Source: a virus
DNA: 64,000 bases
Reading direction: 5' to 3' (one strand)
Virus genome (UHGV): UHGV-0298424
Shown here: positions 1 to 64,000 of the stretch, piece by piece
Numbering within the stretch: the first letter of the stretch is position 1
How the letters are laid out: every line of letters starts with the position of its first letter
Made by a program: the position numbers and the translations under genes
The notes under the pieces: generated by a model
Databases searched by the model: none
Seen by the model: only the letters and a program-made list of their open reading frames with translations
Told to the model about the DNA's origin: nothing

Positions 1-20
1 AGAAAAAAATAAGAAAGTTA

Positions 21-44
21 ACCTACCTCCTTTCGGAGGTAGGT
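21..44. terminator. intrinsic terminator hairpin
   Basis: ACCTACCTCC-TTTC-GGAGGTAGGT with A-run upstream and T-run downstream. Confidence 0.5.
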
Positions 45-52
45 GCTTTTGT

Positions 53-883
53 TTATTTCGCCAAGTCTGCTTCTTTTACAAAGATACCGTCGGCGTTCAG
101 GTAACCTTTACGGTCTTTGATTTCATGCCAGGCTAAAGAGAAGCAATGGCGAATATCCAATTTATAATACAAGGCGATACGAGCAAGATGGGCTAAACCC
201 AGGCTAACGAAATCGAAACCATGATCTTTACCTTCCATAAAGGTTGTGGCAAAACTTTCAATAGCGTGAAGGTATTGTTGATGTGGGTATCCAGCGTTGT
301 TTAAATTTTCTTCAACTTCAGCTACATCTTCCACGTCTAAGCGTAGACCAGACTCAATGCAGTCTTCTGCCATTGTAGGAAGGTCAGAATACCTATTCCC
401 TAATTCGATGATATTTACCAGAACCACCAACGCATCACCGATACCGTCCATGATTAGCTCAGGTTTGTTTTTACTGATACCAGCGGCGATTTCACCAAAT
501 TCTTCAAAGAACTTCGTGATTTGTGTTTCTAGTTTACCGTTATCTAGGATGCCGCGTTCTTTGGACCAACCAAGAACATTGGCCACGCACTCCTTCACAG
601 AGAAGAGAGAAACGCGAACGGGCGACATTACCATATTAACGAACACTGCTCTTTTGGTATCGAGATTTAGTTCGCAGTCGTTAACATCCAAAAGAGAATC
701 GCCGCGTGATATTCTACCTTGAACACGAACCTTACCATTGAGAGTATTCATCGCCATACCCCAGATGGTTTCGAATTCGAAATCCCCACCTTCAGCTTTA
801 ATAGCAGGATTAACTTGATACAGCATGTCGTCGTTGATACGAATAACTTTGAATGGAATTTGAATAGTGAAAGTTTCGCCCAT
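53..883 (-). CDS. putative all-alpha NTP pyrophosphohydrolase (MazG / dimeric dUTPase-like)
   Basis: 276-aa ORF; EEFGE and DGIGDALVVLVNI acidic-helix motifs resemble MazG/HisE-type signatures; terminator hairpin at 21-44 just past the stop. Confidence 0.4.
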   Translation of the reverse strand: MGETFTIQIPFKVIRINDDMLYQVNPAIKAEGGDFEFETIWGMAMNTLNGKVRVQGRISRGDSLLDVNDCELNLDTKRAVFVNMVMSPVRVSLFSVKECVANVLGWSKERGILDNGKLETQITKFFEEFGEIAAGISKNKPELIMDGIGDALVVLVNIIELGNRYSDLPTMAEDCIESGLRLDVEDVAEVEENLNNAGYPHQQYLHAIESFATTFMEGKDHGFDFVSLGLAHLARIALYYKLDIRHCFSLAWHEIKDRKGYLNADGIFVKEADLAK

Positions 884-924
884 TTTAAAAACTCCGTTAG
901 ATTAAACAAAAAGAATAAGGATTA

Positions 925-945
925 GGGGTGCTACATAAGCACCCC
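925..945 (-). terminator. intrinsic terminator hairpin
   Basis: GGGGTGCT-ACAT-AAGCACCCC; T-rich tract follows on the minus strand. Confidence 0.45.
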
Positions 946-1139
946 GTGAACTGTTAAATTTTGCAAGCCCCGCCTGAGCAGTTATCGTCTTCCGTGGTTG
1001 GGTCAGCACCCTTATCTACGGTAGCTTCCGGGTCTAAGCCAGGGATTGCAAATTCGTCAGTTTCTTTAACGGTTTCTACTTTAACTTCTTCAGTCATTTT
1101 AGTTCCCAAATTTCTTACAAAGGTGTTAGCAGTTTTGAT

Positions 1140-1322
1140 TTAACGATGGCGAGTGTGAGACAGAAGCAGGCCCATCCGTAATGGAACTGACGCAGTCATT
1201 GCCTTTTTATACTGCACAGTGCGTACTTTCGATTTACCAGGTCCCTTACGTACGCGGTTGTAGCCAATAAAATATAGAGTACCTGTAAAGAATCTGAGGT
1301 TATGAAAATATGGCTTCTTCAT
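1140..1322 (-). CDS. small basic protein, KGP-motif family member 1
   Basis: 60-aa ORF with RKGPGKSKV motif shared with two neighbouring small ORFs. Confidence 0.35.
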   Translation of the reverse strand: MKKPYFHNLRFFTGTLYFIGYNRVRKGPGKSKVRTVQYKKAMTASVPLRMGLLLSHTRHR

Positions 1323-1504
1323 TGTTCCTCCTTCTCGAATGGGTTAGATTCAAGGAACTTGGAATAATCAAATTGAATTACTTGGAAACGTTTACGTCCT
1401 TTACGTGGCCCTTTGCGGCAACGTGTAACAATGGTACGAAATTTTCCCGGTTCGAAATATATCACTGTGGCATTAATAACACAATCTAACGTATCAACCC
1501 CCAT
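1319..1504 (-). CDS. small basic protein, KGP-motif family member 2
   Basis: 61-aa ORF; RKGPRKGRKRFQVIQFDY motif; 4-nt overlap with the downstream ORF. Confidence 0.35.
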   Translation of the reverse strand: MGVDTLDCVINATVIYFEPGKFRTIVTRCRKGPRKGRKRFQVIQFDYSKFLESNPFEKEEQ

Positions 1505-1512
1505 AGGTTGCC

Positions 1513-1902
1513 TTAATCGGTGTGCATAGTGAGATAATTGCTTTCAAAATCGAAGGTTTCGATTAGTTTTTGCAGTTCTTCCAATGCGTGCTGTTTCCAG
1601 TCGTCTCGTGGCGTAGGCTGATCCAATTCTTCAATATATTGTTTAAAGGTGGTAAGTTGTTCTTTACTGATTGCGAATTCACTACTACCGCATACCGTCG
1701 TTATATTGAATTCGGATTTAAGTTTGTTAAACGCATTCCAACAAAACGACAGCCTTTCTGTCCACACCAAGTTACCCTGATCGAATATTTCTCCGAGTAT
1801 GTCGTCAACATGATCGACGTAATATTGGTGCTCCCAAGCCTGTCGCACGGATTCTTTTACAGCGGATTTTGAGTATGAATAAACGTAGATATCGATTGAC
1901 AT
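1513..1902 (-). CDS. hypothetical protein
   Basis: 129-aa ORF co-directional with neighbours. Confidence 0.4.
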   Translation of the reverse strand: MSIDIYVYSYSKSAVKESVRQAWEHQYYVDHVDDILGEIFDQGNLVWTERLSFCWNAFNKLKSEFNITTVCGSSEFAISKEQLTTFKQYIEELDQPTPRDDWKQHALEELQKLIETFDFESNYLTMHTD

Positions 1903-1930
1903 AATGAATTTACTCCCTGAGTTAATTTAA

Positions 1931-2182
1931 TCAGTAAGGTCGGATTATAACCTTTTCGAAGTATTTATAAATAAATACCTTCTTGTTTTGATGTTTTCTT
2001 GGACCTTTCTTGATACGAGAGATCAAAATACGATCGATGTAACATTCTTTTATAACGCGTCTTCTAGGAATGTAACAGGGAACCGCCTCTAATTCTTCCA
2101 TAGAACTAACTGGATTATCTTTAGAATCCAGGTCGATTAAATCTTCTACTGCGATGTTATGGCTAACATGAGTTTTGGTCAT
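1931..2182 (-). CDS. small basic protein, KGP-motif family member 3
   Basis: 83-aa ORF; KKGPRKHQNKKVFIYKYF motif. Confidence 0.35.
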   Translation of the reverse strand: MTKTHVSHNIAVEDLIDLDSKDNPVSSMEELEAVPCYIPRRRVIKECYIDRILISRIKKGPRKHQNKKVFIYKYFEKVIIRPY

Positions 2183-2241
2183 TTCAATGTTCCCTTTTTA
2201 GTTAGGTAGTGGTTCAGATATAGATTGCATGTGAAACAACT

Positions 2242-2538
2242 TTACTGAAAATCACGTTTAGCCTTGCTAATGATTTGAGATATTCGGCTTGGCGTCACTC
2301 CGTGTATTTCGGCCAATTTCTTGTTACTTAGGCCACCCAATTTACCAACAAGAATATTCAATACACGTAAGTCTTTTAACGTTGCCGAAATCTTCTCTAA
2401 GATTTCGATATCAGCTTGATCAAACTTACCTTTAGTCTGTAATGCTATCCCAGCACGCTCAGTAACAGTTTTTAGCTCAGCTAATCGACTAATGCCGAAA
2501 GAAGTTAACTCCACGTACGATTTCTCATTAATCATCAT
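2242..2538 (-). CDS. helix-turn-helix protein (sigma-70 region 4-like)
   Basis: 98-aa ORF; C-terminal LSNKKLAEIHGVTPSRISQIISKA resembles region 4.2 / LuxR-type HTH. Confidence 0.4.
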   Translation of the reverse strand: MMINEKSYVELTSFGISRLAELKTVTERAGIALQTKGKFDQADIEILEKISATLKDLRVLNILVGKLGGLSNKKLAEIHGVTPSRISQIISKAKRDFQ

Positions 2539-2545
2539 GTACCCC

Positions 2546-3586
2546 TTAGACAGCTATGGGAGCTTTAATTGTGTCGTGCGATTGATAACCAACTAATTCG
2601 AAGTCTTCGTATTTGTAATCGAAGATGGAATCAGGTTTACGTTTGATAACCAGTTTAGGTAGCGGGTAAGGTTCGCGAGTAAGTTGTAGTTTTGCCTGCT
2701 CCAGATGGTTAGAGTAAAGATGAACGTCTACACCACTATAAACCAACTCGTCTGGAACCATGTTCAACTGCTGTGCAATCATGTGAGTTAACAACGCGTA
2801 CGAAGCGACGTTAAATGGCGCGCCAAGTAGGTAATCGTTGCTCCGCATCATGTAAAAACATGAAAGTTTACGGCGTGGAATACCTTCACGATCTAAAGTT
2901 TCATGAAGTCGCTCTTCATCATCAATATCTTCGTGATTAATAAGCGGTGCGCTCGCAAATTTTTCCGGCTCGTTTACTTCGTACCAATCCAGTCGCTCAA
3001 GCAGTGTCATTTCTGTAGTGTAGAATTGGAAATAGTTGTGGCATGGGTTAAGTGCCATATCGTCCAGGTCACCTACATTCCAGGCACTAACAATAATACG
3101 ACGGGAGTCAGGGTCTTCACGAAGTTGCTGGATAACTTTGCTGATCTGGTCGTGAGATTTGCGATAAATAACGATACTTTCTTCAGGATCGTCCTTTGCT
3201 ATAGTCCCAACGTAGCGATATCCTCGTTTTCTCAACACGTCTTTACTACGCTCGTCCCAAAGATAAACCATCTTGGTATCCATCCATTCCCGCCACTGGT
3301 GTCCGTAGACAGGGCCTAATTCCCCTTCTTCATTCGCCCATGAATCCCAAATTTTTACCCCGTTCTCTTGCAGGTACTTCACGTTAGTGTCGCCATTTAA
3401 GAACCACAGCAGTTCATGAATGATACTTTTCAGGTGAACCTTTTTCGTAGTAACTAATGGGAAACCTTCTTTTAGGTCGAAACGTAGTTGGCGACCAAAT
3501 ACAGAAAGTGTCCCTACGCCTGTACGGTCTTTCTTGACAACACCGTTATCTAGAATGTCTTGCATTAACGCTAAATACTGTTTCAT
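2546..3586 (-). CDS. thyA: thymidylate synthase (ThyA family, with two in-frame insertions)
   Basis: 346 aa; near-collinear with E. coli ThyA from memory ([57 protein letters not shown]-terminal KAPIAV); about 30-aa and 40-aa insertions. Confidence 0.8.
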
Positions 3587-3900
3587 TTGTTATTCTCCAT
3601 ACGTTTCGTTAAAATGTCTAAATTACGTTGCGCTTGCTCAGGACTAAAAATAATGTTTTCCTGGCTATACGTTACATGGAAATGTTTTTTGTTAACAATC
3701 TCAACCTTAAGGCCACGAACTTCGAATTGCCGTTTAGCCTCTTCAACCTTTTTTGGTGAGATTCTAAGAAGACCTGGAAATAGTTCGTCTGCAGGAACGT
3801 AGTATTTGATTTCCTTAGTTTCGGGAATTAATTCGATCCTATCTAAACTGACGCTTATGATTTCGTCAATCTTTTTCTTTATATTGTCGTTCACAGTCAT
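3583..3900 (-). CDS. hypothetical protein
   Basis: 105-aa ORF; 4-nt overlap with the thyA start. Confidence 0.4.
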
Positions 3901-4208
3901 CAGATTTTGTCCTTTTCGAGTTCAGTTAAAATTTCAAACAGGTCTGCGTTGGACTGCAGTACGATTTCACTGCCTTCTGCTACAACAGTAATTAAAGGCT
4001 TCTTACCACGTAGCAAGAACTCCCAACGCATTGTTCTTACGTGGCTGTCGAGTAACTGTTTTAATTTGTGGTTAACTTCAACTTCCAATTTGCCCAGTAA
4101 CTGTGGTGTAATGCTTTCACCTGAGTTTTTGTTATAAAGTGTACGCACTAAAGAACGTAAAGAATAGCCAATGCACTGCGAAATTGCCCAACCCGAATAG
4201 TTTTCCAT
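3900..4208 (-). CDS. hypothetical protein
   Basis: 102-aa ORF in operon-like array. Confidence 0.4.
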   Translation of the reverse strand: MENYSGWAISQCIGYSLRSLVRTLYNKNSGESITPQLLGKLEVEVNHKLKQLLDSHVRTMRWEFLLRGKKPLITVVAEGSEIVLQSNADLFEILTELEKDKI

Positions 4209-4209
4209 G

Positions 4210-4755
4210 TTAATCCTTCAAAATGTCTTTAAGTTTTAGTTTTGTATAGAACGGAGAACTACTTAGTTCTTCTGTCCAACTTATACGTCCGTTCTGTAGA
4301 ACCCGGTCGAAGATTAGGCCGTTCATCTTTACAATTCTGGCCAATTGATAAAAGAGTGTCGCGAGATGTAGACGACGCTCCATTTGTGCGCGAGCGGTAC
4401 AACTTCGTACCGCTTTGATAGCAAGTACCGCTTCTGGCATCAACGTAACCGCGATTGACTCAGGATGTTCGTTTTTCCATTTCTTAATGGCTAGTAGTCG
4501 GTGTAGTGATTTTTCAAGGGGACGTAAATCCCCGTTATTCATCACGTAAACTAGAGCAGCAATATCCCACAAGGCGTTACCCACCGCTTTAGCAACAAAC
4601 AACCCGTCGTGTGATGTCGTGGATTCACAGACTTTGCCAATACTTCCATAAACACGTGCAGTCCATGCGTCTGTCTGTTCGCCGGGTTTTATACCCGCGT
4701 TATCCAGAAAGTGTTTAAACGCATTAACGTGATCAGTTAACTGTATTTGTTTCAT
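4210..4755 (-). CDS. hypothetical protein
   Basis: 181-aa ORF. Confidence 0.4.
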   Translation of the reverse strand: MKQIQLTDHVNAFKHFLDNAGIKPGEQTDAWTARVYGSIGKVCESTTSHDGLFVAKAVGNALWDIAALVYVMNNGDLRPLEKSLHRLLAIKKWKNEHPESIAVTLMPEAVLAIKAVRSCTARAQMERRLHLATLFYQLARIVKMNGLIFDRVLQNGRISWTEELSSSPFYTKLKLKDILKD

Positions 4756-4769
4756 TTCCGATACCCGAT

Positions 4770-5234
4770 TTAGTCACGAGACTTTATTTTAAGGTACGCA
4801 ACCGCAGCTCCCACGATTGCAATACCGGCGCCCCAACCTATCTTTTCTATTACACTCATATCGTCCCATCTTTTCTCTTCGTTACGTCGTTTGGCCTCGT
4901 CTGCCCGTTCTCTCCACATCGCTTCGCGTTCCAGACAGCTGGGATTTATTTCCTCTTCACAACGACGTTTCCGCTCTTCTTCCCTAACCAGTTCTTCTAA
5001 ATAGAGCCTCGTTTCTTCCACAGCTTGTTCATAGACGTCTATGCGTTCGGGAAGAATTCTCCTGTGAGCGGCTTTGTTGCGAACGGAAGCAATCATGTGG
5101 AGTTTCCGTTCGTATTTTGGTTCGAGAAGATGAGCTATGCTTTTGGTCTTCCCATGAAGCCCATGACCGGTACCGCCGAGTTTTTCCACAAGTTCTTCTA
5201 CAGAAATTGCAAGATCGAGAATATATCCACGCAT
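4770..5234 (-). CDS. hypothetical protein with C-terminal transmembrane helix
   Basis: start moved to ATG at 5234 with GGAGA SD; Glu/Arg-rich helix then GWGAGIAIVGAAVAYL hydrophobic tail. Confidence 0.4.
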   Translation of the reverse strand: MRGYILDLAISVEELVEKLGGTGHGLHGKTKSIAHLLEPKYERKLHMIASVRNKAAHRRILPERIDVYEQAVEETRLYLEELVREEERKRRCEEEINPSCLEREAMWRERADEAKRRNEEKRWDDMSVIEKIGWGAGIAIVGAAVAYLKIKSRD

Positions 5235-5294
5235 AATTGTTTCTCCGCTTAAACGCAGTCTTGGGAGACATAAGTCTGTTCCCAACTGTAAAAA

Positions 5295-5663
5295 TCATTT
5301 CAACAAAACAAGATGAATTTGGTATTCGTCATCAGCAGGAGAAGAATAATCGCCAGCTTCAGGTAACGTTATATCTCCCAGTAGAGCGTGGAAGGGTAAT
5401 CCACGAGCAGCCTCAACTATTCGTACAAGCGGAAAACCTGTTCTTTTAATCCAATTGTAATCAACAAACATAACACCACCAGGACTTCCCGAACCTTCCC
5501 ACACACGAATTTCCACAGTCTTTCCCGAAAAGTTGGCAAGTACGGTGCGTAGTCCTAATCGCACATAACTGGGAAAGGGTACTTCAATAACTTGTTTTGG
5601 TAAAACAAATTCAGGGAATTTAAAACCGAAACCTTTGGGTGTACTAAAAAACTGAGCTTGCAT
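5295..5663 (-). CDS. hypothetical protein
   Basis: 122-aa ORF. Confidence 0.4.
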   Translation of the reverse strand: MQAQFFSTPKGFGFKFPEFVLPKQVIEVPFPSYVRLGLRTVLANFSGKTVEIRVWEGSGSPGGVMFVDYNWIKRTGFPLVRIVEAARGLPFHALLGDITLPEAGDYSSPADDEYQIHLVLLK

Positions 5664-5694
5664 GATAATTCTCCTTTAGGGTAAAAAATGAAAA

Positions 5695-5722
5695 TACCCT
5701 ACTCCTGTCTAGGAGTAGGGTA
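5695..5722 (-). terminator. intrinsic terminator hairpin
   Basis: TACCCTACTCCT-loop-AGGAGTAGGGTA followed by T-run on minus strand. Confidence 0.55.
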
Positions 5723-5726
5723 GGTA

Positions 5727-6386
5727 TTACATACGGGTAACTGAATCCCAGTAATCGCGAAGATATTCTTGATCTTCAGGATCTTTCGGTGTAGCCGGAA
5801 TGTGGCCGTCAAACTCAAACGGAATTACAGACAGAACATCCGCAATCTCGTAACGCTCGACTTCCAGTTCAACTTTCACCCAGTCACCGACGCTGGTACT
5901 ACTACGCATCTCGGTGAGGAGATCGTTAAAGTCAGCCGAAACTTCAATTGCAGGGTGTCCGGTGGTGATAGTGAAAATATCAATATCCCAATGCTTAGCG
6001 CCTTTATCGGCTAATTCACCCGGTTCTAAGTGGATACGTTTCACCAGGTGAGCCAAATAACCGTCCTTGTAAAAAGAGAGTGCAGAACTAATACCGATAT
6101 CCGAATTCTCTTCAACCTTTCCGTCCAGGAATTTACGCTTAAGCGTTAGCTGTGCTGTACCGTCTTCTTTAATACGGATACGACGACGCCCACCTTCTAT
6201 CGGCATGAGAATGTCCATGAACATCTTAGTGGACTGTGCGTGTAGCCAATCCCATCCCGCTTGCGTGGGTTTTACCCAAACGCAATATTCCTTTTCCACT
6301 TCGCGTTTAATGGATTCGCCTGCAACGCGAATAACCTCTTCTTCCTGCGCTTTTTCCAATTGCGCAAGGGTATCGAATAATCCCAT
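5727..6386 (-). CDS. hypothetical protein
   Basis: 219-aa ORF; terminator hairpin 5695-5722 after stop. Confidence 0.45.
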   Translation of the reverse strand: MGLFDTLAQLEKAQEEEVIRVAGESIKREVEKEYCVWVKPTQAGWDWLHAQSTKMFMDILMPIEGGRRRIRIKEDGTAQLTLKRKFLDGKVEENSDIGISSALSFYKDGYLAHLVKRIHLEPGELADKGAKHWDIDIFTITTGHPAIEVSADFNDLLTEMRSSTSVGDWVKVELEVERYEIADVLSVIPFEFDGHIPATPKDPEDQEYLRDYWDSVTRM

Positions 6387-7207
6387 TAGATTAATCCCAT
6401 ACTTTCACTGACGCTCGTAATGTCGAACGTTGTGTCGTTAAAGTCGATGTTTTCTACAATAGAAACCACCAGATTAGGAAGCCATTCTGAATGGGGTGGT
6501 GTAATAACCCGGCCGTTCATAACGTAGTAATGCAAGAACGGTAGTCCCATCGAATGGCAGTACGATAACACATTACCTAAGCAACTTCCGTCAAACTTCA
6601 AGAGTCGGAGCTTACGCAGTAATGCGTTTTGAAATGCACCGCTTGCGTAATTGCTAAACTCGCCAGGTCGATAATCCGTGCCCCCGTAGATACTCGCCTT
6701 TAATCGCCGACCGCGTTGTATACATTCAGCCCCAGTCAGGGTTCGTAATAAACGAATGTCTGGATATTCAGTTTCCAAACGACCCAAAGCGTTTATTCCG
6801 TAGCCCTTGTAGAACAGATAGTCTACGATCCTTAAATAATGATAGTAACCTTCCAACGTTAAAAACTGACCGTGAATTGTGTCGAATTTAGCACCGTTAG
6901 GTTGCGCGTAGAAGTTACTGATCATTTTCCCTACGGTAGTACGACCGTTAGAGTAAAGGTTAAGGTGGTTGATACCGTCGGTAAAAGGGAGTTTTTCGGG
7001 TAACGCACAAACGTAGCCTAAACGACGAAGGTATAGGACATAAACAAAGCGCTCATCAGGAGTAAGCACAATGTTTGACGCGTTAACGTATGTATTAGGA
7101 TTATTTCGGCCAGGTTGATAACCCAGCGTTAAAGCCAATGCTTGATTGTCTTCGCTCTGACTTTTGATCTTCTTTAATACGGAACGCAGTAATTGTGGTT
7201 CGGACAT
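6386..7207 (-). CDS. hypothetical protein
   Basis: start at ATG 7207 preceded by AAGAGG; track ORF extends to 7228. Confidence 0.45.
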   Translation of the reverse strand: MSEPQLLRSVLKKIKSQSEDNQALALTLGYQPGRNNPNTYVNASNIVLTPDERFVYVLYLRRLGYVCALPEKLPFTDGINHLNLYSNGRTTVGKMISNFYAQPNGAKFDTIHGQFLTLEGYYHYLRIVDYLFYKGYGINALGRLETEYPDIRLLRTLTGAECIQRGRRLKASIYGGTDYRPGEFSNYASGAFQNALLRKLRLLKFDGSCLGNVLSYCHSMGLPFLHYYVMNGRVITPPHSEWLPNLVVSIVENIDFNDTTFDITSVSESMGLI

Positions 7208-7217
7208 AACCGGCCTC

Positions 7218-8492
7218 TTAAATTGCAAAATAGTCTTCCACGATTTTATCGGTAGACTGGTAACTTACACTGCCTGCAGCAATCACGTAATTACGTTTCT
7301 CAGTGGTCAGTAGTGCCTGAATCGCATTTACGCCCGCGTAGGTGTAAAGTTTAAGTTCAGTCATCTCCGGCGTGATGTTCTTCGCTTTGTCCCACTTTGC
7401 ATCTAATCCTTTAAATAGCGTTAATATGCGAGTACCATACGTTTTGAAACTGACACCAGGTTCAACCCGAAGGTTAGCCATGAGGTTTTGGATAACGGTG
7501 GCTGCGATCTGAGTCCCTTGTCCCGGTTGCAGTTTATCCAGATAGTATTCCGTTGAATCCAGATTACCTGTCGCTGCCGCCTGAATCATCAGCTCGCCGT
7601 ACAGTACCTCTTTTGCTTGTGCGTCGGTAATCGCTTGAAGCATCGGCTCAATTTTAGCCGGTAAACCATAACTGTTCAGTTTGGTAGAGAGGCCATAAAT
7701 CAGCGCCGAAGAGGTATTAATGTCTAACGCGGAGAAACTGTTGCTGCCTTTAAAGCTGTTAATCAGGTTATCGATGGCTAAGAAGTCGTCTAAGTCTTTG
7801 TAGCTGTCGAAAGTATGTTGTACGTCATCAACGATCGAGGTGATTTGATAACGCATACTGTTGACTTCAGACATAAACCCGTTGACTTCTTGACTAACTT
7901 CCGAGGGGAGTTTAGCCAGTTGTCCAGCAATGTTCATCGTCCCTTCGAGACGTTTTTTCACCGAGTTAAAGTCAGTACCGATACCGGATAAAACGGAGTC
8001 GTTTAAGCTGCCGATACTATCCCACCCTTTACCTAACAGCTTCCCCATCCCACCTGGACTTAGGTAGTCTAGCGCTTTTAGGCCATCTTCATCCTTTTTC
8101 TTAAAGGGTTCAGAAACGTCACGCTTTTGTGGGTCGAGGACAGGAAGCGTTTCTTTGGTATTAGATGCAAAACCGGGAACCTTTTGTCCTGGCGACACCC
8201 CGGAGGCTGAACTCCCCGCAGTCTTAGTTCCCCCAACACTGGCGGTATCGCTACCGCCAAAAAGGTTACCAATTTTGCTGGTCAGCTCGTTGCCGCCGCT
8301 AATGAGTTTGTTGAAAGTTTCACCAGCGCGGTCTGATAGTCGGCTGACGCTATCGACCGTGTTCTTAATACCACGCTCCGCATTTTCCACTGTTGTTTGT
8401 ACGCGGTTTGTGGCGCTCTTTGCCGTATTAACGGAATTATCGATTGCCGACTGACCTTTATTTATCTGACTGGTTATTTGGTCGATTTTCAT
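7218..8492 (-). CDS. hypothetical protein with Gly/Ser/Thr-rich segment (possible virion protein)
   Basis: start at ATG 8492 with GGAGA SD; N-terminal helical region then low-complexity G/S/T stretch. Confidence 0.45.
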   Translation of the reverse strand: MKIDQITSQINKGQSAIDNSVNTAKSATNRVQTTVENAERGIKNTVDSVSRLSDRAGETFNKLISGGNELTSKIGNLFGGSDTASVGGTKTAGSSASGVSPGQKVPGFASNTKETLPVLDPQKRDVSEPFKKKDEDGLKALDYLSPGGMGKLLGKGWDSIGSLNDSVLSGIGTDFNSVKKRLEGTMNIAGQLAKLPSEVSQEVNGFMSEVNSMRYQITSIVDDVQHTFDSYKDLDDFLAIDNLINSFKGSNSFSALDINTSSALIYGLSTKLNSYGLPAKIEPMLQAITDAQAKEVLYGELMIQAAATGNLDSTEYYLDKLQPGQGTQIAATVIQNLMANLRVEPGVSFKTYGTRILTLFKGLDAKWDKAKNITPEMTELKLYTYAGVNAIQALLTTEKRNYVIAAGSVSYQSTDKIVEDYFAI

Positions 8493-9303
8493 TCTGGTCT
8501 CCAATTTGGTATTCGTCAAGGTTTACCGTGACCTGAACTTCGTAGATCTTATTGTCTTTCTGACGCCTTAAGGTCAAAAGGATTTCGAAACTACGAACAT
8601 CAATTGCCTTGAGTACCCTCATAAACCATTTCCAGGAAAACTTCTTTTTTAACCTTAGATTGTGCTGCATATTGTGCCGCAAATCATTTCGTTTCGACGG
8701 CGTCTGCTCACAGTTAGCGGGATCGTTAACGAAGTTTGTGGAAAGACGGTACCACCAATCCGCATTCATTTTCATGTTTGCGAAGATAGTCCAAGTTAAC
8801 CGAGATAACGGATGTACCATCATCTTTGCGGTCTCACCACAGTTCTGGAAATAACGGTTCAGTTGCGCCGTTGCAGACTCCTTAGGTCGTTCGTCGTTAT
8901 CTTCGAACAAATCCCGAGCGAGATCTTCACGCACGCGTGTGGTAACTTCAGATACGGTTTTTGTTTTGAAGTGTCCTCGGTAAGTGGTTACACAAATCCG
9001 CAGTGTTTCCACTCCGGTAATCACCAACCCTTCTGTAAAACCTCGCCAGGTAAGATCGACAGGTAGTGCAGGGATGTTACCTGAACTCAGCTTCGTGGAG
9101 ATACGTTGTATTCGATCGTCCATCGTTGCTTTTGAACGTGTTTTAAATTCTGGAGACAGAATATGTTTGGCGACGGCGAGTTTGTAATCCGAAGGCTTCC
9201 ATCCGATCAATTCTTTATAATTCCAATAAAGCGTTTGAAGTGGTCCGCCAGCACGTTCGTCTTCAGCGTCCACGACCACACTTACTTTTTTGCTATCCAT
9301 CAC
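8458..9303 (-). CDS. hypothetical protein
   Basis: 281-aa ORF. Confidence 0.45.
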   Translation of the reverse strand: MMDSKKVSVVVDAEDERAGGPLQTLYWNYKELIGWKPSDYKLAVAKHILSPEFKTRSKATMDDRIQRISTKLSSGNIPALPVDLTWRGFTEGLVITGVETLRICVTTYRGHFKTKTVSEVTTRVREDLARDLFEDNDERPKESATAQLNRYFQNCGETAKMMVHPLSRLTWTIFANMKMNADWWYRLSTNFVNDPANCEQTPSKRNDLRHNMQHNLRLKKKFSWKWFMRVLKAIDVRSFEILLTLRRQKDNKIYEVQVTVNLDEYQIGDQNENRPNNQSDK

Positions 9304-9333
9304 ATCACCTTGTTACAAGGGGTTACTGGTTTG

Positions 9334-9882
9334 TTAAATAGGGCGTTCTAAAAGGTAGTGTTCGATCAGTGTTTCCAACTCCCGGAATAAATGCGCTGTT
9401 TGGTTTACCAACGCTTTGTCTTCGTCGGACTCCGGTTTAAGGAACGTCGATTCATAAGGTTGAATTAGCGCGAGTAATTTACCCAATTTATAAGCGGCAA
9501 CCTCAGGACTGGACGTCCCAAAATAAGTGTCTAGCCATCGGTATTCTGCCAAGTCGTTTCGTTTATTTAAAGCATCGGGCAATGGTAGCCATTCAATTGA
9601 ACTCCTGTTAATTGCTCGTTGGTATTCGTTAATGAGAAATGCTAAACGTTGATAAAGAATGTCAATGTTATTAACGCGCAATTCGAGGAAACCGCGAAGG
9701 CTGGGGCGAAAGGGTTCTTCATTTATGTTTAAAGGCAATGTAAGCAATTGTAAGCCGGTAAAGACTCTGACATAGGGGTTGTGGGTGTTCTTATGGAACT
9801 CCTGCTTCAAAGACTCTCTGAGGGCTTTTAAACGGTTATTCTCTAACCGTTGTTTAAAACGAGTTATTATTCCTGTTAACAT
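9334..9882 (-). CDS. hypothetical protein
   Basis: 182-aa ORF. Confidence 0.4.
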   Translation of the reverse strand: MLTGIITRFKQRLENNRLKALRESLKQEFHKNTHNPYVRVFTGLQLLTLPLNINEEPFRPSLRGFLELRVNNIDILYQRLAFLINEYQRAINRSSIEWLPLPDALNKRNDLAEYRWLDTYFGTSSPEVAAYKLGKLLALIQPYESTFLKPESDEDKALVNQTAHLFRELETLIEHYLLERPI

Positions 9883-9953
9883 AATTCACTCCTAAAGAAT
9901 GTCTCACGTAGATAATATCTGTCTGACTTCTTTTTGAAATTGAGGTAGTAAGA

Positions 9954-10418
9954 ATGGCTGACGAAGAAGTGAAATATCAGGCGTTTGATGGAGATGTGGA
10001 CGACGAAGAATCGCTTCTCCGCCAAACGCAACAAGCCCGTGTACGGATTGTGAACCTCATCTTAGACGATCCACAAGCACACAAAGACTTGAAAACGGTA
10101 GACCGTCTAGGGTCTTTGCTTAACGACGTTGATAAACAAATCATTTCCAAACGTCGTGTCGCCGCTGCACAGAAAAACAGCGAAGCTAACCAAGATTTGG
10201 CGAATGCACTTAATAGCATCCTCATGCAACGTGGTAATATCAAAATACGACGTCATGATGAGGAAATCGAAGAAACCCAGGGCTACCAGCCCCCCGTTCC
10301 TGCTATTCCCAATGTTGAGGTAACAGAAGGGGAGCTGGCACCAGTAGGTGAACAAATCGATGTTAAGTCCATTATGATGGCGGCGTTTGCACGTCCTGAA
10401 CAGGACGAGCAAGACTAA
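9954..10418 (+). CDS. hypothetical acidic protein
   Basis: 154-aa ORF with GAGG SD; isolated plus-strand gene, highly acidic. Confidence 0.4.
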   Translation: MADEEVKYQAFDGDVDDEESLLRQTQQARVRIVNLILDDPQAHKDLKTVDRLGSLLNDVDKQIISKRRVAAAQKNSEANQDLANALNSILMQRGNIKIRRHDEEIEETQGYQPPVPAIPNVEVTEGELAPVGEQIDVKSIMMAAFARPEQDEQD

Positions 10419-11094
10419 ATAAAGCAGCATCCCGTGGGTCGACACCGACCCACTCTGCCATAAACCGGATATGTTCCTTAAACGGGTTAACGCCGTCTTG
10501 TTTGATTTGTTCAACCAACACGCCGGTCAATTCTGGTGTGAGCATGGCAGGGTGTGTGATGGTAAAGCTTGGAATCGGTTTTTTCAAGTGCGAAGCGTTA
10601 AGCTTAATCCACTCGAACCAATCGTACATTATCCAGCAATCCCACGCCAATGATAATCTCCCCGGTGTGAGGTCTTCTAACGACCAAGACACCAATTCGA
10701 CTTGTACGTTATTGTAATACATCCGAAACAGATTCAAAAAGGCTTGAAGTTCTTCGCCTGTTAAATCCGTATAAGGCCATGTATTGATGGTCAGAGTAGG
10801 TTTTTCAATTGGCGAATGCATTTCGATTTCAAGCATCATACACTCGAATTCGTTTTTCATCGTTGCCAATAATTCAGTAGGCTGCGCATTAATCAAAGCG
10901 CGCTTATCCCGCTTCCGCCACTCTTCATCCCATTTTTCAAACCCGAGTACACCCGCCCATGCTTCTGTATAGCGACGCCGATAAACATCGTAGTCTAGTA
11001 AGGCTAAGCTTTCAGGCTTAATGGCTTTTACCCAACCTAAACGCGTATCAAATAACGTATCAATATCGATTAAGAAACGTCGAGATAATCTCAT
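10372..11094 (-). CDS. hypothetical protein
   Basis: 240-aa ORF, convergent with the preceding gene. Confidence 0.4.
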   Translation of the reverse strand: MRLSRRFLIDIDTLFDTRLGWVKAIKPESLALLDYDVYRRRYTEAWAGVLGFEKWDEEWRKRDKRALINAQPTELLATMKNEFECMMLEIEMHSPIEKPTLTINTWPYTDLTGEELQAFLNLFRMYYNNVQVELVSWSLEDLTPGRLSLAWDCWIMYDWFEWIKLNASHLKKPIPSFTITHPAMLTPELTGVLVEQIKQDGVNPFKEHIRFMAEWVGVDPRDAALFSLARPVQDVQTPPS

Positions 11095-11759
11095 GACGGA
11101 TGGCCTATGTTGTTACCGATATGCATCGCTTTGAGGTACGCTGACCACGTCCGTGTTGCTTTAGAACTCGTTCGCTCAGCTCCAGGCAAATCGATACGTC
11201 CTTTACCGGTTTGGCGCAGCGACTGATAGAAAGCACGTTGTAGTGCGTCGTTACCACCACGCGCCCACAAGAACTCTTTCAGTGTCCAGTCGTGACCATC
11301 GGAATACATGATGTATGCTTCTGGGAAGGAGACCCCGGATGCTTTGGAAGGACCGACAACTTGACCGGAGAGTTTATCGCGAACTTTGTCGTTCTTCGCA
11401 ACCGCCATTTTCTTCTCTTGCATCTGCGTCTGACGACGGACAGGCAAGCGTAAGACCAAGTGAGGGTAACGAGTACGGTGATAAACACCTGTTTTTGGTT
11501 CTGTTAGCCACAACCGTTGCTCCAGGTTTACCCCTAGGATTTTGCACACCTCGATATTGCGCAGGTGGTCAATTTCGACTTTACTTCCCACCGGGTTGTA
11601 AATAGGTAAACCGTTACGAAGTCGGTTAAACTGTTCGTCGGTCATTCGTGCGAAGGCTTTCTTCGCGGCTTCGGCATTAATGCCAGAAGGGTCTACCAAC
11701 TTTAAGATTTGTAAGGCGTAGGCTTCCGCCTTTTTACGCCGCGCTGGTTCGAGTTTCAT
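11091..11759 (-). CDS. hypothetical protein
   Basis: 222-aa ORF; 4-nt overlap with downstream gene. Confidence 0.4.
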   Translation of the reverse strand: MKLEPARRKKAEAYALQILKLVDPSGINAEAAKKAFARMTDEQFNRLRNGLPIYNPVGSKVEIDHLRNIEVCKILGVNLEQRLWLTEPKTGVYHRTRYPHLVLRLPVRRQTQMQEKKMAVAKNDKVRDKLSGQVVGPSKASGVSFPEAYIMYSDGHDWTLKEFLWARGGNDALQRAFYQSLRQTGKGRIDLPGAERTSSKATRTWSAYLKAMHIGNNIGHPS

Positions 11760-12033
11760 TGTCTACCGCCTTACGTAAATTGGATAACGTTTCTGCTTCA
11801 AGCAGGTCAATCCAGTAGCTGATAGCTTCCGTGTTTTCAGGAAGTTCGGAACGTACTGGCGCATACCCGTAACGTACTAATAGATTCGAGTAATACTCAG
11901 CGACCTTTAAACAAAAGGATTCCAGATCGGGAAACGGAAGAGTGAAGGCTTCACGAAATTCGGCCGCTGTTTCTAAATTAACACTTGCCAATCCTTCACT
12001 TAAGCGTTCCACAATCTCCGTTTGATAACGCAT
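11734..12033 (-). CDS. hypothetical protein
   Basis: 99-aa ORF; AGGAG-like SD upstream of ATG at 12033. Confidence 0.4.
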   Translation of the reverse strand: MRYQTEIVERLSEGLASVNLETAAEFREAFTLPFPDLESFCLKVAEYYSNLLVRYGYAPVRSELPENTEAISYWIDLLEAETLSNLRKAVDNETRTSAA

Positions 12034-12048
12034 GATGACTCCTTAGGT

Positions 12049-12070
12049 CGGGTAGGGTTTACCCTACCCG
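12049..12070 (+). terminator. hairpin with plus-strand terminator geometry
   Basis: CGGGTAGGGT-TT-ACCCTACCCG then T-rich tract on the plus strand only; lies between two minus genes. Confidence 0.3.
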
Positions 12071-12077
12071 ATCCTAT

Positions 12078-13574
12078 TTATTTCTTTTTCGTCAGGAACT
12101 TCGGTTCTAGTCCATCGACAGCCATACCCAGAATAGTACGTGCAGTCAGTGTACGTTTACCACCTTTGGTTTCCTGGTCTTTAAACATCCAGTATTCTAC
12201 CGTGTTATCCAGAATTTCATTCCAGTCCCACTTCTCGTCAATCAGTTTGTAAATCTCACCCATGCTGAGATGATACTTCATTTCAAGACGGTGGTAGTTG
12301 TTTTGCATATACGCGATTGCCGCCGTGATTTCTAAAGCGCGACGTAAGCGTGCGTTATCAGAAATCATATCACGGATTGTCGTACGTTGGAATTTCACAC
12401 CAGGTAAAATGTCCAGTTCTTTGATAGAACCGCCACTACCGCTTGACGTAAAACCAAAGTCTGACTTCTTCAGCGTGTCACTTAAATAGTGCCACAGGCT
12501 CAGGTGATATAACAGACCCATTTCCTGAGAGAAGATCATCTGGAATTTCACACCGGTGTGACCACCCTTCGCACGATACTGAGTAAAGGTGATAATCTTC
12601 AAGTCGTTTACCGAAGCATTCATCGCTTTAGAACGTGACGTCGGATAAAGTTCTTCGTTAACACCGGTCTGTGCGTTATAGCTCTGGTCTTTCTTCAACT
12701 CCCCTGATTTCGTCGCGACGATAAAAGAGTTTGTTAAAAAGCTAAGCTGACGGCGAGGAATACCTGCGAATTTTAAATCGTCGTTGGCATCGTCAAGAAT
12801 TTTCGCATTTGCTTTTTGTGCCTGACGACCACCTGCCATCGCTTTCCCAGAGTCATCGGCCATCTGTGCCACGAAACCCATATAGAAACCACCGCGTGCA
12901 AACGCAGACGGCCAGCGGCTCATCATGTTCGATTTTTGCAGTGCATCGTGGGCGTTCAGGATGTTCTGATCAGAATCACCGATATCTGTTTTTGCGTGTT
13001 TGTCTTCCAGCGAACTGGAATGCCACTCTGACAAAGAGTCGATAGAATAAAGCCAGGGGTCCAGGATTTCTTTTAACTTCCGACGAACCGGATCGGGGAA
13101 CGGCGTTACACGGGTTTTACCAGACATATACTGCTTGAAGCGTTTTTCAACTTCGTCACGAATATAATCACTGTAATACTGTTCCCCAGGCATTACATCA
13201 GAACCGACCAGGTTATAACGACCTTCGTGGATGAGTTCCAATACGGACGTTCCGTCGTCGATACCGTTGGCGTTCATGGCAGAGATGTACCCAGTTTCTA
13301 AACGATCGAGGGCGGCGGACACTTCTGTATCGTACTTAGAACCCCACTCTGCTTTATAACGTTGCAGGATTTGGAAGATACAGAAATCTAACAAAGTGGA
13401 TTTAAAGGTGTTACCGCGACCTGCGAAACCCATGATGTGGGCAAAACCACCGTTAAGGTAGTACAAACCATCTTCACCTTTTTCGTAGTTACCTAAGGCA
13501 TGATCCATGATGGTGTAAACGTTAAAACGTGGACGAATTACTTCACCGATAACTTGCTTAGTTGGGCCTGCCAT
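12078..13574 (-). CDS. hypothetical protein (498 aa)
   Basis: long ORF; GRGNTFKST is only a weak P-loop-like match; function not recognised. Confidence 0.45.
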   Translation of the reverse strand: MAGPTKQVIGEVIRPRFNVYTIMDHALGNYEKGEDGLYYLNGGFAHIMGFAGRGNTFKSTLLDFCIFQILQRYKAEWGSKYDTEVSAALDRLETGYISAMNANGIDDGTSVLELIHEGRYNLVGSDVMPGEQYYSDYIRDEVEKRFKQYMSGKTRVTPFPDPVRRKLKEILDPWLYSIDSLSEWHSSSLEDKHAKTDIGDSDQNILNAHDALQKSNMMSRWPSAFARGGFYMGFVAQMADDSGKAMAGGRQAQKANAKILDDANDDLKFAGIPRRQLSFLTNSFIVATKSGELKKDQSYNAQTGVNEELYPTSRSKAMNASVNDLKIITFTQYRAKGGHTGVKFQMIFSQEMGLLYHLSLWHYLSDTLKKSDFGFTSSGSGGSIKELDILPGVKFQRTTIRDMISDNARLRRALEITAAIAYMQNNYHRLEMKYHLSMGEIYKLIDEKWDWNEILDNTVEYWMFKDQETKGGKRTLTARTILGMAVDGLEPKFLTKKK

Positions 13575-13589
13575 TTAGCGCTCCGATAA

Positions 13590-13889
13590 TTAACGATTCT
13601 TGGTCGGAAGAAGAAGACGGCGGTTGTGCCAGAATTCAAAGTAGGTCTCTACCCACTCAGTAACTTCTTCCGCATTTTCAGGATAAGGGTTTTCAATAGA
13701 CTCGAAACGGCGTTTGTTACGCTCGTCAATTTCCAGTTCCATAACACGTTTACCGCTCGGGCACGACGTTACGCTCAAGACTTTTCCAACTTGAATAGGC
13801 TTACCGTTCTGACCTTTTTTAACAGGGCTCAGATAAATTTCCGGTTCTAAACGCGGTGTGGTGTTTCGAGTCAGTAATTTGATTTTCAT
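13590..13889 (-). CDS. hypothetical protein
   Basis: 99-aa ORF. Confidence 0.4.
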   Translation of the reverse strand: MKIKLLTRNTTPRLEPEIYLSPVKKGQNGKPIQVGKVLSVTSCPSGKRVMELEIDERNKRRFESIENPYPENAEEVTEWVETYFEFWHNRRLLLPTKNR

Positions 13890-13987
13890 CGAGCTTTACC
13901 TTTATGGAATTGTCTCGGTCATAAGGTTTGGGTGAACTGTAAAAAGACTTTACTATGTAACCCTGACTTATAATCCGAGGTTTTAGA

Positions 13988-14743
13988 ATGAATGTAAATC
14001 CACTTGCAGCGTTATCTAGCTTCGCCGCTAAAGCGTCTGCAATCTTACCGAAAGGCTTTAGTGGCCCTCAACAAGAGATTGCATTAACCACTTATGACGA
14101 GATGTCGGACGTTTCCAAGTGGATGCAACAAGAAAAATTCCTTCACTTTGCGGGAATGTTGGTTATCGTTCCACCTGGGTTTAATACCTACGTGATGGAT
14201 CATTTGAACCGCTTAGAATCCGTATGGAGTTCACTGCAAAACATTTATACGGGTATTCTGTTCCCGGTCGATAAACAACTTTCGGCCCTTACACATGATG
14301 TGGGTGTACTGTCATTACCGATTGGTTTCCGTTACAAAAATGTTAATATACCTTTACGTAACGTTAACCCGAAAGATCTGGTTAACTTGTTAGCGAAATC
14401 GTACACTAACAACGTTATTGACCAGCGACCAATCGAGAAGACGTATCACAGCGCGTCCGAAATTGATGTTGCGTTCAATCGTGCTAAGGCACTGAACGTT
14501 GAAATCACAAAACGTCTACGGACAAACATCGACAAGTCAATCGAGTCTATTCGCACTACGTCAGAAATCTTGTCAGAACAAAACATTCATCCGAATGTAG
14601 CAAAAGAACTGACGATGATGTTAGATTTTGCTTCCGATTGGGTGGAGCTGTTTGGTTTGTTCATGAAACAGGTTAACGAATTAATCGAATGCCTGAACGT
14701 TACTGCCGAACGCTTAAAAGCGCTTAAGGCAAACAAAAAATAA
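13988..14743 (+). CDS. hypothetical protein
   Basis: 251-aa plus-strand ORF ending at bidirectional terminator 14756-14781. Confidence 0.4.
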   Translation: MNVNPLAALSSFAAKASAILPKGFSGPQQEIALTTYDEMSDVSKWMQQEKFLHFAGMLVIVPPGFNTYVMDHLNRLESVWSSLQNIYTGILFPVDKQLSALTHDVGVLSLPIGFRYKNVNIPLRNVNPKDLVNLLAKSYTNNVIDQRPIEKTYHSASEIDVAFNRAKALNVEITKRLRTNIDKSIESIRTTSEILSEQNIHPNVAKELTMMLDFASDWVELFGLFMKQVNELIECLNVTAERLKALKANKK

Positions 14744-14755
14744 AAAAGTAAAGCT

Positions 14756-14781
14756 ACCCCTAGACCACACGGTCTAGGGGT
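14756..14781. terminator. bidirectional terminator between convergent genes
   Basis: ACCCCTAGACC-ACAC-GGTCTAGGGGT flanked by A-run and T-run. Confidence 0.55.
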
Positions 14782-14788
14782 AAACTAT

Positions 14789-15688
14789 TTATTTCCCACG
14801 ATAAAATCCAGAGATGTAGCTTGGCGCTATCCATCGCCATTCGCGCCAACGCATTTCTGACATTTTACCACACCATACACGCTTCCAATGAGCACGACGG
14901 ATATGTGCTGCGCAATAAATCGCCAAACAAACCTCGTGTCCCTCCTTGCGTTGTTGTTCTATATCTTCCCATTGTACCGGACTTACGTCTAAAACGACCG
15001 CTTCACTACGTGGGCGAATCTCTGTATCAGGAACATAACGAATGGTCCTCCCGCGAAATTCTTTCTTCTCACGTTCAGTTCGTTTAATTCGCGATGAAAG
15101 ATATAGTCCGATATAGACGGCGTCGAGTAGTCGTTGATTCTCCTTAACCGAAGTAAGGAGCGGCTTTAACTCCACGAAATCATCATTACTTTTATCGATC
15201 GTGTAAATCTCAAACTCCATGTATACCGACTCGTCATGTTCTTCGCATGACATCACAAAGAGAACTTCTTCACCTTCGTAAAGACGTCTTCCGATAAATA
15301 ACGTGATTGGACATTCGTCGAGATTTACGGTAACCGAGAAAGTAAATGAAGGGATGGTTTCTATCCAGAAGTACGGGATATTTTTTAGTCTCTCAGTTTT
15401 TGCTAAGAGCGCCATCAGTTCTTCATCCGAGATGATTTCAACAGCAGCGTATTGCCATCCTAGTCCCAGGGACTGCTTAATCAGTCTGGGAATCTGTTCG
15501 GTAACGCCATATTCACGATAGGTCGGATCTTTAACTGGCATAAACGTTACGGGTATTTGTCGTTTATGCTCGTTAATGAACCGAATAAAACGGCACTGAT
15601 CTAATCCGTGAATTGTTTGGTGTGCTTTTTCTATCTGTTCGCTCATGCGTCTTAGCGCTTTCCCGTAAAGTCTATTATTCGTTGTCAT
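14789..15688 (-). CDS. hypothetical protein, AHIRRAHW-motif family member A
   Basis: start at ATG 15688 with AGGAG SD; C-terminal AAHIRRAHWKRVW basic/Trp motif shared with upstream paralog. Confidence 0.45.
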   Translation of the reverse strand: MTTNNRLYGKALRRMSEQIEKAHQTIHGLDQCRFIRFINEHKRQIPVTFMPVKDPTYREYGVTEQIPRLIKQSLGLGWQYAAVEIISDEELMALLAKTERLKNIPYFWIETIPSFTFSVTVNLDECPITLFIGRRLYEGEEVLFVMSCEEHDESVYMEFEIYTIDKSNDDFVELKPLLTSVKENQRLLDAVYIGLYLSSRIKRTEREKKEFRGRTIRYVPDTEIRPRSEAVVLDVSPVQWEDIEQQRKEGHEVCLAIYCAAHIRRAHWKRVWCGKMSEMRWREWRWIAPSYISGFYRGK

Positions 15689-15713
15689 TTTAATGCTCCT
15701 AAACACTTTTAGC

Positions 15714-16640
15714 TTAATTGTGGGGTACGTAGCCACGGACAAATGTAGGTGGAATCCAACAAAGTTTTCTTTTTCTTTCCCCATCTCTTGGACCGACCCA
15801 ATATCTGCGCCAGTGCGCGCGACGAATATGTGCGGCCTTGGCGTGTTTGATACCTTCCATGGTTTTCAAGTCGGTGTTAAATCCCTTTAGATATTTCACT
15901 TGTTCTGGTGTGATGTCTATTTTAACGTCACGTTCACGAGGTTTGATTTCGTGACTTATGCTACCATTCTTTTTGATTTCTTTGAACTTAATGTCATTGA
16001 AAGACCCTCTGAGATTGGGCGGGATTAGCGTACAGAGAAATATCAACGATATGGCGGTTTTGGCCAGTGATAACCATAACGTCTTCTCTTGTTCGGTCTG
16101 TACGCCAGTTGTATAATCGATTTCAACAAGCCCGTTTCCAACACTACATATCTCTAACGAGCAGGTGGCGATTGTGGTAACGCCTTCTGTTAACCCGTAA
16201 TCAGTATTTGTAGCAATTATAATAAACCTTCTATTCCCATTTTTTCGATAACCGAGAAAGAAAGTCTCATCTTCTTTACCTACATCGATTGCTACAGTCC
16301 AAGTAGGTATAAAGTCTAACCACTCTTCAGGGAATTTACTGGGCATCTCAGTCTCGAAAACAAGTTCTCTAAGTGCTCGATCGGATATTAAGGAAGCACC
16401 ACCGTATAGCCATCCAATTGCCAATGTTTGAGCGTGAAGAGAACGGAGATCTTTGAGACCTAACTCAGCGTCGTAGGGTATAAAGGCATTAGTTAAATGC
16501 TTACGATTCTTTTTTATCCATTTCGAGACGGGATTTTCTTTTGTTTGATTTTCTTCCATGACATTTTCTAGATGCTGACTCCCCATTTGTCTAAGGCAGT
16601 CTTTAACACCTTTTACTTTTTTACTTTTGTACAAATACAC
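15714..16640 (-). CDS. hypothetical protein, AHIRRAHW-motif family member B
   Basis: 308 aa; C-terminal KAAHIRRAHWRRYWVGP motif and similar central architecture. Confidence 0.45.
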   Translation of the reverse strand: MYLYKSKKVKGVKDCLRQMGSQHLENVMEENQTKENPVSKWIKKNRKHLTNAFIPYDAELGLKDLRSLHAQTLAIGWLYGGASLISDRALRELVFETEMPSKFPEEWLDFIPTWTVAIDVGKEDETFFLGYRKNGNRRFIIIATNTDYGLTEGVTTIATCSLEICSVGNGLVEIDYTTGVQTEQEKTLWLSLAKTAISLIFLCTLIPPNLRGSFNDIKFKEIKKNGSISHEIKPRERDVKIDITPEQVKYLKGFNTDLKTMEGIKHAKAAHIRRAHWRRYWVGPRDGERKRKLCWIPPTFVRGYVPHN

Positions 16641-16699
16641 GGTATATTCTCCTAAAATGGTTAAAAATAAAGTTACCCTAGCCGAAGCTAGGGTGTCTA

Positions 16700-17188
16700 T
16701 TAGTCGATTTTGACGTAGTCGGGATAGTTAGCTTTTAACCACTCCCATAGCTGTAAGGAAAGTAGGTTTTCACTACGTTCGATGATTTCCATGATATCTG
16801 CCACGTAAGACCCACCAATCCAAATTCGTCTATAAAAATTTTCCCATTCCGGTTCTGTATAGGGAACAATCGGTGTAGGAAATTTCTCTAAATTGTACGC
16901 ATCGGTAACTTTTCTTAAGAACTGATACCGGCAATCGCGAAGGCGTTGTCGAACGTCTGTTTCTGTTATGTGGTCGTTTGATGGATTGAAGAAATCAAAC
17001 AGGTTAGCTGTGTATGCTATTATGCTCTGGCAACTGAAGTAGGCCGCAGCGTAATCTGCCATCCAAGGAGTGGAAGCAACCATTGGGGCCAACTTTTCTT
17101 CTATTTCTTTTCTTACACGCGCACCGTGATTGAGAAATTCATGCACAATATCACTTTTACTAAGATTGATAATATCATTTACGTTCAT
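16700..17188 (-). CDS. hypothetical protein
   Basis: 162-aa ORF. Confidence 0.4.
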   Translation of the reverse strand: MNVNDIINLSKSDIVHEFLNHGARVRKEIEEKLAPMVASTPWMADYAAAYFSCQSIIAYTANLFDFFNPSNDHITETDVRQRLRDCRYQFLRKVTDAYNLEKFPTPIVPYTEPEWENFYRRIWIGGSYVADIMEIIERSENLLSLQLWEWLKANYPDYVKID

Positions 17189-17189
17189 T

Positions 17190-17714
17190 TTACTGTCCTA
17201 AAATTGGGGTGAGTCTGTCTGCGGTGTTTAACAATGCTTTTGTAATTTCGTGGTTGGTCTCTTTTAGGATGGCGCAGCAGAGAGTGGTATAAACCTCGAT
17301 TGCTAAACCGATTTCTTGTTCAGTCAGACACGGTTCGGTGCCGCCAATCCCGTAACGCTGCGCTGCATACTCAATTTCAAGTTTCAAACGTTTTCGTAGT
17401 GCCTCGTCATCAGTTAAACGCGCGCACGCCCGATCGAAACGTCTATTGTAAGCCTCGATCTTGTGGACAATTTCGCGTCGCAGTTGGTCGACCTTTACGT
17501 TATCATCAAGAGTGATGGTGACGTTGTCAACTAAACAGTAATGCACCGCGTGTCGTAAGTTGTGTAATGTGGCGGCAGTAACGACCCGCTCCTGATGGTC
17601 GCTAAAGCCGTGGGCACCACAGAGCTTGCGTGCAACCGCGCCAGAGATTTTCTCCTCTAACGCTATCGGCGTGGCAATGGTTGTTTTCTTACGAAGCTGA
17701 ATTAAAATATCCAC
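17190..17714 (-). CDS. hypothetical protein
   Basis: 174-aa ORF. Confidence 0.4.
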   Translation of the reverse strand: MDILIQLRKKTTIATPIALEEKISGAVARKLCGAHGFSDHQERVVTAATLHNLRHAVHYCLVDNVTITLDDNVKVDQLRREIVHKIEAYNRRFDRACARLTDDEALRKRLKLEIEYAAQRYGIGGTEPCLTEQEIGLAIEVYTTLCCAILKETNHEITKALLNTADRLTPILGQ

Positions 17715-17716
17715 GG

Positions 17717-18259
17717 TTATACTCCTTTAGGTTGTCCGTATTTTGACGATAGGTAGATGAGTTCAGCATGGCAGATTTTCTCAACTAACCCGAGTGTCTC
17801 AAGGAAAATATCCCGGATACGGGACATCGTTTCGTTGGTAAGAATATCGCTCCAACATGTTGTGTCTATTATATCCGTCGTTGAAGATTGGCGCTGCAAT
17901 ATTGCGACATACACTTCGTCGAGGCTATCTGGTGCATTATTCTGTAAGTAATGGGCGGCATGTAGAAAGGCTTTCTCAAGAATCAGCTGAATATCCGTAT
18001 CGGGATCAGTTACCCGTACTAAATGCGGGTATGTCATAGCCGAACTGATTTTTATCACTAACTGCTCAACGAGGTTATTCACCATCGCTTCTGAATCCAG
18101 GATAGTAATATCAGCTCCATCGTGTTCTTCAGAAATCTTATTCTCATGCACTGCTATCGCATCGTGTAATTCAAACGCAACGCGACTTCGCATCTCACTT
18201 AACACTTTGTTTAATTTGTCCCGTGACTCGCTGAGTGAGAAATCGATAAGTATTTTCAT
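17717..18259 (-). CDS. hypothetical protein
   Basis: 180-aa ORF. Confidence 0.4.
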   Translation of the reverse strand: MKILIDFSLSESRDKLNKVLSEMRSRVAFELHDAIAVHENKISEEHDGADITILDSEAMVNNLVEQLVIKISSAMTYPHLVRVTDPDTDIQLILEKAFLHAAHYLQNNAPDSLDEVYVAILQRQSSTTDIIDTTCWSDILTNETMSRIRDIFLETLGLVEKICHAELIYLSSKYGQPKGV

Positions 18260-19002
18260 TATACGTACTCCTGATAAATTGGCCGACCCCGATCTTCTCG
18301 AATCTGGCAGTATGTTACAACAATACCGTTAGGGATTTGTGCGCCGCTGTCTTCAAGGTAAATAACGCCCGTAGCTTCACAGAGATAAAACGACCACAAT
18401 CGTGAGATACCAAGCCGTGCGTTCTCGTAGTGACTGAATGGCCAGAAACCACAGTGAATCTCATCATAGTCTCCCCGTTCTATCCCGTAAGCAATCATTT
18501 CTTTTTCCCACAACGTACATTCAGCGTCGTAAGTCGAAAACCAGAAACCAACGAGATTCTTTGTCCGCTTAACGTTCATTAAGTCGTTATAAATGGGAAA
18601 GAGTGCTTTATTGAAATTTTCTAACATCTCTGGAGAGAATAGAAAATTCATGTAGTATTCTAGCCATTGATAAACGGCTTCCCAGACATCTTCAGAAGAG
18701 AAATGTTCGAATACGGCGTCATCGCAATCGTAGTTATCGAAGATCCCTGAGAGATCTATTTCGACGACGCCGCGAAGGTCAAAGTTTCTGTTGGTATTGA
18801 CAGCGTCAATAACCTCAGCGATGAGACGAGTAAAGACGATTGTGCAGGCGGTTTGTGCGGTATAAAAGAATTCTCCTTGTACGGTTGACCACTTCGGGTC
18901 CTTCAAATGTTCATTGAAGTATTGTGGCCAAATTTTATAAAAGATTCCCTCGAACAACGAGGGATTGATACGTTGTAATTGAGGGACATAAACTTTTAGC
19001 AT
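18259..19002 (-). CDS. hypothetical protein
   Basis: 247-aa ORF. Confidence 0.4.
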   Translation of the reverse strand: MLKVYVPQLQRINPSLFEGIFYKIWPQYFNEHLKDPKWSTVQGEFFYTAQTACTIVFTRLIAEVIDAVNTNRNFDLRGVVEIDLSGIFDNYDCDDAVFEHFSSEDVWEAVYQWLEYYMNFLFSPEMLENFNKALFPIYNDLMNVKRTKNLVGFWFSTYDAECTLWEKEMIAYGIERGDYDEIHCGFWPFSHYENARLGISRLWSFYLCEATGVIYLEDSGAQIPNGIVVTYCQIREDRGRPIYQEYV

Positions 19003-19038
19003 TCTAATAACTCCAATGGTGTTACACCTGGATAATAT

Positions 19039-19707
19039 CTATCTAAGAATATTTTTAATGAAAAAAGGATCGGCTGTAAACTCCTTCACTTGTGAGTCAT
19101 AACCCGAATGTATTTGATCGCTACTGAGCAAATACTGGTCTAGGTCGTGCGGAAGAATCCAAGAATCACCTTGCTTAAAAATACCATAATCTGCTGTTCC
19201 TGCGGAAAAAATGATTTCCTCTGGAAACGAATAGACACGGCGTAAGGCAAGATCGGATGGCTTTAACACGATTAATCGAACGGGATGTTGACTGACTGCC
19301 TCTTTAATAAACTGTTCACGATTAAACCAAATTATTTTTTCGGGGTAAGTTTCGAATTCAGCCCATGCCCGCGTGATAACTAATTTGGAAATCTTTCTCA
19401 ATTCTTCAGAACGCTCTGCGTAGCCGATGCACTCCTTGCGTACTTCATGATTTTCTATCGATGTTGTGAATTTTTGGAATAGGTGTTGTTGGAAAAAGCC
19501 GTTCTCCGGGATATCACAACCCGCGTTGTATAGTGCAATGATCTCCCACAACAACGAAAGAGAAAACACAAATGCTAACTTTTCCACAACTTCCCAATCT
19601 TCGGAGTAAGGGGCTTTAAAGCCCCAATACTGCCGTGCGTTATACATAAAGTGAGTTTGTAAAAACCGAGGGGCTTTTGACAAGACCTCACTATAAACGA
19701 TCAGCAT
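19039..19707 (-). CDS. hypothetical protein
   Basis: 222-aa ORF. Confidence 0.4.
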   Translation of the reverse strand: MLIVYSEVLSKAPRFLQTHFMYNARQYWGFKAPYSEDWEVVEKLAFVFSLSLLWEIIALYNAGCDIPENGFFQQHLFQKFTTSIENHEVRKECIGYAERSEELRKISKLVITRAWAEFETYPEKIIWFNREQFIKEAVSQHPVRLIVLKPSDLALRRVYSFPEEIIFSAGTADYGIFKQGDSWILPHDLDQYLLSSDQIHSGYDSQVKEFTADPFFIKNILR

Positions 19708-21221
19708 TCAAGCTCCTTATCCGTCAATATTCGTTTGTTTGAATAATAGCCGCACCACAAACCATGATATTTTTCCCCGATATAAACCAACGCGTATTCG
19801 ATATACTGCCGTTCTGGACGACGTACAGCCACGTAAAACCGCCCTTCCGGTTCTTTGATACGGTTGATTTCCGTACGCGTCGGTATGTCGATACCTCGAG
19901 TAAGGATAGCTTTAACCTTGTTTTTACTACCAGGGATCTTGATGGTTACGTCAAAACCTTTATCTACGTTACGATAAATGTCTTTCTTCGGCTTACCTTT
20001 CTCATCGTAAAGTACGTCAGTAATGTCATTCAACACTACTGAGTTTTTCCCTTCCATGGCATCGCGTAACCAACCTGCAAGCTCATCACGAATCGCAATA
20101 CAACGATAAGATAATAGCGCAGGACGAAGAATTCGTGTAATCGAAAGATCTTCAAACATCCACAGGTTTTTGTCTTCACTAAAATGCATCCGATCGATAG
20201 GAATGCCGTTAGCAGCGGCTTCTGCGAACTTCTTGCGCTTTACGAATAAGTTAAAAACAACGGCGATTGGATCAAATTGACGTAAACGGGGCACCCCTTC
20301 CCACGCTTTCGCAGAATGGGTATTTACCAACTCGTATACGTTATCCCACGGTTCTTTGGTAAACATTACGCAGAATTGTGCATCTGGAATGTACTTACCA
20401 ACGAAGACGATATCATCCTTCTGTTTTGCGTGGTTTCCACCGAACATGTAATAAAGTTTATTACCGTTAACTGTAACAGTGGGGTGAGGCTCGTTCACCA
20501 TCGGGTAACAGAACTTCGTAACACAGATATCGGGAAAAGTGGACAAATTGACACCCTCACCAACAACTTCCGGTTGCTGTTCTTCCTCAGGCAGTTCGTC
20601 TTTTGACCAATACGGTGTATAGTCTAACCCCTCCCCTCGGGCAGAGATAATTGAGCCTTTCCGCGCTAACTCGTCTGCGCGTTCGTTTCCATAACGTCCA
20701 GAGTGGCCTTTAATTTTAAGGACACGAACACCTTTCCCTTCTTTCTTTAAGCGCTGTTTAACCACCCACATCCGTTGGATTAATTCCAGATTCGCAATAG
20801 GTGTACCGTCCGCACGACGCCAACCACGTGCTGCCCAACCATCAATCCAGTCGTTATACGTGTTGACAACGTAAGATGCGTCGATATAGATAACGTAGTT
20901 TTTGGCAACGAAGGGGGCGTGTTCGAAGACGGTCAGGAAAGCCACGAGTTCTGCAACGTCGGAGTGTGACATTTTTGGTACAGGAACAACTCCGTCAATA
21001 AACTCCACGGTTTCTGGTAAAGGCGGAAGTTTTTCATCTTTGTTTATCTGGCGGTATCCTGACGTCGTAATCCCCTCGGGAATAGTGGGATGGCGGTAAA
21101 CCCGACCATCCTCAATCGCTTCACGATTAAATAAGTATCCATGAATCCCCGCCCCTGTACCGAGCGGGGAAGTCAAATGGCTACCGTCCGTGTAAATTAC
21201 TGCAACATCAACGTTCTTCAT
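19701..21221 (-). CDS. ribonuclease H domain protein with about 320-aa C-terminal extension
   Basis: N-terminus IYTDGS, ELVA, IDASYV, KGHSG..NERADELAR matches RNase HI catalytic motifs; C-terminal half not recognised. Confidence 0.65.
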   Translation of the reverse strand: MKNVDVAVIYTDGSHLTSPLGTGAGIHGYLFNREAIEDGRVYRHPTIPEGITTSGYRQINKDEKLPPLPETVEFIDGVVPVPKMSHSDVAELVAFLTVFEHAPFVAKNYVIYIDASYVVNTYNDWIDGWAARGWRRADGTPIANLELIQRMWVVKQRLKKEGKGVRVLKIKGHSGRYGNERADELARKGSIISARGEGLDYTPYWSKDELPEEEQQPEVVGEGVNLSTFPDICVTKFCYPMVNEPHPTVTVNGNKLYYMFGGNHAKQKDDIVFVGKYIPDAQFCVMFTKEPWDNVYELVNTHSAKAWEGVPRLRQFDPIAVVFNLFVKRKKFAEAAANGIPIDRMHFSEDKNLWMFEDLSITRILRPALLSYRCIAIRDELAGWLRDAMEGKNSVVLNDITDVLYDEKGKPKKDIYRNVDKGFDVTIKIPGSKNKVKAILTRGIDIPTRTEINRIKEPEGRFYVAVRRPERQYIEYALVYIGEKYHGLWCGYYSNKRILTDKELEC

Positions 21222-21223
21222 TC

Positions 21224-21958
21224 TTAATCCCTGGTTAATTGATCACGAATCTGCGGCGCAACATACTCGCCAGTTTTCAGTTCTTCGTGACAGGCTTTGG
21301 CGCGTTCAAACCCGTATTGGCGGGTGACCAAAGCGAGGTGATAAATACGTGCCGTGGTGTAGGCTTCTTTTGCTGCATCCCACATTGCGTGGTGCTCAAA
21401 AGCGGGCTTACCGCGTGTCCAATAAACTTGCTCTACCGTTAAGTCGGGTTCGAAACCAAACGCAAAAGCTAAACGCTCTGCGGTACGATCGCTATCCAAC
21501 GCACTAAATTTACGGAACTTCCCTGGCGGAATATCGCATTGTGCGAAAGCGTTTATGAAAATCGGCGCATCGAAGTCGGGACCGCGCATGGTAATAACAA
21601 ACTCATGTTTTGCGGTGATCTCCCCGAGCCATTTTTGCATCGCCCACAGAGCATCAGGCAATGCTGTTGTTCCACCCCATGCTTCCGCATAGGCTTCACG
21701 AGACGGCGCGTATTCAGGTTCGCCTTTACCTTCCCACCATCCAACCGTTTGTGGGTCTTCGTGGAAAATAGCTTTTGCTTTAGGGTCATTAGGATCGATA
21801 CGGATGTATGAGGAACCAACCATTTTCAAGGTAGGGACGTCAAACGCCACTAAACCTGCACTCAACAGATAAGCGTCGGGACGTAACGATTTGGTTTCTG
21901 CATCGGCACCAATAACCAACGTCGGTGTGTACGGGGTGATAATTTTTGGGTAGGTCAT
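21224..21958 (-). CDS. putative 3'-5' exonuclease (DEDDh-like)
   Basis: VIGADAET (D-x-E) near N-terminus and HHAMWDAAKEAY (H-x-A-x-x-D-A) near C-terminus. Confidence 0.5.
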   Translation of the reverse strand: MTYPKIITPYTPTLVIGADAETKSLRPDAYLLSAGLVAFDVPTLKMVGSSYIRIDPNDPKAKAIFHEDPQTVGWWEGKGEPEYAPSREAYAEAWGGTTALPDALWAMQKWLGEITAKHEFVITMRGPDFDAPIFINAFAQCDIPPGKFRKFSALDSDRTAERLAFAFGFEPDLTVEQVYWTRGKPAFEHHAMWDAAKEAYTTARIYHLALVTRQYGFERAKACHEELKTGEYVAPQIRDQLTRD

Positions 21959-22012
21959 GTTGAATTCTCCTGTTAGTCTACATTAAAATAGTCGTAAACG
22001 TTAAAAAGAAAG

Positions 22013-22042
22013 GCCCTCCTGTACCTCGAAGGGTACAGGAGG
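22013..22042 (-). terminator. intrinsic terminator hairpin
   Basis: CCCTCCTGTACC-TCGAA-GGGTACAGGAGGG; T-run on minus strand. Confidence 0.5.
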
Positions 22043-22047
22043 GAGTG

Positions 22048-22506
22048 TCAGTACAAACACGATGTCAAGTATTGGTTATACGAATCGAGCAGTGCCTGAC
22101 GGTCGGAACGGTAATTCCACAACAAATTATTGAGTTTACGCGATAAATCACGGCTAATCTCCTGGGCCGTTAAAGAGCTCTCATCAAGAAACATGCGCTC
22201 AGGTACAACGTGTAATTTCGGTAACTCATAGCGTTCACAAAGTGGAGCCAACATTGGTGGACTCCAGCCACGTTTAGCGGCTTGCTGGTTTAAATTTCGT
22301 GTGTAGACATAAACGTAATAAGCATAGGTGTTGACATCTGCAACATACTCACGCATTGCATTCTTGTCAATTTTCCAATTCACCATTATTGGCGGTTCAG
22401 GAGGAAGTTCCAGTGGTCTATAAGCTGGACGTTTAACTTCGTCACCGTAGCTATTACTCACCAACCCCACGAACACTACCATGATGAATAATAGCATTTT
22501 CATCAA
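22048..22506 (-). CDS. secreted hypothetical protein
   Basis: N-terminal signal peptide MMKMLLFIMVVFVGLVSNSYG; no lipobox Cys. Confidence 0.45.
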   Translation of the reverse strand: MMKMLLFIMVVFVGLVSNSYGDEVKRPAYRPLELPPEPPIMVNWKIDKNAMREYVADVNTYAYYVYVYTRNLNQQAAKRGWSPPMLAPLCERYELPKLHVVPERMFLDESSLTAQEISRDLSRKLNNLLWNYRSDRQALLDSYNQYLTSCLY

Positions 22507-23010
22507 TCACTCCTTAGAAGACGATAGCGTCTTTATGATCTCCTGTCGAAAACTGTTCGCGTTTAAATTACCAACAGGTCTCGCCGAAGCCTCTTTACGT
22601 TGTTCTGGTGTTGAAGCCGGATTAACAGGAGTTTCTGGTTTTGCCGAGGACAGATCCTTCGTCGTACCGCTCGCTTTCGATGAATTAAACGTGCTTTCAT
22701 ATGGCGGTTTCTGGCCGAGGCAAACGAAGAGTCTGTCGTATAACTTATCATTATCTTCTTTTAGTTTATCTCGATCTTGTTTCATCTCTTGGTAAGACTG
22801 TGACATATAAGTGTCATGAGACTGCACTGCAACGAGCGCGTGAAACTGTTGTACATAGGCGTAGGAGACGAAGCCAGAATACGACAACAAGATCGTGATG
22901 ATTAAAGTCATTATCTTGCTTGCTCTTGATACGTTTTCTCCTTCTCCTGGTTTAAATGCTTCCATTAACATCTGAAGGAAGAACGGAAGCACTTTAAAAA
23001 ATGAACCCAT
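22507..23010 (-). CDS. membrane-anchored coiled-coil protein
   Basis: hydrophobic helix TLIITILLSYSGFVSYAYV then charged helical region and Pro/Thr-rich tail. Confidence 0.4.
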   Translation of the reverse strand: MGSFFKVLPFFLQMLMEAFKPGEGENVSRASKIMTLIITILLSYSGFVSYAYVQQFHALVAVQSHDTYMSQSYQEMKQDRDKLKEDNDKLYDRLFVCLGQKPPYESTFNSSKASGTTKDLSSAKPETPVNPASTPEQRKEASARPVGNLNANSFRQEIIKTLSSSKE

Positions 23011-23035
23011 TGCTCACCTCGGAGTATTTTTAATT

Positions 23036-24409
23036 ATGTTAGACTTACAAGGTTTTATTCAGATACCGGCACTGTTTGACAATCAGGACGGCGTCACCGC
23101 TCCGGTGGGCGAGCTGTCGGATTTGACACTCTCGTACGCGAAGAGTAAACAGACGTTTACCAAAACCAATTTGCAAGTTCAATTGGTGACTTTTACGTCT
23201 AAACGAGAAAAACAGACGGTTGTTGTACCAGCCGAATTTTCTGATCATATTCTAACCGTTTCTCAATGGATATACCAGCAAGCCATCTTGGGGAATCTGA
23301 GAAATGACGAACTTGAATTCCAGCGCCTGTTACTAGGACAATTCCAATCAACCATTTCTGGCGTTCAGTCCGGTGCGATGATCCAGACGAACAGTAACTG
23401 GTTCCCACGCTGGGTGAGCTGGAAATATGAAGCAACAGCAGATCAAGTACAAGATGACACTGATGTAGATAATCAGATCATTGTTTGGTTCTCGGATGAA
23501 GACTTCGATCAAGATTACACAGGGTTCGAAATCGAAGTGCAGATGCCGATTTCACCAATCGACACATTTTTGTCGACCAAGTCAGTCGTTGAAAAGGCGA
23601 TGGAAGGGTTTAACCTCACCGAACACCATAAGAAAATCAATGAGTTAATGGCAGGATTTCCTTACACCGCTATCCAAACCAACTACTATACTTGGCACGA
23701 TAAAGAAAACTACGAGTCCACCCTAGTTGTCCCAATGTCGGTCATTATTTACGGCCGCGCGGGAAAAAACCCAACGAAAATAAAGCAAGCGTTGCGTGAA
23801 CATATTCTCGCTAATTCTAGCTTTACTGTCCCAGTCGGGGTAAAGGTATTTCCTGAAATTTTCACTACCACGAAATTTACAATTGTTCCTGGATGGAAAA
23901 TTCGTGGAATACCTAATGAGGAAGACGTAGCGGCGCTTTATTCCCCTATCCTTCCATATGATTTCTGGGTCAAAGCTATCAGTCGGTTTGGAGAATGGGC
24001 AGACCTGACGGTAGCAGAAAGAAATACTAAAACGATCAGTAAGCCTACGACAGATGTAACTGACTTACCAACCGTTTATAAATCATTAAACTGTGTTGTA
24101 ATCAGTGGGCCGGAAAATGATACGCGGAAAGCGACCTTACACGAAACTATCCCGGATTATGCGTTAATTGCGACGACTAACCCTGATATTGCACGTATGT
24201 CGAAAACAACGACCGAATGGTTGGCGTTATTCTTCCAGGCACTTATTGCTGCGGAAGAATACCACCCGTATCAAACCAGCTTAGACATTGTAAAACTGGT
24301 CGATGAGGCAGACCCTGATAACTATTTCTGGGTATTTGAGTACGATAATGTGGAATATCGAATCCTGTCTCGGAAAGCGAAATGGTACAGCGAGTTAGAC
24401 AAGGAGTAA
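23036..24409 (+). CDS. hypothetical protein (457 aa)
   Basis: plus-strand ORF followed 4 nt later by a second plus ORF; the pair ends at bidirectional terminator 25044-25069. Confidence 0.5.
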   Translation: MLDLQGFIQIPALFDNQDGVTAPVGELSDLTLSYAKSKQTFTKTNLQVQLVTFTSKREKQTVVVPAEFSDHILTVSQWIYQQAILGNLRNDELEFQRLLLGQFQSTISGVQSGAMIQTNSNWFPRWVSWKYEATADQVQDDTDVDNQIIVWFSDEDFDQDYTGFEIEVQMPISPIDTFLSTKSVVEKAMEGFNLTEHHKKINELMAGFPYTAIQTNYYTWHDKENYESTLVVPMSVIIYGRAGKNPTKIKQALREHILANSSFTVPVGVKVFPEIFTTTKFTIVPGWKIRGIPNEEDVAALYSPILPYDFWVKAISRFGEWADLTVAERNTKTISKPTTDVTDLPTVYKSLNCVVISGPENDTRKATLHETIPDYALIATTNPDIARMSKTTTEWLALFFQALIAAEEYHPYQTSLDIVKLVDEADPDNYFWVFEYDNVEYRILSRKAKWYSELDKE

Positions 24410-24412
24410 TGA

Positions 24413-25036
24413 ATGGCTACGCGTTTACCACTACAGGTACCAGTCAACACCACGGGTCTGTTTAAAGTAAAAACACCATTTACTTTAGCCGAGACAGTCA
24501 TTTATACGGTAGAGGCATCGCGTACCTTCCCAGATTTAGTACGTCAGAATATCGACGTTTATAATTCGTATTACCAGCCAGCAGGGCTAGGGCGTGAAGA
24601 ATATTTAGCAGATGCGAATGTTAGTGCGTCGATTTTGACATTTAAATCTCGTGATGGTCAAGTTGTATACATACCTGACACCTACCTGGAATCGTACCCA
24701 GGTTTATCCGGGATCACGTATCAACGAAATGTGTTAGTGGTAGATTTGGCACTAGTACCGGATTACGTGAAAGTGTCGTCTATAACAAAAGACGTTTCAG
24801 ATATTCTCACGCATACTCTGGGGATTGAACCGAAAGTTGAAATTACAACTCTCGAGTATGAGGGGAAGGTAACGGAGGAACAACACTTGCAGATGGAAGC
24901 GGCACGAAAAAATAAAATTCGTGAGTCTATTCCGTTGGGCGAGAAAGTTGCTGCGTTGACAGAAGAAAACAAAAAATTAAAAGAGTTAAACAACCAAATG
25001 TTAGAGATTCTTAAAGCTAACGGGTTAGTTAACTAA
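24413..25036 (+). CDS. hypothetical protein with C-terminal coiled coil
   Basis: 207-aa ORF; C-terminal KVAALTEENKKLKELNNQMLEILKANG heptad-like segment. Confidence 0.5.
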   Translation: MATRLPLQVPVNTTGLFKVKTPFTLAETVIYTVEASRTFPDLVRQNIDVYNSYYQPAGLGREEYLADANVSASILTFKSRDGQVVYIPDTYLESYPGLSGITYQRNVLVVDLALVPDYVKVSSITKDVSDILTHTLGIEPKVEITTLEYEGKVTEEQHLQMEAARKNKIRESIPLGEKVAALTEENKKLKELNNQMLEILKANGLVN

Positions 25037-25043
25037 AAAAGAT

Positions 25044-25069
25044 TACCCTACTCCTTCGGGAGTAGGGTA
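25044..25069. terminator. bidirectional terminator
   Basis: TACCCTACTCC-TTCG-GGAGTAGGGTA between AAAAAA and TTTTATTTT; convergent genes on both sides. Confidence 0.6.
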
Positions 25070-25078
25070 GCTTTTATT

Positions 25079-25627
25079 TTAAATGTCGACTTCTAGTTTA
25101 CGGTAATCGATGACGCCTTGAGCAATCATAGCAGCAACATCGTTCCAAGTACGAAAAATGAAGTAAACGGTATCCCCGTTTAAATAGATATTGGATTCTT
25201 TATCCGGGAAATCATCTTCGCTAAGGTAATAGTAGGGCCTGTCGAATGGGAAGTCGCGTTCATCAGAGGAGCCAAGTACCGCATAACGATTGCCACAATC
25301 AAACAGAATCTTCCAACCAGACATTTCACTATTAATGTCAATACGATCGGCGATTTCAACGGTAATAGGGGAATGATCAAGAAAACTGATTGTAATATCA
25401 CCGTTATAACGCTTGAATCGCCAAATATCTGTAGGTACGATTTCAGACGCCGCTATAAGGGAATAAAGTTGTGTTGAGGTGATCTTTTTGTAAACGTTAG
25501 TTCCATCTCCAAAATGGTTATATAAGAAATTAGCCAGGAAATTTATATCCTTTAAACGTGTGCGGAAAACAGAACCACGGCGAATACCGTAAGCCAGATG
25601 AGTTAAATATTCAGACGATGGAAACAT
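25079..25627 (-). CDS. hypothetical protein, paralog pair member A
   Basis: 182 aa; N-terminus similar to 25689..26633 product. Confidence 0.45.
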   Translation of the reverse strand: MFPSSEYLTHLAYGIRRGSVFRTRLKDINFLANFLYNHFGDGTNVYKKITSTQLYSLIAASEIVPTDIWRFKRYNGDITISFLDHSPITVEIADRIDINSEMSGWKILFDCGNRYAVLGSSDERDFPFDRPYYYLSEDDFPDKESNIYLNGDTVYFIFRTWNDVAAMIAQGVIDYRKLEVDI

Positions 25628-25658
25628 TTTAATACTCCTAAGATGGAAAAAGAATTAA

Positions 25659-25680
25659 CCCTACTCCCGGAGGAGTAGGG
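25659..25680 (-). terminator. intrinsic terminator hairpin
   Basis: CCCTACTCC-CGGA-GGAGTAGGG; T-run on minus strand. Confidence 0.5.
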
Positions 25681-25688
25681 GTCTTAGA

Positions 25689-26633
25689 TTATTTTTTGGT
25701 TTGGCCCAGCTTTTCAAGAACCAGTTCACGAATGTACTTTTGAGTACGTTTCTTCGGTGGTAAAGCCATAAGTGTGTCAACAATTTCCTGGCCACCGATA
25801 ACCTTGCTGACGAGTTGTTGAACTTGGAAGAGTTCTGCTTCTTCGTCGCTAATTTCGTTAGCTTGGTCTTTCTGACACAATGCTTCTACCAGGTCAGCTA
25901 CGGATATTTCATTTTCGTCACCAGGGAAATCCAGGTTTAACGATTCGAAAACATCGCGTTTAACGAGCACAGATTTCAGATCGTCGTAGTTTTCACAGAC
26001 GGCGACTTCTGTGCCAGGTACCGCCGGTTCATTGTACGCAGCAAACAAATCTTCCATTACTTTCTGATTGTGCTCTACTTTCAAAGCGTGGAAAGTTTTG
26101 GAGGCGCTGGTTAAAACGTAACCAATTTGCGGCCAGCTGCTCAGAATGAAGCAAACCGTGTTTCCAGTTAGACCGATATTGCCCTGACGTGCGTCAAAAA
26201 AGATTTCTTCGGTGCGAGAAATCTGTCCAAGTTCGAAATAGGTTTCTTTTTTGGCCGCGACGACTTCATACTGATTCTTACCCTGCTCTACAACAACTAA
26301 CCAGTTACCAAGAATTTCGTGTTGGTAGTTTGATACGGAAAGTGACTCGTTGCCCGCGTGCGGCTTAATGTCAATGGACGCCCGACGCATACCCATTGAG
26401 AAGTTGAACTTAACCCCGTCATGATACGCTGAGGCGTAGTCGATCGGGATAATTTCCGAGACACGTTCGATATCCATAATTGTTTCCTGCGTAACACATG
26501 CAGGATCGGTACCAATTAGATAATTATACAGAAAGTCGGCTGTAACATCTACTGATTTCCGGAAGATTGGGAAATTATGGCTGCGACGGAAAATGTTAGC
26601 CAGTGTGTAAATTACTTCAGATGGAAAAGTCAT
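25689..26633 (-). CDS. hypothetical protein, paralog pair member B
   Basis: 314 aa; shared N-terminal region plus acidic C-terminal extension. Confidence 0.45.
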   Translation of the reverse strand: MTFPSEVIYTLANIFRRSHNFPIFRKSVDVTADFLYNYLIGTDPACVTQETIMDIERVSEIIPIDYASAYHDGVKFNFSMGMRRASIDIKPHAGNESLSVSNYQHEILGNWLVVVEQGKNQYEVVAAKKETYFELGQISRTEEIFFDARQGNIGLTGNTVCFILSSWPQIGYVLTSASKTFHALKVEHNQKVMEDLFAAYNEPAVPGTEVAVCENYDDLKSVLVKRDVFESLNLDFPGDENEISVADLVEALCQKDQANEISDEEAELFQVQQLVSKVIGGQEIVDTLMALPPKKRTQKYIRELVLEKLGQTKK

Positions 26634-26686
26634 TTTAATAGTCCTCTTTTAGGTTTGTTCAAATCAACTAAGGGTTATGTAAAAAG

Positions 26687-27166
26687 TTAAAACAGTGGTA
26701 AGTTACGCCATTGACCTACCGAGTAAAAAGCTTTTGGATGTTTGCGGATATACGCTTTCGCTTCTTCTGGCAACCAACGATCGCCTACCAGTTTTTGTTG
26801 CGCAACAATTACCGCCAACAGTAAATACGGGTTTTTCGCACCGGGGAACTTTGCATTGGTTTCTAGCGCAATATCTAACATTGACGACCAGCCCAGTAAT
26901 TTACGTTGCGCCGGTAAACGTCCTTCAATAAACATTAGCCAGTCCATGATTTGTCTGGGTTTATACGGACACGTATAATTCGCCCAACTCACCATGGCGA
27001 ACTTAATAGCCTTCGCAATAACCCATACAGGAACTGCCACGAAAAGACAGAAAATGGTCAACTGTGAGGCAGGTGCATCGATAAAAGTAACCGCTACAAG
27101 AACCATACACAGTTCAAGCACCACAAACCAAAAACGTGTTGGATAACGCCAAATGAATTTTATCAT
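26687..27166 (-). CDS. putative membrane protein
   Basis: 159 aa; two N-terminal hydrophobic helices; AAGGAA SD. Confidence 0.45.
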   Translation of the reverse strand: MIKFIWRYPTRFWFVVLELCMVLVAVTFIDAPASQLTIFCLFVAVPVWVIAKAIKFAMVSWANYTCPYKPRQIMDWLMFIEGRLPAQRKLLGWSSMLDIALETNAKFPGAKNPYLLLAVIVAQQKLVGDRWLPEEAKAYIRKHPKAFYSVGQWRNLPLF

Positions 27167-27198
27167 ATCTCTGTTCCTTTAGGGAATGAAAATAAAAT

Positions 27199-27228
27199 TA
27201 CCCCTTACTCCGTAAAGGGTAAGGGGTA
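27199..27228 (-). terminator. intrinsic terminator hairpin
   Basis: TACCCCTTAC-loop-GTAAGGGGTA; T-rich after stem on minus strand. Confidence 0.45.
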
Positions 27229-27232
27229 GAGA

Positions 27233-27742
27233 TTAGAAGAACGGCTGATTTGGAATGACAGCGTACTCTAAAATGAACATGTGCTCTGGGGCGTCTTCTT
27301 TACGCCAGACTTTGTGTGTTAACACAAGTTTTTCCAGAATCGTTAGAAAACTACGCTGGCAGTATGTGTTTTCGCCAAGTAGCAGTTTCTGAAGTTCTAC
27401 AGTAGCGTCCATATACGCCTGTTTAAAGACTAGGCTACGGTTATACTGTCCGGTAAAATTCCAAAGCAAGACTTTCCCTTCTTCGGTTTCTTTTACCGTT
27501 GGACGTAAACCACAAATCCACAGCAAGGCAAGGTTGACGTTCCAGTCAAACTCTAAACCTTCCTCTTCGTCATCACCGAATGCTGTAGGTAAAGCATCGT
27601 AAAATTCGTGTTTCTCTGCGAATTCTTCATCCGATTTAATCTCGTCTTCGATGCTGCTTCGGACGATACCGTAAATGTCTTTCGCGGTTAGTTGTGCGGC
27701 TTTTGTAATGCCTTTATACCAATCGGTTACAACGATGCTCAA
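27233..27742 (-). CDS. hypothetical protein
   Basis: 169-aa ORF overlapping the upstream gene by 4 nt. Confidence 0.4.
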   Translation of the reverse strand: MSIVVTDWYKGITKAAQLTAKDIYGIVRSSIEDEIKSDEEFAEKHEFYDALPTAFGDDEEEGLEFDWNVNLALLWICGLRPTVKETEEGKVLLWNFTGQYNRSLVFKQAYMDATVELQKLLLGENTYCQRSFLTILEKLVLTHKVWRKEDAPEHMFILEYAVIPNQPFF

Positions 27743-28464
27743 AGGGTAACTCCTCTATTGATTGGAAAACTCGTGTTTATCGTATCCCAAATTTTACTAA
27801 CTTCCGCCAATTGAATCTGACGTGATGTTTTCTTCGCAAACGCAAGCTGACGTGGGGCCGAGCCCACAACAACAGGCACATCGATTTTCGCGCTATAGAA
27901 CGCGGCATCTTTCATAAAGCCTGCCATTTCTCGTTGTGCTGCTCGAGATTTGCTTTTGATTCGCGTGTGAGCGCCACTTTCACCCCAGTGGTAAGCTAAC
28001 GCAACTTCAGCCATGGTGGGCTTGCGTTTGAGTCGTTTGGTTAACCCCTTCTCAAGATGTTTAACATACGCGGTAGCCAGCAAAACAGCGTTACGCGGAT
28101 TATACAAATCGGCGTTCTGACTAAGACCTAATTCTTTTCCATAAAGCTTTAGCAGACTACGCTTGGTACTTGGAAGCATCTGTACCAGGCTGTGTGCCCG
28201 TGAGCTTTTGTTGTAAGCCTTGGGATCAAAACGTGATTCGCGATAAATCAGCGTAATCATCAGCTTAGGATCAACGCCTTGCTTTCGTGAGATTTCCACA
28301 ATTAACGGACTGACTTTTTCGAACCGATGTTGGATTTGTGTAAACTCACGCTGATGTTTAGTTTGTGGCGTTGACGTTGACGCCTGTGCGTTAAACGCGA
28401 AAAGTGTTACCAGTAAAAGAAAGAAGATACGAAACATTTTGTTTCTCCAGTTGGATTTATACAT
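27739..28464 (-). CDS. secreted lytic transglycosylase (SLT domain)
   Basis: signal peptide; ESRFDPKAYNKSSRAHSLVQM resembles the SLT E-S...GLMQ catalytic motif, followed by AYVKHL. Confidence 0.55.
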   Translation of the reverse strand: MYKSNWRNKMFRIFFLLLVTLFAFNAQASTSTPQTKHQREFTQIQHRFEKVSPLIVEISRKQGVDPKLMITLIYRESRFDPKAYNKSSRAHSLVQMLPSTKRSLLKLYGKELGLSQNADLYNPRNAVLLATAYVKHLEKGLTKRLKRKPTMAEVALAYHWGESGAHTRIKSKSRAAQREMAGFMKDAAFYSAKIDVPVVVGSAPRQLAFAKKTSRQIQLAEVSKIWDTINTSFPINRGVTL

Positions 28465-28537
28465 TTCCGTATTCCGTAAGACGAAATGACGGCGCGGACA
28501 GCTAATACTCCTTTGTTGTGTGCCCTAATGATAATAT

Positions 28538-29098
28538 CTATTTAAAAGAGTTTGGAATTAATGACTCTGCTTCTCGGTACAGCTTATCGGGTAAGTATAA
28601 CGTGTAGTGTTGCCTCCTCGGTTCAAGTTTTTTGTAAAGCCACAAGAAGATTTCTTGCCTTTCCCAGGAATCTAACCACCCATTTGCCATTCCCAGTGGA
28701 GGGATAGCAACGCTGGTATCCAGTTCCTCAACACAATCTGCTAATGCGGTAATGCCCGCAGTAACATAAGAAACCTTGGACTTTAAACGCCAATGTGTTT
28801 TCGTGGGGAGCAAGATGCACTTTTCATCAGGGTAAACGTAAACACTTCCAATCTTGATTTCGTCTTCGCGACACCGCTTACGGTAATCTTGATAAAGGTT
28901 GGGGTAGCGTTCACGGCACGCCAGTGCAATACCGCGACCCATTGCTCCTACACAGTTAATGGTAACGACTTTATAGTCTTCGGGCGCATTAAAAAGATCG
29001 TTACCAATTTTAGATTCTTTACGTACCGTTAACATAACGAATCGGCCATAGTTGATGTGTAGTATTAAAACGTGTACCGCCGATTGATAGCTCGACAA
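28538..29098 (-). CDS. macrodomain protein (TARG1/OARD1-like ADP-ribose hydrolase family)
   Basis: GNDLFNAPEDYKVVTINCVGAMGRGIALACRERYP and AIPPLGMANGWLDSW resemble recalled TARG1 signatures; true start may be ATG at 29035. Confidence 0.5.
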   Translation of the reverse strand: MSSYQSAVHVLILHINYGRFVMLTVRKESKIGNDLFNAPEDYKVVTINCVGAMGRGIALACRERYPNLYQDYRKRCREDEIKIGSVYVYPDEKCILLPTKTHWRLKSKVSYVTAGITALADCVEELDTSVAIPPLGMANGWLDSWERQEIFLWLYKKLEPRRQHYTLYLPDKLYREAESLIPNSFK

Positions 29099-29122
29099 GT
29101 ATAGCGATATATGTTTTACCCA

Positions 29123-29491
29123 TTAGCGATTTTTTGTAATCCATTGTTTGACCGCCGTTTCTAAACCTTCGTGTTGTAAGCCCAGGCGTTGCATAGTCAG
29201 TGCCAAGTTGAGCGTGTGGACAACCTGTTCACGGAACTGATGATCGTTCATGCGGTCCCAGACCTTCTCTACTGAAATATTGTGTTTCCACAGCAAATAA
29301 GCTTCGCGACACGATGCACGACGAACCAAGCTGGGTTTAACAAAAGGTAGCTCGATTTCAGGTAAGTAACCTAAAAGCTTAACTAGCTCTGTTACCTGCG
29401 TCTTACCAAAGTCGTCGCACTGATAACAAATTTGTAGAATGTCAATTTCATTCAACGGTATGCCGTAAATTGATGGGTTCACTGTGAACAT
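29123..29491 (-). CDS. hypothetical protein
   Basis: 122-aa ORF. Confidence 0.4.
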   Translation of the reverse strand: MFTVNPSIYGIPLNEIDILQICYQCDDFGKTQVTELVKLLGYLPEIELPFVKPSLVRRASCREAYLLWKHNISVEKVWDRMNDHQFREQVVHTLNLALTMQRLGLQHEGLETAVKQWITKNR

Positions 29492-29693
29492 TCGTATTCT
29501 CCTCAGGCTCGAAATATGGTTCGGGTGGCAACGTCCCTAAAGCCCCTTGGATACAAGCCGTCAATGAAGGTTTGCCGAAACAGACCTTACCTATTGTCCC
29601 TACATTGGGATGTTGTAAGAACGCTTTTGCACGTTCGTATTCTTTCCAACAAATACTCGTATCCAAACCACCCACTCCGTACGATTTTAACAT
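29448..29693 (-). CDS. hypothetical Cys-containing small protein
   Basis: start at ATG 29693 with AGGAGA SD; avoids overlap with the GNAT gene. Confidence 0.35.
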   Translation of the reverse strand: MLKSYGVGGLDTSICWKEYERAKAFLQHPNVGTIGKVCFGKPSLTACIQGALGTLPPEPYFEPEENTNVHSEPINLRHTVE

Positions 29694-29760
29694 AATTAGC
29701 TCTCCTGACGTAAATTTCTCACACTCATAGTGAGGTACGCCAAGAGAGCTTTTATTGTTT

Positions 29761-30204
29761 TTAGAATGTTTTGCTAAAATCGACCCACTCACGATCGTGT
29801 GAGTAAACCGCCTGATAGCCGCGTCGGATGAAATACTCTTTTGCTTCTTTACATTTCGCATACATGCCAGTAACAATTTCACCGAAAACTTCATCAGCGG
29901 CAATTGCTTTGAAAATCTCTTTCATTACACCCCGCTGACGATAGTCTGGGAGCACGTATACCGAACGTATCTTAAGTGAACCGTTACGATTCCGATAACT
30001 ACAGTATCCTACCGCGACATCATCCTGATACACCAGAACTATGCAGTTACCTTCGATCAGTTGCCGAGCTTTTAATTTCGGTACCGACGTTTTTATTTTT
30101 AGTAATGTAGCCTGGTGGTCCAAGTAACGGTAGTGTAGTTTGAGTAAATCGGCAGCTTGTCGTTCGCCGACTTTAGAAGATGCGTTCAACAAATAAATTT
30201 CCAT
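29761..30204 (-). CDS. GNAT-family N-acetyltransferase
   Basis: about 147 aa; YRQRGVMKEIFKAI resembles GNAT motif A; ATG at 30204. Confidence 0.45.
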   Translation of the reverse strand: MEIYLLNASSKVGERQAADLLKLHYRYLDHQATLLKIKTSVPKLKARQLIEGNCIVLVYQDDVAVGYCSYRNRNGSLKIRSVYVLPDYRQRGVMKEIFKAIAADEVFGEIVTGMYAKCKEAKEYFIRRGYQAVYSHDREWVDFSKTF

Positions 30205-30235
30205 TTGCAAACCTTAGAGACGCAAAAAAGTAAAA

Positions 30236-30364
30236 TTAAAACCAACGCGCGATGACGAATGCCGCTGCGGCTAATATGGCCGTGGTGATTATCAACCCAC
30301 CCCATGAAAGTTCCGCATCGTATAATGCGGATATCGCTACATTCGTAGTGTTTATCGAGGTCAT
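30236..30364 (-). CDS. small single-pass membrane protein (42 aa)
   Basis: not in the 60-aa track; ATG at 30364 with AGGAG SD; own translation MTSINTTNVAISALYDAELSWGGLIITTAILAAAAFVIARWF. Confidence 0.4.
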   Translation of the reverse strand: MTSINTTNVAISALYDAELSWGGLIITTAILAAAAFVIARWF

Positions 30365-30380
30365 TTTCTGCTCCTAGTAA

Positions 30381-30400
30381 TACCCTCACGCCGGAGGGTA
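30381..30400 (+). terminator. hairpin with plus-strand terminator geometry
   Basis: TACCCTC-ACGCC-GGAGGGTA followed by TTTTCCGGATTATTT on plus strand, inside the minus-gene block. Confidence 0.3.
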
Positions 30401-30531
30401 TTTTCCGGATTATTTGGGTGTTTAGTCTTCAAACGCCCATCTGTGTTGTTTAACCAGCAAGTTTAAACCTTTACCGATTAACCACATCGCACCAAGTGTT
30501 AACAGAACCCCTTCAACCATATTCCCTTCTC

Positions 30532-30717
30532 CTAATTCCGCCATTCGCATTCACGTTGACGCCAAATTGAACCCCATGATAGTTTAATCAGATAAGATGA
30601 AACTACCCATAAAATCATCACCACGCAAAACATGACATAAAGAACCGCTAGAATGGACATGAAACCAAACCCCGCCGCGTCCATAAAACGACGGAACCAA
30701 TCAGTTTGCATAAACAA
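30532..30717 (-). CDS. small membrane protein
   Basis: 61-aa ORF with hydrophobic helix FGFMSILAVLYVMFCVVMILWVV; overlaps the Rad50-like stop. Confidence 0.4.
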   Translation of the reverse strand: MFMQTDWFRRFMDAAGFGFMSILAVLYVMFCVVMILWVVSSYLIKLSWGSIWRQRECEWRN

Positions 30718-33205
30718 TTTTTACTCCTTCGTTATACACCGCAGGCAATGTCACTCCTTCCGGTTCGATGACACAGTACGATGCTTCATTAAGTTTAGAA
30801 TGGACCTCAGCTTCGTGGGAAACTACCAAGAGTTGTGAAAATTCTCCCGAGTTTGCTAACGTTTTAATAAAGCCGACCAGGTTATTACGGTGTTCCTCGT
30901 CCATGCCTTCCGAAGGCTCATCCAAAAGCAACGGAAACTGATGCAACTTCAGCGCTTTGTACGCAGTCAGTCTGAACATCAGATTAAATATAGCACGCTG
31001 TGCCTTAGACCCTTTACGCACGTCAGGAACAGGCTCAGGGTGCGTTTTTAGCTGGACAGGAAAAGTATAATCCAAATCACCGTCAGTGAGATCACAGGGC
31101 ATAACACGCATGGGGTACGTCCAGACCTGTTCGATATAACGCGTCATTAACTCTGTGATTCTAACGATAGCGTTGTAAAAATACTTTCTAAGTACACCCT
31201 TTTCTGGCGAGAAGGCTTGAATCATCAGTTTGTTATTGAACTGTTGGGCTTGTAAGTCTGTAAGTTCGCGCTCCAAACTGTTGAGCTGATTCAATTCATT
31301 TTCCATCTGACGATAACGTTCGCGTGCAGTTGTAAAAGCATCCAGCTTCCCTTCCCGCACTCGTAAGAGTTCCTCGACGACCGTATTTGTCAACGTAACC
31401 TTAACATCACTCTCTAACCGTTCGAATAACGCACTGAAATCATCTACAGCACGTTTAACATTCACTAGATAGGTAAGTGTCGTGTTAGCCAGTTCGTGCT
31501 CTCTACGACGCATTGAGAGCATCTCTGTGGCTTTACCTAACCGTGACTGTTGGAAGGCGATCTTTTGTTGTAAAGCACCATCGACGTTACCAACGGCCGC
31601 CACGGCATCCTGCCATTCTTTTTCCGCTTTCACTAACCGTTGTCGGGTTTCATGGTACTCAATAGCAGAGTACAACTCACCGTCAAACGCTGCGCATAGA
31701 CTCCCGAACTGCTCGCGAGACTCTGTGAAAACGTTACGTTCTTGCAAACGCTTAAAGAACATACTCAATACAGGGTCCTTTGAATACGTCAGTACAATCT
31801 CACGAACCTGCCGCATATAAGTTACATCAGATTCTAATTCAACACGATCGCGTAATAAGGTCTCTAGCTGTGTTTGAAGTTCCGTCCGTTGCTGCTGTTG
31901 ACCACGAATCGATGACTCGAGTTCAGGTAAAGAACGCGTAACACCTGGCCGAAACTTAAACCGACACTGCGGACAATCCACTTCTGCTGTTTCTAAGTAG
32001 TGGTTACGTTCGTGATTTAAATTCTGTAAAACGTTCTCCACTCGCTGGAGTCTATCCCGTAATCCTGCGGTTTTTTGATCCATCACCAGAAGGCGTTCTT
32101 CCAAAACATTGAGTTTCTCGGTTGAATGAATAGCGTCCAGTGTTGTTCCCAACCGTTGTCCCCAAACACGCGCATCGGTAGCCGCACGAAGTTGGTCTAA
32201 ACTGACGTTATCGTTAAATAAACCCGGAAAGAGATGCTCGGTGTCCCATTTGGTAAGTAACTCACGTAAACGTGCCAGTGTATTCTTGAGACCTTCGTGG
32301 TTCCGCATCAGGTAGTCTTGTCGTGTTGACTCATCCATCAATAACGACAAGTCTTTATTCAACATCGATACCTCTGTTTCGGTAGAAACGACGGCTTCGC
32401 GGGCTGTCGCTTCATTTTGTCGGGCGGCCAGTATCTGTTCATCAGTAGGCAACCCACCACGATGTTGTAATATTGCGTCGATGGTTGGACCCAAGCCGTT
32501 TAATAAGGCTTGGATTGTTTCGATCGTGACGGCACGATTTAATCCTGGCAACTGTTCGATTTCTCGGTTCAGTTCACGTAAATCCGATTCCAAACCTTTT
32601 AATCTCGTTGCTAATTGTTGTCGTTCTTCCTCGTTCTCAATAACGCGCGTCCGTAATTCGGCAATCTTACGACTGGTGATTTCAATACCCCCATTTAAGG
32701 CGGTAAGGTTTTTACGCAAACGTTGATAAAACCCTAACGCGTATGTAAGATCAGAGGTACTTAAACGGTAAAACCATTTACGGCGTAATTCGGTTCCCGC
32801 ATCGGTTAACAAAACCTCACCATTTAATAGTTCTTTAATTTCTTTCGTAATACCCGTGATTTCTTCAACACGGGAGTTGTAGACCTTCGCATTACCTTGC
32901 TCGACGATCTTTGCTCCCGTGGTCAGATTTTCAATATCGCAAACCAAAGAGTTACCTTTACGGGCAACTTTGAATCGATACCGTTGATCACCAACTAAAC
33001 AGTAGTTCGTGTAAGAACCGCCGTCTCTGAATTCAGTTTTAGCCGGTGCTAAGGGTAAGAATACAGACAGTAGACTGGTTTTCCCGCAACCGTTCCCACC
33101 CAGGATAATTGTTGTTGGAGACTGGATAGTGAAATCGAAAGTTTCAATTTCATGTAATCCCATCCCCGTAAAACCTTTGAGTATAATGCGTTCAACTTTT
33201 AGCAT
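30701..33205 (-). CDS. Rad50/SbcC-like SMC-family ATPase with zinc hook
   Basis: start at ATG 33205 after GGAGGTGGG; N-terminal Walker A GGNGCGKTS, long coiled coils, central CPQC hook, C-terminal LLLDEPSEGMDEEH signature/Walker B. Confidence 0.65.
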   Translation of the reverse strand: MLKVERIILKGFTGMGLHEIETFDFTIQSPTTIILGGNGCGKTSLLSVFLPLAPAKTEFRDGGSYTNYCLVGDQRYRFKVARKGNSLVCDIENLTTGAKIVEQGNAKVYNSRVEEITGITKEIKELLNGEVLLTDAGTELRRKWFYRLSTSDLTYALGFYQRLRKNLTALNGGIEITSRKIAELRTRVIENEEERQQLATRLKGLESDLRELNREIEQLPGLNRAVTIETIQALLNGLGPTIDAILQHRGGLPTDEQILAARQNEATAREAVVSTETEVSMLNKDLSLLMDESTRQDYLMRNHEGLKNTLARLRELLTKWDTEHLFPGLFNDNVSLDQLRAATDARVWGQRLGTTLDAIHSTEKLNVLEERLLVMDQKTAGLRDRLQRVENVLQNLNHERNHYLETAEVDCPQCRFKFRPGVTRSLPELESSIRGQQQQRTELQTQLETLLRDRVELESDVTYMRQVREIVLTYSKDPVLSMFFKRLQERNVFTESREQFGSLCAAFDGELYSAIEYHETRQRLVKAEKEWQDAVAAVGNVDGALQQKIAFQQSRLGKATEMLSMRRREHELANTTLTYLVNVKRAVDDFSALFERLESDVKVTLTNTVVEELLRVREGKLDAFTTARERYRQMENELNQLNSLERELTDLQAQQFNNKLMIQAFSPEKGVLRKYFYNAIVRITELMTRYIEQVWTYPMRVMPCDLTDGDLDYTFPVQLKTHPEPVPDVRKGSKAQRAIFNLMFRLTAYKALKLHQFPLLLDEPSEGMDEEHRNNLVGFIKTLANSGEFSQLLVVSHEAEVHSKLNEASYCVIEPEGVTLPAVYNEGVKIVYAN

Positions 33206-33258
33206 ACCCACCTCCATAAAGACGGAGTGTGGTGTAAAAAGAAAAAAAAACAGAGAAA

Positions 33259-33280
33259 GGGAGAACCCGAAGGTTCTCCC
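33259..33280 (-). terminator. intrinsic terminator hairpin
   Basis: GGGAGAACC-CGAA-GGTTCTCCC with 9-A run upstream (T-run on minus RNA). Confidence 0.55.
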
Positions 33281-33285
33281 AAACG

Positions 33286-33894
33286 TTATTTGGTATACGG
33301 CTGATAACCCATTGAAGTCCAATAATCGATATTCTTCGCGTTTTCTACCCAAACCTGTCCCGCCTTTGTGGCTAAGACTTCCATTGTCAGTGCACAGATC
33401 AGGTTTGTTACCGGAATGCAATTTCCTGGCGTAACGTCGTCCAGATAAACCGGGTATAAAAACGGTGATTTAATGGATTGGTACGGATAAGAATAGTGAT
33501 TGCCGACCTTCCACCCTTCCTCTACAGGACAGAGATTAAACGTACGTGTTTCTGGAACTGCGTTTTCAGAGATCCAGTTAACAACATCGGCTTTAATTCG
33601 GTCGTGGTCGATATAGTAGAACACGACACGTTGTGGGATACTTGTGGTACCAGCCGGGTCTAAAGCCTCCAACGCCTTGAAAGGCGTCGTTAACAATGTT
33701 GAACTGTTCTCAAGTGCGTAAACCAATTTTTCGTAAGCAGTCGGCGTTTTACGTTTAAAATACTCCCGTAAGCGTGGATACGCCAGGAAGCCCTCTACTT
33801 CCTCTTCCATTAAGTCGATGAATAAAGGCGTATGCGAATAACGCTCTGCATTTTGCATCGCTTCAAGAAAACGAACTAATGTAATTTCGTTCAT
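33286..33894 (-). CDS. hypothetical protein
   Basis: 202-aa ORF upstream of the Rad50-like gene; no metallophosphatase motifs seen. Confidence 0.4.
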   Translation of the reverse strand: MNEITLVRFLEAMQNAERYSHTPLFIDLMEEEVEGFLAYPRLREYFKRKTPTAYEKLVYALENSSTLLTTPFKALEALDPAGTTSIPQRVVFYYIDHDRIKADVVNWISENAVPETRTFNLCPVEEGWKVGNHYSYPYQSIKSPFLYPVYLDDVTPGNCIPVTNLICALTMEVLATKAGQVWVENAKNIDYWTSMGYQPYTK

Positions 33895-33924
33895 CTGGTC
33901 TTTCCTTTTAGATCAAAAAAAGAA

Positions 33925-33941
33925 GCCCCGAATAAACGGGG
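33925..33941 (-). terminator. intrinsic terminator hairpin
   Basis: GCCCCG-loop-GGGGC; T-run on minus strand. Confidence 0.4.
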
Positions 33942-33950
33942 CCGGGCTAA

Positions 33951-34427
33951 TTATAGCCCTAAGTGCGTGAGTGATAAAATAGGCTGTGTTTCACCTTTAA
34001 TCGTCGCGAAGGAACGATACATTTCTGCGTTACTTGAAAAAACTTCGTTAGCAACGATACATTCACCCGTCTCTAAAGAAAGGAGATAAATGTAGTCGCT
34101 CCATACGCTTTGTACCAATACCCATTCGAGCGCGGTGTCATTTTCGCGTGTTGTCCGCAGGTGGTGAAAGTAAGGCCGGATTGCGTCGACCGCTGCATTA
34201 AAACGGCGATGATAAATTCGGGTTAAATCAAATGTCCAGATTGTTTCCAGGTCAACTGGGTGTAATGTGCGCACAGTGTCGATAATCGTCGACTGATCGT
34301 TAAGGCGTGCGGCTTCAGCGATGCGCAGCAGTTTCCAGGCCACCGTTAAGTTGTGACGAATTTGTTCAGGTTTAGCCGACAGGTCATGATGAAATTGCGC
34401 AGCTTGATAGACGTTAGATAATTGCAT
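33951..34427 (-). CDS. hypothetical protein
   Basis: 158-aa ORF. Confidence 0.4.
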   Translation of the reverse strand: MQLSNVYQAAQFHHDLSAKPEQIRHNLTVAWKLLRIAEAARLNDQSTIIDTVRTLHPVDLETIWTFDLTRIYHRRFNAAVDAIRPYFHHLRTTRENDTALEWVLVQSVWSDYIYLLSLETGECIVANEVFSSNAEMYRSFATIKGETQPILSLTHLGL

Positions 34428-34464
34428 TTTAATACTCCTTTAGGTAAAACATGTCGTAAAAAAG

Positions 34465-34485
34465 GACCCCGGACATTCCGGGGTC
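34465..34485 (-). terminator. intrinsic terminator hairpin
   Basis: GACCCCGGA-CAT-TCCGGGGTC; T-run on minus strand. Confidence 0.5.
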
Positions 34486-34495
34486 AAGACTACAC

Positions 34496-34885
34496 TCAAT
34501 GATCTAATTCGATAGCGCCAGCCATCTTGCCCCGTTCTTCGATAACGATCAGATAACGGTCGCGAGATTTGCTTTTAGCGAGAGTTAAGACAACAGTAGG
34601 GTCGCACGTTTTCGTGGTGATAGGAAGAACCTCTCTTGCAACGGAATCGAGTAGAAAGTAATAACCTGCGGGACACATTGTGCCACCATCAGCTTTTACC
34701 AGAATATAGCGCCCGTCTGCGCCGACTTCTTGGCAGATTGTTTCACCGACTTCACAAACTTCAAACCCCGGGGGATTATACTGATAATCGGTATTGTTGT
34801 TTGAGGTTAGCAGTAAATCATTAACCTGGGTAGATGCCGCTACACTCAGGGAGAAGAAGAATGCTAAAGCGCAGATGAGACGCAT
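34496..34885 (-). CDS. small secreted protein 1
   Basis: signal peptide MRLICALAFFFSLSVAAS; 6 Cys in mature part. Confidence 0.45.
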   Translation of the reverse strand: MRLICALAFFFSLSVAASTQVNDLLLTSNNNTDYQYNPPGFEVCEVGETICQEVGADGRYILVKADGGTMCPAGYYFLLDSVAREVLPITTKTCDPTVVLTLAKSKSRDRYLIVIEERGKMAGAIELDH

Positions 34886-34895
34886 GAGTTACTCC

Positions 34896-35306
34896 TTAAA
34901 TTTTAAGTTTATCCATAGCTACAACGATAGGTTTTTCCGAAGTGTCTAATATCCCTACCATCGGTACACCATTTTTGATTTCGAAGAACGGTTTGTTATT
35001 GCCAGAGCACAAACGTTTGTCGTTGTATTCGAGACGTTGTGCCTTCCACGTTTCGAGGTTGAGTACGGACATAGGGCTGTCGTAGCACCAGGCCCCACCC
35101 TGCTCAACGATGAACACGTATCTGCTACCTTTGTATTTAAACAGGCTCTTCGCCTGACAGTACAGGCCGTCAATTTCTGTACAGTAGAAATCGTCGGCAC
35201 TATTGACGTACTTAATTCCAGCTGGCAACTGTGTTATTTTTGCTGATACGTTAACAGAGAACAGAATAGCAATTGCAATGAGAAGAGTGTTGATGATAGT
35301 TTTCAT
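34896..35306 (-). CDS. small secreted protein 2
   Basis: signal peptide MKTIINTLLIAIAILFSVNVSA. Confidence 0.45.
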   Translation of the reverse strand: MKTIINTLLIAIAILFSVNVSAKITQLPAGIKYVNSADDFYCTEIDGLYCQAKSLFKYKGSRYVFIVEQGGAWCYDSPMSVLNLETWKAQRLEYNDKRLCSGNNKPFFEIKNGVPMVGILDTSEKPIVVAMDKLKI

Positions 35307-35316
35307 GATAAACTCC

Positions 35317-35802
35317 TTAGTATTTAGATTGTTCTACGTACTTCTTAACCAGATAACCGAATTCAGCAACGCCGATTTCGCCGAACCAAACCAGATAACC
35401 GGGGTCGATGTTGTAGTAATAACCGACGAGTTTCTTGGTGTGTGGGTTGTATAGCGTTACGATATATTCCCAGCCACAAGCGTTAGCTTTACAACCACCA
35501 CTTTCAATCCAGATTTTGTTGTTGATATTTACCGGATACATGTTACCGCCAGGGCCATCCATGTAACCTTTAGAGCCGAACATTCCATCCAGTCCCACCG
35601 GATCTAGTGTTTTATCAACAACACCTTTAAATGACTTATCGGTATCGTACAAGTCGTTGATGTTTGGACACGCATTTGGCTGACCTTCCCGAGCGTTCCC
35701 ATCGCAGGTAAGCAATTCGTCTACGGAGGCCGCATCTACAGTAGGTGTGGCACCGATAAACAAGAAAACCAGAAAGAACATCAGTGTATGTAAACGTTTC
35801 AT
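35317..35802 (-). CDS. small secreted protein 3
   Basis: signal peptide MKRLHTLMFFLVFLFIGATPTVDA. Confidence 0.45.
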   Translation of the reverse strand: MKRLHTLMFFLVFLFIGATPTVDAASVDELLTCDGNAREGQPNACPNINDLYDTDKSFKGVVDKTLDPVGLDGMFGSKGYMDGPGGNMYPVNINNKIWIESGGCKANACGWEYIVTLYNPHTKKLVGYYYNIDPGYLVWFGEIGVAEFGYLVKKYVEQSKY

Positions 35803-35820
35803 TGTGACTACTCCTTTAGA

Positions 35821-36213
35821 TTATTCAGCAGGACGATTTAAAGTAACACGGCCAATTAATTCGGCGTTATGAAAGAAGTCCACAGCGGTATAGTTACCAA
35901 CTGATAACGGATGTATGCTAACCGACATGACTTTTGGTTGTTCACAGGCGATATCGGTCAAACGTTGGTAGACTTGTGCACGGGTGTCAGCAATGAGTAA
36001 TCCTGTACATGTTTCACCACGTACTAAACGATAAACTTGCAGTTTACCGAAACTGCGCATTAACGTAGGTGTCTCATCCGGGTTGATAATCGGTGAGTCA
36101 GGAGCGGGTTCGTAATGGTTGACATCCGAACCGCCGAAAGCGTAAGTGCCAGTAATGCCGATTGCACAGAAAACAATGATAGTATAAAGTATAGTTCTAA
36201 TATTCATTTTCAC
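35821..36213 (-). CDS. small secreted protein 4
   Basis: signal peptide MKMNIRTILYTIIVFCAIGITGTYA. Confidence 0.45.
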   Translation of the reverse strand: MKMNIRTILYTIIVFCAIGITGTYAFGGSDVNHYEPAPDSPIINPDETPTLMRSFGKLQVYRLVRGETCTGLLIADTRAQVYQRLTDIACEQPKVMSVSIHPLSVGNYTAVDFFHNAELIGRVTLNRPAE

Positions 36214-36235
36214 GCACTCTAAAAAAGATTAATAC

Positions 36236-36697
36236 TTATTTGTTAGGACGGGTGTGTCCACAGTTCTGGAAGAAAGTTTCAGATAGACGTTCGCCTTCTA
36301 CGGTAAAGTTAGCGGCGTCATTACCATTGATACTCACGCTGAAATTTTTGGCATTACCGATAGCATTAACGAAAGCAACCCAAGCGAGTTCTGCTTTGTC
36401 ACTACCATCCACGGTAGGGATGTTATAGGTTTTGCCGTTTACGACAATATCCATCGTGTTATCTTCAGCGTTAGTTGCACCTACAGGTTCCCCGTAATAC
36501 CAAACCATGCGACCGTAAAATTTGCGATTCGCGGTTTCAGTGTCACAGTTGATAGACAGTCCGTTTCCGGTGGTGTCTTCGATTTCGTAAACTGCCTGAC
36601 CAGGGTTCTGTATTTGTTCCCAGCTGTTGATAGCGGCGTGTGCAGTATTGAATCCGAAAGTTAAAATGGTTACTAAGAACGCGATAAAAGTTTTCAT
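36236..36697 (-). CDS. small secreted protein 5
   Basis: start at ATG 36697 with AAGGAG SD gives signal peptide MKTFIAFLVTILTFGFNTAHA. Confidence 0.45.
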   Translation of the reverse strand: MKTFIAFLVTILTFGFNTAHAAINSWEQIQNPGQAVYEIEDTTGNGLSINCDTETANRKFYGRMVWYYGEPVGATNAEDNTMDIVVNGKTYNIPTVDGSDKAELAWVAFVNAIGNAKNFSVSINGNDAANFTVEGERLSETFFQNCGHTRPNK

Positions 36698-36743
36698 TGA
36701 AATGCTCCTTCGGGTTATGGGAAAGTTCCCACAAATCATGAAA

Positions 36744-37166
36744 TTAAATGAGAAAGTGGGCAACTCTTTTAATCTGTCTATAACTATCATCGATACCTCT
36801 TATTATTTCCAGACGTTCTTCTGAAGAAAGGCATTGGTTAATGTCTTCGTCAAGATTGAACAATGTCATGAGTTTTGCAATCGAAACTGCCAGGTTGTCC
36901 GATAGCTCGTTGTTTTTACGCCATTCTTCGTTACGGAAAATACAGATAAGGTCTTTCACCTGGTTTTCAGCGAGCGGTTTGGCTAACTGTGCGTCGCGCT
37001 GTTCGAGAAGGTATGCTTCGTTGGTAAGTAATTGTTTCAGGTCTTCTGGGTAAAGGGCAGCGCGAGTAACGATCAGTAATACAACAAACGGGTCTTTGAA
37101 CAATTCGTTTTTCATCTTTAGTTCTCCTAAAATGGTTTCGTTAAGTGAGAGTAACTGAACTCTCAC
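36744..37166 (-). CDS. hypothetical protein
   Basis: 140-aa ORF; conserved 21-bp motif and hairpin immediately upstream. Confidence 0.4.
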   Translation of the reverse strand: MRVQLLSLNETILGELKMKNELFKDPFVVLLIVTRAALYPEDLKQLLTNEAYLLEQRDAQLAKPLAENQVKDLICIFRNEEWRKNNELSDNLAVSIAKLMTLFNLDEDINQCLSSEERLEIIRGIDDSYRQIKRVAHFLI

Positions 37167-37190
37167 CTAAGTAATATATATCTGAAATTA
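37141..37190 (+). promoter_or_regulatory. hairpin plus conserved TAAGTAATATATATCTGAAAT motif (copy 1)
   Basis: GTGAGAGT...ACTCTCAC stem followed by the motif; near-identical element at 41520-41590. Confidence 0.35.
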
Positions 37191-37219
37191 TTTTTAATGT
37201 TGACGAACAAAAAATAAAA

Positions 37220-37239
37220 GGTGGGGGTAAACCCCCACC
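37220..37239 (-). terminator. intrinsic terminator hairpin
   Basis: GGTGGGGGT-AAA-CCCCCACC preceded by AAAAAATAAAA. Confidence 0.55.
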
Positions 37240-37243
37240 GACG

Positions 37244-37822
37244 TTATACATCGAACCGATACTGCCGGGAGTTAATGAGGAACTCAGTATTCAGCTCAAT
37301 CCATTCGAGTAAATCCCCCAACGGTAATCGGTTTGGGTTTTCTAACTCGATAGATGCAACCGGATAAGAGTTTACTAATTCCGTAATCGCCTCAATGCCC
37401 TCTTGCGTTCCATCGTCTTCTAAGGTGATTGTAAACGGCATATCGGTACGTTCCGCATTAGGATTGTACAAACTGACTTTCGTTGCTTGCACAAACGCAG
37501 TCAGGTCGTCTCGCATAATGCGAATATCTGGCGCTAGAACTACCCAGAGATGTTGCCCTGGCTGGAGTTTACGTTTTGCGTAGTTTACGAAAGGACTTGC
37601 CGTCAAGTTATCTAAACCACAACAGATGTTACGTAAACGAATTCCGCGCGGATCTTTGTAATCCACGTCGAAAATCCCCACAGGTTCATTCGCTGCCCGC
37701 TTTATCAGAAAGGCTAATACCGTGTCCGCTCTTTCTGGTAAGGAAAGCTCTATTCCCTCAAGCTCCCCATCGACGAGATTTTCTAACCAAACGTCTTTTC
37801 GCATTTCTATTAATCGGTACAC
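37244..37822 (-). CDS. hypothetical protein
   Basis: 192-aa ORF; terminator 37220-37239 after stop. Confidence 0.4.
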   Translation of the reverse strand: MYRLIEMRKDVWLENLVDGELEGIELSLPERADTVLAFLIKRAANEPVGIFDVDYKDPRGIRLRNICCGLDNLTASPFVNYAKRKLQPGQHLWVVLAPDIRIMRDDLTAFVQATKVSLYNPNAERTDMPFTITLEDDGTQEGIEAITELVNSYPVASIELENPNRLPLGDLLEWIELNTEFLINSRQYRFDV

Positions 37823-37834
37823 GGTTCCACCTCA

Positions 37835-38608
37835 CTAATAATTAAGTTTTACATCGGCAATAAACAGCAACTGTTTACCGTGTTGCTGCACTTCTTTCCA
37901 ACCTAGTTTCATAGCAGCGTCAACAACATCTATCATGCTGTAACGAGACATCAACGCGGTTGATTTTGTTCCTGACATTAAGTAAAGCGGCTCGTTGGGG
38001 CAACGGTCGCGTGCATCAGGAAGTTCCCGAGAGACTGCTGAGCCTTCGGGTACGGTAACAACATGAATCACGGTAAATGGTCTTTTGTGGGTTAAATAAA
38101 TACGAAACCCAACGTGTTCAGACTCATGAAAGACTTTCTTTACAACCACATCTTTTAGTGTCGTCTGAACATCAATCCCAGGTAATATCGTGGATTCGCG
38201 AGAAACAAAACAACGACTATTTTCAACCATGGAGAAATAATTACGTATCGGTAAACTGGCGTTATGATCGCGCAGTTTTTTGCTCAGTAGATCGAAGTTC
38301 AGTTCTTTAACTTTCTCTAGCCATTCTTTGGCTTGTTGTATGTAATAACTACCAACGGTGCGATAAGTCAATACCTTGCCTGTGCTTACTTTCCAAAGTT
38401 TAACGCTTAGTGAATTCGGCTTATAGCGACGATACTCACCCCGCGTATAGTTGATGCGCTCGTAACGCTCTACATCGTCAACGGGCGCAGATTCGATCGA
38501 TTGTAATTGCAACGTACGATCTAATCTATCGGCGAATAGTAGTGATGTTAGCGGACCTTCGATCAAATACGGTTCGGTTTTAAAGATATCATCTAGATGG
38601 ATTTTCAT
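37835..38608 (-). CDS. hypothetical protein, QLLF-tail paralog family member 1
   Basis: N-terminus MKIHLDDIF and C-terminus GWKEVQQHGKQLLFIADV shared with three adjacent genes. Confidence 0.45.
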   Translation of the reverse strand: MKIHLDDIFKTEPYLIEGPLTSLLFADRLDRTLQLQSIESAPVDDVERYERINYTRGEYRRYKPNSLSVKLWKVSTGKVLTYRTVGSYYIQQAKEWLEKVKELNFDLLSKKLRDHNASLPIRNYFSMVENSRCFVSRESTILPGIDVQTTLKDVVVKKVFHESEHVGFRIYLTHKRPFTVIHVVTVPEGSAVSRELPDARDRCPNEPLYLMSGTKSTALMSRYSMIDVVDAAMKLGWKEVQQHGKQLLFIADVKLNY

Positions 38609-38630
38609 TTCTATTTCCTTCTTAACAAAA

Positions 38631-38649
38631 GCCGCGACTAAAGCGCGGC
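38631..38649 (-). terminator. intrinsic terminator hairpin
   Basis: GCCGCG-ACTAAAG-CGCGGC; T-rich tract on minus strand. Confidence 0.4.
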
Positions 38650-38675
38650 AGTTAGAGAAAGTCTATTTTTACTTA

Positions 38676-39827
38676 TTAGAGGTCAGCAACAAACAACAGC
38701 TGGCAGCCGTACTTTTGTACGTCCGCCCAACCGTAGTCTTTTCCGATTATAGGTAGATGTAAAAAATCCAGCTTCTCGTCTTTCGCTTTTAGTTTCGCCA
38801 TTAACGTATTGGACTCCTCAGCACTGAGCAGTAATGCGGGCTCTTTTTCAGTACGTCCTTCTGCGGTTGGGAAGAAATTGTAATAGCTGCGAGTAGGTAA
38901 ATCGACAGAAAAACTACGATTGCCTATTCTGGCGATGAACGCAACTCCTTCACAGTTAGCATCTACACTACACGACCATCCCGCCTCCGTTAAAAGGTCT
39001 TTTAACAGACACCACACTTTAAGTTGGTTCTTAGAAACTGTACGGTAAATAGCAAGATGTTCAGGAAGTAAATGTACGCCCATAACCACGTTTTCAGATT
39101 TCTCGTCAAGCAACTCTGGATGCTGTATCGGGAACAATAATTCAGTGATACCCACGTTATCAATTTTGTTAACAAAATCAGTTAATTCATCTTTTAAGGT
39201 ACACACGGATTTTTCTCCTTTGTCTTCAATAATCAGGTGGGGTTCGCCGCTAATTAAAATGTGGTAAACGAGATCGTCAGTAGAACGGTAAGTGAGCTTG
39301 ATTGCTTTATCACTTAATATTTCGTAGCGGAAGAAACTTTCGTACCAACTTGAGCCGAAATCGTTTTGTGTGAGTTCCTGCTCAACTTTGATGGTTTTTG
39401 CTTCAAAGCCGATTAACTCGCTTAATAACGCGAGTTCTTGTTTAGTTAAAATAGTTACACCGTGAAAGGGCACTTGTTCAAGCTGAAAACATAACTTAGT
39501 GACTTCACCATTTGGGAAGACCTTAAACATAATCTTCCGGTTGCTACTCTTTTCCCTAACAACAAGTTTACGGTAATTTAGTCCACAATTTGTGTAAGAC
39601 GTGAACTGGTAACCTTCAATTTCTTCATCGAAAGTACAGACATCGACAGGCGCGATAATCTCATTGTATTCACTAAGTACACAGCAGCCCAATTTATAAC
39701 CAAACAACGTATGTTGTAAAAAATAGTCGAGGGTTAAGCTTGGTAGTGGCCAAGCCCGATTATAGCATCTGTCCATCAGTTCTTTTAGGTACTTGGCATG
39801 TCTTGGTTTAGAAATAATATTTCGCAT
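38676..39827 (-). CDS. hypothetical protein, QLLF-tail paralog family member 2
   Basis: 383 aa; C-terminus FFPT...GWADVQKYGCQLLFVADL; appears to contain an internal duplication of the domain. Confidence 0.45.
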   Translation of the reverse strand: MRNIISKPRHAKYLKELMDRCYNRAWPLPSLTLDYFLQHTLFGYKLGCCVLSEYNEIIAPVDVCTFDEEIEGYQFTSYTNCGLNYRKLVVREKSSNRKIMFKVFPNGEVTKLCFQLEQVPFHGVTILTKQELALLSELIGFEAKTIKVEQELTQNDFGSSWYESFFRYEILSDKAIKLTYRSTDDLVYHILISGEPHLIIEDKGEKSVCTLKDELTDFVNKIDNVGITELLFPIQHPELLDEKSENVVMGVHLLPEHLAIYRTVSKNQLKVWCLLKDLLTEAGWSCSVDANCEGVAFIARIGNRSFSVDLPTRSYYNFFPTAEGRTEKEPALLLSAEESNTLMAKLKAKDEKLDFLHLPIIGKDYGWADVQKYGCQLLFVADL

Positions 39828-39859
39828 TTTTACTCTCCTTTAGGGGGTTTTTTCGTTAC

Positions 39860-40414
39860 TTAAGCAGGGCAAGCTAAGAACAACAACTGCTGACCGATTT
39901 TACGTACGGTATACCAACCGTGGGCTTTAGCGACCGCGATCAACGTTTCCCAGTCATCAACATCACATTGCTCGTTCCGAAGTTTTGTAAAGAGTGCTTC
40001 GGCTTCGTCTTGGTTTAATAACTTACCTGGATTATCAGGGGTGGTGCCAGAAGGGGTTGGAAAGAAATCGTATTGACGCGCTAAGAGAAAATCAACCAGA
40101 TACTTGGTGTTCTCTTTATAAACCAGCGTGGAAGTCTTCCCTTCGTGGAAGAAGCTGCCTGTTTTCCAAACGCTATCTTTCAGTAAGCTCTGAAGGTAAT
40201 CTGTAAAGCCCGTTCTAAATGGGATATGCGTTTTACGCGTGATGTTGCGACGCAGCGGGGTTTCCTCTACAGCTTGTACACTTACCCCTACTATCATCGC
40301 ACCTGGCTGGATAATGGTATTGGTCAGTACGGTATAAGGACGGACAAAGAAATGTTCGCCTACGCCTTTTTCAAGGGTTTGGATAATTTCATTTTTCAGT
40401 TCAGTTTGAAACAT
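39860..40414 (-). CDS. hypothetical protein, QLLF-tail paralog family member 3
   Basis: 184 aa; C-terminus FFPTPSG...HGWYTVRKIGQQLLFLA. Confidence 0.45.
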   Translation of the reverse strand: MFQTELKNEIIQTLEKGVGEHFFVRPYTVLTNTIIQPGAMIVGVSVQAVEETPLRRNITRKTHIPFRTGFTDYLQSLLKDSVWKTGSFFHEGKTSTLVYKENTKYLVDFLLARQYDFFPTPSGTTPDNPGKLLNQDEAEALFTKLRNEQCDVDDWETLIAVAKAHGWYTVRKIGQQLLFLACPA

Positions 40415-40445
40415 GGTATATTCTCCTTTTTTTCGGTTTTCTTAA

Positions 40446-41183
40446 TTACGCGGTTTTAATTAACAGCAGATAGTCCTTCGTAATCTCAGCACAACTCCAC
40501 CCTCTCATCGTGGCGATTTTACGAAGATCAATTTTCTCGTGATATTTCAATAAGGGATCGTCTGAGTTAATCTCAACCAGGTGGGTGGCTTTAGAAATCG
40601 TTTCCACATCTGGGATCTGTTTTGCTAAGTCGGATGCAATCAGTTCAATAACGCGGTAACCCTTTAACACAGAAACATAGATGCGCAAACCATATAGCGT
40701 GCCCTCGTCTTCTAATGGACAAAGATCGATGCCGGGTCCAAGCAGTGATAACTCGACGTTATCGGGAAGGTTTTCTGCATTTCGGAGTAACCCTATCCCA
40801 TTTCTAAACAGAGGGAAGTAAGAGAATAGTGGTGGTAAAGCCCAACCGTTCCCAATAAGCACATCATCGATACTAGTAGGCGTGTTCGCAAGAAGACGAA
40901 TGTGGTCAGCCACAACTTCAAGTTCGGCATCACTGATCAACTTATAGATTAACATGACACTGGTTTCGGTATTAATAACGAAGAAGACGCGGTTGGCGTA
41001 ACTGCCTATCACGTATTCGTCAATCATACAGTCGATAACGTCAGTGTCTGGATAATCTTCAGGTTTAATTGTTCCAGCATCGATTAACTTAGCAGGTTGC
41101 GATTGTTTTAATAGTTCGTTAACAACAGTAGAAGAAAGTTCTAAACTGGTGTTAGTAAAGATATCGTCTAATAATTCTCTCAT
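40446..41183 (-). CDS. hypothetical protein, QLLF-tail paralog family member 4
   Basis: N-terminus MRELLDDIF, C-terminus RGWSCAEITKDYLLLIKTA; first gene of the minus block. Confidence 0.45.
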   Translation of the reverse strand: MRELLDDIFTNTSLELSSTVVNELLKQSQPAKLIDAGTIKPEDYPDTDVIDCMIDEYVIGSYANRVFFVINTETSVMLIYKLISDAELEVVADHIRLLANTPTSIDDVLIGNGWALPPLFSYFPLFRNGIGLLRNAENLPDNVELSLLGPGIDLCPLEDEGTLYGLRIYVSVLKGYRVIELIASDLAKQIPDVETISKATHLVEINSDDPLLKYHEKIDLRKIATMRGWSCAEITKDYLLLIKTA

Positions 41184-41279
41184 GATTTACTCGCTAATCT
41201 TAATAAAGGGAAGTCTATTATTATGGATTGTAAAAGAGGTATAAGGAAGTCACTACGTTCCTCTGGGAAGAGTATGTCG

Positions 41280-41340
41280 GTATACTACGTATACCTCCGC
41301 TATTTATATCCGTATACATAATGCCCCCTACCCCCTACCG
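41280..41340. promoter_or_regulatory. cluster of GTATAC palindromes and CCCCTACC direct repeats
   Basis: three GTATAC hexamers within 40 bp (41280-41317) followed by CCCCCTACCCCCTACC; lies in the 420-bp divergent intergenic region. Confidence 0.3.
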
Positions 41341-41519
41341 GTATCCCGAGTAGCAGAATAAAGGGACAGACTGTAAAATTTTAGTACCTGTTATCGGAAG
41401 GTACTAAATGGAGTGTAGTCTTTAAGCCGTTTGTGCAGCTCATTGAGACTTTCTTTTTTTAGTAGACATGATCTGTCTCCCCAAATGGTTTAATCAATCC
41501 GTTTCGAATGAAACGTGTC

Positions 41520-41590
41520 CGTAGGGACTGAAGTGCCAGTTCAGTCCCTATTCACTTAAGTAATATATATCTGAAATCAATTCCGATCTA
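41520..41590 (+). promoter_or_regulatory. hairpin plus conserved TAAGTAATATATATCTGAAAT motif (copy 2)
   Basis: AGGGACTGAA-loop-TTCAGTCCCT stem followed by the motif, about 15 nt upstream of the first plus-strand structural gene. Confidence 0.4.
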
Positions 41591-41602
41591 AGGAACGTCC
41601 CG

Positions 41603-42568
41603 ATGGAGAAATCCAGTGTTGATTTTTTCTCAATTGGTATCGTCGCGGAAGACAAACCCCGTGGTACAGATCGGGTAAAAGTGATACCAATTGAAACTAA
41701 TTTTGCTAACCCTACCGTGGTGCAATCTGTTTCTTCAGCAACTGAAAAGACACATGAAACATCTGGTGCAACAGATAACCTAACCATTAAGACGGGTAAC
41801 ACGATAACAGCAAAGTGGTGGAAGTTTAACTCCAACCGAATTAATTCCCCTGACGTTAAACGAGAAGATTACGTTATCTTGTTACGTTTGGGGAAAACCG
41901 ATATTTATTTTTGGATTGATCTGAACTTCGCTAACGTTAAGCGATTAGAGGATGCGGTTTACGCGTGGTCTGCTGACCCTGAAAACCAGATGGCGGATGA
42001 CCTGTCCAATGCGTATGTGTTGAATATCTCGACGATTGACAAACATATCACGCTAAGAACAAGTATGGTGAACGGTGAGAAAGCGGCGTGGTTATTTCAG
42101 TTTGATAATGCAAATGGCACGTGGCAGTGTGTTGACCACAAAGGGAATAAGTATTACATTAACTCGGTGGAAGACGATTTAGGTTTTGAGAATGCGATGC
42201 TCTCAAAAGTGAACATCAACAAAGAAGATGCGTTCATTTATTCAAAGCGTTCTATTAACCTGGAAACGAAAACGATTAATGAAAAATGCGAAGTTCGCAA
42301 TACGGAAGCAGCGAAATCCGTTACGTTTAAAACACAAACCTGGTTAACGGAAGCAGGGAGTTCGACAACATTTAAAACGCCGAACTTTAAACAAGAAGGG
42401 AAGGAAGCGATGTTCACCGGTAATCTGGAAGTCGCTAAGAACTTCAAATACGGTGGTACGGGCAAAGGCGTCGGTGTCTTTACGGTTAAAGATGCCGTTA
42501 TTTCTGGTATTACCTTTAGCGTTCACATTCACCAAGGTAAACATGGCCCGACATCACCTCCGCAATAA
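41603..42568 (+). CDS. hypothetical protein (possible baseplate/tail component)
   Basis: 321-aa ORF, first of the plus-strand structural block; AAGGAA SD. Confidence 0.45.
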   Translation: MEKSSVDFFSIGIVAEDKPRGTDRVKVIPIETNFANPTVVQSVSSATEKTHETSGATDNLTIKTGNTITAKWWKFNSNRINSPDVKREDYVILLRLGKTDIYFWIDLNFANVKRLEDAVYAWSADPENQMADDLSNAYVLNISTIDKHITLRTSMVNGEKAAWLFQFDNANGTWQCVDHKGNKYYINSVEDDLGFENAMLSKVNINKEDAFIYSKRSINLETKTINEKCEVRNTEAAKSVTFKTQTWLTEAGSSTTFKTPNFKQEGKEAMFTGNLEVAKNFKYGGTGKGVGVFTVKDAVISGITFSVHIHQGKHGPTSPPQ

Positions 42569-42774
42569 TTCCCCTTTTTCTTACGTTGTTTTTATATATT
42601 GTGACCTGACGTTGGTAAAACTTTTTATCAACACTTTTCTTAAACCCATCGTTTAGTTAAGCAGGCCACTTTTTTCGCGCACTCTACTCCTCCCTACGGG
42701 GAGGAGCTATCTTATGCTTCGGTTGTAATACACGTCGGTCTTAGACCACTAACCTTTTGAAATGGAGAGCTGTT

Positions 42775-42984
42775 ATGTCTATTAAAGAGTTCTCTTCTGC
42801 TGAGCATATTCCAGAAGAGTTTAAGAAAATCGGTAACGTTAGCGCTTTCGGCGATACCGTTGATCATGTAACTGGTAAACTGGCTGCTGAAGCCGAAAAA
42901 ATTGGCGGCGACGCATTCAAAGTTATAGGTATTTCCGGCAACAACAAACTGCACGGTAACGCGATTGTCTACAAAAAAGACTAA
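42775..42984 (+). CDS. DUF1471 (YdgH/BhsA/McbA-like) domain protein
   Basis: ATG 42775 after GGAGAG; KIGNVSAFGDT...LAAEAEKIGGDAFKVIGISGNNKLHGNAIVYKK resembles the enterobacterial DUF1471 fold; no signal peptide. Confidence 0.5.
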   Translation: MSIKEFSSAEHIPEEFKKIGNVSAFGDTVDHVTGKLAAEAEKIGGDAFKVIGISGNNKLHGNAIVYKKD

Positions 42985-43003
42985 GCGAAAAAAAAACGTG
43001 CTA

Positions 43004-43028
43004 CTCCTACCCTCTTAGAGGGTAGGAG
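43004..43028. terminator. bidirectional terminator
   Basis: CTCCTACCCTC-TTAG-GAGGGTAGGAG flanked by A9 and T7 runs; between convergent genes. Confidence 0.6.
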
Positions 43029-43034
43029 GTTACT

Positions 43035-44297
43035 TTATTTTTTTCGTGCCCTAAAGCGATGCATTTCTAAATACACTTTTTCCCAGGGACCGAATGGACC
43101 AACGATTGCTTGAGCGTCGTTAATCTTCTTCTGATTATACCACCGGGCTTCACGAAAGACGTAGTTTTGACTGTCGAATTCGGTAGTGTTAAATACCCAC
43201 TCACCTTCCTCCCACGTAGGCCAATAACCTACCGTCTTACCAAATCGATTATTTAAGTACCCTAATGGTTTTTCAGAATCAGGATCGTTGGGGTCCTTGA
43301 GATAACAACGTCCCCAAACGGCGTTATGCGAAACGCCCACAACTTCTTCTTCTAAATACGGATTATCTACCGTAAAGATAAAAGAGGATTCGTGCAGTAA
43401 AAGCGCTTTCAGTGTTTCAGGGTTACGAATACGTTGAACGTTGGTAGGCGATGATAAATCCCCTACACCAATGCTATCCCAGTCGTAATAACGGCGGGTT
43501 TCCAGAACGGTCCGTGCAAGATCAAAATTCGGTAAAGAAATCATGATCGCGCGGTCAGAGAAATAACCGTCCGGGGGTAACCAACGTAACAATCCGCCTA
43601 TGACGAAACCCACGGTTTTCCCCGTAATAGACTCAGGCAGCGATATCATTAACGTGGAGTAATAGTCGCGTGTAGTGTCGAGCTTGTTTAGCGTAAGGTT
43701 GGCGATTGGGTAAGTTTTAACATTCCCTAGCTGACCAAAAACCATACAGCCAATATCTGGCGTACATGCTCTCCGTACAATTTTACCGGCCCCAGGCAAC
43801 CGCACACCTACGGTATCCGTCTGGTGCGGTACCCATTGACCGTTAATGTTGTACAGCACACTATTACGGTATTTGTCTTTCCACTTGTCCTCACAAACGA
43901 CGACAACGTCATCAGCATCGTCTAGGCTGAAATCTTGACTGTGGTGGTACCCTGGTGGACACAGATATGTTTCGACAGGTACATCGGCATTAATTGATTG
44001 GTAGTGTGCCCAACTGAATTCCAGTTTCGGCAATCCAGCCTTTAGAGTGGGAATGACGTTTCCGGCCTTTTCGTTTAACCAATCTTGTAAAGTGTCTGTT
44101 CGGTTTTGTAGTTCGGCAAGATGGTATTGACTGACTAACGTATAGTCTTTACCAAGTGCACTTAAACCGATCTCAAAGGTGTGGTAGTCTGAACACAACG
44201 TAGTTAAAGGTTGCGTGACATCGATGGCTCCCCAGGTACGGGACTCTCGAGAGAAGCCAAAAGCGCTGTCGGGTCGCACTTGATAAGCAGTAGTCAC
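43035..44297 (-). CDS. hypothetical protein (420 aa)
   Basis: only minus-strand gene inside the structural block; bidirectional terminator 43004-43028 at its 3' end. Confidence 0.45.
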   Translation of the reverse strand: MTTAYQVRPDSAFGFSRESRTWGAIDVTQPLTTLCSDYHTFEIGLSALGKDYTLVSQYHLAELQNRTDTLQDWLNEKAGNVIPTLKAGLPKLEFSWAHYQSINADVPVETYLCPPGYHHSQDFSLDDADDVVVVCEDKWKDKYRNSVLYNINGQWVPHQTDTVGVRLPGAGKIVRRACTPDIGCMVFGQLGNVKTYPIANLTLNKLDTTRDYYSTLMISLPESITGKTVGFVIGGLLRWLPPDGYFSDRAIMISLPNFDLARTVLETRRYYDWDSIGVGDLSSPTNVQRIRNPETLKALLLHESSFIFTVDNPYLEEEVVGVSHNAVWGRCYLKDPNDPDSEKPLGYLNNRFGKTVGYWPTWEEGEWVFNTTEFDSQNYVFREARWYNQKKINDAQAIVGPFGPWEKVYLEMHRFRARKK

Positions 44298-44366
44298 AGC
44301 TCTTTTTCCTCTATAGATTCAAGTCATAGTATGAACTTCGACGCCCACGGACTATAGGAGTAGATA

Positions 44367-47300
44367 ATGGCTGTCGTCTTAGACCCACACTTCAAAAAAC
44401 CGGGGAATAAAATAACCGGTGAAGCGGTCGCCGTCATTGGTACGAAATACCGAATGTTGGTACCTGCCCACGCCCCTTTTTTCACCACATCCCTGGTGGT
44501 CAAGAGCGGCGGCAAAATACTGACCTTAGGCGACGATTACGTTATTACACACCCGTACGAGACTGGTATGTTGCGCACAGCCTATCTCATTCACGGGATG
44601 ATTTGGATTGTTAATGACAAATACAAATCGAACTTTACTGTAGATTACCATGCTGTTGGTTGTGGCCAGGCTACTCAGCAGCAGATTACCGCAGAGCGCG
44701 AGCTTAATAAAGGTAAATACCCCTCCGCGTGTCAGTGGGACACCGTTATCGGAGACGTTTACTTTCCACCGGTCGATATCCAGTTCGATTGGGAGAATTG
44801 GAAAGGTGAACTGGAGCTAATGCAGGCCATTGCTGGGGTAGGCGATTCGTTAGGGGAAGTCGTGAGTCGTCTTAACCCAATCGCACGCAATACACTGGAT
44901 TTGGAATATCGTGCTAATAGCAAGGTTATCACTTCCGAGCAGTATGCTGCGTACGATAATAAAGGCGGTTTCACCTACAACACAGCTCGCCACCGTTATA
45001 GCCTGAGTTATAAAGCGACAACCTTTAACAACTATTCCCTGTCGGTGAAACACAGAATTCCTGCTATTCTGCCAGACATGACAAAGTTGAATCCGAACGA
45101 ACAGATCGATTGGATGCTCTGTTATGCCAACGGCGGTGCAAGTATTCTACGGTTACAGCTAAAACAGCGCAAAATCTCACTGGTCTTAACTGTCGCTATT
45201 GGCAGTGGTTCAACAAACTACGATTATACTTTAATCAACGGTTTAACTGACGATGAGTTAAAAAACGATATCGATTTTAGTGTAACCCGACAACCCGGAA
45301 ACGGCGTTTACGTAATCGTAGTAAAAACAAATAAACAGACCATGGATTATACGTTCAACGTCGATACGCCGCCTGATGAGTTCTCGGCAGGGTATTCGAA
45401 AACGGATGTAGCCAAATGGTTGAAGTCTAAAACGAACATTAACCTGAACTGGTATGCGGCTGAAAACGATTATGTTCAAATTCGTTCTTTACCCGGCGCG
45501 CCGGAGCCTGACGTCGATAACGATGTTTACCAGTTAATAGTTAAGTATCATCAGTTGGTTGAGCAGCTGTATCGTAATGCGCCTGCGCACGAACACGTTA
45601 CACGTAAGGACAACCCACACACAGATACGTGGGGTCCGATCCGTGCGTTAGAGTTGAACGGTATTGCGTCGGATGCAGCATTAGCTTACGGAAAAACGAA
45701 GCCGCAGTTAACGGATTATGTTAATGCTAAGTATCCAACACAAGCGACGCTGACAGCACAAAAGAAACTATTGCGCACGTCAGCTACGAAAACGGCTAAC
45801 GGAACTATTGGAACGCTGCCCGGTTTTACTTCGTTCACGACGGAAGTTGACCCGGTGTCAATGTCGAAATACGTGAGTCCTCGTTTTAGCGAAAGCTACG
45901 TTAGTAATGGTCACAGGTATCACGGTGCGCTTCGTTACACAGGAACGAAGAGTGGATTCGCCACTTCTTTTAATGCGGTACCTGCTAACCTGCAAGATAT
46001 TGACTTTATTGTTACCGGACGTAAAACAGCGTCTGGTAATGAAGCTGTCGGTACGGTTAGCCTACGTTTCTATCAGAAACCTGGTACTAACTCTGGAAAA
46101 TTTATCCAGCTTACAGGTGAAATTTCTGCGGGTAAAGTCGGCGTTAAGTTGGAACTGAACGGTTTTTCGAATCCCACACCGGAAGTTCAGTATCTTTCCC
46201 AAGCTCCTAATCCAGCAATACCGGATGGGGATTTTACGCTGCGTTTTCAACTGAAACGCACAGGGAACGTGTTTGATGTCGTTATTACCATAAACGGCAA
46301 GACATACAGTGCACGTGTTAACTTCACTAACATGGACGCTGCACTAGAAGCATTGGAGAATAGCCACCACTTTAAATCATTGATCAGTAATGTTGCTGAC
46401 AATGTCACTATTAGCTCGGGGAATAAAGGTAACACGGTTACCATTAAGAAAGCGCCCGACGTCGTTGACGGGACCAGTTTAGGTGCCCAGTTTGTCGTTG
46501 ACCCGAAATCCATTAAGTTTATTGGACAAGGTTCAACCGAGGTTAATGCGGGGAATAACCCTGTAACGTTTCAAGCAGGTACTAACCAACTTATATTGTA
46601 TCCTGATGATCGTGGGTTACAGTGGCGTGGTAAGAAACTCTTAGACCCCACTACCGTGGCTCCGTATCTGCCAGGCAATACCGCGGGCGGTACGGGATTA
46701 TTCTACGGTACATCTACAACCACGGTAGAACTTACCGGTAGCGGGATAAAAGCATCGCCGTTCGTAGCGACTTTTATTCTCCCTACCGCGACCGATACAA
46801 CAGCCCTGGCAGCTTGGCAGTTGACCGATGAGTTTGGTACCGCTGAAAACCTTGCAGCAACGCCAGCACTGATTGAAAAACTCGATGCGGAGTTCACCGG
46901 TAAATTAGTTGCGGTTAAATCGTACATTAACGACATGCAACTTACCAGCTCGGTCACTATCGACAAAATTACCTTTGGTTTAGGTAACGTTGCGAATACA
47001 CCCGATGTCAATTTACCGATTTCTACAGCACAACGTGCGGAGTTAGATAAATACTCGCCTAAAGTTCACCAACACCCGTTTACCGCTTTTGGTACTGGGA
47101 ACGCAACCACAGCGAAACGTGGTCTGATTAAATTTGGTCTGGATGTGGATGATGCGACTTTAGCACTCGATGGGAGTGTGGTAATGGCGCAGACTTCCCA
47201 GATTGAAAAATTGGAAAATGCTGTCGGTGGCGTTGACTCGGGTGCTCGCGTTGACATTATTCGTTTCGGCAAGTCTGGTGACGACTTAATTAACGTTACG

Positions 47301-48689
47301 GTTAAAGACAAAATTCTGGCTATGCTCCCCGCTTCAACGTACTTTGTTGGTGGTGAGACGTATGACGTACCGTTAATGTCGGTTAACGTCACTGAACGTT
47401 TCCCGAATCCGAAAACGTTGATCTACGCAGGAATTTTTGTTGATATTGTTGACAACAAAGCGAAGTATGTTATCCACGACAGCTACAATCAGGCTGAAAC
47501 GGATACCATGACGCGCGTGGGAAGACTCGTTGTCAATGAGCTTTCCGAAGTGGACGTAGTGGAATTGCGTAACGTGACACGATTAGGCGAATTCCACGAG
47601 CTGAAAGACCACATCGCTAATGACAACGCACACATTCAACGTTCTGCTTCGCGCGCAGTATTGGGGTTAAGTGATTTAACAGTAGGTGCACCTTGCTGGG
47701 CTTCTGGACTCCAGGCAGTAGTGCGTGGTGAAGCAGATTGGCGTTATGTTGTTCGTGGACAGTATAAAGCATTAGACGGGGTGAAATACGACCAGATCGC
47801 ATCAAAGTGGATTTTCGATGCGAAAGGGGTAAGTGACAACGTTCACGGGTTTATTCACAACTTATTCCCGACTTTCAAAAACGCAGGAATGCGGGTAAGT
47901 TGGGAAACAGAAAGCAACGCAAAAACCGGAACAGTGTTAGAAACTGTTTTAGGTTGTTGGAAGAACACCGACGGCGAGTTTATGCGGTTGTCATTACTTA
48001 TCACTCGCGGTTATCGTTTAACTGACAGTAACGGTGAATATTGTTACGCAGGGTTCGGTTTGAACTTCGGTAGCGGGAAATCGGTAGTGGTAGGTTTCAC
48101 ACCAACGAAGCGTGTTACGCCTGCACCGTGGAGTTCATTACGACCTGACGTAACGTTTACCCACACCCGTGGTGCAAACAACGCAATAACGTTTAATGCA
48201 TCGCTGACTTTAGCTGGCACTGTGTATACTATCGTGGTGTTTTTATCCGCGACAGATAAATACGTAAGCTGTACGGCGGCAGGGGGAACTACGCAGAAAA
48301 TCCCATTAGCCGACCGTTTAACCGGGTTCAATATCGAACCTATCGTTAATGATCCGTATACCCCTATTTACTACGGTTTAGGGGGACTTTATGAGGATGA
48401 GGTTCGTGCCAACATCCGCTCTACAGCAGACAGCGCAACTGCGAACAAAGTCTACGGTACGTTGTTGGACTATGTTAGCAACTATTCCTCATTAAATCGA
48501 GTACGCGTCATGGAATTGTCCGGTGTCAGCTCAGACCCCGAAACGCTTAATGCGTTAGTGGCAACTGAATTTAATAACAACCTGGCAGATTACGCTGCGT
48601 TACCGATACCTCCTTATCTTAACAAGGAGCGCGTAATGTCGTTTATCGACACCGACAATAAAGTGCAGGCGGTAATCATTCGCGATTAA
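44367..48689 (+). CDS. tail fibre protein (1440 aa)
   Basis: TAGGAG SD; N-terminal P-x-x-PFF...G-DY-x-x domain shared with the next three genes; KITFGLGNVANTPDVNLPIS fibre-type repeat. Confidence 0.65.
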   Translation: MAVVLDPHFKKPGNKITGEAVAVIGTKYRMLVPAHAPFFTTSLVVKSGGKILTLGDDYVITHPYETGMLRTAYLIHGMIWIVNDKYKSNFTVDYHAVGCGQATQQQITAERELNKGKYPSACQWDTVIGDVYFPPVDIQFDWENWKGELELMQAIAGVGDSLGEVVSRLNPIARNTLDLEYRANSKVITSEQYAAYDNKGGFTYNTARHRYSLSYKATTFNNYSLSVKHRIPAILPDMTKLNPNEQIDWMLCYANGGASILRLQLKQRKISLVLTVAIGSGSTNYDYTLINGLTDDELKNDIDFSVTRQPGNGVYVIVVKTNKQTMDYTFNVDTPPDEFSAGYSKTDVAKWLKSKTNINLNWYAAENDYVQIRSLPGAPEPDVDNDVYQLIVKYHQLVEQLYRNAPAHEHVTRKDNPHTDTWGPIRALELNGIASDAALAYGKTKPQLTDYVNAKYPTQATLTAQKKLLRTSATKTANGTIGTLPGFTSFTTEVDPVSMSKYVSPRFSESYVSNGHRYHGALRYTGTKSGFATSFNAVPANLQDIDFIVTGRKTASGNEAVGTVSLRFYQKPGTNSGKFIQLTGEISAGKVGVKLELNGFSNPTPEVQYLSQAPNPAIPDGDFTLRFQLKRTGNVFDVVITINGKTYSARVNFTNMDAALEALENSHHFKSLISNVADNVTISSGNKGNTVTIKKAPDVVDGTSLGAQFVVDPKSIKFIGQGSTEVNAGNNPVTFQAGTNQLILYPDDRGLQWRGKKLLDPTTVAPYLPGNTAGGTGLFYGTSTTTVELTGSGIKASPFVATFILPTATDTTALAAWQLTDEFGTAENLAATPALIEKLDAEFTGKLVAVKSYINDMQLTSSVTIDKITFGLGNVANTPDVNLPISTAQRAELDKYSPKVHQHPFTAFGTGNATTAKRGLIKFGLDVDDATLALDGSVVMAQTSQIEKLENAVGGVDSGARVDIIRFGKSGDDLINVTVKDKILAMLPASTYFVGGETYDVPLMSVNVTERFPNPKTLIYAGIFVDIVDNKAKYVIHDSYNQAETDTMTRVGRLVVNELSEVDVVELRNVTRLGEFHELKDHIANDNAHIQRSASRAVLGLSDLTVGAPCWASGLQAVVRGEADWRYVVRGQYKALDGVKYDQIASKWIFDAKGVSDNVHGFIHNLFPTFKNAGMRVSWETESNAKTGTVLETVLGCWKNTDGEFMRLSLLITRGYRLTDSNGEYCYAGFGLNFGSGKSVVVGFTPTKRVTPAPWSSLRPDVTFTHTRGANNAITFNASLTLAGTVYTIVVFLSATDKYVSCTAAGGTTQKIPLADRLTGFNIEPIVNDPYTPIYYGLGGLYEDEVRANIRSTADSATANKVYGTLLDYVSNYSSLNRVRVMELSGVSSDPETLNALVATEFNNNLADYAALPIPPYLNKERVMSFIDTDNKVQAVIIRD

Positions 48690-48702
48690 GGAGAATTTTT
48701 TG

Positions 48703-51700
48703 ATGAAAGCGTATCCTTACGATCCTCGGGGGACGAAAACCGAGAATCACTTCTTAGAGGAGCGTATCATCGGGTCAGAAAACAACAACGATCGGGTGGT
48801 GATTTTAGACCATCGCCCGTTCTTTGAAGATTTAGTCGTCAGACAACCAGGTTCAACCACCCCACTGAGTCGTGGGGTGGACTACGAACTGCAATATCAG
48901 CTGACGGAACTGGATGACTCGGTAGCAGCCAACGTGTATTGTGGGGTACACCTTATCAACCCTTCCATCAAAGGCATCGTAACCTTTGAAGGACAAATGC
49001 TCGGCGGTACGTTCTACGACCCGTTTGTTGATATTCTCGATGAGCTGGTGAAATATTTGAATAACCCAGTCAGCGCTGACTGGTTGTTATTAGAAGGCAG
49101 ACCGTCGTTATACCCGGCTACGCCTGCGGCAACGTCTTGGGCGGATTTGCTAAACAAAAAATATTTAGCGTCGGCAGTCCACGATGTTGAATTGAAAACC
49201 GATGACGCTAACCAGTTAATTAAAGATAAATTAGCCGAAGTTAAAGCGTTAGTCGCCGCGCTGGGTAAAGAAATCGAGACATTTAACTACCCGGCACACA
49301 TCGCGGAAACCAACCCGCACCAAACCACTTCTGCACAGATTAACGCACATCCTGTTAACTTGAAAACACCCGACACCTTTATGGCGTACGGGTTAAAGTT
49401 GAAAGCATTGACGGATGAGCTGAAAGCGTTTCGTTTACCACAGTCAGTTATTGACACGTATATCTCCCACTGGATTTCTTCAGAAGTACGGGGTGTGTTT
49501 AACTGTACGGTGTCAGGAAACCGTGCACAGTTCCGCTCAAAAAACGGTGAGTCAGAAATCATTTTTGCGAATGATGGCTTTACGTTAAAATCCAACGGTT
49601 CTGTAGTGTTAGCGGTAGGGCATCTGGAAGGAACGGGTGCAGGACGTTACATTAACTGGCGTGCTGGTAAAAACATCCTACGTATCGAGTCAACAGGCGA
49701 TGCTTTAGGGATGAACAAACTCACCCTAAACGGTAACCCGTTACTGACCACCACAGCATTGATGGAATACCAACAAGATCCTGATGCTGGCGGGAGCGGT
49801 GGCGGTGACCCCGACGACTCAAAGGTGTACATCGAAGGCCGTAATGGGATTAGCTTCACCGGTAAAGGCTCTCGGACCGATCCTATCGTGGGTACTATCG
49901 ACCCGACGAAAGCGACAACCACTGAAAAAGGTGTTGTTAAGCTTAAAACTGGTAAAGGTACAGAAATCGTTGGGGTTGCAGCAACTCCGGCTTCGTTAGC
50001 GCCATATGCGACCGACCTATCGGGGTATGTGGCTAAAACGACCATGATTAACGGTAAGCCAATGAATGACGGCTCCAGGACAATCACGAAAGCTGACCTG
50101 GGGTTAGGGCAAGCGGATAATACCGCAGATCTTGACAAACCGTTGTCAACCAAGTTAACTGAGGCGGTTAGCGGTCTAGCAGATGTGGGCCATCATCACG
50201 ATTGGTCGGAGTTAGGTATTTATAAAGCTTCTCAATCTGTTTACGGTATTGGTCGTTATGCAACTAACCAGAACGGTTTGGTTGAAAACCGTGCAGTGGT
50301 ACCGAACATCCTAAAAGAGCTTTCGGCACGTTTAAGTGTGGTCGCTGCGGCAATTGCAAATGCGAAAGAAGGAACAGTCACGGATTTCGCTGCTGTAAAA
50401 GGCGCAGACTGGCGATTTAATAGCCAGGGTACGGCAATCTCCGTTCAGGATTTGAAATATTTCTATTTGCTGGACGGCATGAAAGGTGACAGTACCGTTA
50501 CCGGTGCGATTGACCTGCAAACCACTCCGATGTTTAACTGGTTCTCACCGAACAACCAACTTGAGCTGACTTGGCCTACGGGTAAGGTGAGTAAAGGTAC
50601 CGGGATTAGTTGGGATGGAATTGTTGATCCCCCAACAATGGGGTTTCAGTCAGTTCCGGTAGGTAAAAGCGCCACCCAGATGGGCGTTCAGTCCGTTGTA
50701 TCGGTACTGGCTAAAACGCGCGTCAAAGCTCGTCAGAAAAGGCTGTTTGTTTATGCCGCTGGCGGTGGGACAATAACCGTTTATGTAAATGGTGTTGTAG
50801 GCGCTACTGGTGCGTCGCCATTGTTAATGAACTATGGAACGTCTCCAGATGTTGAAAACTACACAATTGCTGTTAAAGCAGAGTGTAGTGACACGGCTAA
50901 ATCTGCAGCGGTACAGTTCGAAGTTTACGATGGTGACTACCCCGTTTATTTCAGTGGTCCTGAAACGCGTGTAGAGCTTCTCCAGGAGTTTGTCACAACG
51001 CATGTAGGTATTCGTCATTATTTGTACGTTAACATGCTCACAGGCTCTCTGTATTCGCGTGCTGAACCAGTTCAAGGATTTGAGGTCGATCCAGAACGCG
51101 GATATATCGGTTATGTTGATATCGTTCCTGGTCAGTCTTACGCGAATAAAACCGTGGGATTTGAAACCACGTTTGATTTCGGGAAAAGTGCGGAAGTTAG
51201 CGAGCATAATAGTATTCGTAAGGCACACGGTCTCAACGCTGCGGACTGGTCACTGACGGATAACCCACGGTTGCCGTTATTAAACCGTGCTATTGCCGAA
51301 CCAAGAGCGTGTATCTTTAGGAAACCGTTAGCAACCGCTACAGGGGATGTTTTCCATCTTGTCAGTCGTGGTCTTTATACTTACGCACACAACCAAAACG
51401 TGAAGTCGAGTCTTCAATACGTTGTGATACCTGAAGGTGCTACGCCGTATTGTTGGTTTACACCATTTAACCCGAAAGAAAACAACGCACCGACATTCGA
51501 AGGCTCGTTTGCGTTCGATGTTGACGATGTTGGTGGAACGCAAGCCCTTGCTGCTGCGCCGGATTTGGTTCTATGCACGTCAACGCAAGGTAGCAGCGTT
51601 AAACGTCGCTATCTGCGCATTGACCTAACTACCAAAACCTGTAAGTTGGGGATTGGTTCCCGTTCAGATTCTGCTGTTACGGATATTCCGTTAGTGATGG

Positions 51701-52884
51701 AGGAGTCTGGGGAAACGGCAGTGGCCGCAACGTTTAAGGATGTGTTGTTCAACGGTGAGGAAACCAACGCGGCGACGCTCGACTTGATAGGTTGGGGTGC
51801 CAGCCGAGATAAAATTTCTGCAAACCATGCACCTCGTGGCATGATTCGCTATCGTTACAACGTAAACAGTCGGGTATTACGTTTAGCACTGACGTTCTCA
51901 CAGTTCGGAACGACAACAGTTAAACATCGACAGCTGGAGATTCAATTCCCGTTCGATTTAGTGGATTATTTCACTGGCGACGGTGTGGGATTGTCGTTTA
52001 AAGAACTGTCTGCGAAATGCCGTGTAACGATTAGTCACGCGCTGATTGATCCGGCTACGAGTAACGTCGACATTGATAAGTACCATTACTTACGTTCGTT
52101 GTTCGAATCGTATCTGGATTCGTCCGTTGGGTATTTGGCTGATACCAAAGACGTTGATTTTAGTCAGACTGTGATTGACCCCGCGACTTATGAGATTAGT
52201 CAGAAATACCGCGTTACAGAAAGCATCGCGCTGCCAACCGGCCAGGGAAGTGTTGCTGTTTCACATGACGGTCAGTTGCCTGCGCAGTTCTTTGACCGTA
52301 AGCTGTCTCGTGGTGCCTTGATGGCCAAGAAAGGTGAACTCAACGCTTCCTGGAATAATGAGTGGAGCACGACTAAAGCTGCTGCGAGTCGTTATCGCCA
52401 TAAACTCATTCTACGCTTTGCACAAGGTGCTGATAAACAGCAGTATCGCGTTGCAAAAGTGGCCGGGACGGTGAAGTCTAACTGGCCGGGTAAAGTGATT
52501 ATCGGTGATGCCGGGAAGGACCCGTATGTATCGGCTATTGATAGCGTATCTTTTGCGCTTTCGACCGCCTCTGATACAGGTAAAGCGATTACTCTTACGC
52601 CAAAGGACTTACGTGTAGGTCAGGACATTTATATTGTCTTAGAACCGCCCGGCAATAATCCGGAAGGTTATGAACTTAACTTTACCTGTTCGTTAGATGT
52701 CACTGACGAGAAAGGTGTCCGTCAAGATCAACTCAATGCACAGAGTTTCGAACTCCGTAGCGGCGAAAGTCAGTTCTTAATGGAGAAACGCAACCCGTAC
52801 CATATCACGAGTAAAGCGTGGAAGTGGATTTTGGCTGTACTGAAACGTGAACTTAACGGGAAGCAGTTAGGGGATCGTACTTAG
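48703..52884 (+). CDS. tail fibre protein (about 1393 aa)
   Basis: ATG 48703 after AAGGAGA; shared N-terminal domain; KATTTEKGVVKL and TITKADLGLGQADNTADLDKPLS fibre-shaft motifs; tandem terminator hairpins after stop. Confidence 0.7.
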   Translation: MKAYPYDPRGTKTENHFLEERIIGSENNNDRVVILDHRPFFEDLVVRQPGSTTPLSRGVDYELQYQLTELDDSVAANVYCGVHLINPSIKGIVTFEGQMLGGTFYDPFVDILDELVKYLNNPVSADWLLLEGRPSLYPATPAATSWADLLNKKYLASAVHDVELKTDDANQLIKDKLAEVKALVAALGKEIETFNYPAHIAETNPHQTTSAQINAHPVNLKTPDTFMAYGLKLKALTDELKAFRLPQSVIDTYISHWISSEVRGVFNCTVSGNRAQFRSKNGESEIIFANDGFTLKSNGSVVLAVGHLEGTGAGRYINWRAGKNILRIESTGDALGMNKLTLNGNPLLTTTALMEYQQDPDAGGSGGGDPDDSKVYIEGRNGISFTGKGSRTDPIVGTIDPTKATTTEKGVVKLKTGKGTEIVGVAATPASLAPYATDLSGYVAKTTMINGKPMNDGSRTITKADLGLGQADNTADLDKPLSTKLTEAVSGLADVGHHHDWSELGIYKASQSVYGIGRYATNQNGLVENRAVVPNILKELSARLSVVAAAIANAKEGTVTDFAAVKGADWRFNSQGTAISVQDLKYFYLLDGMKGDSTVTGAIDLQTTPMFNWFSPNNQLELTWPTGKVSKGTGISWDGIVDPPTMGFQSVPVGKSATQMGVQSVVSVLAKTRVKARQKRLFVYAAGGGTITVYVNGVVGATGASPLLMNYGTSPDVENYTIAVKAECSDTAKSAAVQFEVYDGDYPVYFSGPETRVELLQEFVTTHVGIRHYLYVNMLTGSLYSRAEPVQGFEVDPERGYIGYVDIVPGQSYANKTVGFETTFDFGKSAEVSEHNSIRKAHGLNAADWSLTDNPRLPLLNRAIAEPRACIFRKPLATATGDVFHLVSRGLYTYAHNQNVKSSLQYVVIPEGATPYCWFTPFNPKENNAPTFEGSFAFDVDDVGGTQALAAAPDLVLCTSTQGSSVKRRYLRIDLTTKTCKLGIGSRSDSAVTDIPLVMEESGETAVAATFKDVLFNGEETNAATLDLIGWGASRDKISANHAPRGMIRYRYNVNSRVLRLALTFSQFGTTTVKHRQLEIQFPFDLVDYFTGDGVGLSFKELSAKCRVTISHALIDPATSNVDIDKYHYLRSLFESYLDSSVGYLADTKDVDFSQTVIDPATYEISQKYRVTESIALPTGQGSVAVSHDGQLPAQFFDRKLSRGALMAKKGELNASWNNEWSTTKAAASRYRHKLILRFAQGADKQQYRVAKVAGTVKSNWPGKVIIGDAGKDPYVSAIDSVSFALSTASDTGKAITLTPKDLRVGQDIYIVLEPPGNNPEGYELNFTCSLDVTDEKGVRQDQLNAQSFELRSGESQFLMEKRNPYHITSKAWKWILAVLKRELNGKQLGDRT

Positions 52885-52946
52885 GACAGACTGCCTGCGG
52901 GCAGTTGTCTGTCCGTAGGTAACCCCTCCCTGTAATGGGGAGGGGT
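52884..52946 (+). terminator. tandem hairpins after the 1393-aa fibre gene
   Basis: GGACAGACTGCC...GGCAGTTGTCTGTCC then ACCCCTCCC-TGTAAT-GGGGAGGGGT followed by ATTTTATTT. Confidence 0.5.
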
Positions 52947-52978
52947 ATCCATTTTATTTAAAAGTAGGAGTCTTTACG

Positions 52979-55900
52979 ATGCCGAGAGAAGACGCGGCGC
53001 AGTTTAACGGTACGCTAAGCACAGCGACGTACCCTAACCGATTTAACGTGGTCATTCCGCCTGAAGGACCTTTTTATCGTATCGGATTAAAACTCACAGT
53101 AGCCGACGATACCGCGCCTAACGGACGTCGTACTCTGATTGAGGGGTTGGACTACTATTTAGGCTATTACTTTAAAGAACTCGCAGAAGCTGAACAAGAT
53201 CAGATTTATGGCGGGTTTATGTTGCTTACTGCAACAGAAATCGAATATGAGATTTTAGGGGTAGCACGGCAGTATCGTGTACCGCAATCTGAAATCGGGA
53301 AGTTCTTAGTTCGTACTGACCTGAAAGACCCGCGTAACGTGGACTGGTCGGAGTTAATGGCGTACGCGCCGGTTATTCAACCAATCGACCCCCCTGCTAA
53401 CTTAGAAGAAGCTATTCTGAGGGACGAGGTCGTTAAAGCGTTGAACGATATCCGTAAGAAAATCGTTCAGCGTTCAACAGAGTTAGATGCGGCCTTCACC
53501 GAAGTCACTAACCTGATTTACGAGAACGGTAAAAAGATTTTCGATGAAGAACTATACCAACACCACCTTAATCCTAACGCTCACCAGTATACGACCAATG
53601 ACGTTGGGGCCCTTCCGGTTTTAGGACGTGCTGTTGACGCTACAAAAGCGTTTGGGTTGACAATTGACCAACTGGCTACGCTGATGGGTTCGGCGGGCAT
53701 TGAGCAATCAGACGTTGAACAGCTAATGGGTGAAGCCCTCGGTACCGTTTACGGTCGTTGGGGCACCACGAACGGTAACGAACTAACGTTTAAAACACCG
53801 GGTGGACACATCATCAGCATCCGTGGTGATAAGTGGTTAATTACCTCCCCGCAACCGTTAGTGATTAAAGCAGACCAAGACAACAACGAATCCGGTTTGG
53901 CGGTTGAGTTTAGTGCGGGACTGAATACGCTTTGGGTACACTCTGGGTCAGAACAGGATGTATTAGCACCGGTCTATAACTCTGTGTATCTCGTTACACC
54001 AGAAATGGTGAACATGTACCTGACGTCTGTAACGTTACTTGAAGCGAATGCCTATTTCAAACCGTCAGACACCGTAAAACCGTACGGTACAGCGAAGCAG
54101 TCTAACCCACTAACGTTGAACGCGAATATTCCCACAGCAACCGAGTCGGTTTATGGGGTGTTTTCGATTACGAATATCGCAACCTCTGTAGCGCTAGGCA
54201 CTGCTATTTCCCAAAAGGCTGTGACCGAGTTAAAAAACCGGTTGGACTTGTACGTTGACGACGACTACACGGTTAACGGTAAAGGGTTTGTTAAGACAGG
54301 CGACAACATGGTGTTAACCTTAACGAAGGCCGATTTCGGTATCGATAAGATGAATAACACCACACCCATCGCTAAACCGGTAACAAAAGCATTAGCGAAC
54401 GTGCTGAAAAATAAAAGTTTGAAGGTACACACGCACACTACCGCTGATTTGGATAATGTCCCGATTGGTAGCGCAACAGTTGACGGTATCTTACAGCTGT
54501 GGGATGCGATTGATACCACGAATGATAAAGCCGTCACATCACGCCAAGGGTGGCTGTTCGCAAAAGAGATTAAGAAGGTCTCTGATAAACTGAATACCCT
54601 CTTGCCCGCATGGACAACGGCCGGGAGCAAATATACCAACAATTCGATATTGCCGATCTTGTCGATGGGTAATTACGAAGGTTATGGTAAAAACATGGAT
54701 GCGCTCCAGATGGTTATAGGGGTACAACAAGGTAAGCTTTATGCTTTAATTAGCTCTAAATCCGCCCTTCCGGGAACTGAGGGTATTTATTACGCTGTTG
54801 CTGGGTTAAAAAACGACAAAAGTCTCGGTGAAATTTACAAAACAACTTTCCGTTATAAGCCGAAAGGGTTAGAGACGAATTATCCGGGGGTGGAACTAAA
54901 AGAAATTACCGTTACTGGTACCGAAGCATTTATAGCGAAGGGCAGCGACGATAATTATTATTTAGTTAAACTGAACGGTTCAATGGATTACACCAAACAT
55001 ACCGATGTCAGGTTGGTAACTTTCTCAGAATTTGTTTCAGAAACAACATGGGAATTTGTGCCGAATATGTTCATGGATCGTGTGGTCATAGCCGATAACG
55101 GCGTCTATGTTTTGCGTACGATGCTAATGGCCGATCTGAAAAACAATACTCTGGTGGACTACATTAAGGATACCCCACAACCCATGTTCCGTGTTGGCTT
55201 ATTGCGGCTTAATAAAACCGATCGGTTTGAACAGGTTGATTTAAGGTCTACACGAAAAATCGGTAAGTGTGCCGATTTGGTTGAACCTGGCGCGTTCGAT
55301 GTAGATAATCCGAATACGAAGCGTCTTGCCTACTTCACTGCGGAAGGCAAAGCGTTGTGGACAGTGAACTTACAATTAACTAGAGGGTCGTCAAGATGGA
55401 TAACGCCCGTTGTTAAGGACGGTCACTTGTTAACCGTCGGCGTGTCTGGTGTTTGTCTTGGTTTTTCTTCAACGAAAGGTACCACATTCGGGCCATGGAA
55501 TGGTGCTTATCGTCTTGACCTATTAACCGGGGAGGTTGGGTTAGAGACAACTAACGTCTTCCCAATCAAAATCGATACTACAGGTTGTTACTTAAAAGAC
55601 GGAACAAAAATAGAGCTGAAATGGAAATGGGCTACTCGAAGTTCTGGCTATATGGCCGACAATAGAATCTGTGTCGGTGATATGGTTTATTCTTGCTGCT
55701 GTTCGACAGAAAAACAACTCGCACCATCTCTCCATTACCAGAAACTCCCAGAAGGAGTTAGTTATCTGGACTATGTTAAGTTGAGTGTGGGGTATGAGGG
55801 GCAATCTACGTTTGAAAATCGGATAAACCCTGTGGTGGGTTCGGTGTGGAAACCGTCTATGACCTTCCCATTGTTCTTCCCAGGAACAAACAAAGTATGG

Positions 55901-58165
55901 CTTAAACATCAAAAATCGGCTTATTTCATTGAAGCCGAATATGATAAAAATACGACCTATGGTTATCCTGGATACGGTGGTTTTGGACCAACATCCCGCC
56001 GTGTTGAAAAAACAGCGAACGAATACGGCATATTGACAAATATACCGCTGGTTGTTACGCCAGAAATACCGAACGGCCTACTAGAAGGGGCTTATTTTAT
56101 CGGTGCCGAAAGTAAACCGTGTACAGTTGTTTACGGTACCACTACGGTGGGTAGTGATCGGTTGTCTATCGATGCGGCAGAATGGGCGAAGCTGACTAAT
56201 ATTGTTCAGTCCAGCCAGTTCTCCGGGGCATCTAACGGCAACGCCTATGAGCGGATTAGCGTAGCTAAGACCAAAAAGAACAACTACAGTTTGTCCTTTT
56301 GGGTGCTTGGTCAAACGATGTCTGGTGGTCCGCTTTGTATCGCGATAGTGAGTCTTATCTATAAAGACACTGACGGGGTAAATAAGTTTGCTTTTTACTT
56401 CTTTCAGGTAAAACCGACTATAACCAACGGGGTCATAAGGTTCGTTAGTTCGGAAGCGAGAATGATGACGTTCAGGGAAAAAGTGGCCAGTAACGCCATT
56501 AATCTCTCACCCACAGCTTTTAATGGTGAACTTAAACAACGCTCCGGTCAAGTTTTCCTTTATTCGCAAGACGGACAAAAGTTCAGATTCTCAATACATA
56601 ACCTGGTTGGTGGGAATCTTGTAGGATCAGAGATTTCTTTTGCTTTTGGGATAAACTTGACTAAAAAAGGCGAATGGTTTACCGGCGAAATTCATCGGGC
56701 GTGGGGCTATACGTATACGCTGAATAATACATCTGAAGTCTATATACCCGATCTCTCGGGCATCGCGCTATTGACTTGTAACTCGGAAGATTTAAACGAG
56801 TTGTATCTCGGCGGCGAACAGTATAGAATCTCTGATTTGTTTAACAAAAAATATACTGTTATCGATAAGATTATTATTGGCGGCGTACAAACACAGAGCG
56901 GTTGGAATTTCTATCTGACGGAGGAAACCGAGTTAAGTTTTGGAAATAAAAGATATACCGTTCCAAGATGGTCCGTTGATTTAAGCGATGAATTCCCGAC
57001 TAATCACGCTAACCAGACGTTCTACGTTTATGCTGAAGTGGTCGGTTCTACTGCCCAATACCGCATCGGTTTAGAGCAGTTAGCTGATACCTCGTCGAGA
57101 CTGTTTGTTGGGACAGTAACCACTGATTCGAACCGTATTACGGATATCAGTATCGATAAAGTAAAACGGTTAGGTCGTGTAAAAGAGCTGGAAAATCATG
57201 CCTCGATTGTTGATCAACACGATGTGGCGCAGGCATTCGACAGGAAAACTGGCCCACTATTAACGCTGGTTAATAAACCCGTTAAAGTCGTTACAGCATC
57301 TGCGAGCAAGGGTGCTGGGTATGTCGATGGTCAGAAATGGAATACGTTGTCCGGGATTACAACACGTTCCAGGTTGCCGGTACAGGAAACCTATTCAGGT
57401 TATAAAAGTATCAGCAGGGTGGCGTATGAGAACTGCGCTGACCAGTTCTGGCAGAAAGCGGTTGCTGCGAACGTTGCAGCGGCTACTGCTTCTGAGAACA
57501 AACAAGCAGCAACCGCGAACATGAAGTGGTTGGGCGCGTATACGAAACCGACTACTGGCGAGTATGCATATCTGGCATTGAGTCTGCGTGTTAAAGTACC
57601 TGGCGATCCTGGTACTGCTAATCGTAGACTGAAAATCAGGCTTGCGGCCCCGACAGGTATAACTCAAGTTCGTTACGGGCTAAATCAGTCTGGCGGTACG
57701 ATGACTGAACAGACAGTAACGCTAACTGCTAACAGTTACCTGGAAAAAGAACACGCGGGATTTAAGCCAGCCGCCGAAGTCCGCCTTCATGCTACGTTTG
57801 TCATTCCAAAAAATGAATACGATAGTTACCGGACCAAATTTGGTGCTGTTCAGCTGATTGACGTTGAGACGAACACTGTCATTAAACAGACAGATATCGA
57901 CACACCGTTTATCGTGTACACCGCCACAGAGCAAGCGGCACAATCTGGTTTGGTGTATAAAGCGGTTAAGAGTCAGTTTCGTCAACTCCCGGCTCAACCT
58001 GTCGTCATTGTAACTGATGGACAGACAGGGACTACACCACCGGTGAAAACCGCGTTTTCTGACGGGACATTAACGGTCTACGTGGCAACCACGTACGATG
58101 CGGTTAACCCAGCACAAACTCGCGATATCGATAAGCTCCAGTTCAATCTTATGTTTACATCTTAA
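52979..58165 (+). CDS. tail fibre protein (1728 aa)
   Basis: shared N-terminal domain (PPEGPFYRIGL...GLDYYLGYYF); LTLTKADFGIDKMNNTTPIAKPVT motif; very long ORF. Confidence 0.65.
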   Translation: MPREDAAQFNGTLSTATYPNRFNVVIPPEGPFYRIGLKLTVADDTAPNGRRTLIEGLDYYLGYYFKELAEAEQDQIYGGFMLLTATEIEYEILGVARQYRVPQSEIGKFLVRTDLKDPRNVDWSELMAYAPVIQPIDPPANLEEAILRDEVVKALNDIRKKIVQRSTELDAAFTEVTNLIYENGKKIFDEELYQHHLNPNAHQYTTNDVGALPVLGRAVDATKAFGLTIDQLATLMGSAGIEQSDVEQLMGEALGTVYGRWGTTNGNELTFKTPGGHIISIRGDKWLITSPQPLVIKADQDNNESGLAVEFSAGLNTLWVHSGSEQDVLAPVYNSVYLVTPEMVNMYLTSVTLLEANAYFKPSDTVKPYGTAKQSNPLTLNANIPTATESVYGVFSITNIATSVALGTAISQKAVTELKNRLDLYVDDDYTVNGKGFVKTGDNMVLTLTKADFGIDKMNNTTPIAKPVTKALANVLKNKSLKVHTHTTADLDNVPIGSATVDGILQLWDAIDTTNDKAVTSRQGWLFAKEIKKVSDKLNTLLPAWTTAGSKYTNNSILPILSMGNYEGYGKNMDALQMVIGVQQGKLYALISSKSALPGTEGIYYAVAGLKNDKSLGEIYKTTFRYKPKGLETNYPGVELKEITVTGTEAFIAKGSDDNYYLVKLNGSMDYTKHTDVRLVTFSEFVSETTWEFVPNMFMDRVVIADNGVYVLRTMLMADLKNNTLVDYIKDTPQPMFRVGLLRLNKTDRFEQVDLRSTRKIGKCADLVEPGAFDVDNPNTKRLAYFTAEGKALWTVNLQLTRGSSRWITPVVKDGHLLTVGVSGVCLGFSSTKGTTFGPWNGAYRLDLLTGEVGLETTNVFPIKIDTTGCYLKDGTKIELKWKWATRSSGYMADNRICVGDMVYSCCCSTEKQLAPSLHYQKLPEGVSYLDYVKLSVGYEGQSTFENRINPVVGSVWKPSMTFPLFFPGTNKVWLKHQKSAYFIEAEYDKNTTYGYPGYGGFGPTSRRVEKTANEYGILTNIPLVVTPEIPNGLLEGAYFIGAESKPCTVVYGTTTVGSDRLSIDAAEWAKLTNIVQSSQFSGASNGNAYERISVAKTKKNNYSLSFWVLGQTMSGGPLCIAIVSLIYKDTDGVNKFAFYFFQVKPTITNGVIRFVSSEARMMTFREKVASNAINLSPTAFNGELKQRSGQVFLYSQDGQKFRFSIHNLVGGNLVGSEISFAFGINLTKKGEWFTGEIHRAWGYTYTLNNTSEVYIPDLSGIALLTCNSEDLNELYLGGEQYRISDLFNKKYTVIDKIIIGGVQTQSGWNFYLTEETELSFGNKRYTVPRWSVDLSDEFPTNHANQTFYVYAEVVGSTAQYRIGLEQLADTSSRLFVGTVTTDSNRITDISIDKVKRLGRVKELENHASIVDQHDVAQAFDRKTGPLLTLVNKPVKVVTASASKGAGYVDGQKWNTLSGITTRSRLPVQETYSGYKSISRVAYENCADQFWQKAVAANVAAATASENKQAATANMKWLGAYTKPTTGEYAYLALSLRVKVPGDPGTANRRLKIRLAAPTGITQVRYGLNQSGGTMTEQTVTLTANSYLEKEHAGFKPAAEVRLHATFVIPKNEYDSYRTKFGAVQLIDVETNTVIKQTDIDTPFIVYTATEQAAQSGLVYKAVKSQFRQLPAQPVVIVTDGQTGTTPPVKTAFSDGTLTVYVATTYDAVNPAQTRDIDKLQFNLMFTS

Positions 58166-58205
58166 CGCCACGAGACAAGGACGTCTCGGATTAAGGAGAG
58201 TGGCC

Positions 58206-59405
58206 ATGGCCTCCATTGTATACCAATACCCTTTAGATTTAACGGGAACCCTAACCTCTAACGCCGTGGAGCGTCAGATTACGTTAGGTACAGGCAAAGT
58301 TAACCGTGCGTTTGCTTTCCCTGATGGTCCGTTTTATGCCGATACGTTCCGCTTGCGGGTTGCCAATCGACCTGGAGCGACATATGAGCGTGGAACGGAC
58401 TATGAACTGATTTTTGCACACCCGGCTTATGAGAAATTGACGAAGAACCGGGAAGTGGTAATGGCGGTTGTTGTAACGAACACCGCGATTCCGACCGATA
58501 TCACGGTATCGGCGCAAGTAGTTGGTGGTCCGCAGTCTGCAAATGTGACCGCGATTGAGCAAGCGATTGCCGAGTTGAAACTCGATAATCGAACTGTTGG
58601 CTTTAAAGACTTGCGAAATGTGCCGGACACGTTTCCTTCAGCACCAACGTATAAAGACGTCGGTGATATTTACGGCTTCGAATATATCATTACAGTGCTC
58701 GCTGGCATTAAAGATGCGATAACTGCGGGTGATGCTGTACAGCTTGAGAACATCAAAGCGATTCTCGAAAGCCTGAAAAACGATTTCCTGGACGCGCTGA
58801 ACGCGCACATTAACTCCACTGGTAACGTCCACCATCTGGATATTCATCAGGTTAACGGGTTAACAGAAACGGAAATCCGCGCTTTAATTCGCAGTGTTCA
58901 GACAGCCATTGATGCAACGATTGCCGATATCAATGCATTGAAGAAAGCGGACGTAGCGTTAGGAAAACGTATTGATGCCGTTGTCAAATCTCTGGAAGCG
59001 TGGAACGACCAACTTAACGTCGTTGCACAAAACTACCAGAAAATGGCACTGGCAATGGCGAACCTAAACTCGTTAGTGTTACAGTTACAGAAAAATATCA
59101 ACGATCTGAGCACCAAACTCAACCAAGCGATTCAACGTATTGCTGCGTTAGAGCAACGGGGTAATGAGACTGATCAGAAAATTGATAAACTGCAACAAAA
59201 CCTGGATGCGCTTAAACAACAGGTTGCGAATAACACGAACGCTATTAGTCAGGCGAATCAGAACCTACAAAACCACATTGCGGCGGATAATCCACACACA
59301 GGTTACCTGCACAAGAAATACGGTGGCGTGGTTCAGGCTTCAGTACACGTTAACGCTAACTTGACGTCCCGTGATGACGTTCAGGCAGAAGCAGGTACGA
59401 AATAA
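58206..59405 (+). CDS. coiled-coil fibre protein (fibritin-like)
   Basis: ATG 58206 after AAGGAGAG; N-terminal domain FPDGPFYADTFRL...GTDYELIF homologous to the three giant fibres; long heptad-repeat region. Confidence 0.6.
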   Translation: MASIVYQYPLDLTGTLTSNAVERQITLGTGKVNRAFAFPDGPFYADTFRLRVANRPGATYERGTDYELIFAHPAYEKLTKNREVVMAVVVTNTAIPTDITVSAQVVGGPQSANVTAIEQAIAELKLDNRTVGFKDLRNVPDTFPSAPTYKDVGDIYGFEYIITVLAGIKDAITAGDAVQLENIKAILESLKNDFLDALNAHINSTGNVHHLDIHQVNGLTETEIRALIRSVQTAIDATIADINALKKADVALGKRIDAVVKSLEAWNDQLNVVAQNYQKMALAMANLNSLVLQLQKNINDLSTKLNQAIQRIAALEQRGNETDQKIDKLQQNLDALKQQVANNTNAISQANQNLQNHIAADNPHTGYLHKKYGGVVQASVHVNANLTSRDDVQAEAGTK

Positions 59406-59414
59406 TTTAATTAC

Positions 59415-59460
59415 AGGAGGAACTATGTTTATGGACGTAGTCCTCCATTCTTTTTTATTT
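59415..59460 (+). terminator. hairpin plus T-run between fibre gene and Cys-rich gene A
   Basis: AGGAGGA...TCCTCC stem then TTTTTTATTTT; also contains a 12-codon mini-ORF after AGGAGG. Confidence 0.3.
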
Positions 59461-59472
59461 TAAGGATACGTG

Positions 59473-59865
59473 ATGGCGATCAGTGTTAAAAATGTGCGTG
59501 ACCGAATCACCAACGTAGAGAACCAAATGGCAACTGGCCCACGTGTTGATCCGCAAGTTGCGTCGAAAGCACATAACGCTGCTGATTCATTTTCAGGTTG
59601 GACACCCGGTCGATTAGATTGTGGAGGTAGCTGTAGCTGGACATGCTCAAACGGTTGTACGCATGGTTGTACGAGTTGTTCAGGTACATGTACATCGGTG
59701 TGCGTAGGAAGCTGTTCCTCTGCGTGTGGTAATCAATGCAGTGGTTGTAGCGGAACGTGTTCGGGTGGTTGTTCAGGATGTAGTGGGACTTGTAGTGGGG
59801 GATGTGCTGGACGTTGTTCCTCGGGGTGTAGCGGTTCTTGTGCAGGTGGTTGTTCTAACCCATAA
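59473..59865 (+). CDS. Cys-rich precursor-like protein A
   Basis: about 130 aa; leader-like N-terminus then DCGGSCSWTCS and about 30 Cys in C-S/T-G-x-C repeats; AAGGA SD. Confidence 0.6.
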   Translation: MAISVKNVRDRITNVENQMATGPRVDPQVASKAHNAADSFSGWTPGRLDCGGSCSWTCSNGCTHGCTSCSGTCTSVCVGSCSSACGNQCSGCSGTCSGGCSGCSGTCSGGCAGRCSSGCSGSCAGGCSNP

Positions 59866-59884
59866 AAAATAAGGATCAATTCGA

Positions 59885-60799
59885 ATGGAAGAACTTACTA
59901 GACCGACGGTATCCGATAAGCTCTACAGTAATCCGAGAACGTTAAACGTGATTACAACATCCAAATGTAATCTGGACTGTAGCTTCTGCGGCGGAGCCTA
60001 TTACATGCATAGAGAGGATACAACCGCAGAAGTACAAAAGGAAAGTATTATCGAGGCGCTGGAAAATAACCCGACTATCACAAATATCCAATGGTCAGGG
60101 GGCGAACCATTACTTGCCACGCGTAAAATTGATACCCTTATAGAAGAGATAAGGGAGAAGTATCCTCGTTGCGAACATTACCTGTATACCAACGGTTTAA
60201 AAATGCGTAAATCGCATCTACCGTTGTTAAAGGGTTTTGATAGTATCTTTTTTAGCATGGATGGATTCAAAGAATCAGAGCGTCCGTTCATGCGGATTAT
60301 CGAAGAAAAACAATACGAGGTTTTGGAGACAATTTACGAATTGAAAAATATTCGTACTTGGGCGGTTTTGACACGCGAGCGTATTGGGGATAAACGTTGG
60401 TACGAAGATATAATTGCGTTACATAACCACATTTACCATTATGGTTTTTGTGAGATGTCGCTGGTTTTGGACAAAAACATGCCAAAACCGTTATCTCCCG
60501 ATCACGTTATGAACTTTATTTACGGGTATTTTAGAATTCAGGAGAATATAGAAAGACTGAATTCGTCCAATCGAAGCGAATGTGCGTTTACGCTAAATGC
60601 GTTATTTGATGAACCCTGTAACACATGTAGTCGTTGTTTTCGCATTGAGTCTGACGGTGCCCAGAACCAAGTAAAGAACGTTGAAATCGTAACGCAACAC
60701 GGCTGTAGTGACTTGGCCAGAAAGGTTGGATTAGATGCTTACGACTATATACGTCGTGTGGTAGGGGCTAAGAATAGAGTCTCAGAAAAACTACGATAA
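59885..60799 (+). CDS. radical SAM enzyme 1 (SPASM/twitch-like)
   Basis: 304 aa; CNLDCSFC (Cx3Cx2C) at residues 28-35, SGGEPLL SAM motif, C-terminal Cys cluster EC...CNTCSRC...GC. Confidence 0.7.
   Translation: MEELTRPTVSDKLYSNPRTLNVITTSKCNLDCSFCGGAYYMHREDTTAEVQKESIIEALENNPTITNIQWSGGEPLLATRKIDTLIEEIREKYPRCEHYLYTNGLKMRKSHLPLLKGFDSIFFSMDGFKESERPFMRIIEEKQYEVLETIYELKNIRTWAVLTRERIGDKRWYEDIIALHNHIYHYGFCEMSLVLDKNMPKPLSPDHVMNFIYGYFRIQENIERLNSSNRSECAFTLNALFDEPCNTCSRCFRIESDGAQNQVKNVEIVTQHGCSDLARKVGLDAYDYIRRVVGAKNRVSEKLR
59957..60556 (+). repeat. three identical nucleotide blocks shared with radical SAM 2
   Basis: 54 nt (59957-60010 = 62919-62972), 41 nt (60191-60231 = 63153-63193) and about 84 nt (60473-60556 = 63436-63519) identical inside otherwise diverged paralogs. 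Confidence 0.6.
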
Positions 60800-60857
60800 T
60801 TTTACAGAAAGCGAATTATAATGTGTCCTAGGGGGCACTAAACCAGTAGGTATTAAA

Positions 60858-61256
60858 ATGGCGATTGGTTTATCTTCTTTAAAGGCCCGGCTAGATAACA
60901 TAGACTCTACTGCATTAAAAAATACAGGTGCGGTGCAGAACTATATTCGTGGTAAAGCCACTAATAATAGCGATCTGTTTGGAGGACAGCCGAGAAATCA
61001 CTATGACTGTGGAGGTAGCTGTAGCTGGACGTGCTCAAGTTGTTCGGGCGGCTGTACCGGCAACGCCTCCGGCGGCTGCGGTTCTTCCTGTTCAGCGAAC
61101 TGTGTTTCAGGATGTAGTACAGGTTGCACAGGTTGTAGCAGTACCTGCTCAGGAGGGTGCACAGGTAATTGCTCGGGCGGTTGTTCAAGTAGTTGCACCG
61201 GAACATGTTCAGGTTCATGTCGAGGCGGATGTCAGCAATCGTGTACTGGAAGATAA
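60858..61256 (+). CDS. Cys-rich precursor-like protein B
   Basis: 132 aa; same architecture as A with 23-nt identical stretch at the DCGGSCSWTCS codons. Confidence 0.6.
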   Translation: MAIGLSSLKARLDNIDSTALKNTGAVQNYIRGKATNNSDLFGGQPRNHYDCGGSCSWTCSSCSGGCTGNASGGCGSSCSANCVSGCSTGCTGCSSTCSGGCTGNCSGGCSSSCTGTCSGSCRGGCQQSCTGR

Positions 61257-61259
61257 GAA

Positions 61260-61463
61260 ATGATAAGTCTTAAAAACATACGCGACAGATTAGTAACGGC
61301 GGAGGGATATATCACCACCGCTAATGCAAACAACTATATTGCAAACCAAGGAACGGTTTCCTCAACCAACAATCTCGCAGGATTACCTTTAAGTCATTAT
61401 AATTGTAATGGCGGATGTAGTTGGTCGTGCAGCGGTAGCTGTAGTAAGGGGGCGGGGGGGTAA
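61260..61463 (+). CDS. Cys-rich precursor-like protein C (short core, ends in G7 run)
   Basis: 67 aa; starts 3 nt after the B stop; leader ISLKNIRDRL..., core NCNGGCSWSCSGSCSKGAGG; stop directly after the poly-G tract. Confidence 0.5.
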   Translation: MISLKNIRDRLVTAEGYITTANANNYIANQGTVSSTNNLAGLPLSHYNCNGGCSWSCSGSCSKGAGG

Positions 61464-61924
61464 GTAAGCCCTCTAGCGGTGGTTCTACGCCAACCCCTTC
61501 AAGACCAACCTACGACAACAAAGCCGTTGTTTATGTTGAGTCTAAGCTACACGCTAAAGATACTGTTCGTATCAATTTCTCTACTGGGGCTGTCTTTATT
61601 CAATGCGTAACGTTAACCGGTAGAGAGAAACCGATAAGGGTCTTTAAATCGTTACTGTCTGGAAAGTCCTACGCCTACCCTCAAGTTGCAATGGGTAATG
61701 GTATCACTGTTAATTTTACAGACGCGGCTAGTTTTAAGATAGACTCTATCGGTAATGCATCTTCTGCTTCTATCTCATTAGAAGTATTAAGTAATTCCGG
61801 CGGAAGCATGGCGATTAAGCAGCAACCGAGTAAATCAAACGGCTTTACTGCAGAATTTGAAGTTACCGGCAGGCAATGGCGTGGCGGGTTCTATACCTTG
61901 AACGTCAGATTGACCGTAAAATAA
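61448..61924 (+). CDS. possible C-terminal extension of protein C via -1 frameshift
   Basis: -1 frame open for about 158 codons from inside the G-run to 61924 with no ATG/GTG/TTG before 61691. Confidence 0.3.
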   Translation, partial: GGGGVSKPSSGGSTPTPSRPTYDNKAVVYVESKLHAKDTVRINFSTGAVFIQCVTLTGREKPIRVFKSLLSGKSYAYPQVAMGNGITVNFTDAASFKIDSIGNASSASISLEVLSNSGGSMAIKQQPSKSNGFTAEFEVTGRQWRGGFYTLNVRLTVK

Positions 61925-61936
61925 TTGGAGTAATCA

Positions 61937-62824
61937 ATGAAAAACGATTTGCATTTAGCCTATAAAACAATTTTCAACCACCCACTTCATATTTCTTCCC
62001 CCGATTCAATACGCGCTCATTTGGAAGATAAAGTTCGTTTGTTAACCCAGTTACCTGGCGAATGGCCCAAAGTGCGTGGTCGTTTTTTTACCGATCGCAA
62101 TAACTATTCAGTAGAAAACACTTTTAAAATACGCGATCTGACAGCAGAAAGCGTAGTGGTGTTTACCGGTGATTCAGATTTACGCGGTAAATTGGTTGAC
62201 GGTAAATATTTCTTTAGTGACGGTATTCTGAATAATTCTGTAGATTTGGAATTGTTCTTTACGCCATTTAAAGAGTTGAATGCGAAGCCTGTAGCACGAC
62301 GTTGGTGGTCTCCAGACTATCTTGGTTCATTCCCGTACTTTTATGCCCTGGTTCCTGTAGAAACAAAAAACTATGTTGATACTGAACCGTATATTGAAAT
62401 AGAAGGTTACGAGGAACTTGGCATCAACTGTTTAGCAGATCTGATGGCGTACAGTTACAAATTTATGTGGGATCGTGAACGTTCAGTATGGGTTGCCCTT
62501 ACAGATGAACATGAAATCACAAAACGTATTCGTAAACCATGGATGCAGCATTTAATTCAAACACGTATTGGTGAACATCCGTCATCGGAAGCAGATTTAG
62601 CGAAACTTGTTAGTTTCTTAATGACGAAAGTCACGTTAACTGATGAAGAAAAAGCGGCAGTGTCGGCGGTATTGGAACGTAACGTAACGTTAGCGGATCT
62701 AGAACGTTTAAACGTGCGTTATAAAGACCTTAATCGTATTATTGAGGCTTACAATTCACCGTTTGTATTAAAACCTGGAGTTAACGCTTACGACGATCCT
62801 TTGTTATCCATTGGCTATATTTAA
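61937..62824 (+). CDS. hypothetical protein in the radical SAM cluster
   Basis: 295-aa ORF with GGAG SD between the precursors and radical SAM 2. Confidence 0.5.
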   Translation: MKNDLHLAYKTIFNHPLHISSPDSIRAHLEDKVRLLTQLPGEWPKVRGRFFTDRNNYSVENTFKIRDLTAESVVVFTGDSDLRGKLVDGKYFFSDGILNNSVDLELFFTPFKELNAKPVARRWWSPDYLGSFPYFYALVPVETKNYVDTEPYIEIEGYEELGINCLADLMAYSYKFMWDRERSVWVALTDEHEITKRIRKPWMQHLIQTRIGEHPSSEADLAKLVSFLMTKVTLTDEEKAAVSAVLERNVTLADLERLNVRYKDLNRIIEAYNSPFVLKPGVNAYDDPLLSIGYI

Positions 62825-62831
62825 AAAATAG

Positions 62832-63770
62832 ATGGACTCACCTGCAATGACAACCTACGTAGAGCCAAGGTTATCGAATCGTTTATACAATAAACCCACC
62901 GTATTGTCCGTAGTTGCTACATCCAAATGTAATCTGGACTGTAGCTTCTGCGGCGGAGCCTATTACATGCATCGTGAAGATTCTCCGCGAGAGTTTCAAC
63001 GTGAACGAATTTTGAAAGCGTTGGCGTCTAACCCAACCATTACTGAAATTCAGTGGACTGGCGGTGAACCGCTACTGGCAACTCGAAAGATTGAGGCGTT
63101 TGTCGACGAATTAAAAACGATCCGTCCTGAACTCAAACACCAGATGTTCACGAACGGTTTAAAAATGCGTAAATCGCATCTACCGTTGTTAAAACAATTC
63201 GATGCTATATATGTTAGCATCGATGGGTTTAATCTTTCTGAACGGCCTTTTAAGCGCTTTATTGATGATAATTGTCATGAAGCGTTAGAAGTAATTTACA
63301 GCTTGAATAATGTTAACACTTGGGCTGTTGTTACGAGGGAGAATTTATCCAATAAAAGATGGCATGAAGATATCATTCAATTACATACTGCTATCTATCA
63401 TTACGGTTTTCGTTCCATGTCCTTATTACTAGATAAAAACATGCCAAAACCGTTATCTCCCGATCACGTTATGAACTTTATTTACGGGTATTTTAGAATT
63501 CAGGAGAATATAGAAAGATTAAACGTTCTAAATTCTAGAGACTGCGGTTTTATTGTAAACAGATTCTTCGATCATGCTTGTAATGTCTGTAGCGAAAGTC
63601 TCAGGATAGACGCGGACGGGGAAGAAAACCAACTTAAAAATGTACCAATAACTACAAAAGCAGGGTGTAACCAACTAGCCTCCTCAATAGGTGTAGAAGC
63701 TTACGAGTACATTCGTCGTGTAGTGATGGCAGAGCGTAATAGAGGGGCGGAAAATGAGTCAAGAAAATAG
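62832..63770 (+). CDS. radical SAM enzyme 2 (paralog of enzyme 1)
   Basis: 312 aa; CNLDCSFCGGAYYMHRED, TGGEPLL, C-terminal Cys cluster; three nucleotide blocks identical to enzyme 1. Confidence 0.7.
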   Translation: MDSPAMTTYVEPRLSNRLYNKPTVLSVVATSKCNLDCSFCGGAYYMHREDSPREFQRERILKALASNPTITEIQWTGGEPLLATRKIEAFVDELKTIRPELKHQMFTNGLKMRKSHLPLLKQFDAIYVSIDGFNLSERPFKRFIDDNCHEALEVIYSLNNVNTWAVVTRENLSNKRWHEDIIQLHTAIYHYGFRSMSLLLDKNMPKPLSPDHVMNFIYGYFRIQENIERLNVLNSRDCGFIVNRFFDHACNVCSESLRIDADGEENQLKNVPITTKAGCNQLASSIGVEAYEYIRRVVMAERNRGAENESRK

Positions 63771-64000
63771 TTATCCTAAACAACTGACTTATCAAATTGT
63801 TACAAATTTATCGTGTAACTTGGACTGTGAGTATTGTTACGAACGTAAGTATCCCCGTAATAACAAAGCGGCGGATATTGTTGATTTTCTACACGCTTGT
63901 TTTGAACGAGATAAAGATCTGACAAACATCGAGGTCGTTATCGATATCATCGGTGGTGAGCCGTTTATGCAGCCTAAACTATTAAAGGCGGCATTTGAAA
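63754..64000 (+). CDS. radical SAM enzyme 3 (partial, runs off window)
   Basis: ATG 63754 overlaps enzyme 2 stop; own translation MSQENSYPKQLTYQIVTNLSCNLDCEYCYERK...IGGEPFM. Confidence 0.6.
   Translation, partial: MSQENSYPKQLTYQIVTNLSCNLDCEYCYERKYPRNNKAADIVDFLHACFERDKDLTNIEVVIDIIGGEPFMQPKLLKAAFE

What the first reader, a model, noticed from the sequence alone, without database searches (positions are those of the whole stretch)
37835..41183. Four-gene tandem paralog array with conserved termini
Four adjacent minus-strand genes encode proteins of different lengths that share an N-terminal M-x-x-x-LDDIF start (clear in two) and a C-terminal GW-x-x-V-x-x-x-G-x-QLLF-x-A motif. The 383-aa member appears to carry an internal duplication. 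Such arrays at the head of an early block are typical of diversifying host-takeover or anti-defence families.
Basis: seen in the sequence. Interest (0 to 1): 0.5.

Follow-up and report, generated by a model that had tools for sequence, protein, structure and literature searches.

The report
Early paralog gene array, jumbo phage
Four neighbouring genes of a giant Salmonella/E. coli phage are diverged copies of one phage-specific protein family of unknown function; they sit first in an early operon and evolve unusually fast, a pattern common in phage accessory genes.

Summary
The four minus-strand genes are real: D245 at 40446-41183, C184 at 39860-40414, B383 at 38676-39827 and A257 at 37835-38608. 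A, B and C are clearly homologous (profile-profile E 1e-10 to 1e-12). D is a probable but degenerate member. The claimed internal duplication in B is not supported. B is a unique, independently recombining N-terminal half fused to a C184-like domain.

The shared core ends in a ~65-residue C-terminal module. An exhaustive search of 1.84 billion proteins found it in only 25 clusters, all from enterobacterial jumbo phages and none annotated. SPN3US (gp175), CR5, phiEaH2 and others carry one copy in the same slot beside the baseplate gene. This phage, probably the proposed 'Bapsvirus', carries three or four.

The array follows a perfect match to the conserved early promoter of phiKZ-like phages. 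It ends, after one unrelated gene, at a strong terminator. Protein identity between relatives is 42-93% against 91-96% for the flanks, and dN/dS is 0.11-0.36 against 0.01-0.11.

Function is unknown: no family or solved-structure match was found. The best inference is early accessory host-interaction proteins. A conserved leader carrying a covarying hairpin precedes the array.

The parts
41553..41576 (-). Early (virion-RNA-polymerase type) promoter motif TTTCAGATATATATTACTTAAGTG at the head of the operon
   Evidence: Zero mismatches to TTTCARRYAKATATTAYYWARGTG, with 0.02 matches expected by chance. The pattern was derived from published early-promoter consensi of phiKZ, 201phi2-1, OBP and N1M2 (PMC7058600 Table 2; PMC7598289). 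The motif region is conserved at DNA level in Seoulvirus and Erskinevirus phages.
41523..41549 (-). Stem-loop directly after the promoter motif (AGGGACTGAA...TTCAGTCCCT)
   Evidence: The stem is kept in five relatives, with a compensatory A:T to G:C change. The coordinates were read.
41440..41469 (-). Remnant of a small leader ORF (9 codons here; 23-47 aa in relatives)
   Evidence: A 2-nt deletion in an A-run truncates it in the window. The ORF is poorly conserved among relatives.
41238..41378 (-). Conserved non-coding leader block in front of the first array gene
   Evidence: Nearly invariant in seven relatives while the genes on either side vary. Recognisable in SPN3US, SPAsTU, pEa_SNUABM_29 and phiEaH2, and partly in CR5 and Phobos. 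No Rfam match.
41279..41295 (-). Covarying hairpin GGTATAC-GTA-GTATACC inside the leader block
   Evidence: The same 6-7 bp hairpin forms with different stems: SPN3US GGUAUCC, SPAsTU GGUACUC, pEa29 GGUACCC, phiEaH2 GGUGAC.
40446..41183 (-). D245: first array gene, probable degenerate family member, pI 4.5
   Evidence: dN/dS 0.13-0.36. Absent from the Enterobacter ludwigii relative.
39860..40414 (-). C184: minimal family member, consisting of the shared ~180-aa domain only
   Evidence: Aligns over its whole length with B residues 208-382. AlphaFold2 mean pLDDT 78.8.
38676..39827 (-). B383: unique N-terminal ~200 aa fused to a C184-like domain
   Evidence: The two halves have different histories. 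In relative L006 the gene is split into 149 + 214 aa ORFs.
38631..38649 (-). Terminator-like hairpin in the 67-nt gap between B and A
   Evidence: GCCGCGCTTTAGTCGCGGC followed by TTTTGTT. This is a consensus match only.
37835..38608 (-). A257: last family member and positional counterpart of SPN3US gp175 / CR5_165, pI 9.1
   Evidence: Its module matches phrog_26772 (E 2.5e-9), phrog_33648 and phrog_24489. tblastn hits 47 jumbo-phage records. hhalign to the Derbicusvirus-type and Seoulvirus-type groups gives 98%.
37244..37822 (-). E192: unrelated fifth gene of the operon, ortholog of SPN3US_0177
   Evidence: phrog_20879, E 1.8e-32. HMM match to SPN3US RefSeq gp089, E 6.6e-23. No similarity to A-D.
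37220..37239 (-). Intrinsic terminator closing the operon
   Evidence: GGTGGGGGTTTACCCCCACC followed by TTTTATTTTT: 8 pairs, 7 of them G-C.
37164..37187 (-). Second consensus early promoter, starting the next transcription unit
   Evidence: Zero mismatches. 41-60 nt here are 85-100% identical in Erwinia phiEaH2-like and SPN3US-like phages.

Best explanation
The four genes are a lineage-specific expansion (one copy expanded to three or four) of a protein family confined to enterobacterial jumbo phages. Its single-copy representatives are SPN3US gp175, CR5_165 and phiEaH2 gp097.

Shown:
- Each protein ends in a ~65-residue strand-helix-helix-hairpin module, with consensus IPDxGDRSxNEPxYLMS...GWxDVQxxGxQLLFI.
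- In A, B and C the module is preceded by a ~110-residue alpha/beta subdomain.
- N-terminal additions differ completely between members.
- The genes are packed 12-67 nt apart. They lie behind a consensus early promoter and a conserved structured leader. They end, together with one unrelated gene, at a strong terminator.
- They are under purifying selection, yet change several times faster than the flanking genes. They exchange halves by recombination and vary in copy number.

Inferred:
- They are transcribed at the very start of infection by the virion RNA polymerase.
- They act in the host cytoplasm as dispensable accessory proteins that deal with variable host factors (takeover or counter-defence).
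- The conserved C-terminal module provides a common contact with an unknown partner.
- The variable N-terminal parts provide specificity.
For: Family and architecture:
- BLASTP and hhalign support.
- An exhaustive HMMER search found 25 clusters in 1.84e9 proteins. Outside the array's own orthologs, only the last ~60-90 residues match, and always at the extreme C-terminus.
- Stand-alone ~100-aa versions of the module exist.
- Only the four array genes carry the module, both in the window and in a closed 221.9-kb relative.

Synteny: the slot beside the baseplate gene holds one family member of 223-423 aa in six other phages.

Early expression: the promoter motif is present here and in CR5 (PMC7058600, PMC7598289). 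The terminator closes the unit.

Rapid change:
- Protein identity 42-93% against 91-96% for the two structural flanks.
- dN/dS 0.11-0.36 against 0.01-0.11.
- B is a mosaic of two halves with different histories.
- D is missing in one relative, and B is split in another.

Fold: confident models were obtained for C184 and for the C half of B. Fold relatives are found only among uncharacterised jumbo-phage proteins, several per phage.

Context: a 2026 review states that only one anti-defence protein (Tad1) has been described in jumbo phages and that many more are expected (PMC13282480).
Against: - Early timing is inferred from a promoter motif, not from transcript data for this phage.
- dN/dS below 1 does not demonstrate an arms race. 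Fast change could equally reflect relaxed constraint.
- The polar residues of the module are not invariant in B, C and D, so a single shared binding site is uncertain.
- D's membership is statistically weak.
Confidence: 0.5

Rival explanations
1. The proteins are nucleic-acid-binding regulators. In this reading the C-terminal module is a winged-helix-like domain and the alpha/beta subdomain is a PAS-like sensor. They would control phage early-to-middle gene expression, or bind the conserved leader of their own operon.
Confidence: 0.15
2. The proteins are virion-associated or injected. In this reading their conserved termini serve as packaging or assembly signals, by analogy with the hyperplastic internal-protein locus of T4-like phages, or they are accessory baseplate components.
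For: The array abuts the baseplate assembly gene and a block of virion structural genes. A and D share a short N-terminal motif that recalls a capsid-targeting sequence; that resemblance is my recollection of T4 biology and was not tested. The lineage encodes an S80 prohead protease.
Against: The genes are transcribed divergently from the structural block, behind an early-promoter motif. The N-terminal motif is present in only two of the four. In the C184 model the N-terminal helix is part of a confidently folded domain. The conserved element is a folded 65-aa C-terminal domain rather than a short cleavable peptide. The SPN3US virion papers I searched do not mention SPN3US gp174-176; every 'gp175' in them refers to another phage's protein. 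That is absence of evidence only.
Confidence: 0.1
3. The similarity is a chance resemblance, or the genes are decaying duplicates with no function.
For: D's C-terminal motif is degenerate. B is interrupted in one relative. A small leader ORF is frameshifted in the window.
Against: Profile E-values reach 1e-10 to 1e-12, and the negative control is clean. dN/dS is 0.11-0.36 in every gene. Exact copies occur on 40-72 contigs each, and the >=90%-identity clusters hold up to 191 members. The module is conserved across several phage genera.
Confidence: 0.03

Closest known systems
SPN3US gp175 (SPN3US_0175 = RefSeq ACQ60_gp091), Cronobacter phage CR5_165, Erwinia phage phiEaH2 gp097, Phobos gp176; PHROGs 33648, 26772, 24489, 18480 (all 'unknown function')
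   Same: They share the C-terminal module (HMM E 1e-8 to 1e-12). Homology extends over the C-terminal 140-290 columns at profile level. They occupy the same slot between the baseplate assembly gene and the following genes. CR5 has the same early-promoter motif upstream.
   Different: Those phages carry one copy of 223-423 aa. This phage carries four in tandem (184-383 aa), with N-terminal parts that do not match theirs at sequence level. None has a known function.
Stand-alone ~100-aa module proteins of other jumbo phages (e.g. P0072, P0095; Klebsiella phage FBKp24 gp041)
   Same: They contain the same module, with the consensus IPDxxERTxNDPxYLMSSNDVLKL...GWxEVKLxGKQLLFI.
   Different: They have no N-terminal domain and carry a variable insert inside the module. 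They lie elsewhere in the genome: one sits in a tRNA cluster and one lies ~1.7 kb from a Tad2-like gene.
Hyperplastic internal-protein (IP) locus of T4-like phages (recalled from the literature, not tested here)
   Same: Both are tandem, rapidly diversifying genes that share a short conserved terminus while their bodies are unrelated, and they differ between close relatives. IPI* is an anti-restriction protein.
   Different: The T4 signal is an N-terminal ~10-residue capsid-targeting peptide that is cleaved off, and the proteins are packaged. Here the conserved part is a folded C-terminal domain, expression appears to be early, and there is no evidence of packaging.
Winged-helix fold
   Different: The scores are not significant. 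There is no basic surface and no sequence-family match.

Membership tests
SPN3US gp175-like jumbo-phage family (phrog_26772 / 33648 / 24489) | C-terminal ~65-aa module detected by family profiles | tested here: met
   A matches at E 2.5e-9 and B at E 3.9e-6 to phrog_26772. C has no direct PHROG match and joins through B (hhalign E 3.4e-12). HMMs of A, B and C all match CR5_165 and SPN3US gp175 (E 7e-12 to 8e-4).
SPN3US gp175-like jumbo-phage family (phrog_26772 / 33648 / 24489) | Membership of D245 specifically | tested here: inconclusive
   No PHROG match. hhalign gives A-D 70% (E 3.9e-5), while B-D and C-D are not significant. A module HMM built without D scores 3-7.9 bits, against a best shuffle of 6.8 bits in 2000. 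Only GW and LL of the motif are retained.
SPN3US gp175-like jumbo-phage family (phrog_26772 / 33648 / 24489) | Module placed at the extreme C-terminus | tested here: met
   In all four window proteins and in all 25 clusters the module lies at the C-terminus: in most proteins the match ends 0-6 residues from the end.
SPN3US gp175-like jumbo-phage family (phrog_26772 / 33648 / 24489) | Syntenic slot divergent from the baseplate assembly gene | tested here: met
   The window baseplate gene is at 41603-42568 (phrog_3216). The same arrangement is seen in SPN3US, CR5, phiEaH2, Phobos, pEa_SNUABM_29 and SPAsTU.
Early genes of phiKZ-like (Chimalliviridae) phages | Consensus early promoter (AT-rich ...TATATTAC... 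element) upstream of the operon | tested here: met
   Zero-mismatch match at 41553-41576. Consensi taken from PMC7058600 and PMC7598289. Only five sites with <=2 mismatches occur in a 221.9-kb relative.
Early genes of phiKZ-like (Chimalliviridae) phages | Transcripts present in the first minutes of infection, made by the virion RNA polymerase | not testable with these tools
   No transcript data for this phage or for SPN3US gp175 were found in the held literature.
Protein with an internal tandem duplication (claim about B383) | Significant similarity between two parts of the same protein | tested here: not met
   BLASTP of the halves gives best E 0.42. hhalign of the N half against the C half gives E 0.26-0.36. 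The AlphaFold2 model of the N half is low-confidence (pLDDT 32-64), so a purely structural repeat cannot be judged.
Winged-helix DNA-binding proteins | Significant fold match and a basic recognition surface | tested here: not met
Known anti-defence / defence-associated families (Pfam incl. Tad2-like, PADLOC, NCBIfam) | Profile match above threshold | tested here: not met
   Nothing at or near the curated cut-offs.
T4-type internal proteins | N-terminal capsid-targeting sequence shared by all members, cleavage by the prohead protease, presence in virions | not tested
   Only A and D share the N-terminal motif. Cleavage and packaging cannot be tested with these tools.

The most novel reading that the evidence does not exclude
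The locus is a cassette system. A conserved, structured leader RNA and an early promoter drive interchangeable genes. The shared C-terminal module of these genes docks variable N-terminal sensor or decoy domains onto one conserved machine of the infected cell. Candidates for that machine are the early-infection vesicle, the nuclear shell, or the host translation or defence apparatus. On this reading the array is a previously undescribed modular counter-defence family specific to nucleus-forming jumbo phages.
Probability: 0.15. Interest if true: 0.7.

Novelty: new member of a known kind. Interest (0 to 1): 0.35.

Why it matters
Nucleus-forming jumbo phages are candidates for therapy. Yet a 2026 review (PMC13282480) notes that only one anti-defence protein, Tad1, has been described in jumbo phages. 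This locus is a compact, well-delimited candidate for follow-up. It is an early operon whose genes are the most variable in their neighbourhood and differ in number between close relatives. All share one small module that could be used as bait to find a common partner.

Hundreds of natural variants exist in public assemblies of Salmonella, Shigella and E. coli isolates (the proposed genus Bapsvirus, PMC12768965). Site-wise selection tests are therefore immediately possible, and host-range correlation could be attempted if host genotype or phenotype data are added.

If the proteins turn out to be ordinary accessory genes of no measurable effect, the result is still useful. It defines an uncatalogued domain family and corrects the duplication claim.

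Tried and rejected
- Internal duplication of B: BLASTP and hhalign of its halves were negative.
- Homology of the fifth gene, E192, to the family: negative, so it was used as a control.
- Pfam, PHROG function, NCBIfam and PADLOC on the four proteins and on ten relatives: nothing beyond PHROGs of unknown function.
- PDB sequence profile search with the module: nothing.
- Foldseek against the PDB with the B model: no match at E <= 0.001.
- AFDB50 fold search: the library was unavailable.
- Rfam on the window and, permissively, on the leader: nothing.
- Distant blastn of the leader against phage records: no match. The cross-genus similarity was instead found by reading the syntenic intergenic regions.
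- Pattern scan of IMG/VR for the hairpin flanks (CGGAGGT...ACCGACAT): it returned only what look like chance hits in unrelated contigs and was abandoned.
- Formal pair counting on the hairpin alignment: not run, because loop-length differences misalign the inner pairs. The individual folds are the evidence used.
- Literature searches for SPN3US gp175: every hit referred to other phages' gp175.
- Sigma-70 promoters: not enriched in the region, 11 found against 9.1 expected.
Full report
**What is there**

The region holds four minus-strand ORFs at exactly the reported limits:
- D245 at 40446-41183
- C184 at 39860-40414
- B383 at 38676-39827
- A257 at 37835-38608

They are separated by 31, 32 and 67 nt. 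Twelve nucleotides further on comes a fifth gene, E192 (37244-37822). A strong intrinsic terminator follows at 37220-37239. The B-A gap also holds a weaker terminator-like hairpin at 38631-38649. Sigma-70-like sites are not enriched in the region.

**Is the similarity real?**

Pairwise BLASTP gives:
- B-C: 31% over 108 aa, E 9e-13
- A-B: 35% over 65 aa, E 2e-8
- A-C: E 1e-4
- A-D: 18% over 131 aa, E 3e-4

I collected orthologs from related contigs and compared profiles:
- B-C: 97.6%, E 3.4e-12, with B 208-382 aligned to C 3-182, which is all of C
- A-B: 96.9%, E 1.7e-10
- A-C: 62%
- A-D: 70%, E 3.9e-5, colinear from residue 1 to the end
- B-D and C-D: not significant
- E192 against all four: E 0.35-0.92, a clean negative control

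A module HMM built without any D sequence scores all seven D orthologs at 3-8 bits, in register. The best of 2000 shuffles scored 6.8 bits. The N-terminal LDDIF is identical and in register in A and D and is kept in most of their orthologs. I conclude that A, B and C are certain paralogs and that D is a probable, degenerate one.

**The duplication claim**

Neither BLASTP nor hhalign finds any similarity between the N and C halves of B. B is a two-part protein: a unique ~200-residue N half joined to a C184-like domain. The two halves have separate histories:
- Window against P0029: 82-89% identity in the N half, 44-61% in the C half.
- L005 against P0029: 27-39% in the N half, 87-94% in the C half.

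In one relative B is split into 149 and 214 aa ORFs. The AlphaFold2 model of the N half is of low confidence, so a purely structural repeat cannot be judged.

**How wide is the family?**

I ran an exhaustive HMMER search of 1.84 billion representative proteins with the shared-domain profile. It found only 25 clusters at E <= 0.001. Outside the array's own orthologs, only the last ~60-90 residues match. The matching stretch always lies at the extreme C-terminus, in proteins of 72-356 aa. The module consensus is IPDxGDRSxNEPxYLMS ... GWxDVQxxGxQLLFI.

A word-indexed search adds many stand-alone versions of 90-140 aa on 225-270 kb contigs. tblastn finds the module in 47 phage records, all jumbo phages of Salmonella, Erwinia, Cronobacter, Klebsiella, Escherichia and Proteus.

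At profile level, homology to the Derbicusvirus-type and Seoulvirus-type proteins extends well beyond the module. Those alignments were made with a permissive setting, so their lengths are upper limits.

**Synteny and copy number**

In six other phages the slot divergent from the baseplate assembly gene holds one family member:

| Phage | Protein | Length (aa) |
|---|---|---|
| SPN3US | gp175 | 412 |
| pEa_SNUABM_29 | 00258 | 423 |
| SPAsTU | 00266 | 333 |
| phiEaH2 | gp097 | 223 |
| CR5 | CR5_165 | 364 |
| Phobos | gp176 | 319 |

Their N-terminal parts do not match those of A-D at sequence level. E192 is the ortholog of SPN3US_0177. A, the gene next to E192, is therefore the positional counterpart of gp175.

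In relatives of the window phage the array has four genes. The exception is an Enterobacter ludwigii element, where the leader joins directly to the C-type gene and D is absent. In a closed 221.9-kb relative the module occurs nowhere else in the genome. The same holds for the window.

**Expression signals**

Megablast of the region against phage records matched only a 41-60 nt non-coding stretch, 85-100% identical in Erwinia and Salmonella jumbo phages. That stretch contains TTTCAGATATATATTACTTAGGTG. A second copy lies at 41553-41576, upstream of D.

Published early-promoter consensi of phiKZ-like phages fit both copies without mismatch:
- phiKZ: TATATTAC
- 201phi2-1: ...TTTRARR.BTATATTAC...GTG
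- N1M2 and OBP: TTTCARRYAKATATTATYWAAGTG

Such motifs have been verified as early promoters used by the virion RNA polymerase wherever transcripts were mapped (PMC7598289). CR5 has the same motif about 80 nt upstream of CR5_165. SPN3US has a degenerate version (18 of 26 positions, by my own count) directly upstream of gp175. A 221.9-kb relative holds only five sites with two or fewer mismatches. The array's position at the head of an early unit is therefore well supported by sequence, but it has not been measured.

**Rate and mode of evolution**

Between the window and four relatives, protein identity is 42-93% for D, C, B and A, and 91-96% for the baseplate gene and its neighbour. dN/dS is 0.11-0.36 for the array against 0.01-0.11 for the flanks.

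The genes are therefore constrained, and so functional, but they evolve several-fold faster than their neighbours. Gene-wide positive selection is not shown. Exact copies of the four proteins occur on 40-72 contigs each, and the >=90%-identity clusters have up to 191 members.

**Structure and function**

AlphaFold2 gives a usable model of C184 (mean pLDDT 78.8) and of the C half of B (pLDDT 63-95 in 10-residue blocks over residues 211-383). The architecture has two parts:
- an N-terminal helix plus a helix-and-sheet subdomain (residues 1-113 of C184);
- the module, in the order strand, helix, helix, hairpin (residues 130-180).

The module is near neutral, and the whole proteins range from pI 4.5 to 9.1. 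The module's polar consensus residues are not kept in B, C and D. This argues against a catalytic site or a basic DNA-binding surface. No Pfam, NCBIfam, PADLOC or PDB sequence match exists.

**Interpretation**

Five observations fit accessory proteins that meet variable host factors early in infection:
- an early position in the transcription programme;
- a dispensable-looking slot;
- variable copy number;
- domain shuffling;
- restriction to one group of phages.

On this reading the constant module supplies a shared contact and the variable parts supply specificity. This is an inference, and I give the whole statement 0.5. The regulator reading (0.15) and the packaged-protein reading (0.1) are not excluded. 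Chance similarity or decay is essentially excluded.

**The phage**

Relatives are 222-227 kb contigs in Salmonella, Shigella, E. coli and Enterobacter assemblies. They include two closed circular 'plasmids'. They show gene-order conservation with SPN3US and CR5, which both belong to Chimalliviridae, and they encode an S80 prohead protease.

This matches the proposed genus 'Bapsvirus': 247 genomes of about 226 kb in those hosts, syntenic with Seoulvirus, thought to persist in a carrier-like state (PMC12768965). I did not verify the assignment by a genome-wide comparison.

**A by-product: the leader**

Between the promoter and D lie three elements:
- a 5' stem-loop with a compensatory change among relatives;
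- a small, poorly conserved ORF that is frameshifted in the window;
- a ~140-nt block (41238-41378) that is almost invariant in seven relatives.

The block is recognisable in Seoulvirus and Erskinevirus phages. Its central hairpin keeps 6-7 pairs with five different stem sequences. CR5 and Phobos keep the flanks but lack the hairpin. In them the consensus promoter lies downstream of the block rather than upstream.

Whether the block acts as RNA, as a second promoter or as a protein-binding site is open.

Noticed in passing
window 41238-41378 (-), hairpin 41279-41295: A ~140-nt non-coding block in front of the array is almost invariant in seven relatives and recognisable in SPN3US, SPAsTU, pEa_SNUABM_29 and phiEaH2. 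Its central hairpin keeps 6-7 pairs with five different stem sequences. There is no Rfam match. CR5 and Phobos lack the hairpin and have the early promoter downstream of the block instead of upstream.
   Followed up: partly
window 37164-37187 (-) and 41553-41576 (-); weaker 9905-9928 (-), 19025-19048 (-): Two perfect and two 3-mismatch copies of the phiKZ-type early-promoter consensus lie on the minus strand. Each perfect copy is followed at once by a stem-loop. The 41-60 nt around the 37164 copy are 85-100% identical in Erwinia and Salmonella jumbo phages that otherwise do not align at DNA level.
   Followed up: partly
window 41440-41469 (-); L006 6368-6511: A small leader ORF (23-47 aa in relatives, beginning MST(E/K)KK) is cut to 9 codons in the window by a 2-nt deletion in an A-run.
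   Followed up: partly
window 34896-36790 (-): Four consecutive small proteins downstream of the second early promoter have signal-peptide-like N-termini (e.g. MKTIINTLLIAIAILFSVNVSA, MKRLHTLMFFLVFLFIGATPTVDA). They have no Pfam match here. Genes at the corresponding place in relatives are tagged PF27224 (YfjT).
   Followed up: partly
window 36744-37166 (-): The listed GTG start of this ORF overlaps the promoter. The likely true start is the ATG at 37115, behind a TAGGAG Shine-Dalgarno sequence, giving 123 aa (phrog_27024, unknown function).
   Followed up: no
window 42757-42984 (+): A small gene with a YdgH/BhsA/McbA-like (DUF1471) domain (E 1.7e-9) sits between structural genes. It is conserved at this place in SPN3US, phiEaH2 and relatives. 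This domain family is typical of enterobacterial stress and biofilm proteins.
   Followed up: no
window 44367-58165 (+): Three consecutive giant virion structural proteins (1440, 1394 and 1728 aa) cross-match each other's PHROGs (7557, 8078, 7449, 2163). They form a second paralog set next to the array.
   Followed up: no
NZ_CP173450.1 (E. coli 98232, 221,873 bp) and NZ_CP134650.1 (Enterobacter ludwigii, 222,441 bp): Close relatives of the window phage are deposited as closed circular 'plasmids' and occur as 222-227 kb contigs in many Salmonella, Shigella and E. coli assemblies. This fits the proposed genus Bapsvirus and the carrier-like state described in PMC12768965.
   Followed up: partly
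L139 5575-5960 (E. ludwigii element); L006 8001-9152: Structural variants of the array exist: D is absent in the E. ludwigii element (three genes), and B is split into 149 + 214 aa ORFs in L006.
   Followed up: yes
L008 6001-6300 (260-kb E. coli contig); L016 3456-3815 (Klebsiella phage FBKp24): Stand-alone ~100-120 aa versions of the module occur in other jumbo phages. One lies ~1.7 kb from a Tad2-like (anti-Thoeris family) gene, and one sits inside a tRNA cluster.
   Followed up: no

What the first reader, a model, noticed from the sequence alone, without database searches (positions are those of the whole stretch)
41184..41602. 420-bp divergent intergenic region with GTATAC triplet and nested hairpins
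This is the longest non-coding stretch in the window and separates the minus-strand block from the plus-strand structural block. It holds three GTATAC palindromes within 40 bp, a CCCCTACCCCCTACC direct repeat, and several inverted repeats. It is a candidate divergent promoter/operator region, origin, or small-RNA locus.
Basis: seen in the sequence. Interest (0 to 1): 0.4.

Follow-up and report, generated by a model that had tools for sequence, protein, structure and literature searches.

The report
Jumbo-phage divergent control region, conserved core
The 419-bp gap is the control region between two opposed gene blocks of an E. coli jumbo phage. It holds a leftward early promoter, a small dead gene, and a 126-base non-coding module of unknown function that related phages keep in front of their baseplate gene.

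Summary
Positions 41184-41602 have no ORF and form the longest gap in the window. They contain three GTATAC sites, the run CCCCCTACCCCC, and several hairpins.

The window comes from an SPN3US/phiEaH2-like jumbo phage of E. coli. The gap has two parts.

1. Right part: a leftward early-promoter cassette. It has the motif AGATATATATTAC, which occurs about 5 times in the window and about 22 times in phiEaH2. An 11-bp stem-loop with compensatory changes follows, then a 25-codon mini-gene. The mini-gene is intact in some relatives, frameshifted here, and deleted in others.

2. Left part: a 126-nt single-copy core at 41241-41366. It is 98-99% identical in relatives whose flanking genes are 87-91% identical. 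Its skeleton sits upstream of the baseplate gene in several genera. The skeleton is one or two bulged hairpins, a C5-N2-3-C5 box, and a GTAAAA box followed by TATG.

Two of the three GTATAC sites are the arms of one covarying hairpin, so they are not operators. The proximal late-type TATG is lost in this phage, and a clade-specific TATG lies inside the hairpin.

The divergent-promoter reading is supported by motif evidence only. The operator reading is not supported, and the origin reading has no positive support. The core's function is unresolved. It most likely acts in cis on rightward transcription of the baseplate gene or on that transcript.

The parts
41184..41242 (-). AT-rich 5' leader of the leftward 245-aa gene. 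It includes a degenerate third copy of the AAGG.AGTC repeat at 41204-41215 and a GTAAAAG box at 41230-41236.
   Evidence: GC content is 29-31%. This stretch is poorly conserved and is replaced in the L004-L006 group.
41243..41262 (+). Box A', a bulged mini-hairpin: AA-GGA-AGTC-AC-TAC-GT-TCC-T.
   Evidence: It is invariant in 14 close relatives. The same motif occurs in phiEaH2 and L008. It also occurs, standing alone, in Aeromonas phages pAEv1810 and PS1.
41270..41299 (+). Box A, a bulged hairpin. Layout: outer GTA/TCC, bulge TGTC (41275-41278), inner stem GGTATAC (41279-41285) pairing with GTATACC (41289-41295), loop TAC. It carries two of the three GTATAC sites and a clade-specific TATG at 41273-41276.
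   Evidence: All 17 tabulated instances share the architecture GGA | NGTC | stem | loop | stem' | TCC. The instances use 8 different inner stems, all complementary. Loop variants TAC and TCC occur among close relatives.
41300..41323 (+). Spacer containing the third GTATAC (41312-41317).
   Evidence: The spacer is invariant within the clade except for CATAATG/CATATTG. Other genera have different sequence and length here, 11-25 nt.
41324..41339 (+). Box B, the C-rich box CCCCCTACCCCC(TACC).
   Evidence: C4-5 N2-3 C4-5 is invariant across 14 diverse relatives. In phiEaH2 only this copy has the Box B form with a 3-nt spacer; two other matches to CCCCC-N2-3-CCCC elsewhere in that genome have a 2-nt spacer. 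The window has no other copy outside a coding G-run.
41340..41366 (+). Conserved 3' tail of the core, sequence ...TAGCAGAATAAAGGG. It keeps the 35-nt spacing from Box B to Box C.
   Evidence: My counts on the sequences give a spacing of 35 nt in most genera and 43 nt in Derbicusvirus.
41372..41390 (+). Box C (TGTAAAA) plus a decayed late promoter. TAGTACCTG stands where relatives have TA(G/C)TATGA.
   Evidence: TATG lies 21-30 nt before the baseplate start codon in all other genera, and at -213/-216 in the L004 group. It is absent in the window subgroup. A similar box-plus-TATG arrangement occurs at window 13939 and phiEaH2 112273.
41380..41408 (.). Hairpin 2, with a 10-bp stem. On the minus strand it follows the mini-ORF, whose ancestral stop codon lies in the loop.
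   Evidence: Inverted repeat I7 is. The position is kept but the sequence differs in L003 and the L004 group.
41391..41469 (-). Remnant of a 25-codon mini-gene. The ATG is at 41469-41467 and the SD (CTCCCC on the + strand) at 41477-41482. An extra base in the T7/A7 run at 41454-41460 shifts the frame.
   Evidence: Intact versions are MSTEKKSGLDEVIELFKRYNPAIPR and MFAEQKDGIEEVVRLFRHYSPYLPR in relatives. L157 has A7 and L170 has A5. L146, L168, L169 and L173 have deletions of about 95 bp. tblastn finds no homologue in isolated phages.
41500..41515 (.). Small hairpin CGTTTC-GAAT-GAAACG.
   Evidence: Read from the sequence. It is conserved in relatives that keep the mini-gene and partly deleted in the others.
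41522..41550 (-). Hairpin 3, with an 11-bp stem and a 7-nt loop. I predict it is the 5' stem-loop of the leftward early transcript.
   Evidence: All 121 cells are paired, and 3 pairs show changes on both sides. No shuffle out of 500 reaches the observed covariation score. Many early-promoter copies in phiEaH2 and the window are followed by a stem-loop. Caveat: the two G-U cells are wobble pairs only when read on the + strand.
41560..41572 (-). Early-type promoter motif AGATATATATTAC, of the kind used by the virion RNA polymerase. It reads leftward.
   Evidence: An exact second copy lies at 37183-37171, and degenerate copies at 19044, 28543 and 9924. All are on the minus strand upstream of minus-strand genes. 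About 22 intergenic copies occur among 28 hits in phiEaH2, nearly all upstream of genes on the coding strand. This matches the literature description of jumbo-phage early promoters (PMC7598289).
41590..41605 (+). Shine-Dalgarno AAGGA (41590-41594) and the ATG (41603) of the baseplate gene.
   Evidence: The segment is invariant in close relatives.

Best explanation
This is a composite, divergent transcription-control region of a phiKZ-like (SPN3US/phiEaH2-type) jumbo phage.

Leftward. A virion-RNA-polymerase-type early promoter (41572-41560) starts a transcript. That transcript opens with an 11-bp stem-loop, crosses a now-dead 25-codon mini-gene and hairpin 2, and reads on into the leftward gene block. 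This promoter, stem-loop and mini-gene form a cassette. In this clade the cassette has been inserted between the baseplate gene and its ancestral upstream module.

Rightward. The ancestral module is 41241-41390. It has two tandem bulged hairpins (GGA | NGTC | stem-loop | TCC), a C5-N2-3-C5 box, and 35 nt further on a GTAAAA box with a late-type TATG start site.

In most relatives the TATG sits about 20 nt before the ribosome-binding site of the baseplate gene. In this phage that TATG has mutated to TACC. A clade-specific G-to-T change in hairpin A creates a replacement TATG at 41273-41276. If that site is used, the baseplate mRNA starts at G41276. It would carry a 326-nt leader that begins with the 7-bp hairpin only 3 nt from its 5' end, which is the geometry of a 5' stabiliser.

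The invariant upstream part (hairpins plus C-box) most likely acts in cis on rightward transcription of the baseplate gene or on its transcript. It would be read as a folded single strand by a phage factor.

Shown here: the motifs, their copy numbers, their conservation, the covariation, and the decay of the mini-gene. Inferred by analogy with phiKZ: all start sites, the polymerase classes, and any role of the hairpins.
For: Identity of the phage.

Early promoter: exact or degenerate copies upstream of leftward genes in the window, and about 22 intergenic copies in phiEaH2, often followed by a stem-loop. This fits the description in PMC7598289.

Hairpin 3 covaries.

Mini-gene: it has intact, divergent, same-length versions in relatives. 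It is frameshifted or deleted in this subgroup.

Core conservation: 97.7-99.2% identity against 87-91% for the baseplate CDS. P ranges from 7e-4 to 3e-6.

Skeleton: it is conserved down to 42-45% baseplate protein identity, at fixed positions before the baseplate start codon.

Bulged hairpin: 8 different complementary inner stems.

TATG: it is invariant next to Box C in other genera. It is twofold enriched in the sense orientation in the intergenic DNA of phiEaH2 (50 against 19, P=0.003). The phiKZ late-promoter rule T-3ATG+1 comes from PMC4666361.

Orientation: leftward transcription cannot reach the core in L012, Phobos or Derbicus. There the early promoter lies on the other side of the core. 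A bidirectional terminator sits beyond the baseplate and DUF1471 genes.
Against: No transcript data exist for this phage group, so every start site is inferred.

The ATG inside Box A is not conserved: it is AAG or AGG in L009, L011, L014 and Phobos. Box A is therefore not a universal TATG promoter.

The replacement TATG (GAGTATGTC) fits the extended TA(G/C)TATGA(C/A) pattern only partly.

TATG enrichment in the window alone is not significant (15 against 6, P=0.19).

The 5' half of the core matches no multi-copy promoter motif. AAGGANGTC occurs 8 times in phiEaH2 against about 5.6 expected (my estimate), and only the two copies in the element belong to it.

The core shows no significant RNA folding (z of -0.8 and -1.5) and no consensus fold.

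The two G-U pairs in hairpin 3 favour the + strand, not the leftward transcript.

Aeromonas phages appear to carry Box A' between two convergent genes, far from their baseplate gene. That argues against a strict link to the baseplate gene.
Confidence: 0.5

Rival explanations
1. The 126-nt core is, or gives rise to, a non-coding RNA. On this reading it is transcribed rightward from an A-rich promoter-like box at Box A'/A. It would be a leader-derived or free small RNA. The bulged hairpins and the unstructured C-rich, G-poor tract would be the functional parts, either as a binding platform for a phage RNA-binding protein or as a rut-like tract.
For: Near-total sequence invariance across the whole 126 nt, spacers included, is more than a promoter needs.

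The hairpin stems covary and vary in length while the bulge GTC and the loop TAC stay fixed. This pattern fits a protein-bound RNA hairpin.

Box A' and Box A are preceded by GT(T/A)AAAAG, with the same layout as the Box C + TATG promoter (sequences).

In Aeromonas phages pAEv1810 and PS1 the Box A' block is conserved in a roughly 300-bp gap between two convergent genes. Terminator hairpins flank it, which is the layout of an independent small transcription unit. A colinear second match has P of about 0.02.

5'UTR-derived ncRNA candidates are common in phiKZ and 201phi2-1 (PMC10914365, PMC11512511).
Against: No terminator or other 3' end signal follows the core on the + strand. Rfam gives no match. 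There is no conserved overall fold.

The Aeromonas match rests on a 22-nt blast hit with E=6. A 19-mer scan of IMG/VR also returned four hits in unrelated contigs. I judge these likely chance matches, because by my rough estimate about six such matches are expected.

No complementary target was found. The cis anti-Shine-Dalgarno pairing test was negative.
Confidence: 0.25
2. The core is a DNA-level site such as a replication origin, a packaging signal or another genome-maintenance site. It would lie at the point where the two gene blocks diverge.
For: The core is single-copy and strongly conserved.

It has two or three direct repeats of AAGG.AGTC spaced 27-36 bp apart, next to a stretch of 29-31% GC.

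The cumulative GC skew of the window turns at about 40-42 kb.

Several relatives carry 2-4 GATC sites within the element (sequences). The palindromic insertions could extrude as a cruciform.
Against: The skew turn coincides exactly with the switch in gene orientation. In the whole phiEaH2 genome the skew rises almost monotonically and shows no global extreme at the element, only a local dip that follows a block of opposite-strand genes.

The window clade has no GATC cluster. No replication or terminase gene is nearby.

The element keeps a fixed orientation and distance to the baseplate start codon in many genera. A promoter or leader explains this better than an origin does.
Confidence: 0.1
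3. The core works on the leftward strand, as the leader of the leftward operon. It would supply G-rich, Shine-Dalgarno-like boxes and hairpins followed by pyrimidine tracts that act as attenuators. In this clade it might also encode a 32-codon upstream ORF (41319 to 41221).
For: In the window clade the leftward early transcript must cross the core to reach gene 41183-40446.

In phiEaH2, SPN3US and STsAS the core lies directly upstream of a leftward 105-aa gene that has no early promoter of its own.

Read leftward, each hairpin is followed by GAC.UCCUU.AUUC.

The 32-codon ORF has GGGGG 4 nt before its ATG. In L004-L006 it is fused in frame to the downstream gene.
Against: In L012, Phobos and Derbicus the early promoter lies between the core and the leftward gene and fires away from the core. 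The 105-aa gene is absent from about half of the genera that keep the core. The ORF is not conserved outside this clade.
Confidence: 0.1

Closest known systems
Early (virion RNA polymerase) promoters of phiKZ-like jumbo phages (Ceyssens 2014, as reviewed in PMC7598289)
   Same: Both are highly conserved AT-rich motifs of about 10-13 nt, repeated many times per genome just upstream of non-structural operons. This one has about 5 copies in the 64-kb window and about 22 in phiEaH2.
   Different: The consensus here is (tttc)AGATAKATATTAY(ctaGGTGAg), specific to this phage group. It is usually followed by a stem-loop. Neither the start site nor dependence on the virion polymerase has been shown.
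phiKZ late promoters, T-3ATG+1, read by the non-virion RNA polymerase (PMC4666361)
   Same: A TATG immediately precedes the ribosome-binding site of a structural gene. TATG is enriched in the sense orientation in intergenic DNA. A divergent overlapping pair, CATAGTATG, lies between two structural genes at 44325-44333.
   Different: An A-rich GTAAAAAAG box 8-25 nt upstream accompanies the baseplate TATG. This is closer to the phiKZ middle motif AAanTTACc. In this window the proximal TATG is lost, and only a clade-specific TATG inside hairpin A remains.
PeSL cassettes of T4-type phages (promoter-early stem-loop units that flank shuffled small ORFs). Recalled from my own knowledge of Arbiol et al. 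2010; not checked here.
   Same: Both have repeated units of an early promoter plus a stem-loop next to small, dispensable ORFs. The unit sits at different places relative to conserved neighbours in different relatives. The adjacent mini-gene is present in some relatives and absent in others.
   Different: The T4 units use host sigma-70 promoters, whereas these carry a phage-polymerase motif. Recombination at these units is inferred from their differing arrangements and has not been demonstrated.
5'UTR-derived ncRNA candidates of phiKZ and 201phi2-1, including one upstream of tail gene gp182/gp277 (PMC10914365, PMC11512511)
   Same: In both cases a conserved non-coding sequence lies in front of a tail or baseplate gene across genera of nucleus-forming jumbo phages.
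   Different: The gene differs: here it is the baseplate protein of phrog_3216, not the gp182 family, judged from PhiPA3 gene numbers 189 and 214. No premature terminator is present and no expression data exist. The sequences could not be compared because the figures and supplements are not held.
Phage N4 virion-RNA-polymerase promoters, which are DNA hairpins with a 5-7-bp stem and a 3-nt loop. Recalled from my own knowledge; used only as a lead.
   Same: Both have a hairpin with a 6-7-bp stem and a 3-4-nt loop, fixed flanking sequence, and stems that vary freely.
   Different: N4 hairpins are multi-copy early promoters of a single-subunit polymerase. This element is single-copy, and in some genera its stem is reduced to 2 bp. 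No evidence shows that it is read as DNA.

Membership tests
Jumbo-phage early (vRNAP) promoter | A highly conserved AT-rich motif of about 10 nt, present in many copies per genome | tested here: met
   AGATATATATTAC occurs exactly at 41572-41560 and at 37183-37171, with three degenerate copies in the window. phiEaH2 gives 28 hits, of which about 22 are clean intergenic copies.
Jumbo-phage early (vRNAP) promoter | The motif lies upstream of, and is oriented toward, early or non-structural operons | tested here: met
   All window copies are on the minus strand, 25-90 nt before minus-strand start codons. The phiEaH2 copies are nearly all on the coding strand.
Jumbo-phage early (vRNAP) promoter | The motif is centred near -10 of a mapped start site, and transcription depends on the virion polymerase | not testable with these tools
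   This needs 5'-end mapping or in vitro transcription.
phiKZ-type late promoter (TATG) | A TATG whose G is the start site, just upstream of a late gene | tested here: inconclusive
   The proximal site conserved in relatives reads TACC in this window. A clade-specific TATG at 41273-41276 lies 326 nt upstream of the baseplate ATG. Use of either site is unknown.
phiKZ-type late promoter (TATG) | TATG is over-represented in the sense orientation upstream of genes | tested here: met
   phiEaH2 has 50 sense against 19 antisense, P=0.003. The window has 15 against 6, which is not significant.
Repressor operator (three GTATAC palindromes) | The same palindromic half-sites are conserved in relatives | tested here: not met
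   Other genera replace GGTATAC/GTATACC with GGTGAC/GTCACC, GGTATCC/GGATACC, GGTACTC/GAGTACC, GGAG/CTCC, GTCT/AGAC or GC/GC. The third GTATAC is not conserved outside the clade.
Any described RNA family (Rfam 15) | A covariance-model match at or near the gathering score | tested here: not met
   The best E-values are 0.14-7, and all scores are far below gathering. This was tested on the window region, the SPN3US core and the Aeromonas element. No tRNA or tmRNA was found.
5'UTR-derived sRNA of jumbo phages | A start site followed by premature termination inside the leader | tested here: not met
   No terminator-like site was found in the scan. No hairpin plus U-tract follows the core on the + strand. 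Expression itself cannot be tested here.
Protein-coding gene in the gap | An open frame conserved in relatives | tested here: not met
   The 25-codon gene is conserved in the L004/L005/L006-type relatives and in the E. coli episome. In the window it stops after 9 codons because of the A7 run. The 105-aa gene of phiEaH2 and SPN3US is absent here.
Replication origin | Iterons, an AT-rich unwinding region and a skew switch that is independent of gene orientation | tested here: inconclusive
   Two or three short direct repeats and a stretch of 29-31% GC are present. The skew turn is confounded with gene orientation, and the phiEaH2 genome has no global skew extreme at the element.
Cis anti-Shine-Dalgarno leader (T4 gene e type) | The leader pairs with its own ribosome-binding site better than chance | tested here: not met
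   Duplex energies against dinucleotide shuffles gave z from -1.0 to +1.6 across the 11 validly tested phages of 13. The window clade was worse than the shuffles.

The most novel reading that the evidence does not exclude
The 126-nt core would be a previously undescribed, single-copy element shared by several genera of nucleus-forming jumbo phages. It has a bulged hairpin with an invariant GTC bulge and TAC loop, followed by a C5-N2-3-C5 tract. A dedicated phage factor would recognise it as a folded single strand, for example a small regulatory RNA or a genome-level signal, and its role would go beyond that of an ordinary promoter.
Probability: 0.25. Interest if true: 0.6.

Novelty: new variant of a known kind. 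Interest (0 to 1): 0.4.

Why it matters
Gene regulation in nucleus-forming jumbo phages is poorly mapped outside phiKZ.

This region gives a concrete early-promoter consensus for the E. coli, Salmonella and Erwinia group. It also shows an early-promoter cassette that sits in different positions in different relatives, next to a mini-gene caught at several stages of decay.

The conserved non-coding module provides small, testable targets: the GTC bulge, the C-box and the TATG. An E. coli isolate carries a relative of this phage as a 222-kb episome. That offers a genetically tractable host in which to test what controls baseplate-gene expression.

If the core proves to be an RNA or a genome-maintenance signal, it would be a new conserved non-coding element of this phage family.

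Tried and rejected
1. Sigma-70 promoters and intrinsic terminators: nothing above chance.

2. tRNA, tmRNA and Rfam families: none.

3. A consensus RNA fold of the core across 14 relatives: none. Single-sequence folds are not better than shuffles.

4. A small ORF starting at the ATG inside Box A: rejected, because that ATG is AAG or AGG in several genera.

5. A hammerhead-like core (GUC with CUGAUGA/GAAA): the pieces are not conserved, by inspection of the sequences.

6. A cis anti-Shine-Dalgarno role for CCUCC and the C-box: negative.

7. A trans target for the C-box: the only G-run in the window lies inside a coding sequence. phiEaH2 has no matching G-box.

8. Box C as a terminator tail. CGTAAAAAA is the reverse complement of the TTTTTTACG tail seen at real terminators. 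No hairpin precedes it here, so this was rejected.

9. A loose three-box pattern scan of IMG/VR: swamped by chance hits in GC-rich phages.

10. A 19-mer Box A scan. It returned the known clade plus four unrelated contigs that I judge to be chance matches.

11. Homologues of the mini-protein: none.

12. Supplements listing the phiKZ and 201phi2-1 ncRNA candidates: not held.

13. GC skew as an origin signal: confounded with gene orientation.

Full report
**What the window is.** The baseplate gene to the right of the gap (41603-42568) matches phrog_3216. Its closest isolated relatives are the Erwinia and Salmonella jumbo phages phiEaH2, Asesino and SPN3US, at 62-73% protein identity. These phages encode multisubunit RNA polymerases; phiEaH2 annotates several RNA polymerase beta-subunit genes. 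Much closer relatives, at 93-99%, exist only as metagenome contigs of about 220-225 kb. One more is a 221,873-bp circular "plasmid" of a urinary E. coli isolate, NZ_CP173450.1. The host is therefore E. coli.

**Check of the observation.** The gap 41184-41602 has no ORF of 45 aa or more and is the longest gap in the window.
- GTATAC lies at 41280, 41289 and 41312. The window total of 17 sites is what chance predicts. Three of them within 38 bp is unlikely (P of about 6e-4).
- The first two sites are the arms of one inverted repeat.
- CCCCCTACCCCC is at 41324-41335, and the hairpins are real.

**Right part of the gap: an early-promoter cassette that reads leftward.**
- The 13-mer AGATATATATTAC (minus strand, 41572-41560) has an exact twin at 37183-37171. 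Degenerate copies lie at 19044, 28543 and 9924. All are on the minus strand, shortly before minus-strand ribosome-binding sites.
- In the complete phiEaH2 genome the same motif, (tttc)AGATAKATATTAY(ctaGGTGAg), gives 28 hits. About 22 are clean intergenic copies, nearly all on the coding strand, and many are followed directly by a stem-loop.
- This matches the published description of jumbo-phage early promoters read by the virion polymerase (PMC7598289). The start site itself is inferred.
- Hairpin 3 (41550-41522) follows the motif here. Across 11 relatives its 11 pairs are always formed, and 3 pairs changed on both sides. No shuffle out of 500 reaches the observed covariation score.
- One caveat: the two single-side changes are G-U only when read on the + strand. 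The hairpin may therefore matter on the rightward RNA as well.

**The mini-gene.**
- After hairpin 3 come a small hairpin (41515-41500), a Shine-Dalgarno sequence and a 25-codon ORF.
- The L004/L006 type and the E. coli episome encode MSTEKKSGLDEVIELFKRYNPAIPR. The L005 type encodes MFAEQKDGIEEVVRLFRHYSPYLPR.
- The two versions have the same length, about half their residues identical, and many conservative changes. It is therefore a real gene.
- In the window and L157 an A7 run breaks the frame after 9 codons; A6 would restore it. L170 has A5. L146, L168, L169 and L173 have deleted about 95 bp that include the gene.
- The gene is therefore dispensable and decaying in this sublineage. A homopolymer sequencing error is still possible, but three assemblies are out of frame and four carry deletions.

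**Left part of the gap: a deeply conserved core.**
- Positions 41238-41370 are 97.7-99.2% identical to relatives whose baseplate CDS is only 87-91% identical. The rest of the gap barely aligns with those relatives. The probability of so few changes at the coding rate is between 7e-4 and 3e-6.
- Across 14 close relatives the only variable positions are the centre of the hairpin loop and four other sites.
- The same skeleton occurs upstream of the baseplate gene in Erskinevirus, Seoulvirus, Machinavirus, Wellingtonvirus, Derbicusvirus and unnamed contigs, down to 42-45% baseplate identity.
- Its positions before the start codon are nearly fixed: Box A at -134 to -150, Box B at -83 to -107, Box C at -38 to -52, and TATG at -21 to -30. 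Relatives at 26-27% identity lack it.
- It is single-copy: one per contig in IMG/VR. In phiEaH2 only this copy has the Box B form of the C-box, and the only AAGGANGTC copies that belong to the element are the two inside it.

**Anatomy of the core.**
- Box A and the following CCTCCG are the two halves of one bulged hairpin: GGA | NGTC | inner stem | loop (mostly TAC) | inner stem' | TCC.
- All 17 tabulated instances keep this layout. The inner stem takes eight different complementary sequences of 2-7 bp.
- The window has two such hairpins in tandem: A' at 41243-41262 and A at 41270-41299.
- Palindromic insertions that keep the flanks adjacent point to a folded single strand, either RNA or melted DNA, rather than a duplex binding site. 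This is an inference.
- Box B is C5-N2-3-C5. Thirty-five nt further (43 in Derbicusvirus) lies Box C, YGTAAAA(AAG), followed within 8-25 nt by TA(G/C)TATG(A/T) and then the ribosome-binding site.

**The rightward promoter.**
- phiKZ late promoters are T-3ATG+1, and every base of the TATG is required (PMC4666361).
- In phiEaH2 intergenic DNA, TATG is twofold enriched in the sense orientation (50 against 19, P=0.003). In the window the trend is the same but not significant.
- A similar box-plus-TATG arrangement drives another gene at window 13939 and phiEaH2 112273. A divergent overlapping pair, CATAGTATG, sits at 44325-44333.
- I therefore read Box C + TATG as the ancestral late or middle promoter of the baseplate gene.
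- In this clade the early cassette has been inserted downstream of that promoter. L004-type phages still have ACTATGA at -213/-216.
- The window subgroup has TAGTACCTG instead, so the site is probably dead.
- The whole clade carries a G-to-T change in the outer stem of hairpin A (GGA to GTA) that creates TATG at 41273-41276.
- If that site is used, the mRNA would start at G41276 with three unpaired bases before a 7-bp hairpin. That geometry is known to stabilise 5' ends in E. coli (my own knowledge; not tested here).

**What the invariant upstream half does is not resolved.**
- Against an RNA gene: no Rfam match, no consensus fold, no significant folding energy and no 3' terminator.
- Against a cis anti-Shine-Dalgarno role: the leaders pair with their ribosome-binding sites no better than shuffles do.
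- Against a leftward function: in L012, Phobos and Derbicus the early promoter lies between the core and the leftward gene and fires away from the core.
- Against an origin: the skew turn in the window coincides with the switch in gene orientation, and phiEaH2 has no global skew extreme at the element.
- For some autonomy: Aeromonas phages pAEv1810 and PS1 have the Box A' sequence in a conserved block between two convergent genes. Terminators flank the block, and it lies 70 kb from their baseplate gene, which has only a 24-bp upstream gap. That match is short (E=6) and a 19-mer scan also returned hits I judge to be chance. I hold its homology at about 70% (a subjective estimate).
- Box A' and Box A are each preceded by GT(T/A)AAAAG, the layout of the Box C promoter (sequences). 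They may therefore be promoter-like themselves.

**Verdict.** The feature is real. It combines three parts:
- a known kind of element, the early promoter with its stem-loop;
- a decaying mini-gene;
- a conserved non-coding module that, as far as I could find, has not been described.

The best-supported role for that module is cis control of the baseplate gene. That role remains unproven.

Noticed in passing
L196 (NZ_CP173450.1 5709-10839); corresponds to window 41238-41372: A 221,873-bp circular 'plasmid' in the complete genome of E. coli strain 98232 (urine, Egypt) is a genome of this jumbo-phage clade. The core is 98.5% identical there and the mini-gene is intact. PGAP annotates nothing in the gap. 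This suggests the host is E. coli and that the phage was carried or co-assembled as an episome.
   Followed up: partly
window 44325-44333: CATAGTATG places a TATG on each strand, between the divergent genes 43035-44297(-) and 44367-48689(+). The same arrangement is present in phiEaH2 at 81110/81112. It is probably a pair of back-to-back late promoters.
   Followed up: partly
window 37171-37183, 19032-19044, 28531-28543, 9912-9924 (all minus strand): These are further copies of the early-promoter motif AGATAKATATTAY, each shortly before a minus-strand gene. The copy at 37183 is followed by a stem-loop (GTGAGAG...CTCTCAC).
   Followed up: yes
window about 34463 and about 22007 (minus strand); phiEaH2 57956 and 92276: Intrinsic terminators in this phage group often end in TTTTTTACG or TTTTTAACG after a GC-rich hairpin. 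The next gene sometimes has a TATG a few bases further on.
   Followed up: partly
window 41454-41460: This homopolymer run varies in length between near-identical assemblies: T7 here and in L157, T5 in L170. None of these lengths restores the mini-gene frame.
   Followed up: partly
window 37835-41183 (minus strand): The leftward genes next to the gap share a C-terminal motif (GW...G.QLLF.A). Two of them (37835-38608 and 38676-39827) match phrog_26772/33648, so they look like a paralogue family. No function is known and there are no Pfam hits.
   Followed up: no
window 42757-42984 (+): A 75-aa protein of the YdgH/BhsA/McbA-like family (DUF1471, PF07338) is encoded just after the baseplate gene. 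SPN3US, phiEaH2 and others have it too. This is a bacterial stress and biofilm protein family found inside a phage structural block.
   Followed up: no
window 60858-61463: Two adjacent Cys/Gly/Ser-rich ORFs lie here (132 aa and 67 aa). The second ends in a GGGGGCGGGGGGG run at 61447-61461, and about 230 bp without a clear ORF follow. This could be a slippage-prone run or a truncated paralogue.
   Followed up: no
L001 3006-3323 and L002 2973-3290: phiEaH2, SPN3US and STsAS carry a 105-aa gene (phrog_18565, function unknown) between the core and the early promoter. It is missing from this window and from about half of the genera that keep the core.
   Followed up: partly
L193 about 12990-13300 (IMG/VR contig 3300035698_011095): An unrelated 14-kb viral contig holds a tandem array of roughly 45-nt units of the form ATAAGGA...CGCTCCGCTCG...CATCTTATGACTGAAC. 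It was picked up by the Box A 19-mer scan. It is probably a chance match, but the array itself is unexplained.
   Followed up: no

What the first reader, a model, noticed from the sequence alone, without database searches (positions are those of the whole stretch)
42775..42984. DUF1471/BhsA-like domain without a signal peptide, next to the fibre genes
DUF1471 proteins are normally small periplasmic stress proteins of Enterobacteriaceae with a signal peptide. Here a 69-aa version without signal peptide is encoded between structural genes, suggesting a virion-associated or intracellular role and pointing to an enterobacterial host.
Basis: partly seen in the sequence, partly recalled or inferred. 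Interest (0 to 1): 0.4.

Follow-up and report, generated by a model that had tools for sequence, protein, structure and literature searches.

The report
Signal-less DUF1471 gene beside phage spike
A giant (jumbo) phage of enteric bacteria carries a small, well-conserved copy of a bacterial periplasmic stress-protein domain (DUF1471) that starts exactly where the bacterial export signal would be cut off and lies just after the gene for the tail's puncturing spike; the gene family is already catalogued, but what it does is unknown.

Summary
Window 42775-42984(+) is a real 69-aa gene. It matches Pfam PF07338 (DUF1471/YdgH-BhsA-McbA) above the curated cut-off and is confidently predicted to have the DUF1471 fold. 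It has no signal peptide: Met1 aligns with the signal-peptidase site of bacterial homologues, and an in-frame stop lies 10 codons upstream.

The window is an SPN3US-like nucleus-forming jumbo phage (Chimalliviridae). The gene is the orthologue of SPN3US gp172 (PHROG 8068), and RefSeq already annotates that gene as a DUF1471 protein. In at least four phage genera it sits in the same slot: after the central spike gene (phiKZ gp164 homologue) and convergent with a baseplate gene (phiKZ gp130 homologue).

It is under purifying selection and forms its own unit, with a terminator hairpin and a phiKZ-type TTAC...TATG promoter-like motif upstream and a bidirectional terminator downstream.

Published SPN3US proteomics found gp172 in virions in 2017 at low abundance. 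Its row in the 2020 study's mutant preparations is inconsistent, and it is absent from the 2023 tables, so virion association is equivocal.

My best guess, at modest confidence, is a host-derived envelope-binding domain that is made in the cytoplasm and rides loosely on the baseplate. It is not BhsA. Interest is modest.

The parts
42775..42984 (+). CDS, 69 aa plus stop: a signal-less DUF1471 (PF07338) protein, orthologue of SPN3US gp172 / PHROG 8068
   Evidence: ORF and sequence; Pfam 38.2 bits against a cut-off of 27; PHROG 8068 at E 4.5e-32; AF2 pLDDT 89.4; Foldseek matches to DUF1471 structures; dN 0.139 with dS saturated against SPAsTU
42764..42767 (+). Shine-Dalgarno GGAG, 7 nt before the ATG; conserved as TGGAGA/TGAGGA in all relatives
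   Evidence: Sequence; alignment of nine phages
42687..42706 (+). G+C-rich hairpin CTCCTCCC-TACG-GGGAGGAG after the spike gene. It is terminator-like with a weak T tail, and its loop TAC lies 19 nt before the G of TATG
   Evidence: Terminator scan; fold -18.1 kcal/mol, z -3.0. Relatives have a hairpin plus T-run at the same place
42713..42716 (+). TATG motif (within TATCTTATGC), conserved as TATGC about 60-80 nt upstream of the start codon in all nine phages compared. Putative phiKZ-type middle/late promoter start for the phage non-virion RNA polymerase (inferred)
   Evidence: phiKZ late promoters are defined by TATG with the start at G, and middle promoters by AAanTTACc near -24 (PMC4666361). 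No sigma-70-like site in 42569-42774
42737..42747 (+). Small 5'-UTR hairpin GGTC-TTA-GACC. Relatives carry AGAC-ATAGG-GTCT at the equivalent place
   Evidence: seen by eye in the alignment; not tested statistically
43004..43028 (.). Bidirectional intrinsic-terminator-like hairpin between the convergent genes, with an A-tract at 42988-42996 and a T-tract at 43037-43043
   Evidence: Terminator scan; -25.1/-25.6 kcal/mol, z -5.8/-6.5 on the two strands. An equivalent hairpin is present downstream of the gene in all nine phages compared. 94-98% identical in relatives whose flanking genes are 79-88% identical
41603..42568 (+). Context: central spike / cell-puncturing protein (SPN3US gp173, phiKZ gp164 homologue) with a fused Mu gp45-like apex at aa 267-320
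   Evidence: PHROG 3216 'baseplate assembly protein', E 5.7e-114; PDB 6orj PHIKZ164 E 1.6e-21; Mu gp45 3vtn/3vto/9ki1 E 0.002-0.007
43035..44297 (-). Context: convergent baseplate gene (SPN3US gp171, an essential tail protein; phiKZ gp130 homologue, the star-lobe connector above the fibre attachment sites)
   Evidence: PHROG 3337; PDB 9xqd_L PHIKZ130 E 2.6e-8; PMC5105663; PMC13250141
44367..48689 (+). Context: first of three giant virion (baseplate/fibre paralogue) genes, corresponding to SPN3US gp170; the others are 48700-52884 and 52979-58165
   Evidence: PHROG 7557 'virion structural protein'; synteny with SPN3US gp170-168; ORF list

Best explanation
Shown: this is the orthologue of SPN3US gp172. 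It is a DUF1471 domain taken from an enterobacterial host by an ancestor of the SPN3US-like Chimalliviridae, trimmed to exactly the mature (post-signal-peptidase) form. It is kept in one fixed slot after the central spike gene and is under purifying selection.

Inferred: it is transcribed as its own unit by the phage RNA polymerase from a phiKZ-type middle/late TTAC...TATG promoter. It is translated efficiently from a strong ribosome-binding site in the cytoplasm and cannot be exported by Sec.

Proposed mechanism: the domain keeps the envelope-directed, polyanion/glycan-type binding seen in cellular DUF1471 proteins and reaches the envelope from outside. It would be a loosely bound, sub-stoichiometric passenger of the baseplate/spike region that meets the outer membrane and periplasm when the tail contracts. 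It would not be a core building block of the tail. Loose binding would explain why it appears in some virion preparations and not others.
For: Identity and fold.

Mature-form-only architecture. In an exhaustive HMMER search of 1.84 billion cluster representatives, the phage-type proteins are the only coherent signal-less group. Nearly all other hits are 80-95 aa with a hydrophobic N-terminus.

Fixed synteny (spike, then a 200-310 bp gap, then DUF1471, then a convergent gp171-like gene) holds in Seoulvirus, Erskinevirus, Wellingtonvirus and Derbicusvirus.

Purifying selection.

Own regulatory signals, conserved more strongly than the adjacent coding DNA. The phiKZ promoter rules are in PMC4666361.

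The SPN3US orthologue was detected in CsCl-purified virions with 4 peptides, 6 spectra and 81% coverage. It was classed as 'tail' because it was absent from tailless heads (PMC5694885; PMC7411985 Table S2).

The domain occurs only in phages of Enterobacterales, the same taxonomic range as the cellular family (PMC4092069). Cellular DUF1471 domains (SrfN, YdgH-III) bind oxyanions and sulfated polysaccharides (PMC4092069).

A tandem second signal-less paralogue in Wellington shows the family is in active use in these phages.
Against: Virion association of gp172 is not reproducible. It gave 0 spectra in tailed am59-supF particles and 2 in a 'heads' sample. It gave 13 in a crude differential-centrifugation pellet. 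It gave 0 in four further mutant samples (one step-gradient band and three step-plus-buoyant-density preparations of proheads and tails). In two of those, gp171 gave 39 spectra and gp173 gave 26-27. It is not listed in the 2023 triplicate wild-type tables, although proteins with 2-3 spectra are listed there.

The genomes of this clade are broadly collinear, so conserved position alone does not prove a functional link to the spike. A convergent gene junction is also a typical neutral landing site for acquired genes.

No binding partner or ligand has been tested. The phage proteins are acidic (pI 4.5-6.3), unlike the basic face of SrfN. The His of the SrfN/YdgH oxyanion site (H60 here) is Phe in SPN3US, Phobos and Derbicus.
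Confidence: 0.4

Rival explanations
1. Non-structural accessory protein. It acts inside the infected cell (cytoplasm or phage nucleus) on a new, non-envelope target, or it simply binds envelope debris after lysis. Its appearance in virion preparations is carry-over of an abundant small soluble protein.
For: The gene has moron-like anatomy: its own promoter-like motif and terminators at a convergent junction. Its ribosome-binding site is strong. gp172 was most abundant in the crude pellet containing cell debris (13 spectra; 1.86 per kDa). It was absent from purified tail-containing samples and from the 2023 virion tables. Precise removal of the signal peptide ensures retention in the cytoplasm.
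Against: It was found with 81% coverage in CsCl-purified wild-type virions and again in am59-supD virions. Every characterised member of the fold family works in the envelope (PMC4092069). A 7-kDa protein is easily lost from gels, so negative MS results are weak evidence.
Confidence: 0.3
2. Tail, baseplate or fibre assembly chaperone. A small protein encoded in the tail module helps the spike, the gp171-like connector or the giant fibre paralogues to fold or assemble, and is mostly released before the particle is complete.
For: The gene lies between the spike and baseplate/fibre genes in all genera. The promoter motif is of the middle/late type. The sub-stoichiometric, irregular presence in particles is what is usually seen for assembly chaperones (general phage knowledge, e.g. 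T4 gp38/gp57A and lambda Tfa; recalled, not tested here).
Against: No DUF1471 protein is known to act as a chaperone. phiKZ builds homologous spike, gp130 and gp131-type fibres without any DUF1471 protein. The gene is transcriptionally separated from its neighbours.
Confidence: 0.15
3. Stoichiometric spike accessory. It would replace the PAAR-like spike tip that phiKZ encodes (gp163.1) in the same position directly after the spike gene.
For: The position is equivalent. phiKZ gp163.1 follows gp164 by 9 bp on the same strand and caps the spike (PMC13250141). Here the small gene after the spike gene is the DUF1471 gene.
Against: The window's spike already carries a fused Mu gp45-like apex, so it has no blunt beta-helix end to cap. 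The fold is alpha+beta DUF1471, and no PAAR family appears in the Pfam scan at E<=1. The gene is separated from the spike gene by a 206-bp gap containing a hairpin rather than being translationally coupled. gp172 did not co-purify with gp173 in the 2020 mutant preparations that contained tails.
Confidence: 0.05
4. A true BhsA-type 'multiple stress resistance protein', as several GenBank records annotate it, giving the host periplasmic stress or biofilm phenotypes.
For: The best NCBIfam hit is the BhsA equivalog model. Depositors annotate it so in SPAsTU, Kwan, Wellington and Stratton.
Against: The score is 46.8 bits against a cut-off of 90 for the BhsA model, and only the mature part aligns. 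There is no signal peptide, so the protein cannot reach the periplasm or outer membrane. There is no sigma-70-type promoter. The phage family is lytic and uses its own RNA polymerases.
Confidence: 0.03

Closest known systems
SPN3US gp172 (SPN3US_0172 / YP_009153466.1; PHROG 8068) and its orthologues in phiEaH2, SPAsTU, Wellington, CR5, Phobos and Derbicus
   Same: Same gene: 67-73 aa (80 as annotated in Derbicus), signal-less DUF1471, and the same slot between the spike gene (gp173) and gp171. The window protein is 80% identical to the SPAsTU protein and 45% to SPN3US gp172. RefSeq already names it a 'DUF1471 domain-containing protein'.
   Different: Only sequence divergence. The window's phage has no close cultured relative: at most 11% of window 1-25000 is covered at about 74% identity in the phage collection.
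Bacterial DUF1471 / YhcN family (BhsA/YcfR, YbiJ, YahO, McbA, SrfN, YdgH)
   Same: Pfam PF07338 match, the same beta-beta-alpha-beta-beta fold, the size of the mature domain, the conserved KIG.VS..G ... GA..F.I ... N.LHG.A..YK motifs, no cysteines, and restriction to Enterobacterales (PMC4092069).
   Different: No signal peptide, so it is made and kept in the cytoplasm. It is phage-encoded, probably transcribed by a phage RNA polymerase, has 1-7 extra residues after the terminal YK, and is acidic. It scores below every NCBIfam equivalog cut-off.
RcsF (outer-membrane lipoprotein sensor of the Rcs phosphorelay)
   Same: Best structural superposition by TM-score normalised to the query (2y1b TM 0.85; 9biy_B 0.82). 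The DUF1471-RcsF fold similarity is published (PMC4092069).
   Different: 12% identity, no lipobox or signal peptide, and no cysteines at all, whereas RcsF needs its disulfides. The similarity is in fold only.
phiKZ gp163.1 / T4 gp5.4 (PAAR-type spike tip)
   Same: A small gene placed directly after the central spike gene of a related jumbo phage (PMC13250141).
   Different: Unrelated fold. phiKZ gp163.1 is tightly coupled to gp164 (9-bp gap), whereas here there is a 206-bp gap with a hairpin and a promoter-like motif. The spike here has its own fused apex.
Spike-linked cargo effectors of type VI secretion systems (conceptual analogue, from general knowledge)
   Same: Proteins that act in the target cell's periplasm, lack Sec signals and are encoded next to the spike (VgrG) gene, because the contractile machine delivers them from outside.
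   Different: There is no evidence here of loading onto the spike, of delivery, or of any enzymatic or toxic activity. This is an analogy only.

Membership tests
DUF1471 / PF07338 (YdgH-BhsA-McbA-like domain) | Profile match above Pfam's gathering threshold over the whole domain | tested here: met
   38.2 bits against 27, E 1.4e-9, profile positions 2-55 of 55
DUF1471 / PF07338 (YdgH-BhsA-McbA-like domain) | Mixed alpha+beta fold of YahO, SrfN and YdgH domains | tested here: met
   AF2 pLDDT 89.4. Foldseek matches 4evu, 2m2j, 2ma8 and 2noc at TM 0.73-0.78, prob 1.00. This is a predicted structure, not a solved one.
DUF1471 / PF07338 (YdgH-BhsA-McbA-like domain) | N-terminal Sec signal peptide and periplasmic/secreted location (typical of cellular members) | tested here: not met
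   Hydrophilic N-terminus, a stop 10 codons upstream, and Met1 aligned at the cleavage site. No dedicated signal-peptide predictor was available; a hydropathy window and alignment were used.
DUF1471 / PF07338 (YdgH-BhsA-McbA-like domain) | Restriction to Enterobacterales | tested here: met
   All phage carriers infect Enterobacterales. The identical protein is deposited under Salmonella, E. coli and Shigella.
BhsA (NCBIfam NF047859 equivalog, 'multiple stress resistance protein') | Score at or above the curated equivalog cut-off, over the full-length precursor | tested here: not met
   46.8 bits against a cut-off of 90, and only profile positions 30-85 align. The same holds for YbiJ, YahO, McbA and YhcN.
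SPN3US gp172 orthologue group (PHROG 8068) | Full-length profile match and conserved position between the spike gene and the gp171-type gene | tested here: met
   PHROG 8068 at E 4.5e-32, residues 1-69 on profile positions 1-70 of 70. Synteny in nine genomes.
Virion structural protein | Reproducible presence in purified particles at a defined copy number | not testable with these tools
   Literature for the orthologue is contradictory. It was present in 2017 virions, irregular in the 2020 tables and absent from the 2023 tables.
PAAR / spike-tip protein (phiKZ gp163.1, T4 gp5.4) | PAAR-repeat fold that caps the blunt end of the spike beta-helix | tested here: not met
   The Pfam scan at E<=1 gives only PF07338 and a chance repeat hit. 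The model is alpha+beta. The spike has its own Mu gp45-like apex.
RcsF | Lipoprotein signal and lipobox, and two conserved disulfides | tested here: not met
   The 69 residues contain no Cys and there is no signal peptide. Only fold similarity is present.
Moron-type acquired gene | Own promoter and terminator, inserted between conserved genes, with deviant base composition | tested here: inconclusive
   A promoter-like motif and flanking hairpins are present. GC content (42.5%) does not differ from the window (44.2%) or its neighbours (42.1%, 46.1%). The insertion is ancient and shared by four genera.

The most novel reading that the evidence does not exclude
The signal-less DUF1471 protein is cargo of the contractile tail. 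It would be loaded near the central spike and released into the host periplasm or outer membrane during puncture, like the Sec-independent periplasmic effectors carried on type VI secretion spikes. There it would mimic or compete with the host's own DUF1471 envelope-stress proteins (or the similarly folded RcsF) to blunt envelope-stress or capsule responses at the start of infection. That would make it a virion-delivered periplasmic effector in a nucleus-forming jumbo phage.
Probability: 0.1. Interest if true: 0.7.

Novelty: new variant of a known kind. Interest (0 to 1): 0.3.

Why it matters
DUF1471 proteins are a large, Enterobacterales-specific family of periplasmic stress, biofilm and virulence proteins whose biochemical function is still unknown. 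A phage lineage has kept only the mature domain for a long time, under selection, beside its cell-puncturing spike. That gives an independent handle on the family: whatever the phage domain binds is a candidate for what the fold recognises in the envelope.

For jumbo-phage biology it is a candidate host-specific accessory of the SPN3US-like tail, and it is absent from phiKZ.

On the practical side, the 'BhsA / multiple stress resistance protein' labels in several phage records are over-annotations and should not be read as stress-resistance genes carried by candidate therapeutic phages.

The gene family itself is already catalogued. The gain here is in interpretation, not discovery.

Tried and rejected
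1. Phylogeny of the 56-column domain (16 phage and 72 bacterial representatives, NJ, 500 bootstraps). The phage sequences were not recovered as one clade (29/500) and no bacterial sister group was supported. The domain is too short and saturated, so I rest the single-acquisition argument on synteny instead. A first attempt timed out.

2. Sigma-70 promoter scan. No site was found in the 206-bp upstream gap, which argues against host-RNAP, moron-type expression.

3. Rfam scan of 41100-44500. Nothing meaningful was found.

4. PADLOC scan. No defence-related family matched.

5. Second copy in the window. An HMM search of all six-frame ORFs found only this one.

6. GTDB species-representative genomes. 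No close relative was found. In IMG/VR there were only 8 loci, all on contigs of 107-246 kb.

7. A BhsA-type bacterial query against 50,697 phage records. It hit only the same jumbo-phage clade, and only through the mature domain, so no other phage group detectably carries DUF1471.

8. Literature. No held paper discusses DUF1471 or BhsA in phages. The SPN3US infection time-course proteome (J Virol 2019, PMC6384053) is not held. The pSal-SNUABM-04 paper has no proteomics.

9. A fused-chain AlphaFold test of spike plus DUF1471 was considered and not run.

10. The antisense 80-aa ORF at 42712..42954(-) was dismissed as a shadow of the conserved + strand gene.
Full report
**1. What is there**

Window 42775..42984 (+) is an ATG-initiated ORF of 69 codons plus stop: MSIKEFSSAEHIPEEFKKIGNVSAFGDTVDHVTGKLAAEAEKIGGDAFKVIGISGNNKLHGNAIVYKKD. 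A GGAG lies 7 nt upstream of the ATG.

- It matches Pfam PF07338 (YdgH/BhsA/McbA-like, formerly DUF1471) at 38.2 bits against a gathering cut-off of 27. The E-value is 1.4e-9, and the match covers profile positions 2-55 of 55.
- A profile of the phage proteins finds the solved YahO structures 2ma4/2noc at E 1.6e-6.
- An AlphaFold2 model from an 8-sequence alignment is confident (mean pLDDT 89.4), with a beta-beta-alpha-beta-beta layout.
- Its best Foldseek PDB matches include the solved DUF1471 domains of YdgH (4evu, 2m2j), SrfN (2ma8) and YahO (2noc), at TM 0.73-0.78. RcsF is also among the top matches (TM 0.85). The RcsF fold similarity was already described for this family (PMC4092069).

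**2. No signal peptide**

- The first 16 residues are acidic and hydrophilic. The highest 9-residue Kyte-Doolittle mean in the first 30 residues is 0.52. Almost all bacterial homologues retrieved exceed 2.0 and are 80-95 aa long.
- The reading frame is closed by a stop 10 codons upstream. The only other possible start (TTG, 42757) would add just MKWRAV.
- In an alignment with bacterial precursors, the phage Met1 falls on the A-x-A signal-peptidase site. For example, P0068 reads ...FGFA|AKEITTLDHLPSN and the window reads MSIKEFSSAEHIPEE.

The phage gene therefore encodes the mature domain and nothing else. The protein has no cysteine, so it has no lipobox and needs no periplasmic disulfide formation.

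**3. What genome this is, and how widespread the gene is**

The region is related to SPN3US-like jumbo phages (Seoulvirus, family Chimalliviridae).

- tblastn finds the protein in 60 phage records. All are jumbo phages of about 197-251 kb infecting Salmonella, Erwinia, E. coli, Cronobacter or Proteus. Identity is 80% to SPAsTU/STsAS and 45% to SPN3US.
- It belongs to PHROG 8068, 'unknown function' (E 4.5e-32).
- RefSeq already labels the SPN3US gene (gp172 in the original numbering) 'DUF1471 domain-containing protein'. Several Erwinia and Salmonella phage records call it 'multiple stress resistance protein BhsA'. That label is not justified. The BhsA equivalog model scores 46.8 bits against a cut-off of 90, and only the mature part aligns.
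- A BhsA-type bacterial query against all 50,697 phage records hits only this same clade.
- IMG/VR holds 8 loci, all on contigs of 107-246 kb.
- In an exhaustive HMMER search of 1.84 billion cluster representatives, the top four hits (P0008-P0011, 68-78 aa) are signal-less and of the phage type. From the fifth hit on, the hits are bacterial precursors with signal peptides, apart from a few short fragments.

Signal-less DUF1471 is thus essentially a property of this one phage lineage.

**4. Context**

The upstream gene (41603-42568, +) is the central spike.

- It matches PHROG 3216 'baseplate assembly protein' and PDB 6orj PHIKZ164 at E 1.6e-21.
- Its last ~55 residues match the apex of the Mu gp45 puncturing device.

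The downstream gene (43035-44297, -) is convergent. It is the homologue of SPN3US gp171, an essential tail protein (PMC5105663). It is also the homologue of phiKZ gp130 (PDB 9xqd_L, E 2.6e-8). In phiKZ, gp130 connects the outer baseplate 'star lobes' and sits above the fibre attachment sites (PMC13250141). Three giant genes follow (1440, 1394 and 1728 aa). They correspond to SPN3US gp170-168, the fibre/baseplate paralogue family.

The order is always spike, then a 200-310 bp gap, then DUF1471, then the convergent gp171-like gene. It is identical in Seoulvirus, Erskinevirus and Derbicusvirus, and in the window's own lineage. In Wellingtonvirus the same order holds, with two extra small genes inserted.

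In phiKZ, which lacks DUF1471, the gene directly after the spike gene (9-bp gap, same strand) is gp163.1. This is the monomeric, T4 gp5.4-like spike tip (PMC13250141). The DUF1471 gene therefore occupies the positional equivalent of the tip gene. However, the spike here already has its own fused apex and the fold is unrelated, so it is not a PAAR-type tip.

**5. The gene is functional and separately regulated**

- Against SPAsTU, dN is 0.139 while dS is saturated. Between SPAsTU and phiEaH2, omega is 0.095.
- Downstream, a perfect 11-bp-stem hairpin (43004-43028) flanked by an A-tract and a T-tract looks like a bidirectional terminator. It folds at -25 kcal/mol, with z -5.8/-6.5 on the two strands.
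- Upstream, a G+C-rich hairpin (42687-42706) follows the spike gene. Relatives have a clearer hairpin plus T-run at that place.
- After it, all nine phages compared share a TATGC motif about 60-80 nt before the start codon. In most of them a TTAC (here only TAC, in the hairpin loop) lies ~20 nt further upstream.
- phiKZ late promoters are defined by TATG with the start at the G. Middle promoters are defined by AAanTTACc near -24 (PMC4666361).
- The divergent promoter region between the next two genes (44298-44366) also has TATG motifs on both strands.
- No sigma-70-like site lies in the upstream gap.
- In relatives that are about 84% identical overall, the first 165 nt of the gap, the terminator region and the divergent region are 92-96% identical. 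The flanking genes are 78-88% identical.

I infer transcription by the phage's non-virion RNA polymerase at middle/late times. This is not shown.

**6. Experimental evidence on the orthologue**

- Ali et al. 2017 detected SPN3US gp172 in CsCl-purified virions with 4 peptides, 6 spectra and 81% coverage. They called it the smallest virion protein, of unknown function and low abundance, and it was missing from gp47(am1) particles (PMC5694885).
- In the 2020 study it is labelled 'tail', but its row reads as follows (PMC7411985 Table S2):
  - wild type: 6 spectra (the same dataset published in 2017);
  - am59-supD virions: 3 spectra;
  - tailed am59-supF particles: 0 spectra;
  - am59-supF heads: 2 spectra;
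  - crude differential-centrifugation pellet with cell debris: 13 spectra;
  - four further mutant samples (one step-gradient band and three step-plus-buoyant-density preparations of proheads and tails): 0 spectra each. In two of these, gp171 gave 39 spectra and gp173 gave 26-27.
- In the 2023 triplicate analysis the tables go from gp171 to gp173 with no gp172 row, although non-virion proteins with 2-3 spectra are listed (PMC10052503).

A 7-kDa protein is easily lost from gels, so the negatives are weak evidence. Even so, the protein is clearly not a stoichiometric partner of the spike or of gp171.

**7. Interpretation**

Firmly supported:
- The domain is host-derived and trimmed to the mature form.
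- It was most simply fixed once in an ancestor of the enterobacterial SPN3US-like phages. This argument rests on synteny, because the domain tree is unresolved.
- It is maintained by selection.
- It is expressed as its own unit and cannot use Sec.

Inferred: why remove the signal peptide so precisely? Virions assemble in the cytoplasm. A periplasm-evolved binding domain can therefore stay useful without export in three ways: by being built onto the particle, by acting on envelope material after lysis, or by acquiring a new cytoplasmic target.

I favour a loosely bound, sub-stoichiometric baseplate passenger that meets the envelope from outside (confidence 0.4). My reasons are the virion detections, the restriction to phages of the same bacterial order as the cellular family, and the oxyanion and sulfated-polysaccharide binding shown for SrfN and YdgH-III (PMC4092069).

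The main rival is a non-structural protein, intracellular or debris-binding, that merely contaminates virion preparations (0.3). The crude-pellet enrichment supports it. An assembly chaperone (0.15), a stoichiometric spike accessory (0.05) and a genuine BhsA-like stress protein (0.03) are less likely, for the reasons given under each rival.

**8. Novelty and score**

The gene family is already in the databases. It is in PHROG 8068 and has a RefSeq annotation, and the identical protein is deposited many times. The SPN3US orthologue has been mentioned in print as an uncharacterised small virion protein.

None of the papers I could search discusses three points: that it is a DUF1471 domain cut exactly at the signal-peptidase site, that it sits in the slot phiKZ uses for its spike tip, and that it has its own conserved phage-type promoter.

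I rate it a new (signal-less, phage-borne) variant of a known kind, with modest interest (0.3). The most novel reading not excluded is a spike-delivered periplasmic effector analogous to type VI cargo (probability about 0.1).

**9. Side observations**

The window's lineage has no close cultured relative. Cultured phages cover at most 11% of window 1-25000 at about 74% identity. Yet the identical DUF1471 protein is on record on 501 contigs, the longest 228.6 kb. It is deposited under isolate assemblies of Salmonella, E. coli and Shigella and occurs in many metagenomes. Relatives of 83-85% identity are deposited as circular ~222-kb 'plasmids' of E. coli 98232 and Enterobacter ludwigii 51A:C. That suggests a carrier state or episomal persistence of a nucleus-forming jumbo phage, or culture contamination. 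It may deserve its own follow-up.

Wellington carries a tandem second signal-less DUF1471 paralogue of 186 aa with a long acidic, apparently disordered tail.

Noticed in passing
whole window; L010-L016; NZ_CP173450.1; NZ_CP134650.1: The window's jumbo-phage lineage has no close cultured relative: at most 11% of window 1-25000 is covered at ~74% identity in the phage collection. Yet the identical DUF1471 protein is on record on 501 contigs (longest 228.6 kb), deposited under Salmonella, E. coli and Shigella isolate assemblies and found in many metagenomes. Relatives of 83-85% identity are deposited as circular ~222-kb 'plasmids' of E. coli 98232 (urine) and Enterobacter ludwigii 51A:C (gull cloaca). 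This may mean a carrier state or episomal persistence of a Chimalliviridae phage, or contamination.
   Followed up: partly
L005:3287-3847 (Erwinia phage Wellington gp189): Directly after Wellington's 73-aa DUF1471 gene lies a second signal-less DUF1471 paralogue of 186 aa (PF07338 29.7 bits; 36% identical to the window protein). It has a ~120-aa acidic, low-complexity C-terminal tail, so this is a tandem duplication within the phage.
   Followed up: partly
window 41603-42568: The central spike is a phiKZ gp164 homologue with a fused Mu gp45-like apex domain (aa 267-320, ending HIHQGKHGPTSPPQ). phiKZ gp164 lacks this part and uses a separate tip protein, gp163.1. The SPN3US-like and phiKZ-like spikes are therefore built differently at the tip.
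   Followed up: partly
window 42569-42735, 42985-43034 and 44298-44366: The intergenic DNA around the gene is more conserved (92-98%) than the adjacent coding DNA (78-88%) in relatives that are about 84% identical overall. The 69-bp divergent region 44298-44366 carries TATG motifs on both strands (CATAGTATGAAC / CATACTATGACT), which look like back-to-back phage promoters.
   Followed up: partly
window 42737-42747: A small 5'-UTR hairpin (GGTC-TTA-GACC) sits where relatives have AGAC-ATAGG-GTCT. The stem is kept but with different sequence, which could be an mRNA-stability or translation element. This was seen by eye and not tested statistically.
   Followed up: no
window 41184-41602: An unusually long (419 bp) intergenic region lies between the divergent gp174-like gene and the spike gene. 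It contains several inverted repeats (e.g. GTACCTGTTATCGGAAGGTAC, CAGTCCCTACGGAC.../GGGACTGAAGTGCCAGTTCAGTCCC) and is only 75-78% conserved in relatives.
   Followed up: no
window 42712-42954 (-): An 80-aa GTG-initiated antisense ORF overlaps the DUF1471 gene. It has no support and is taken to be a shadow ORF.
   Followed up: no
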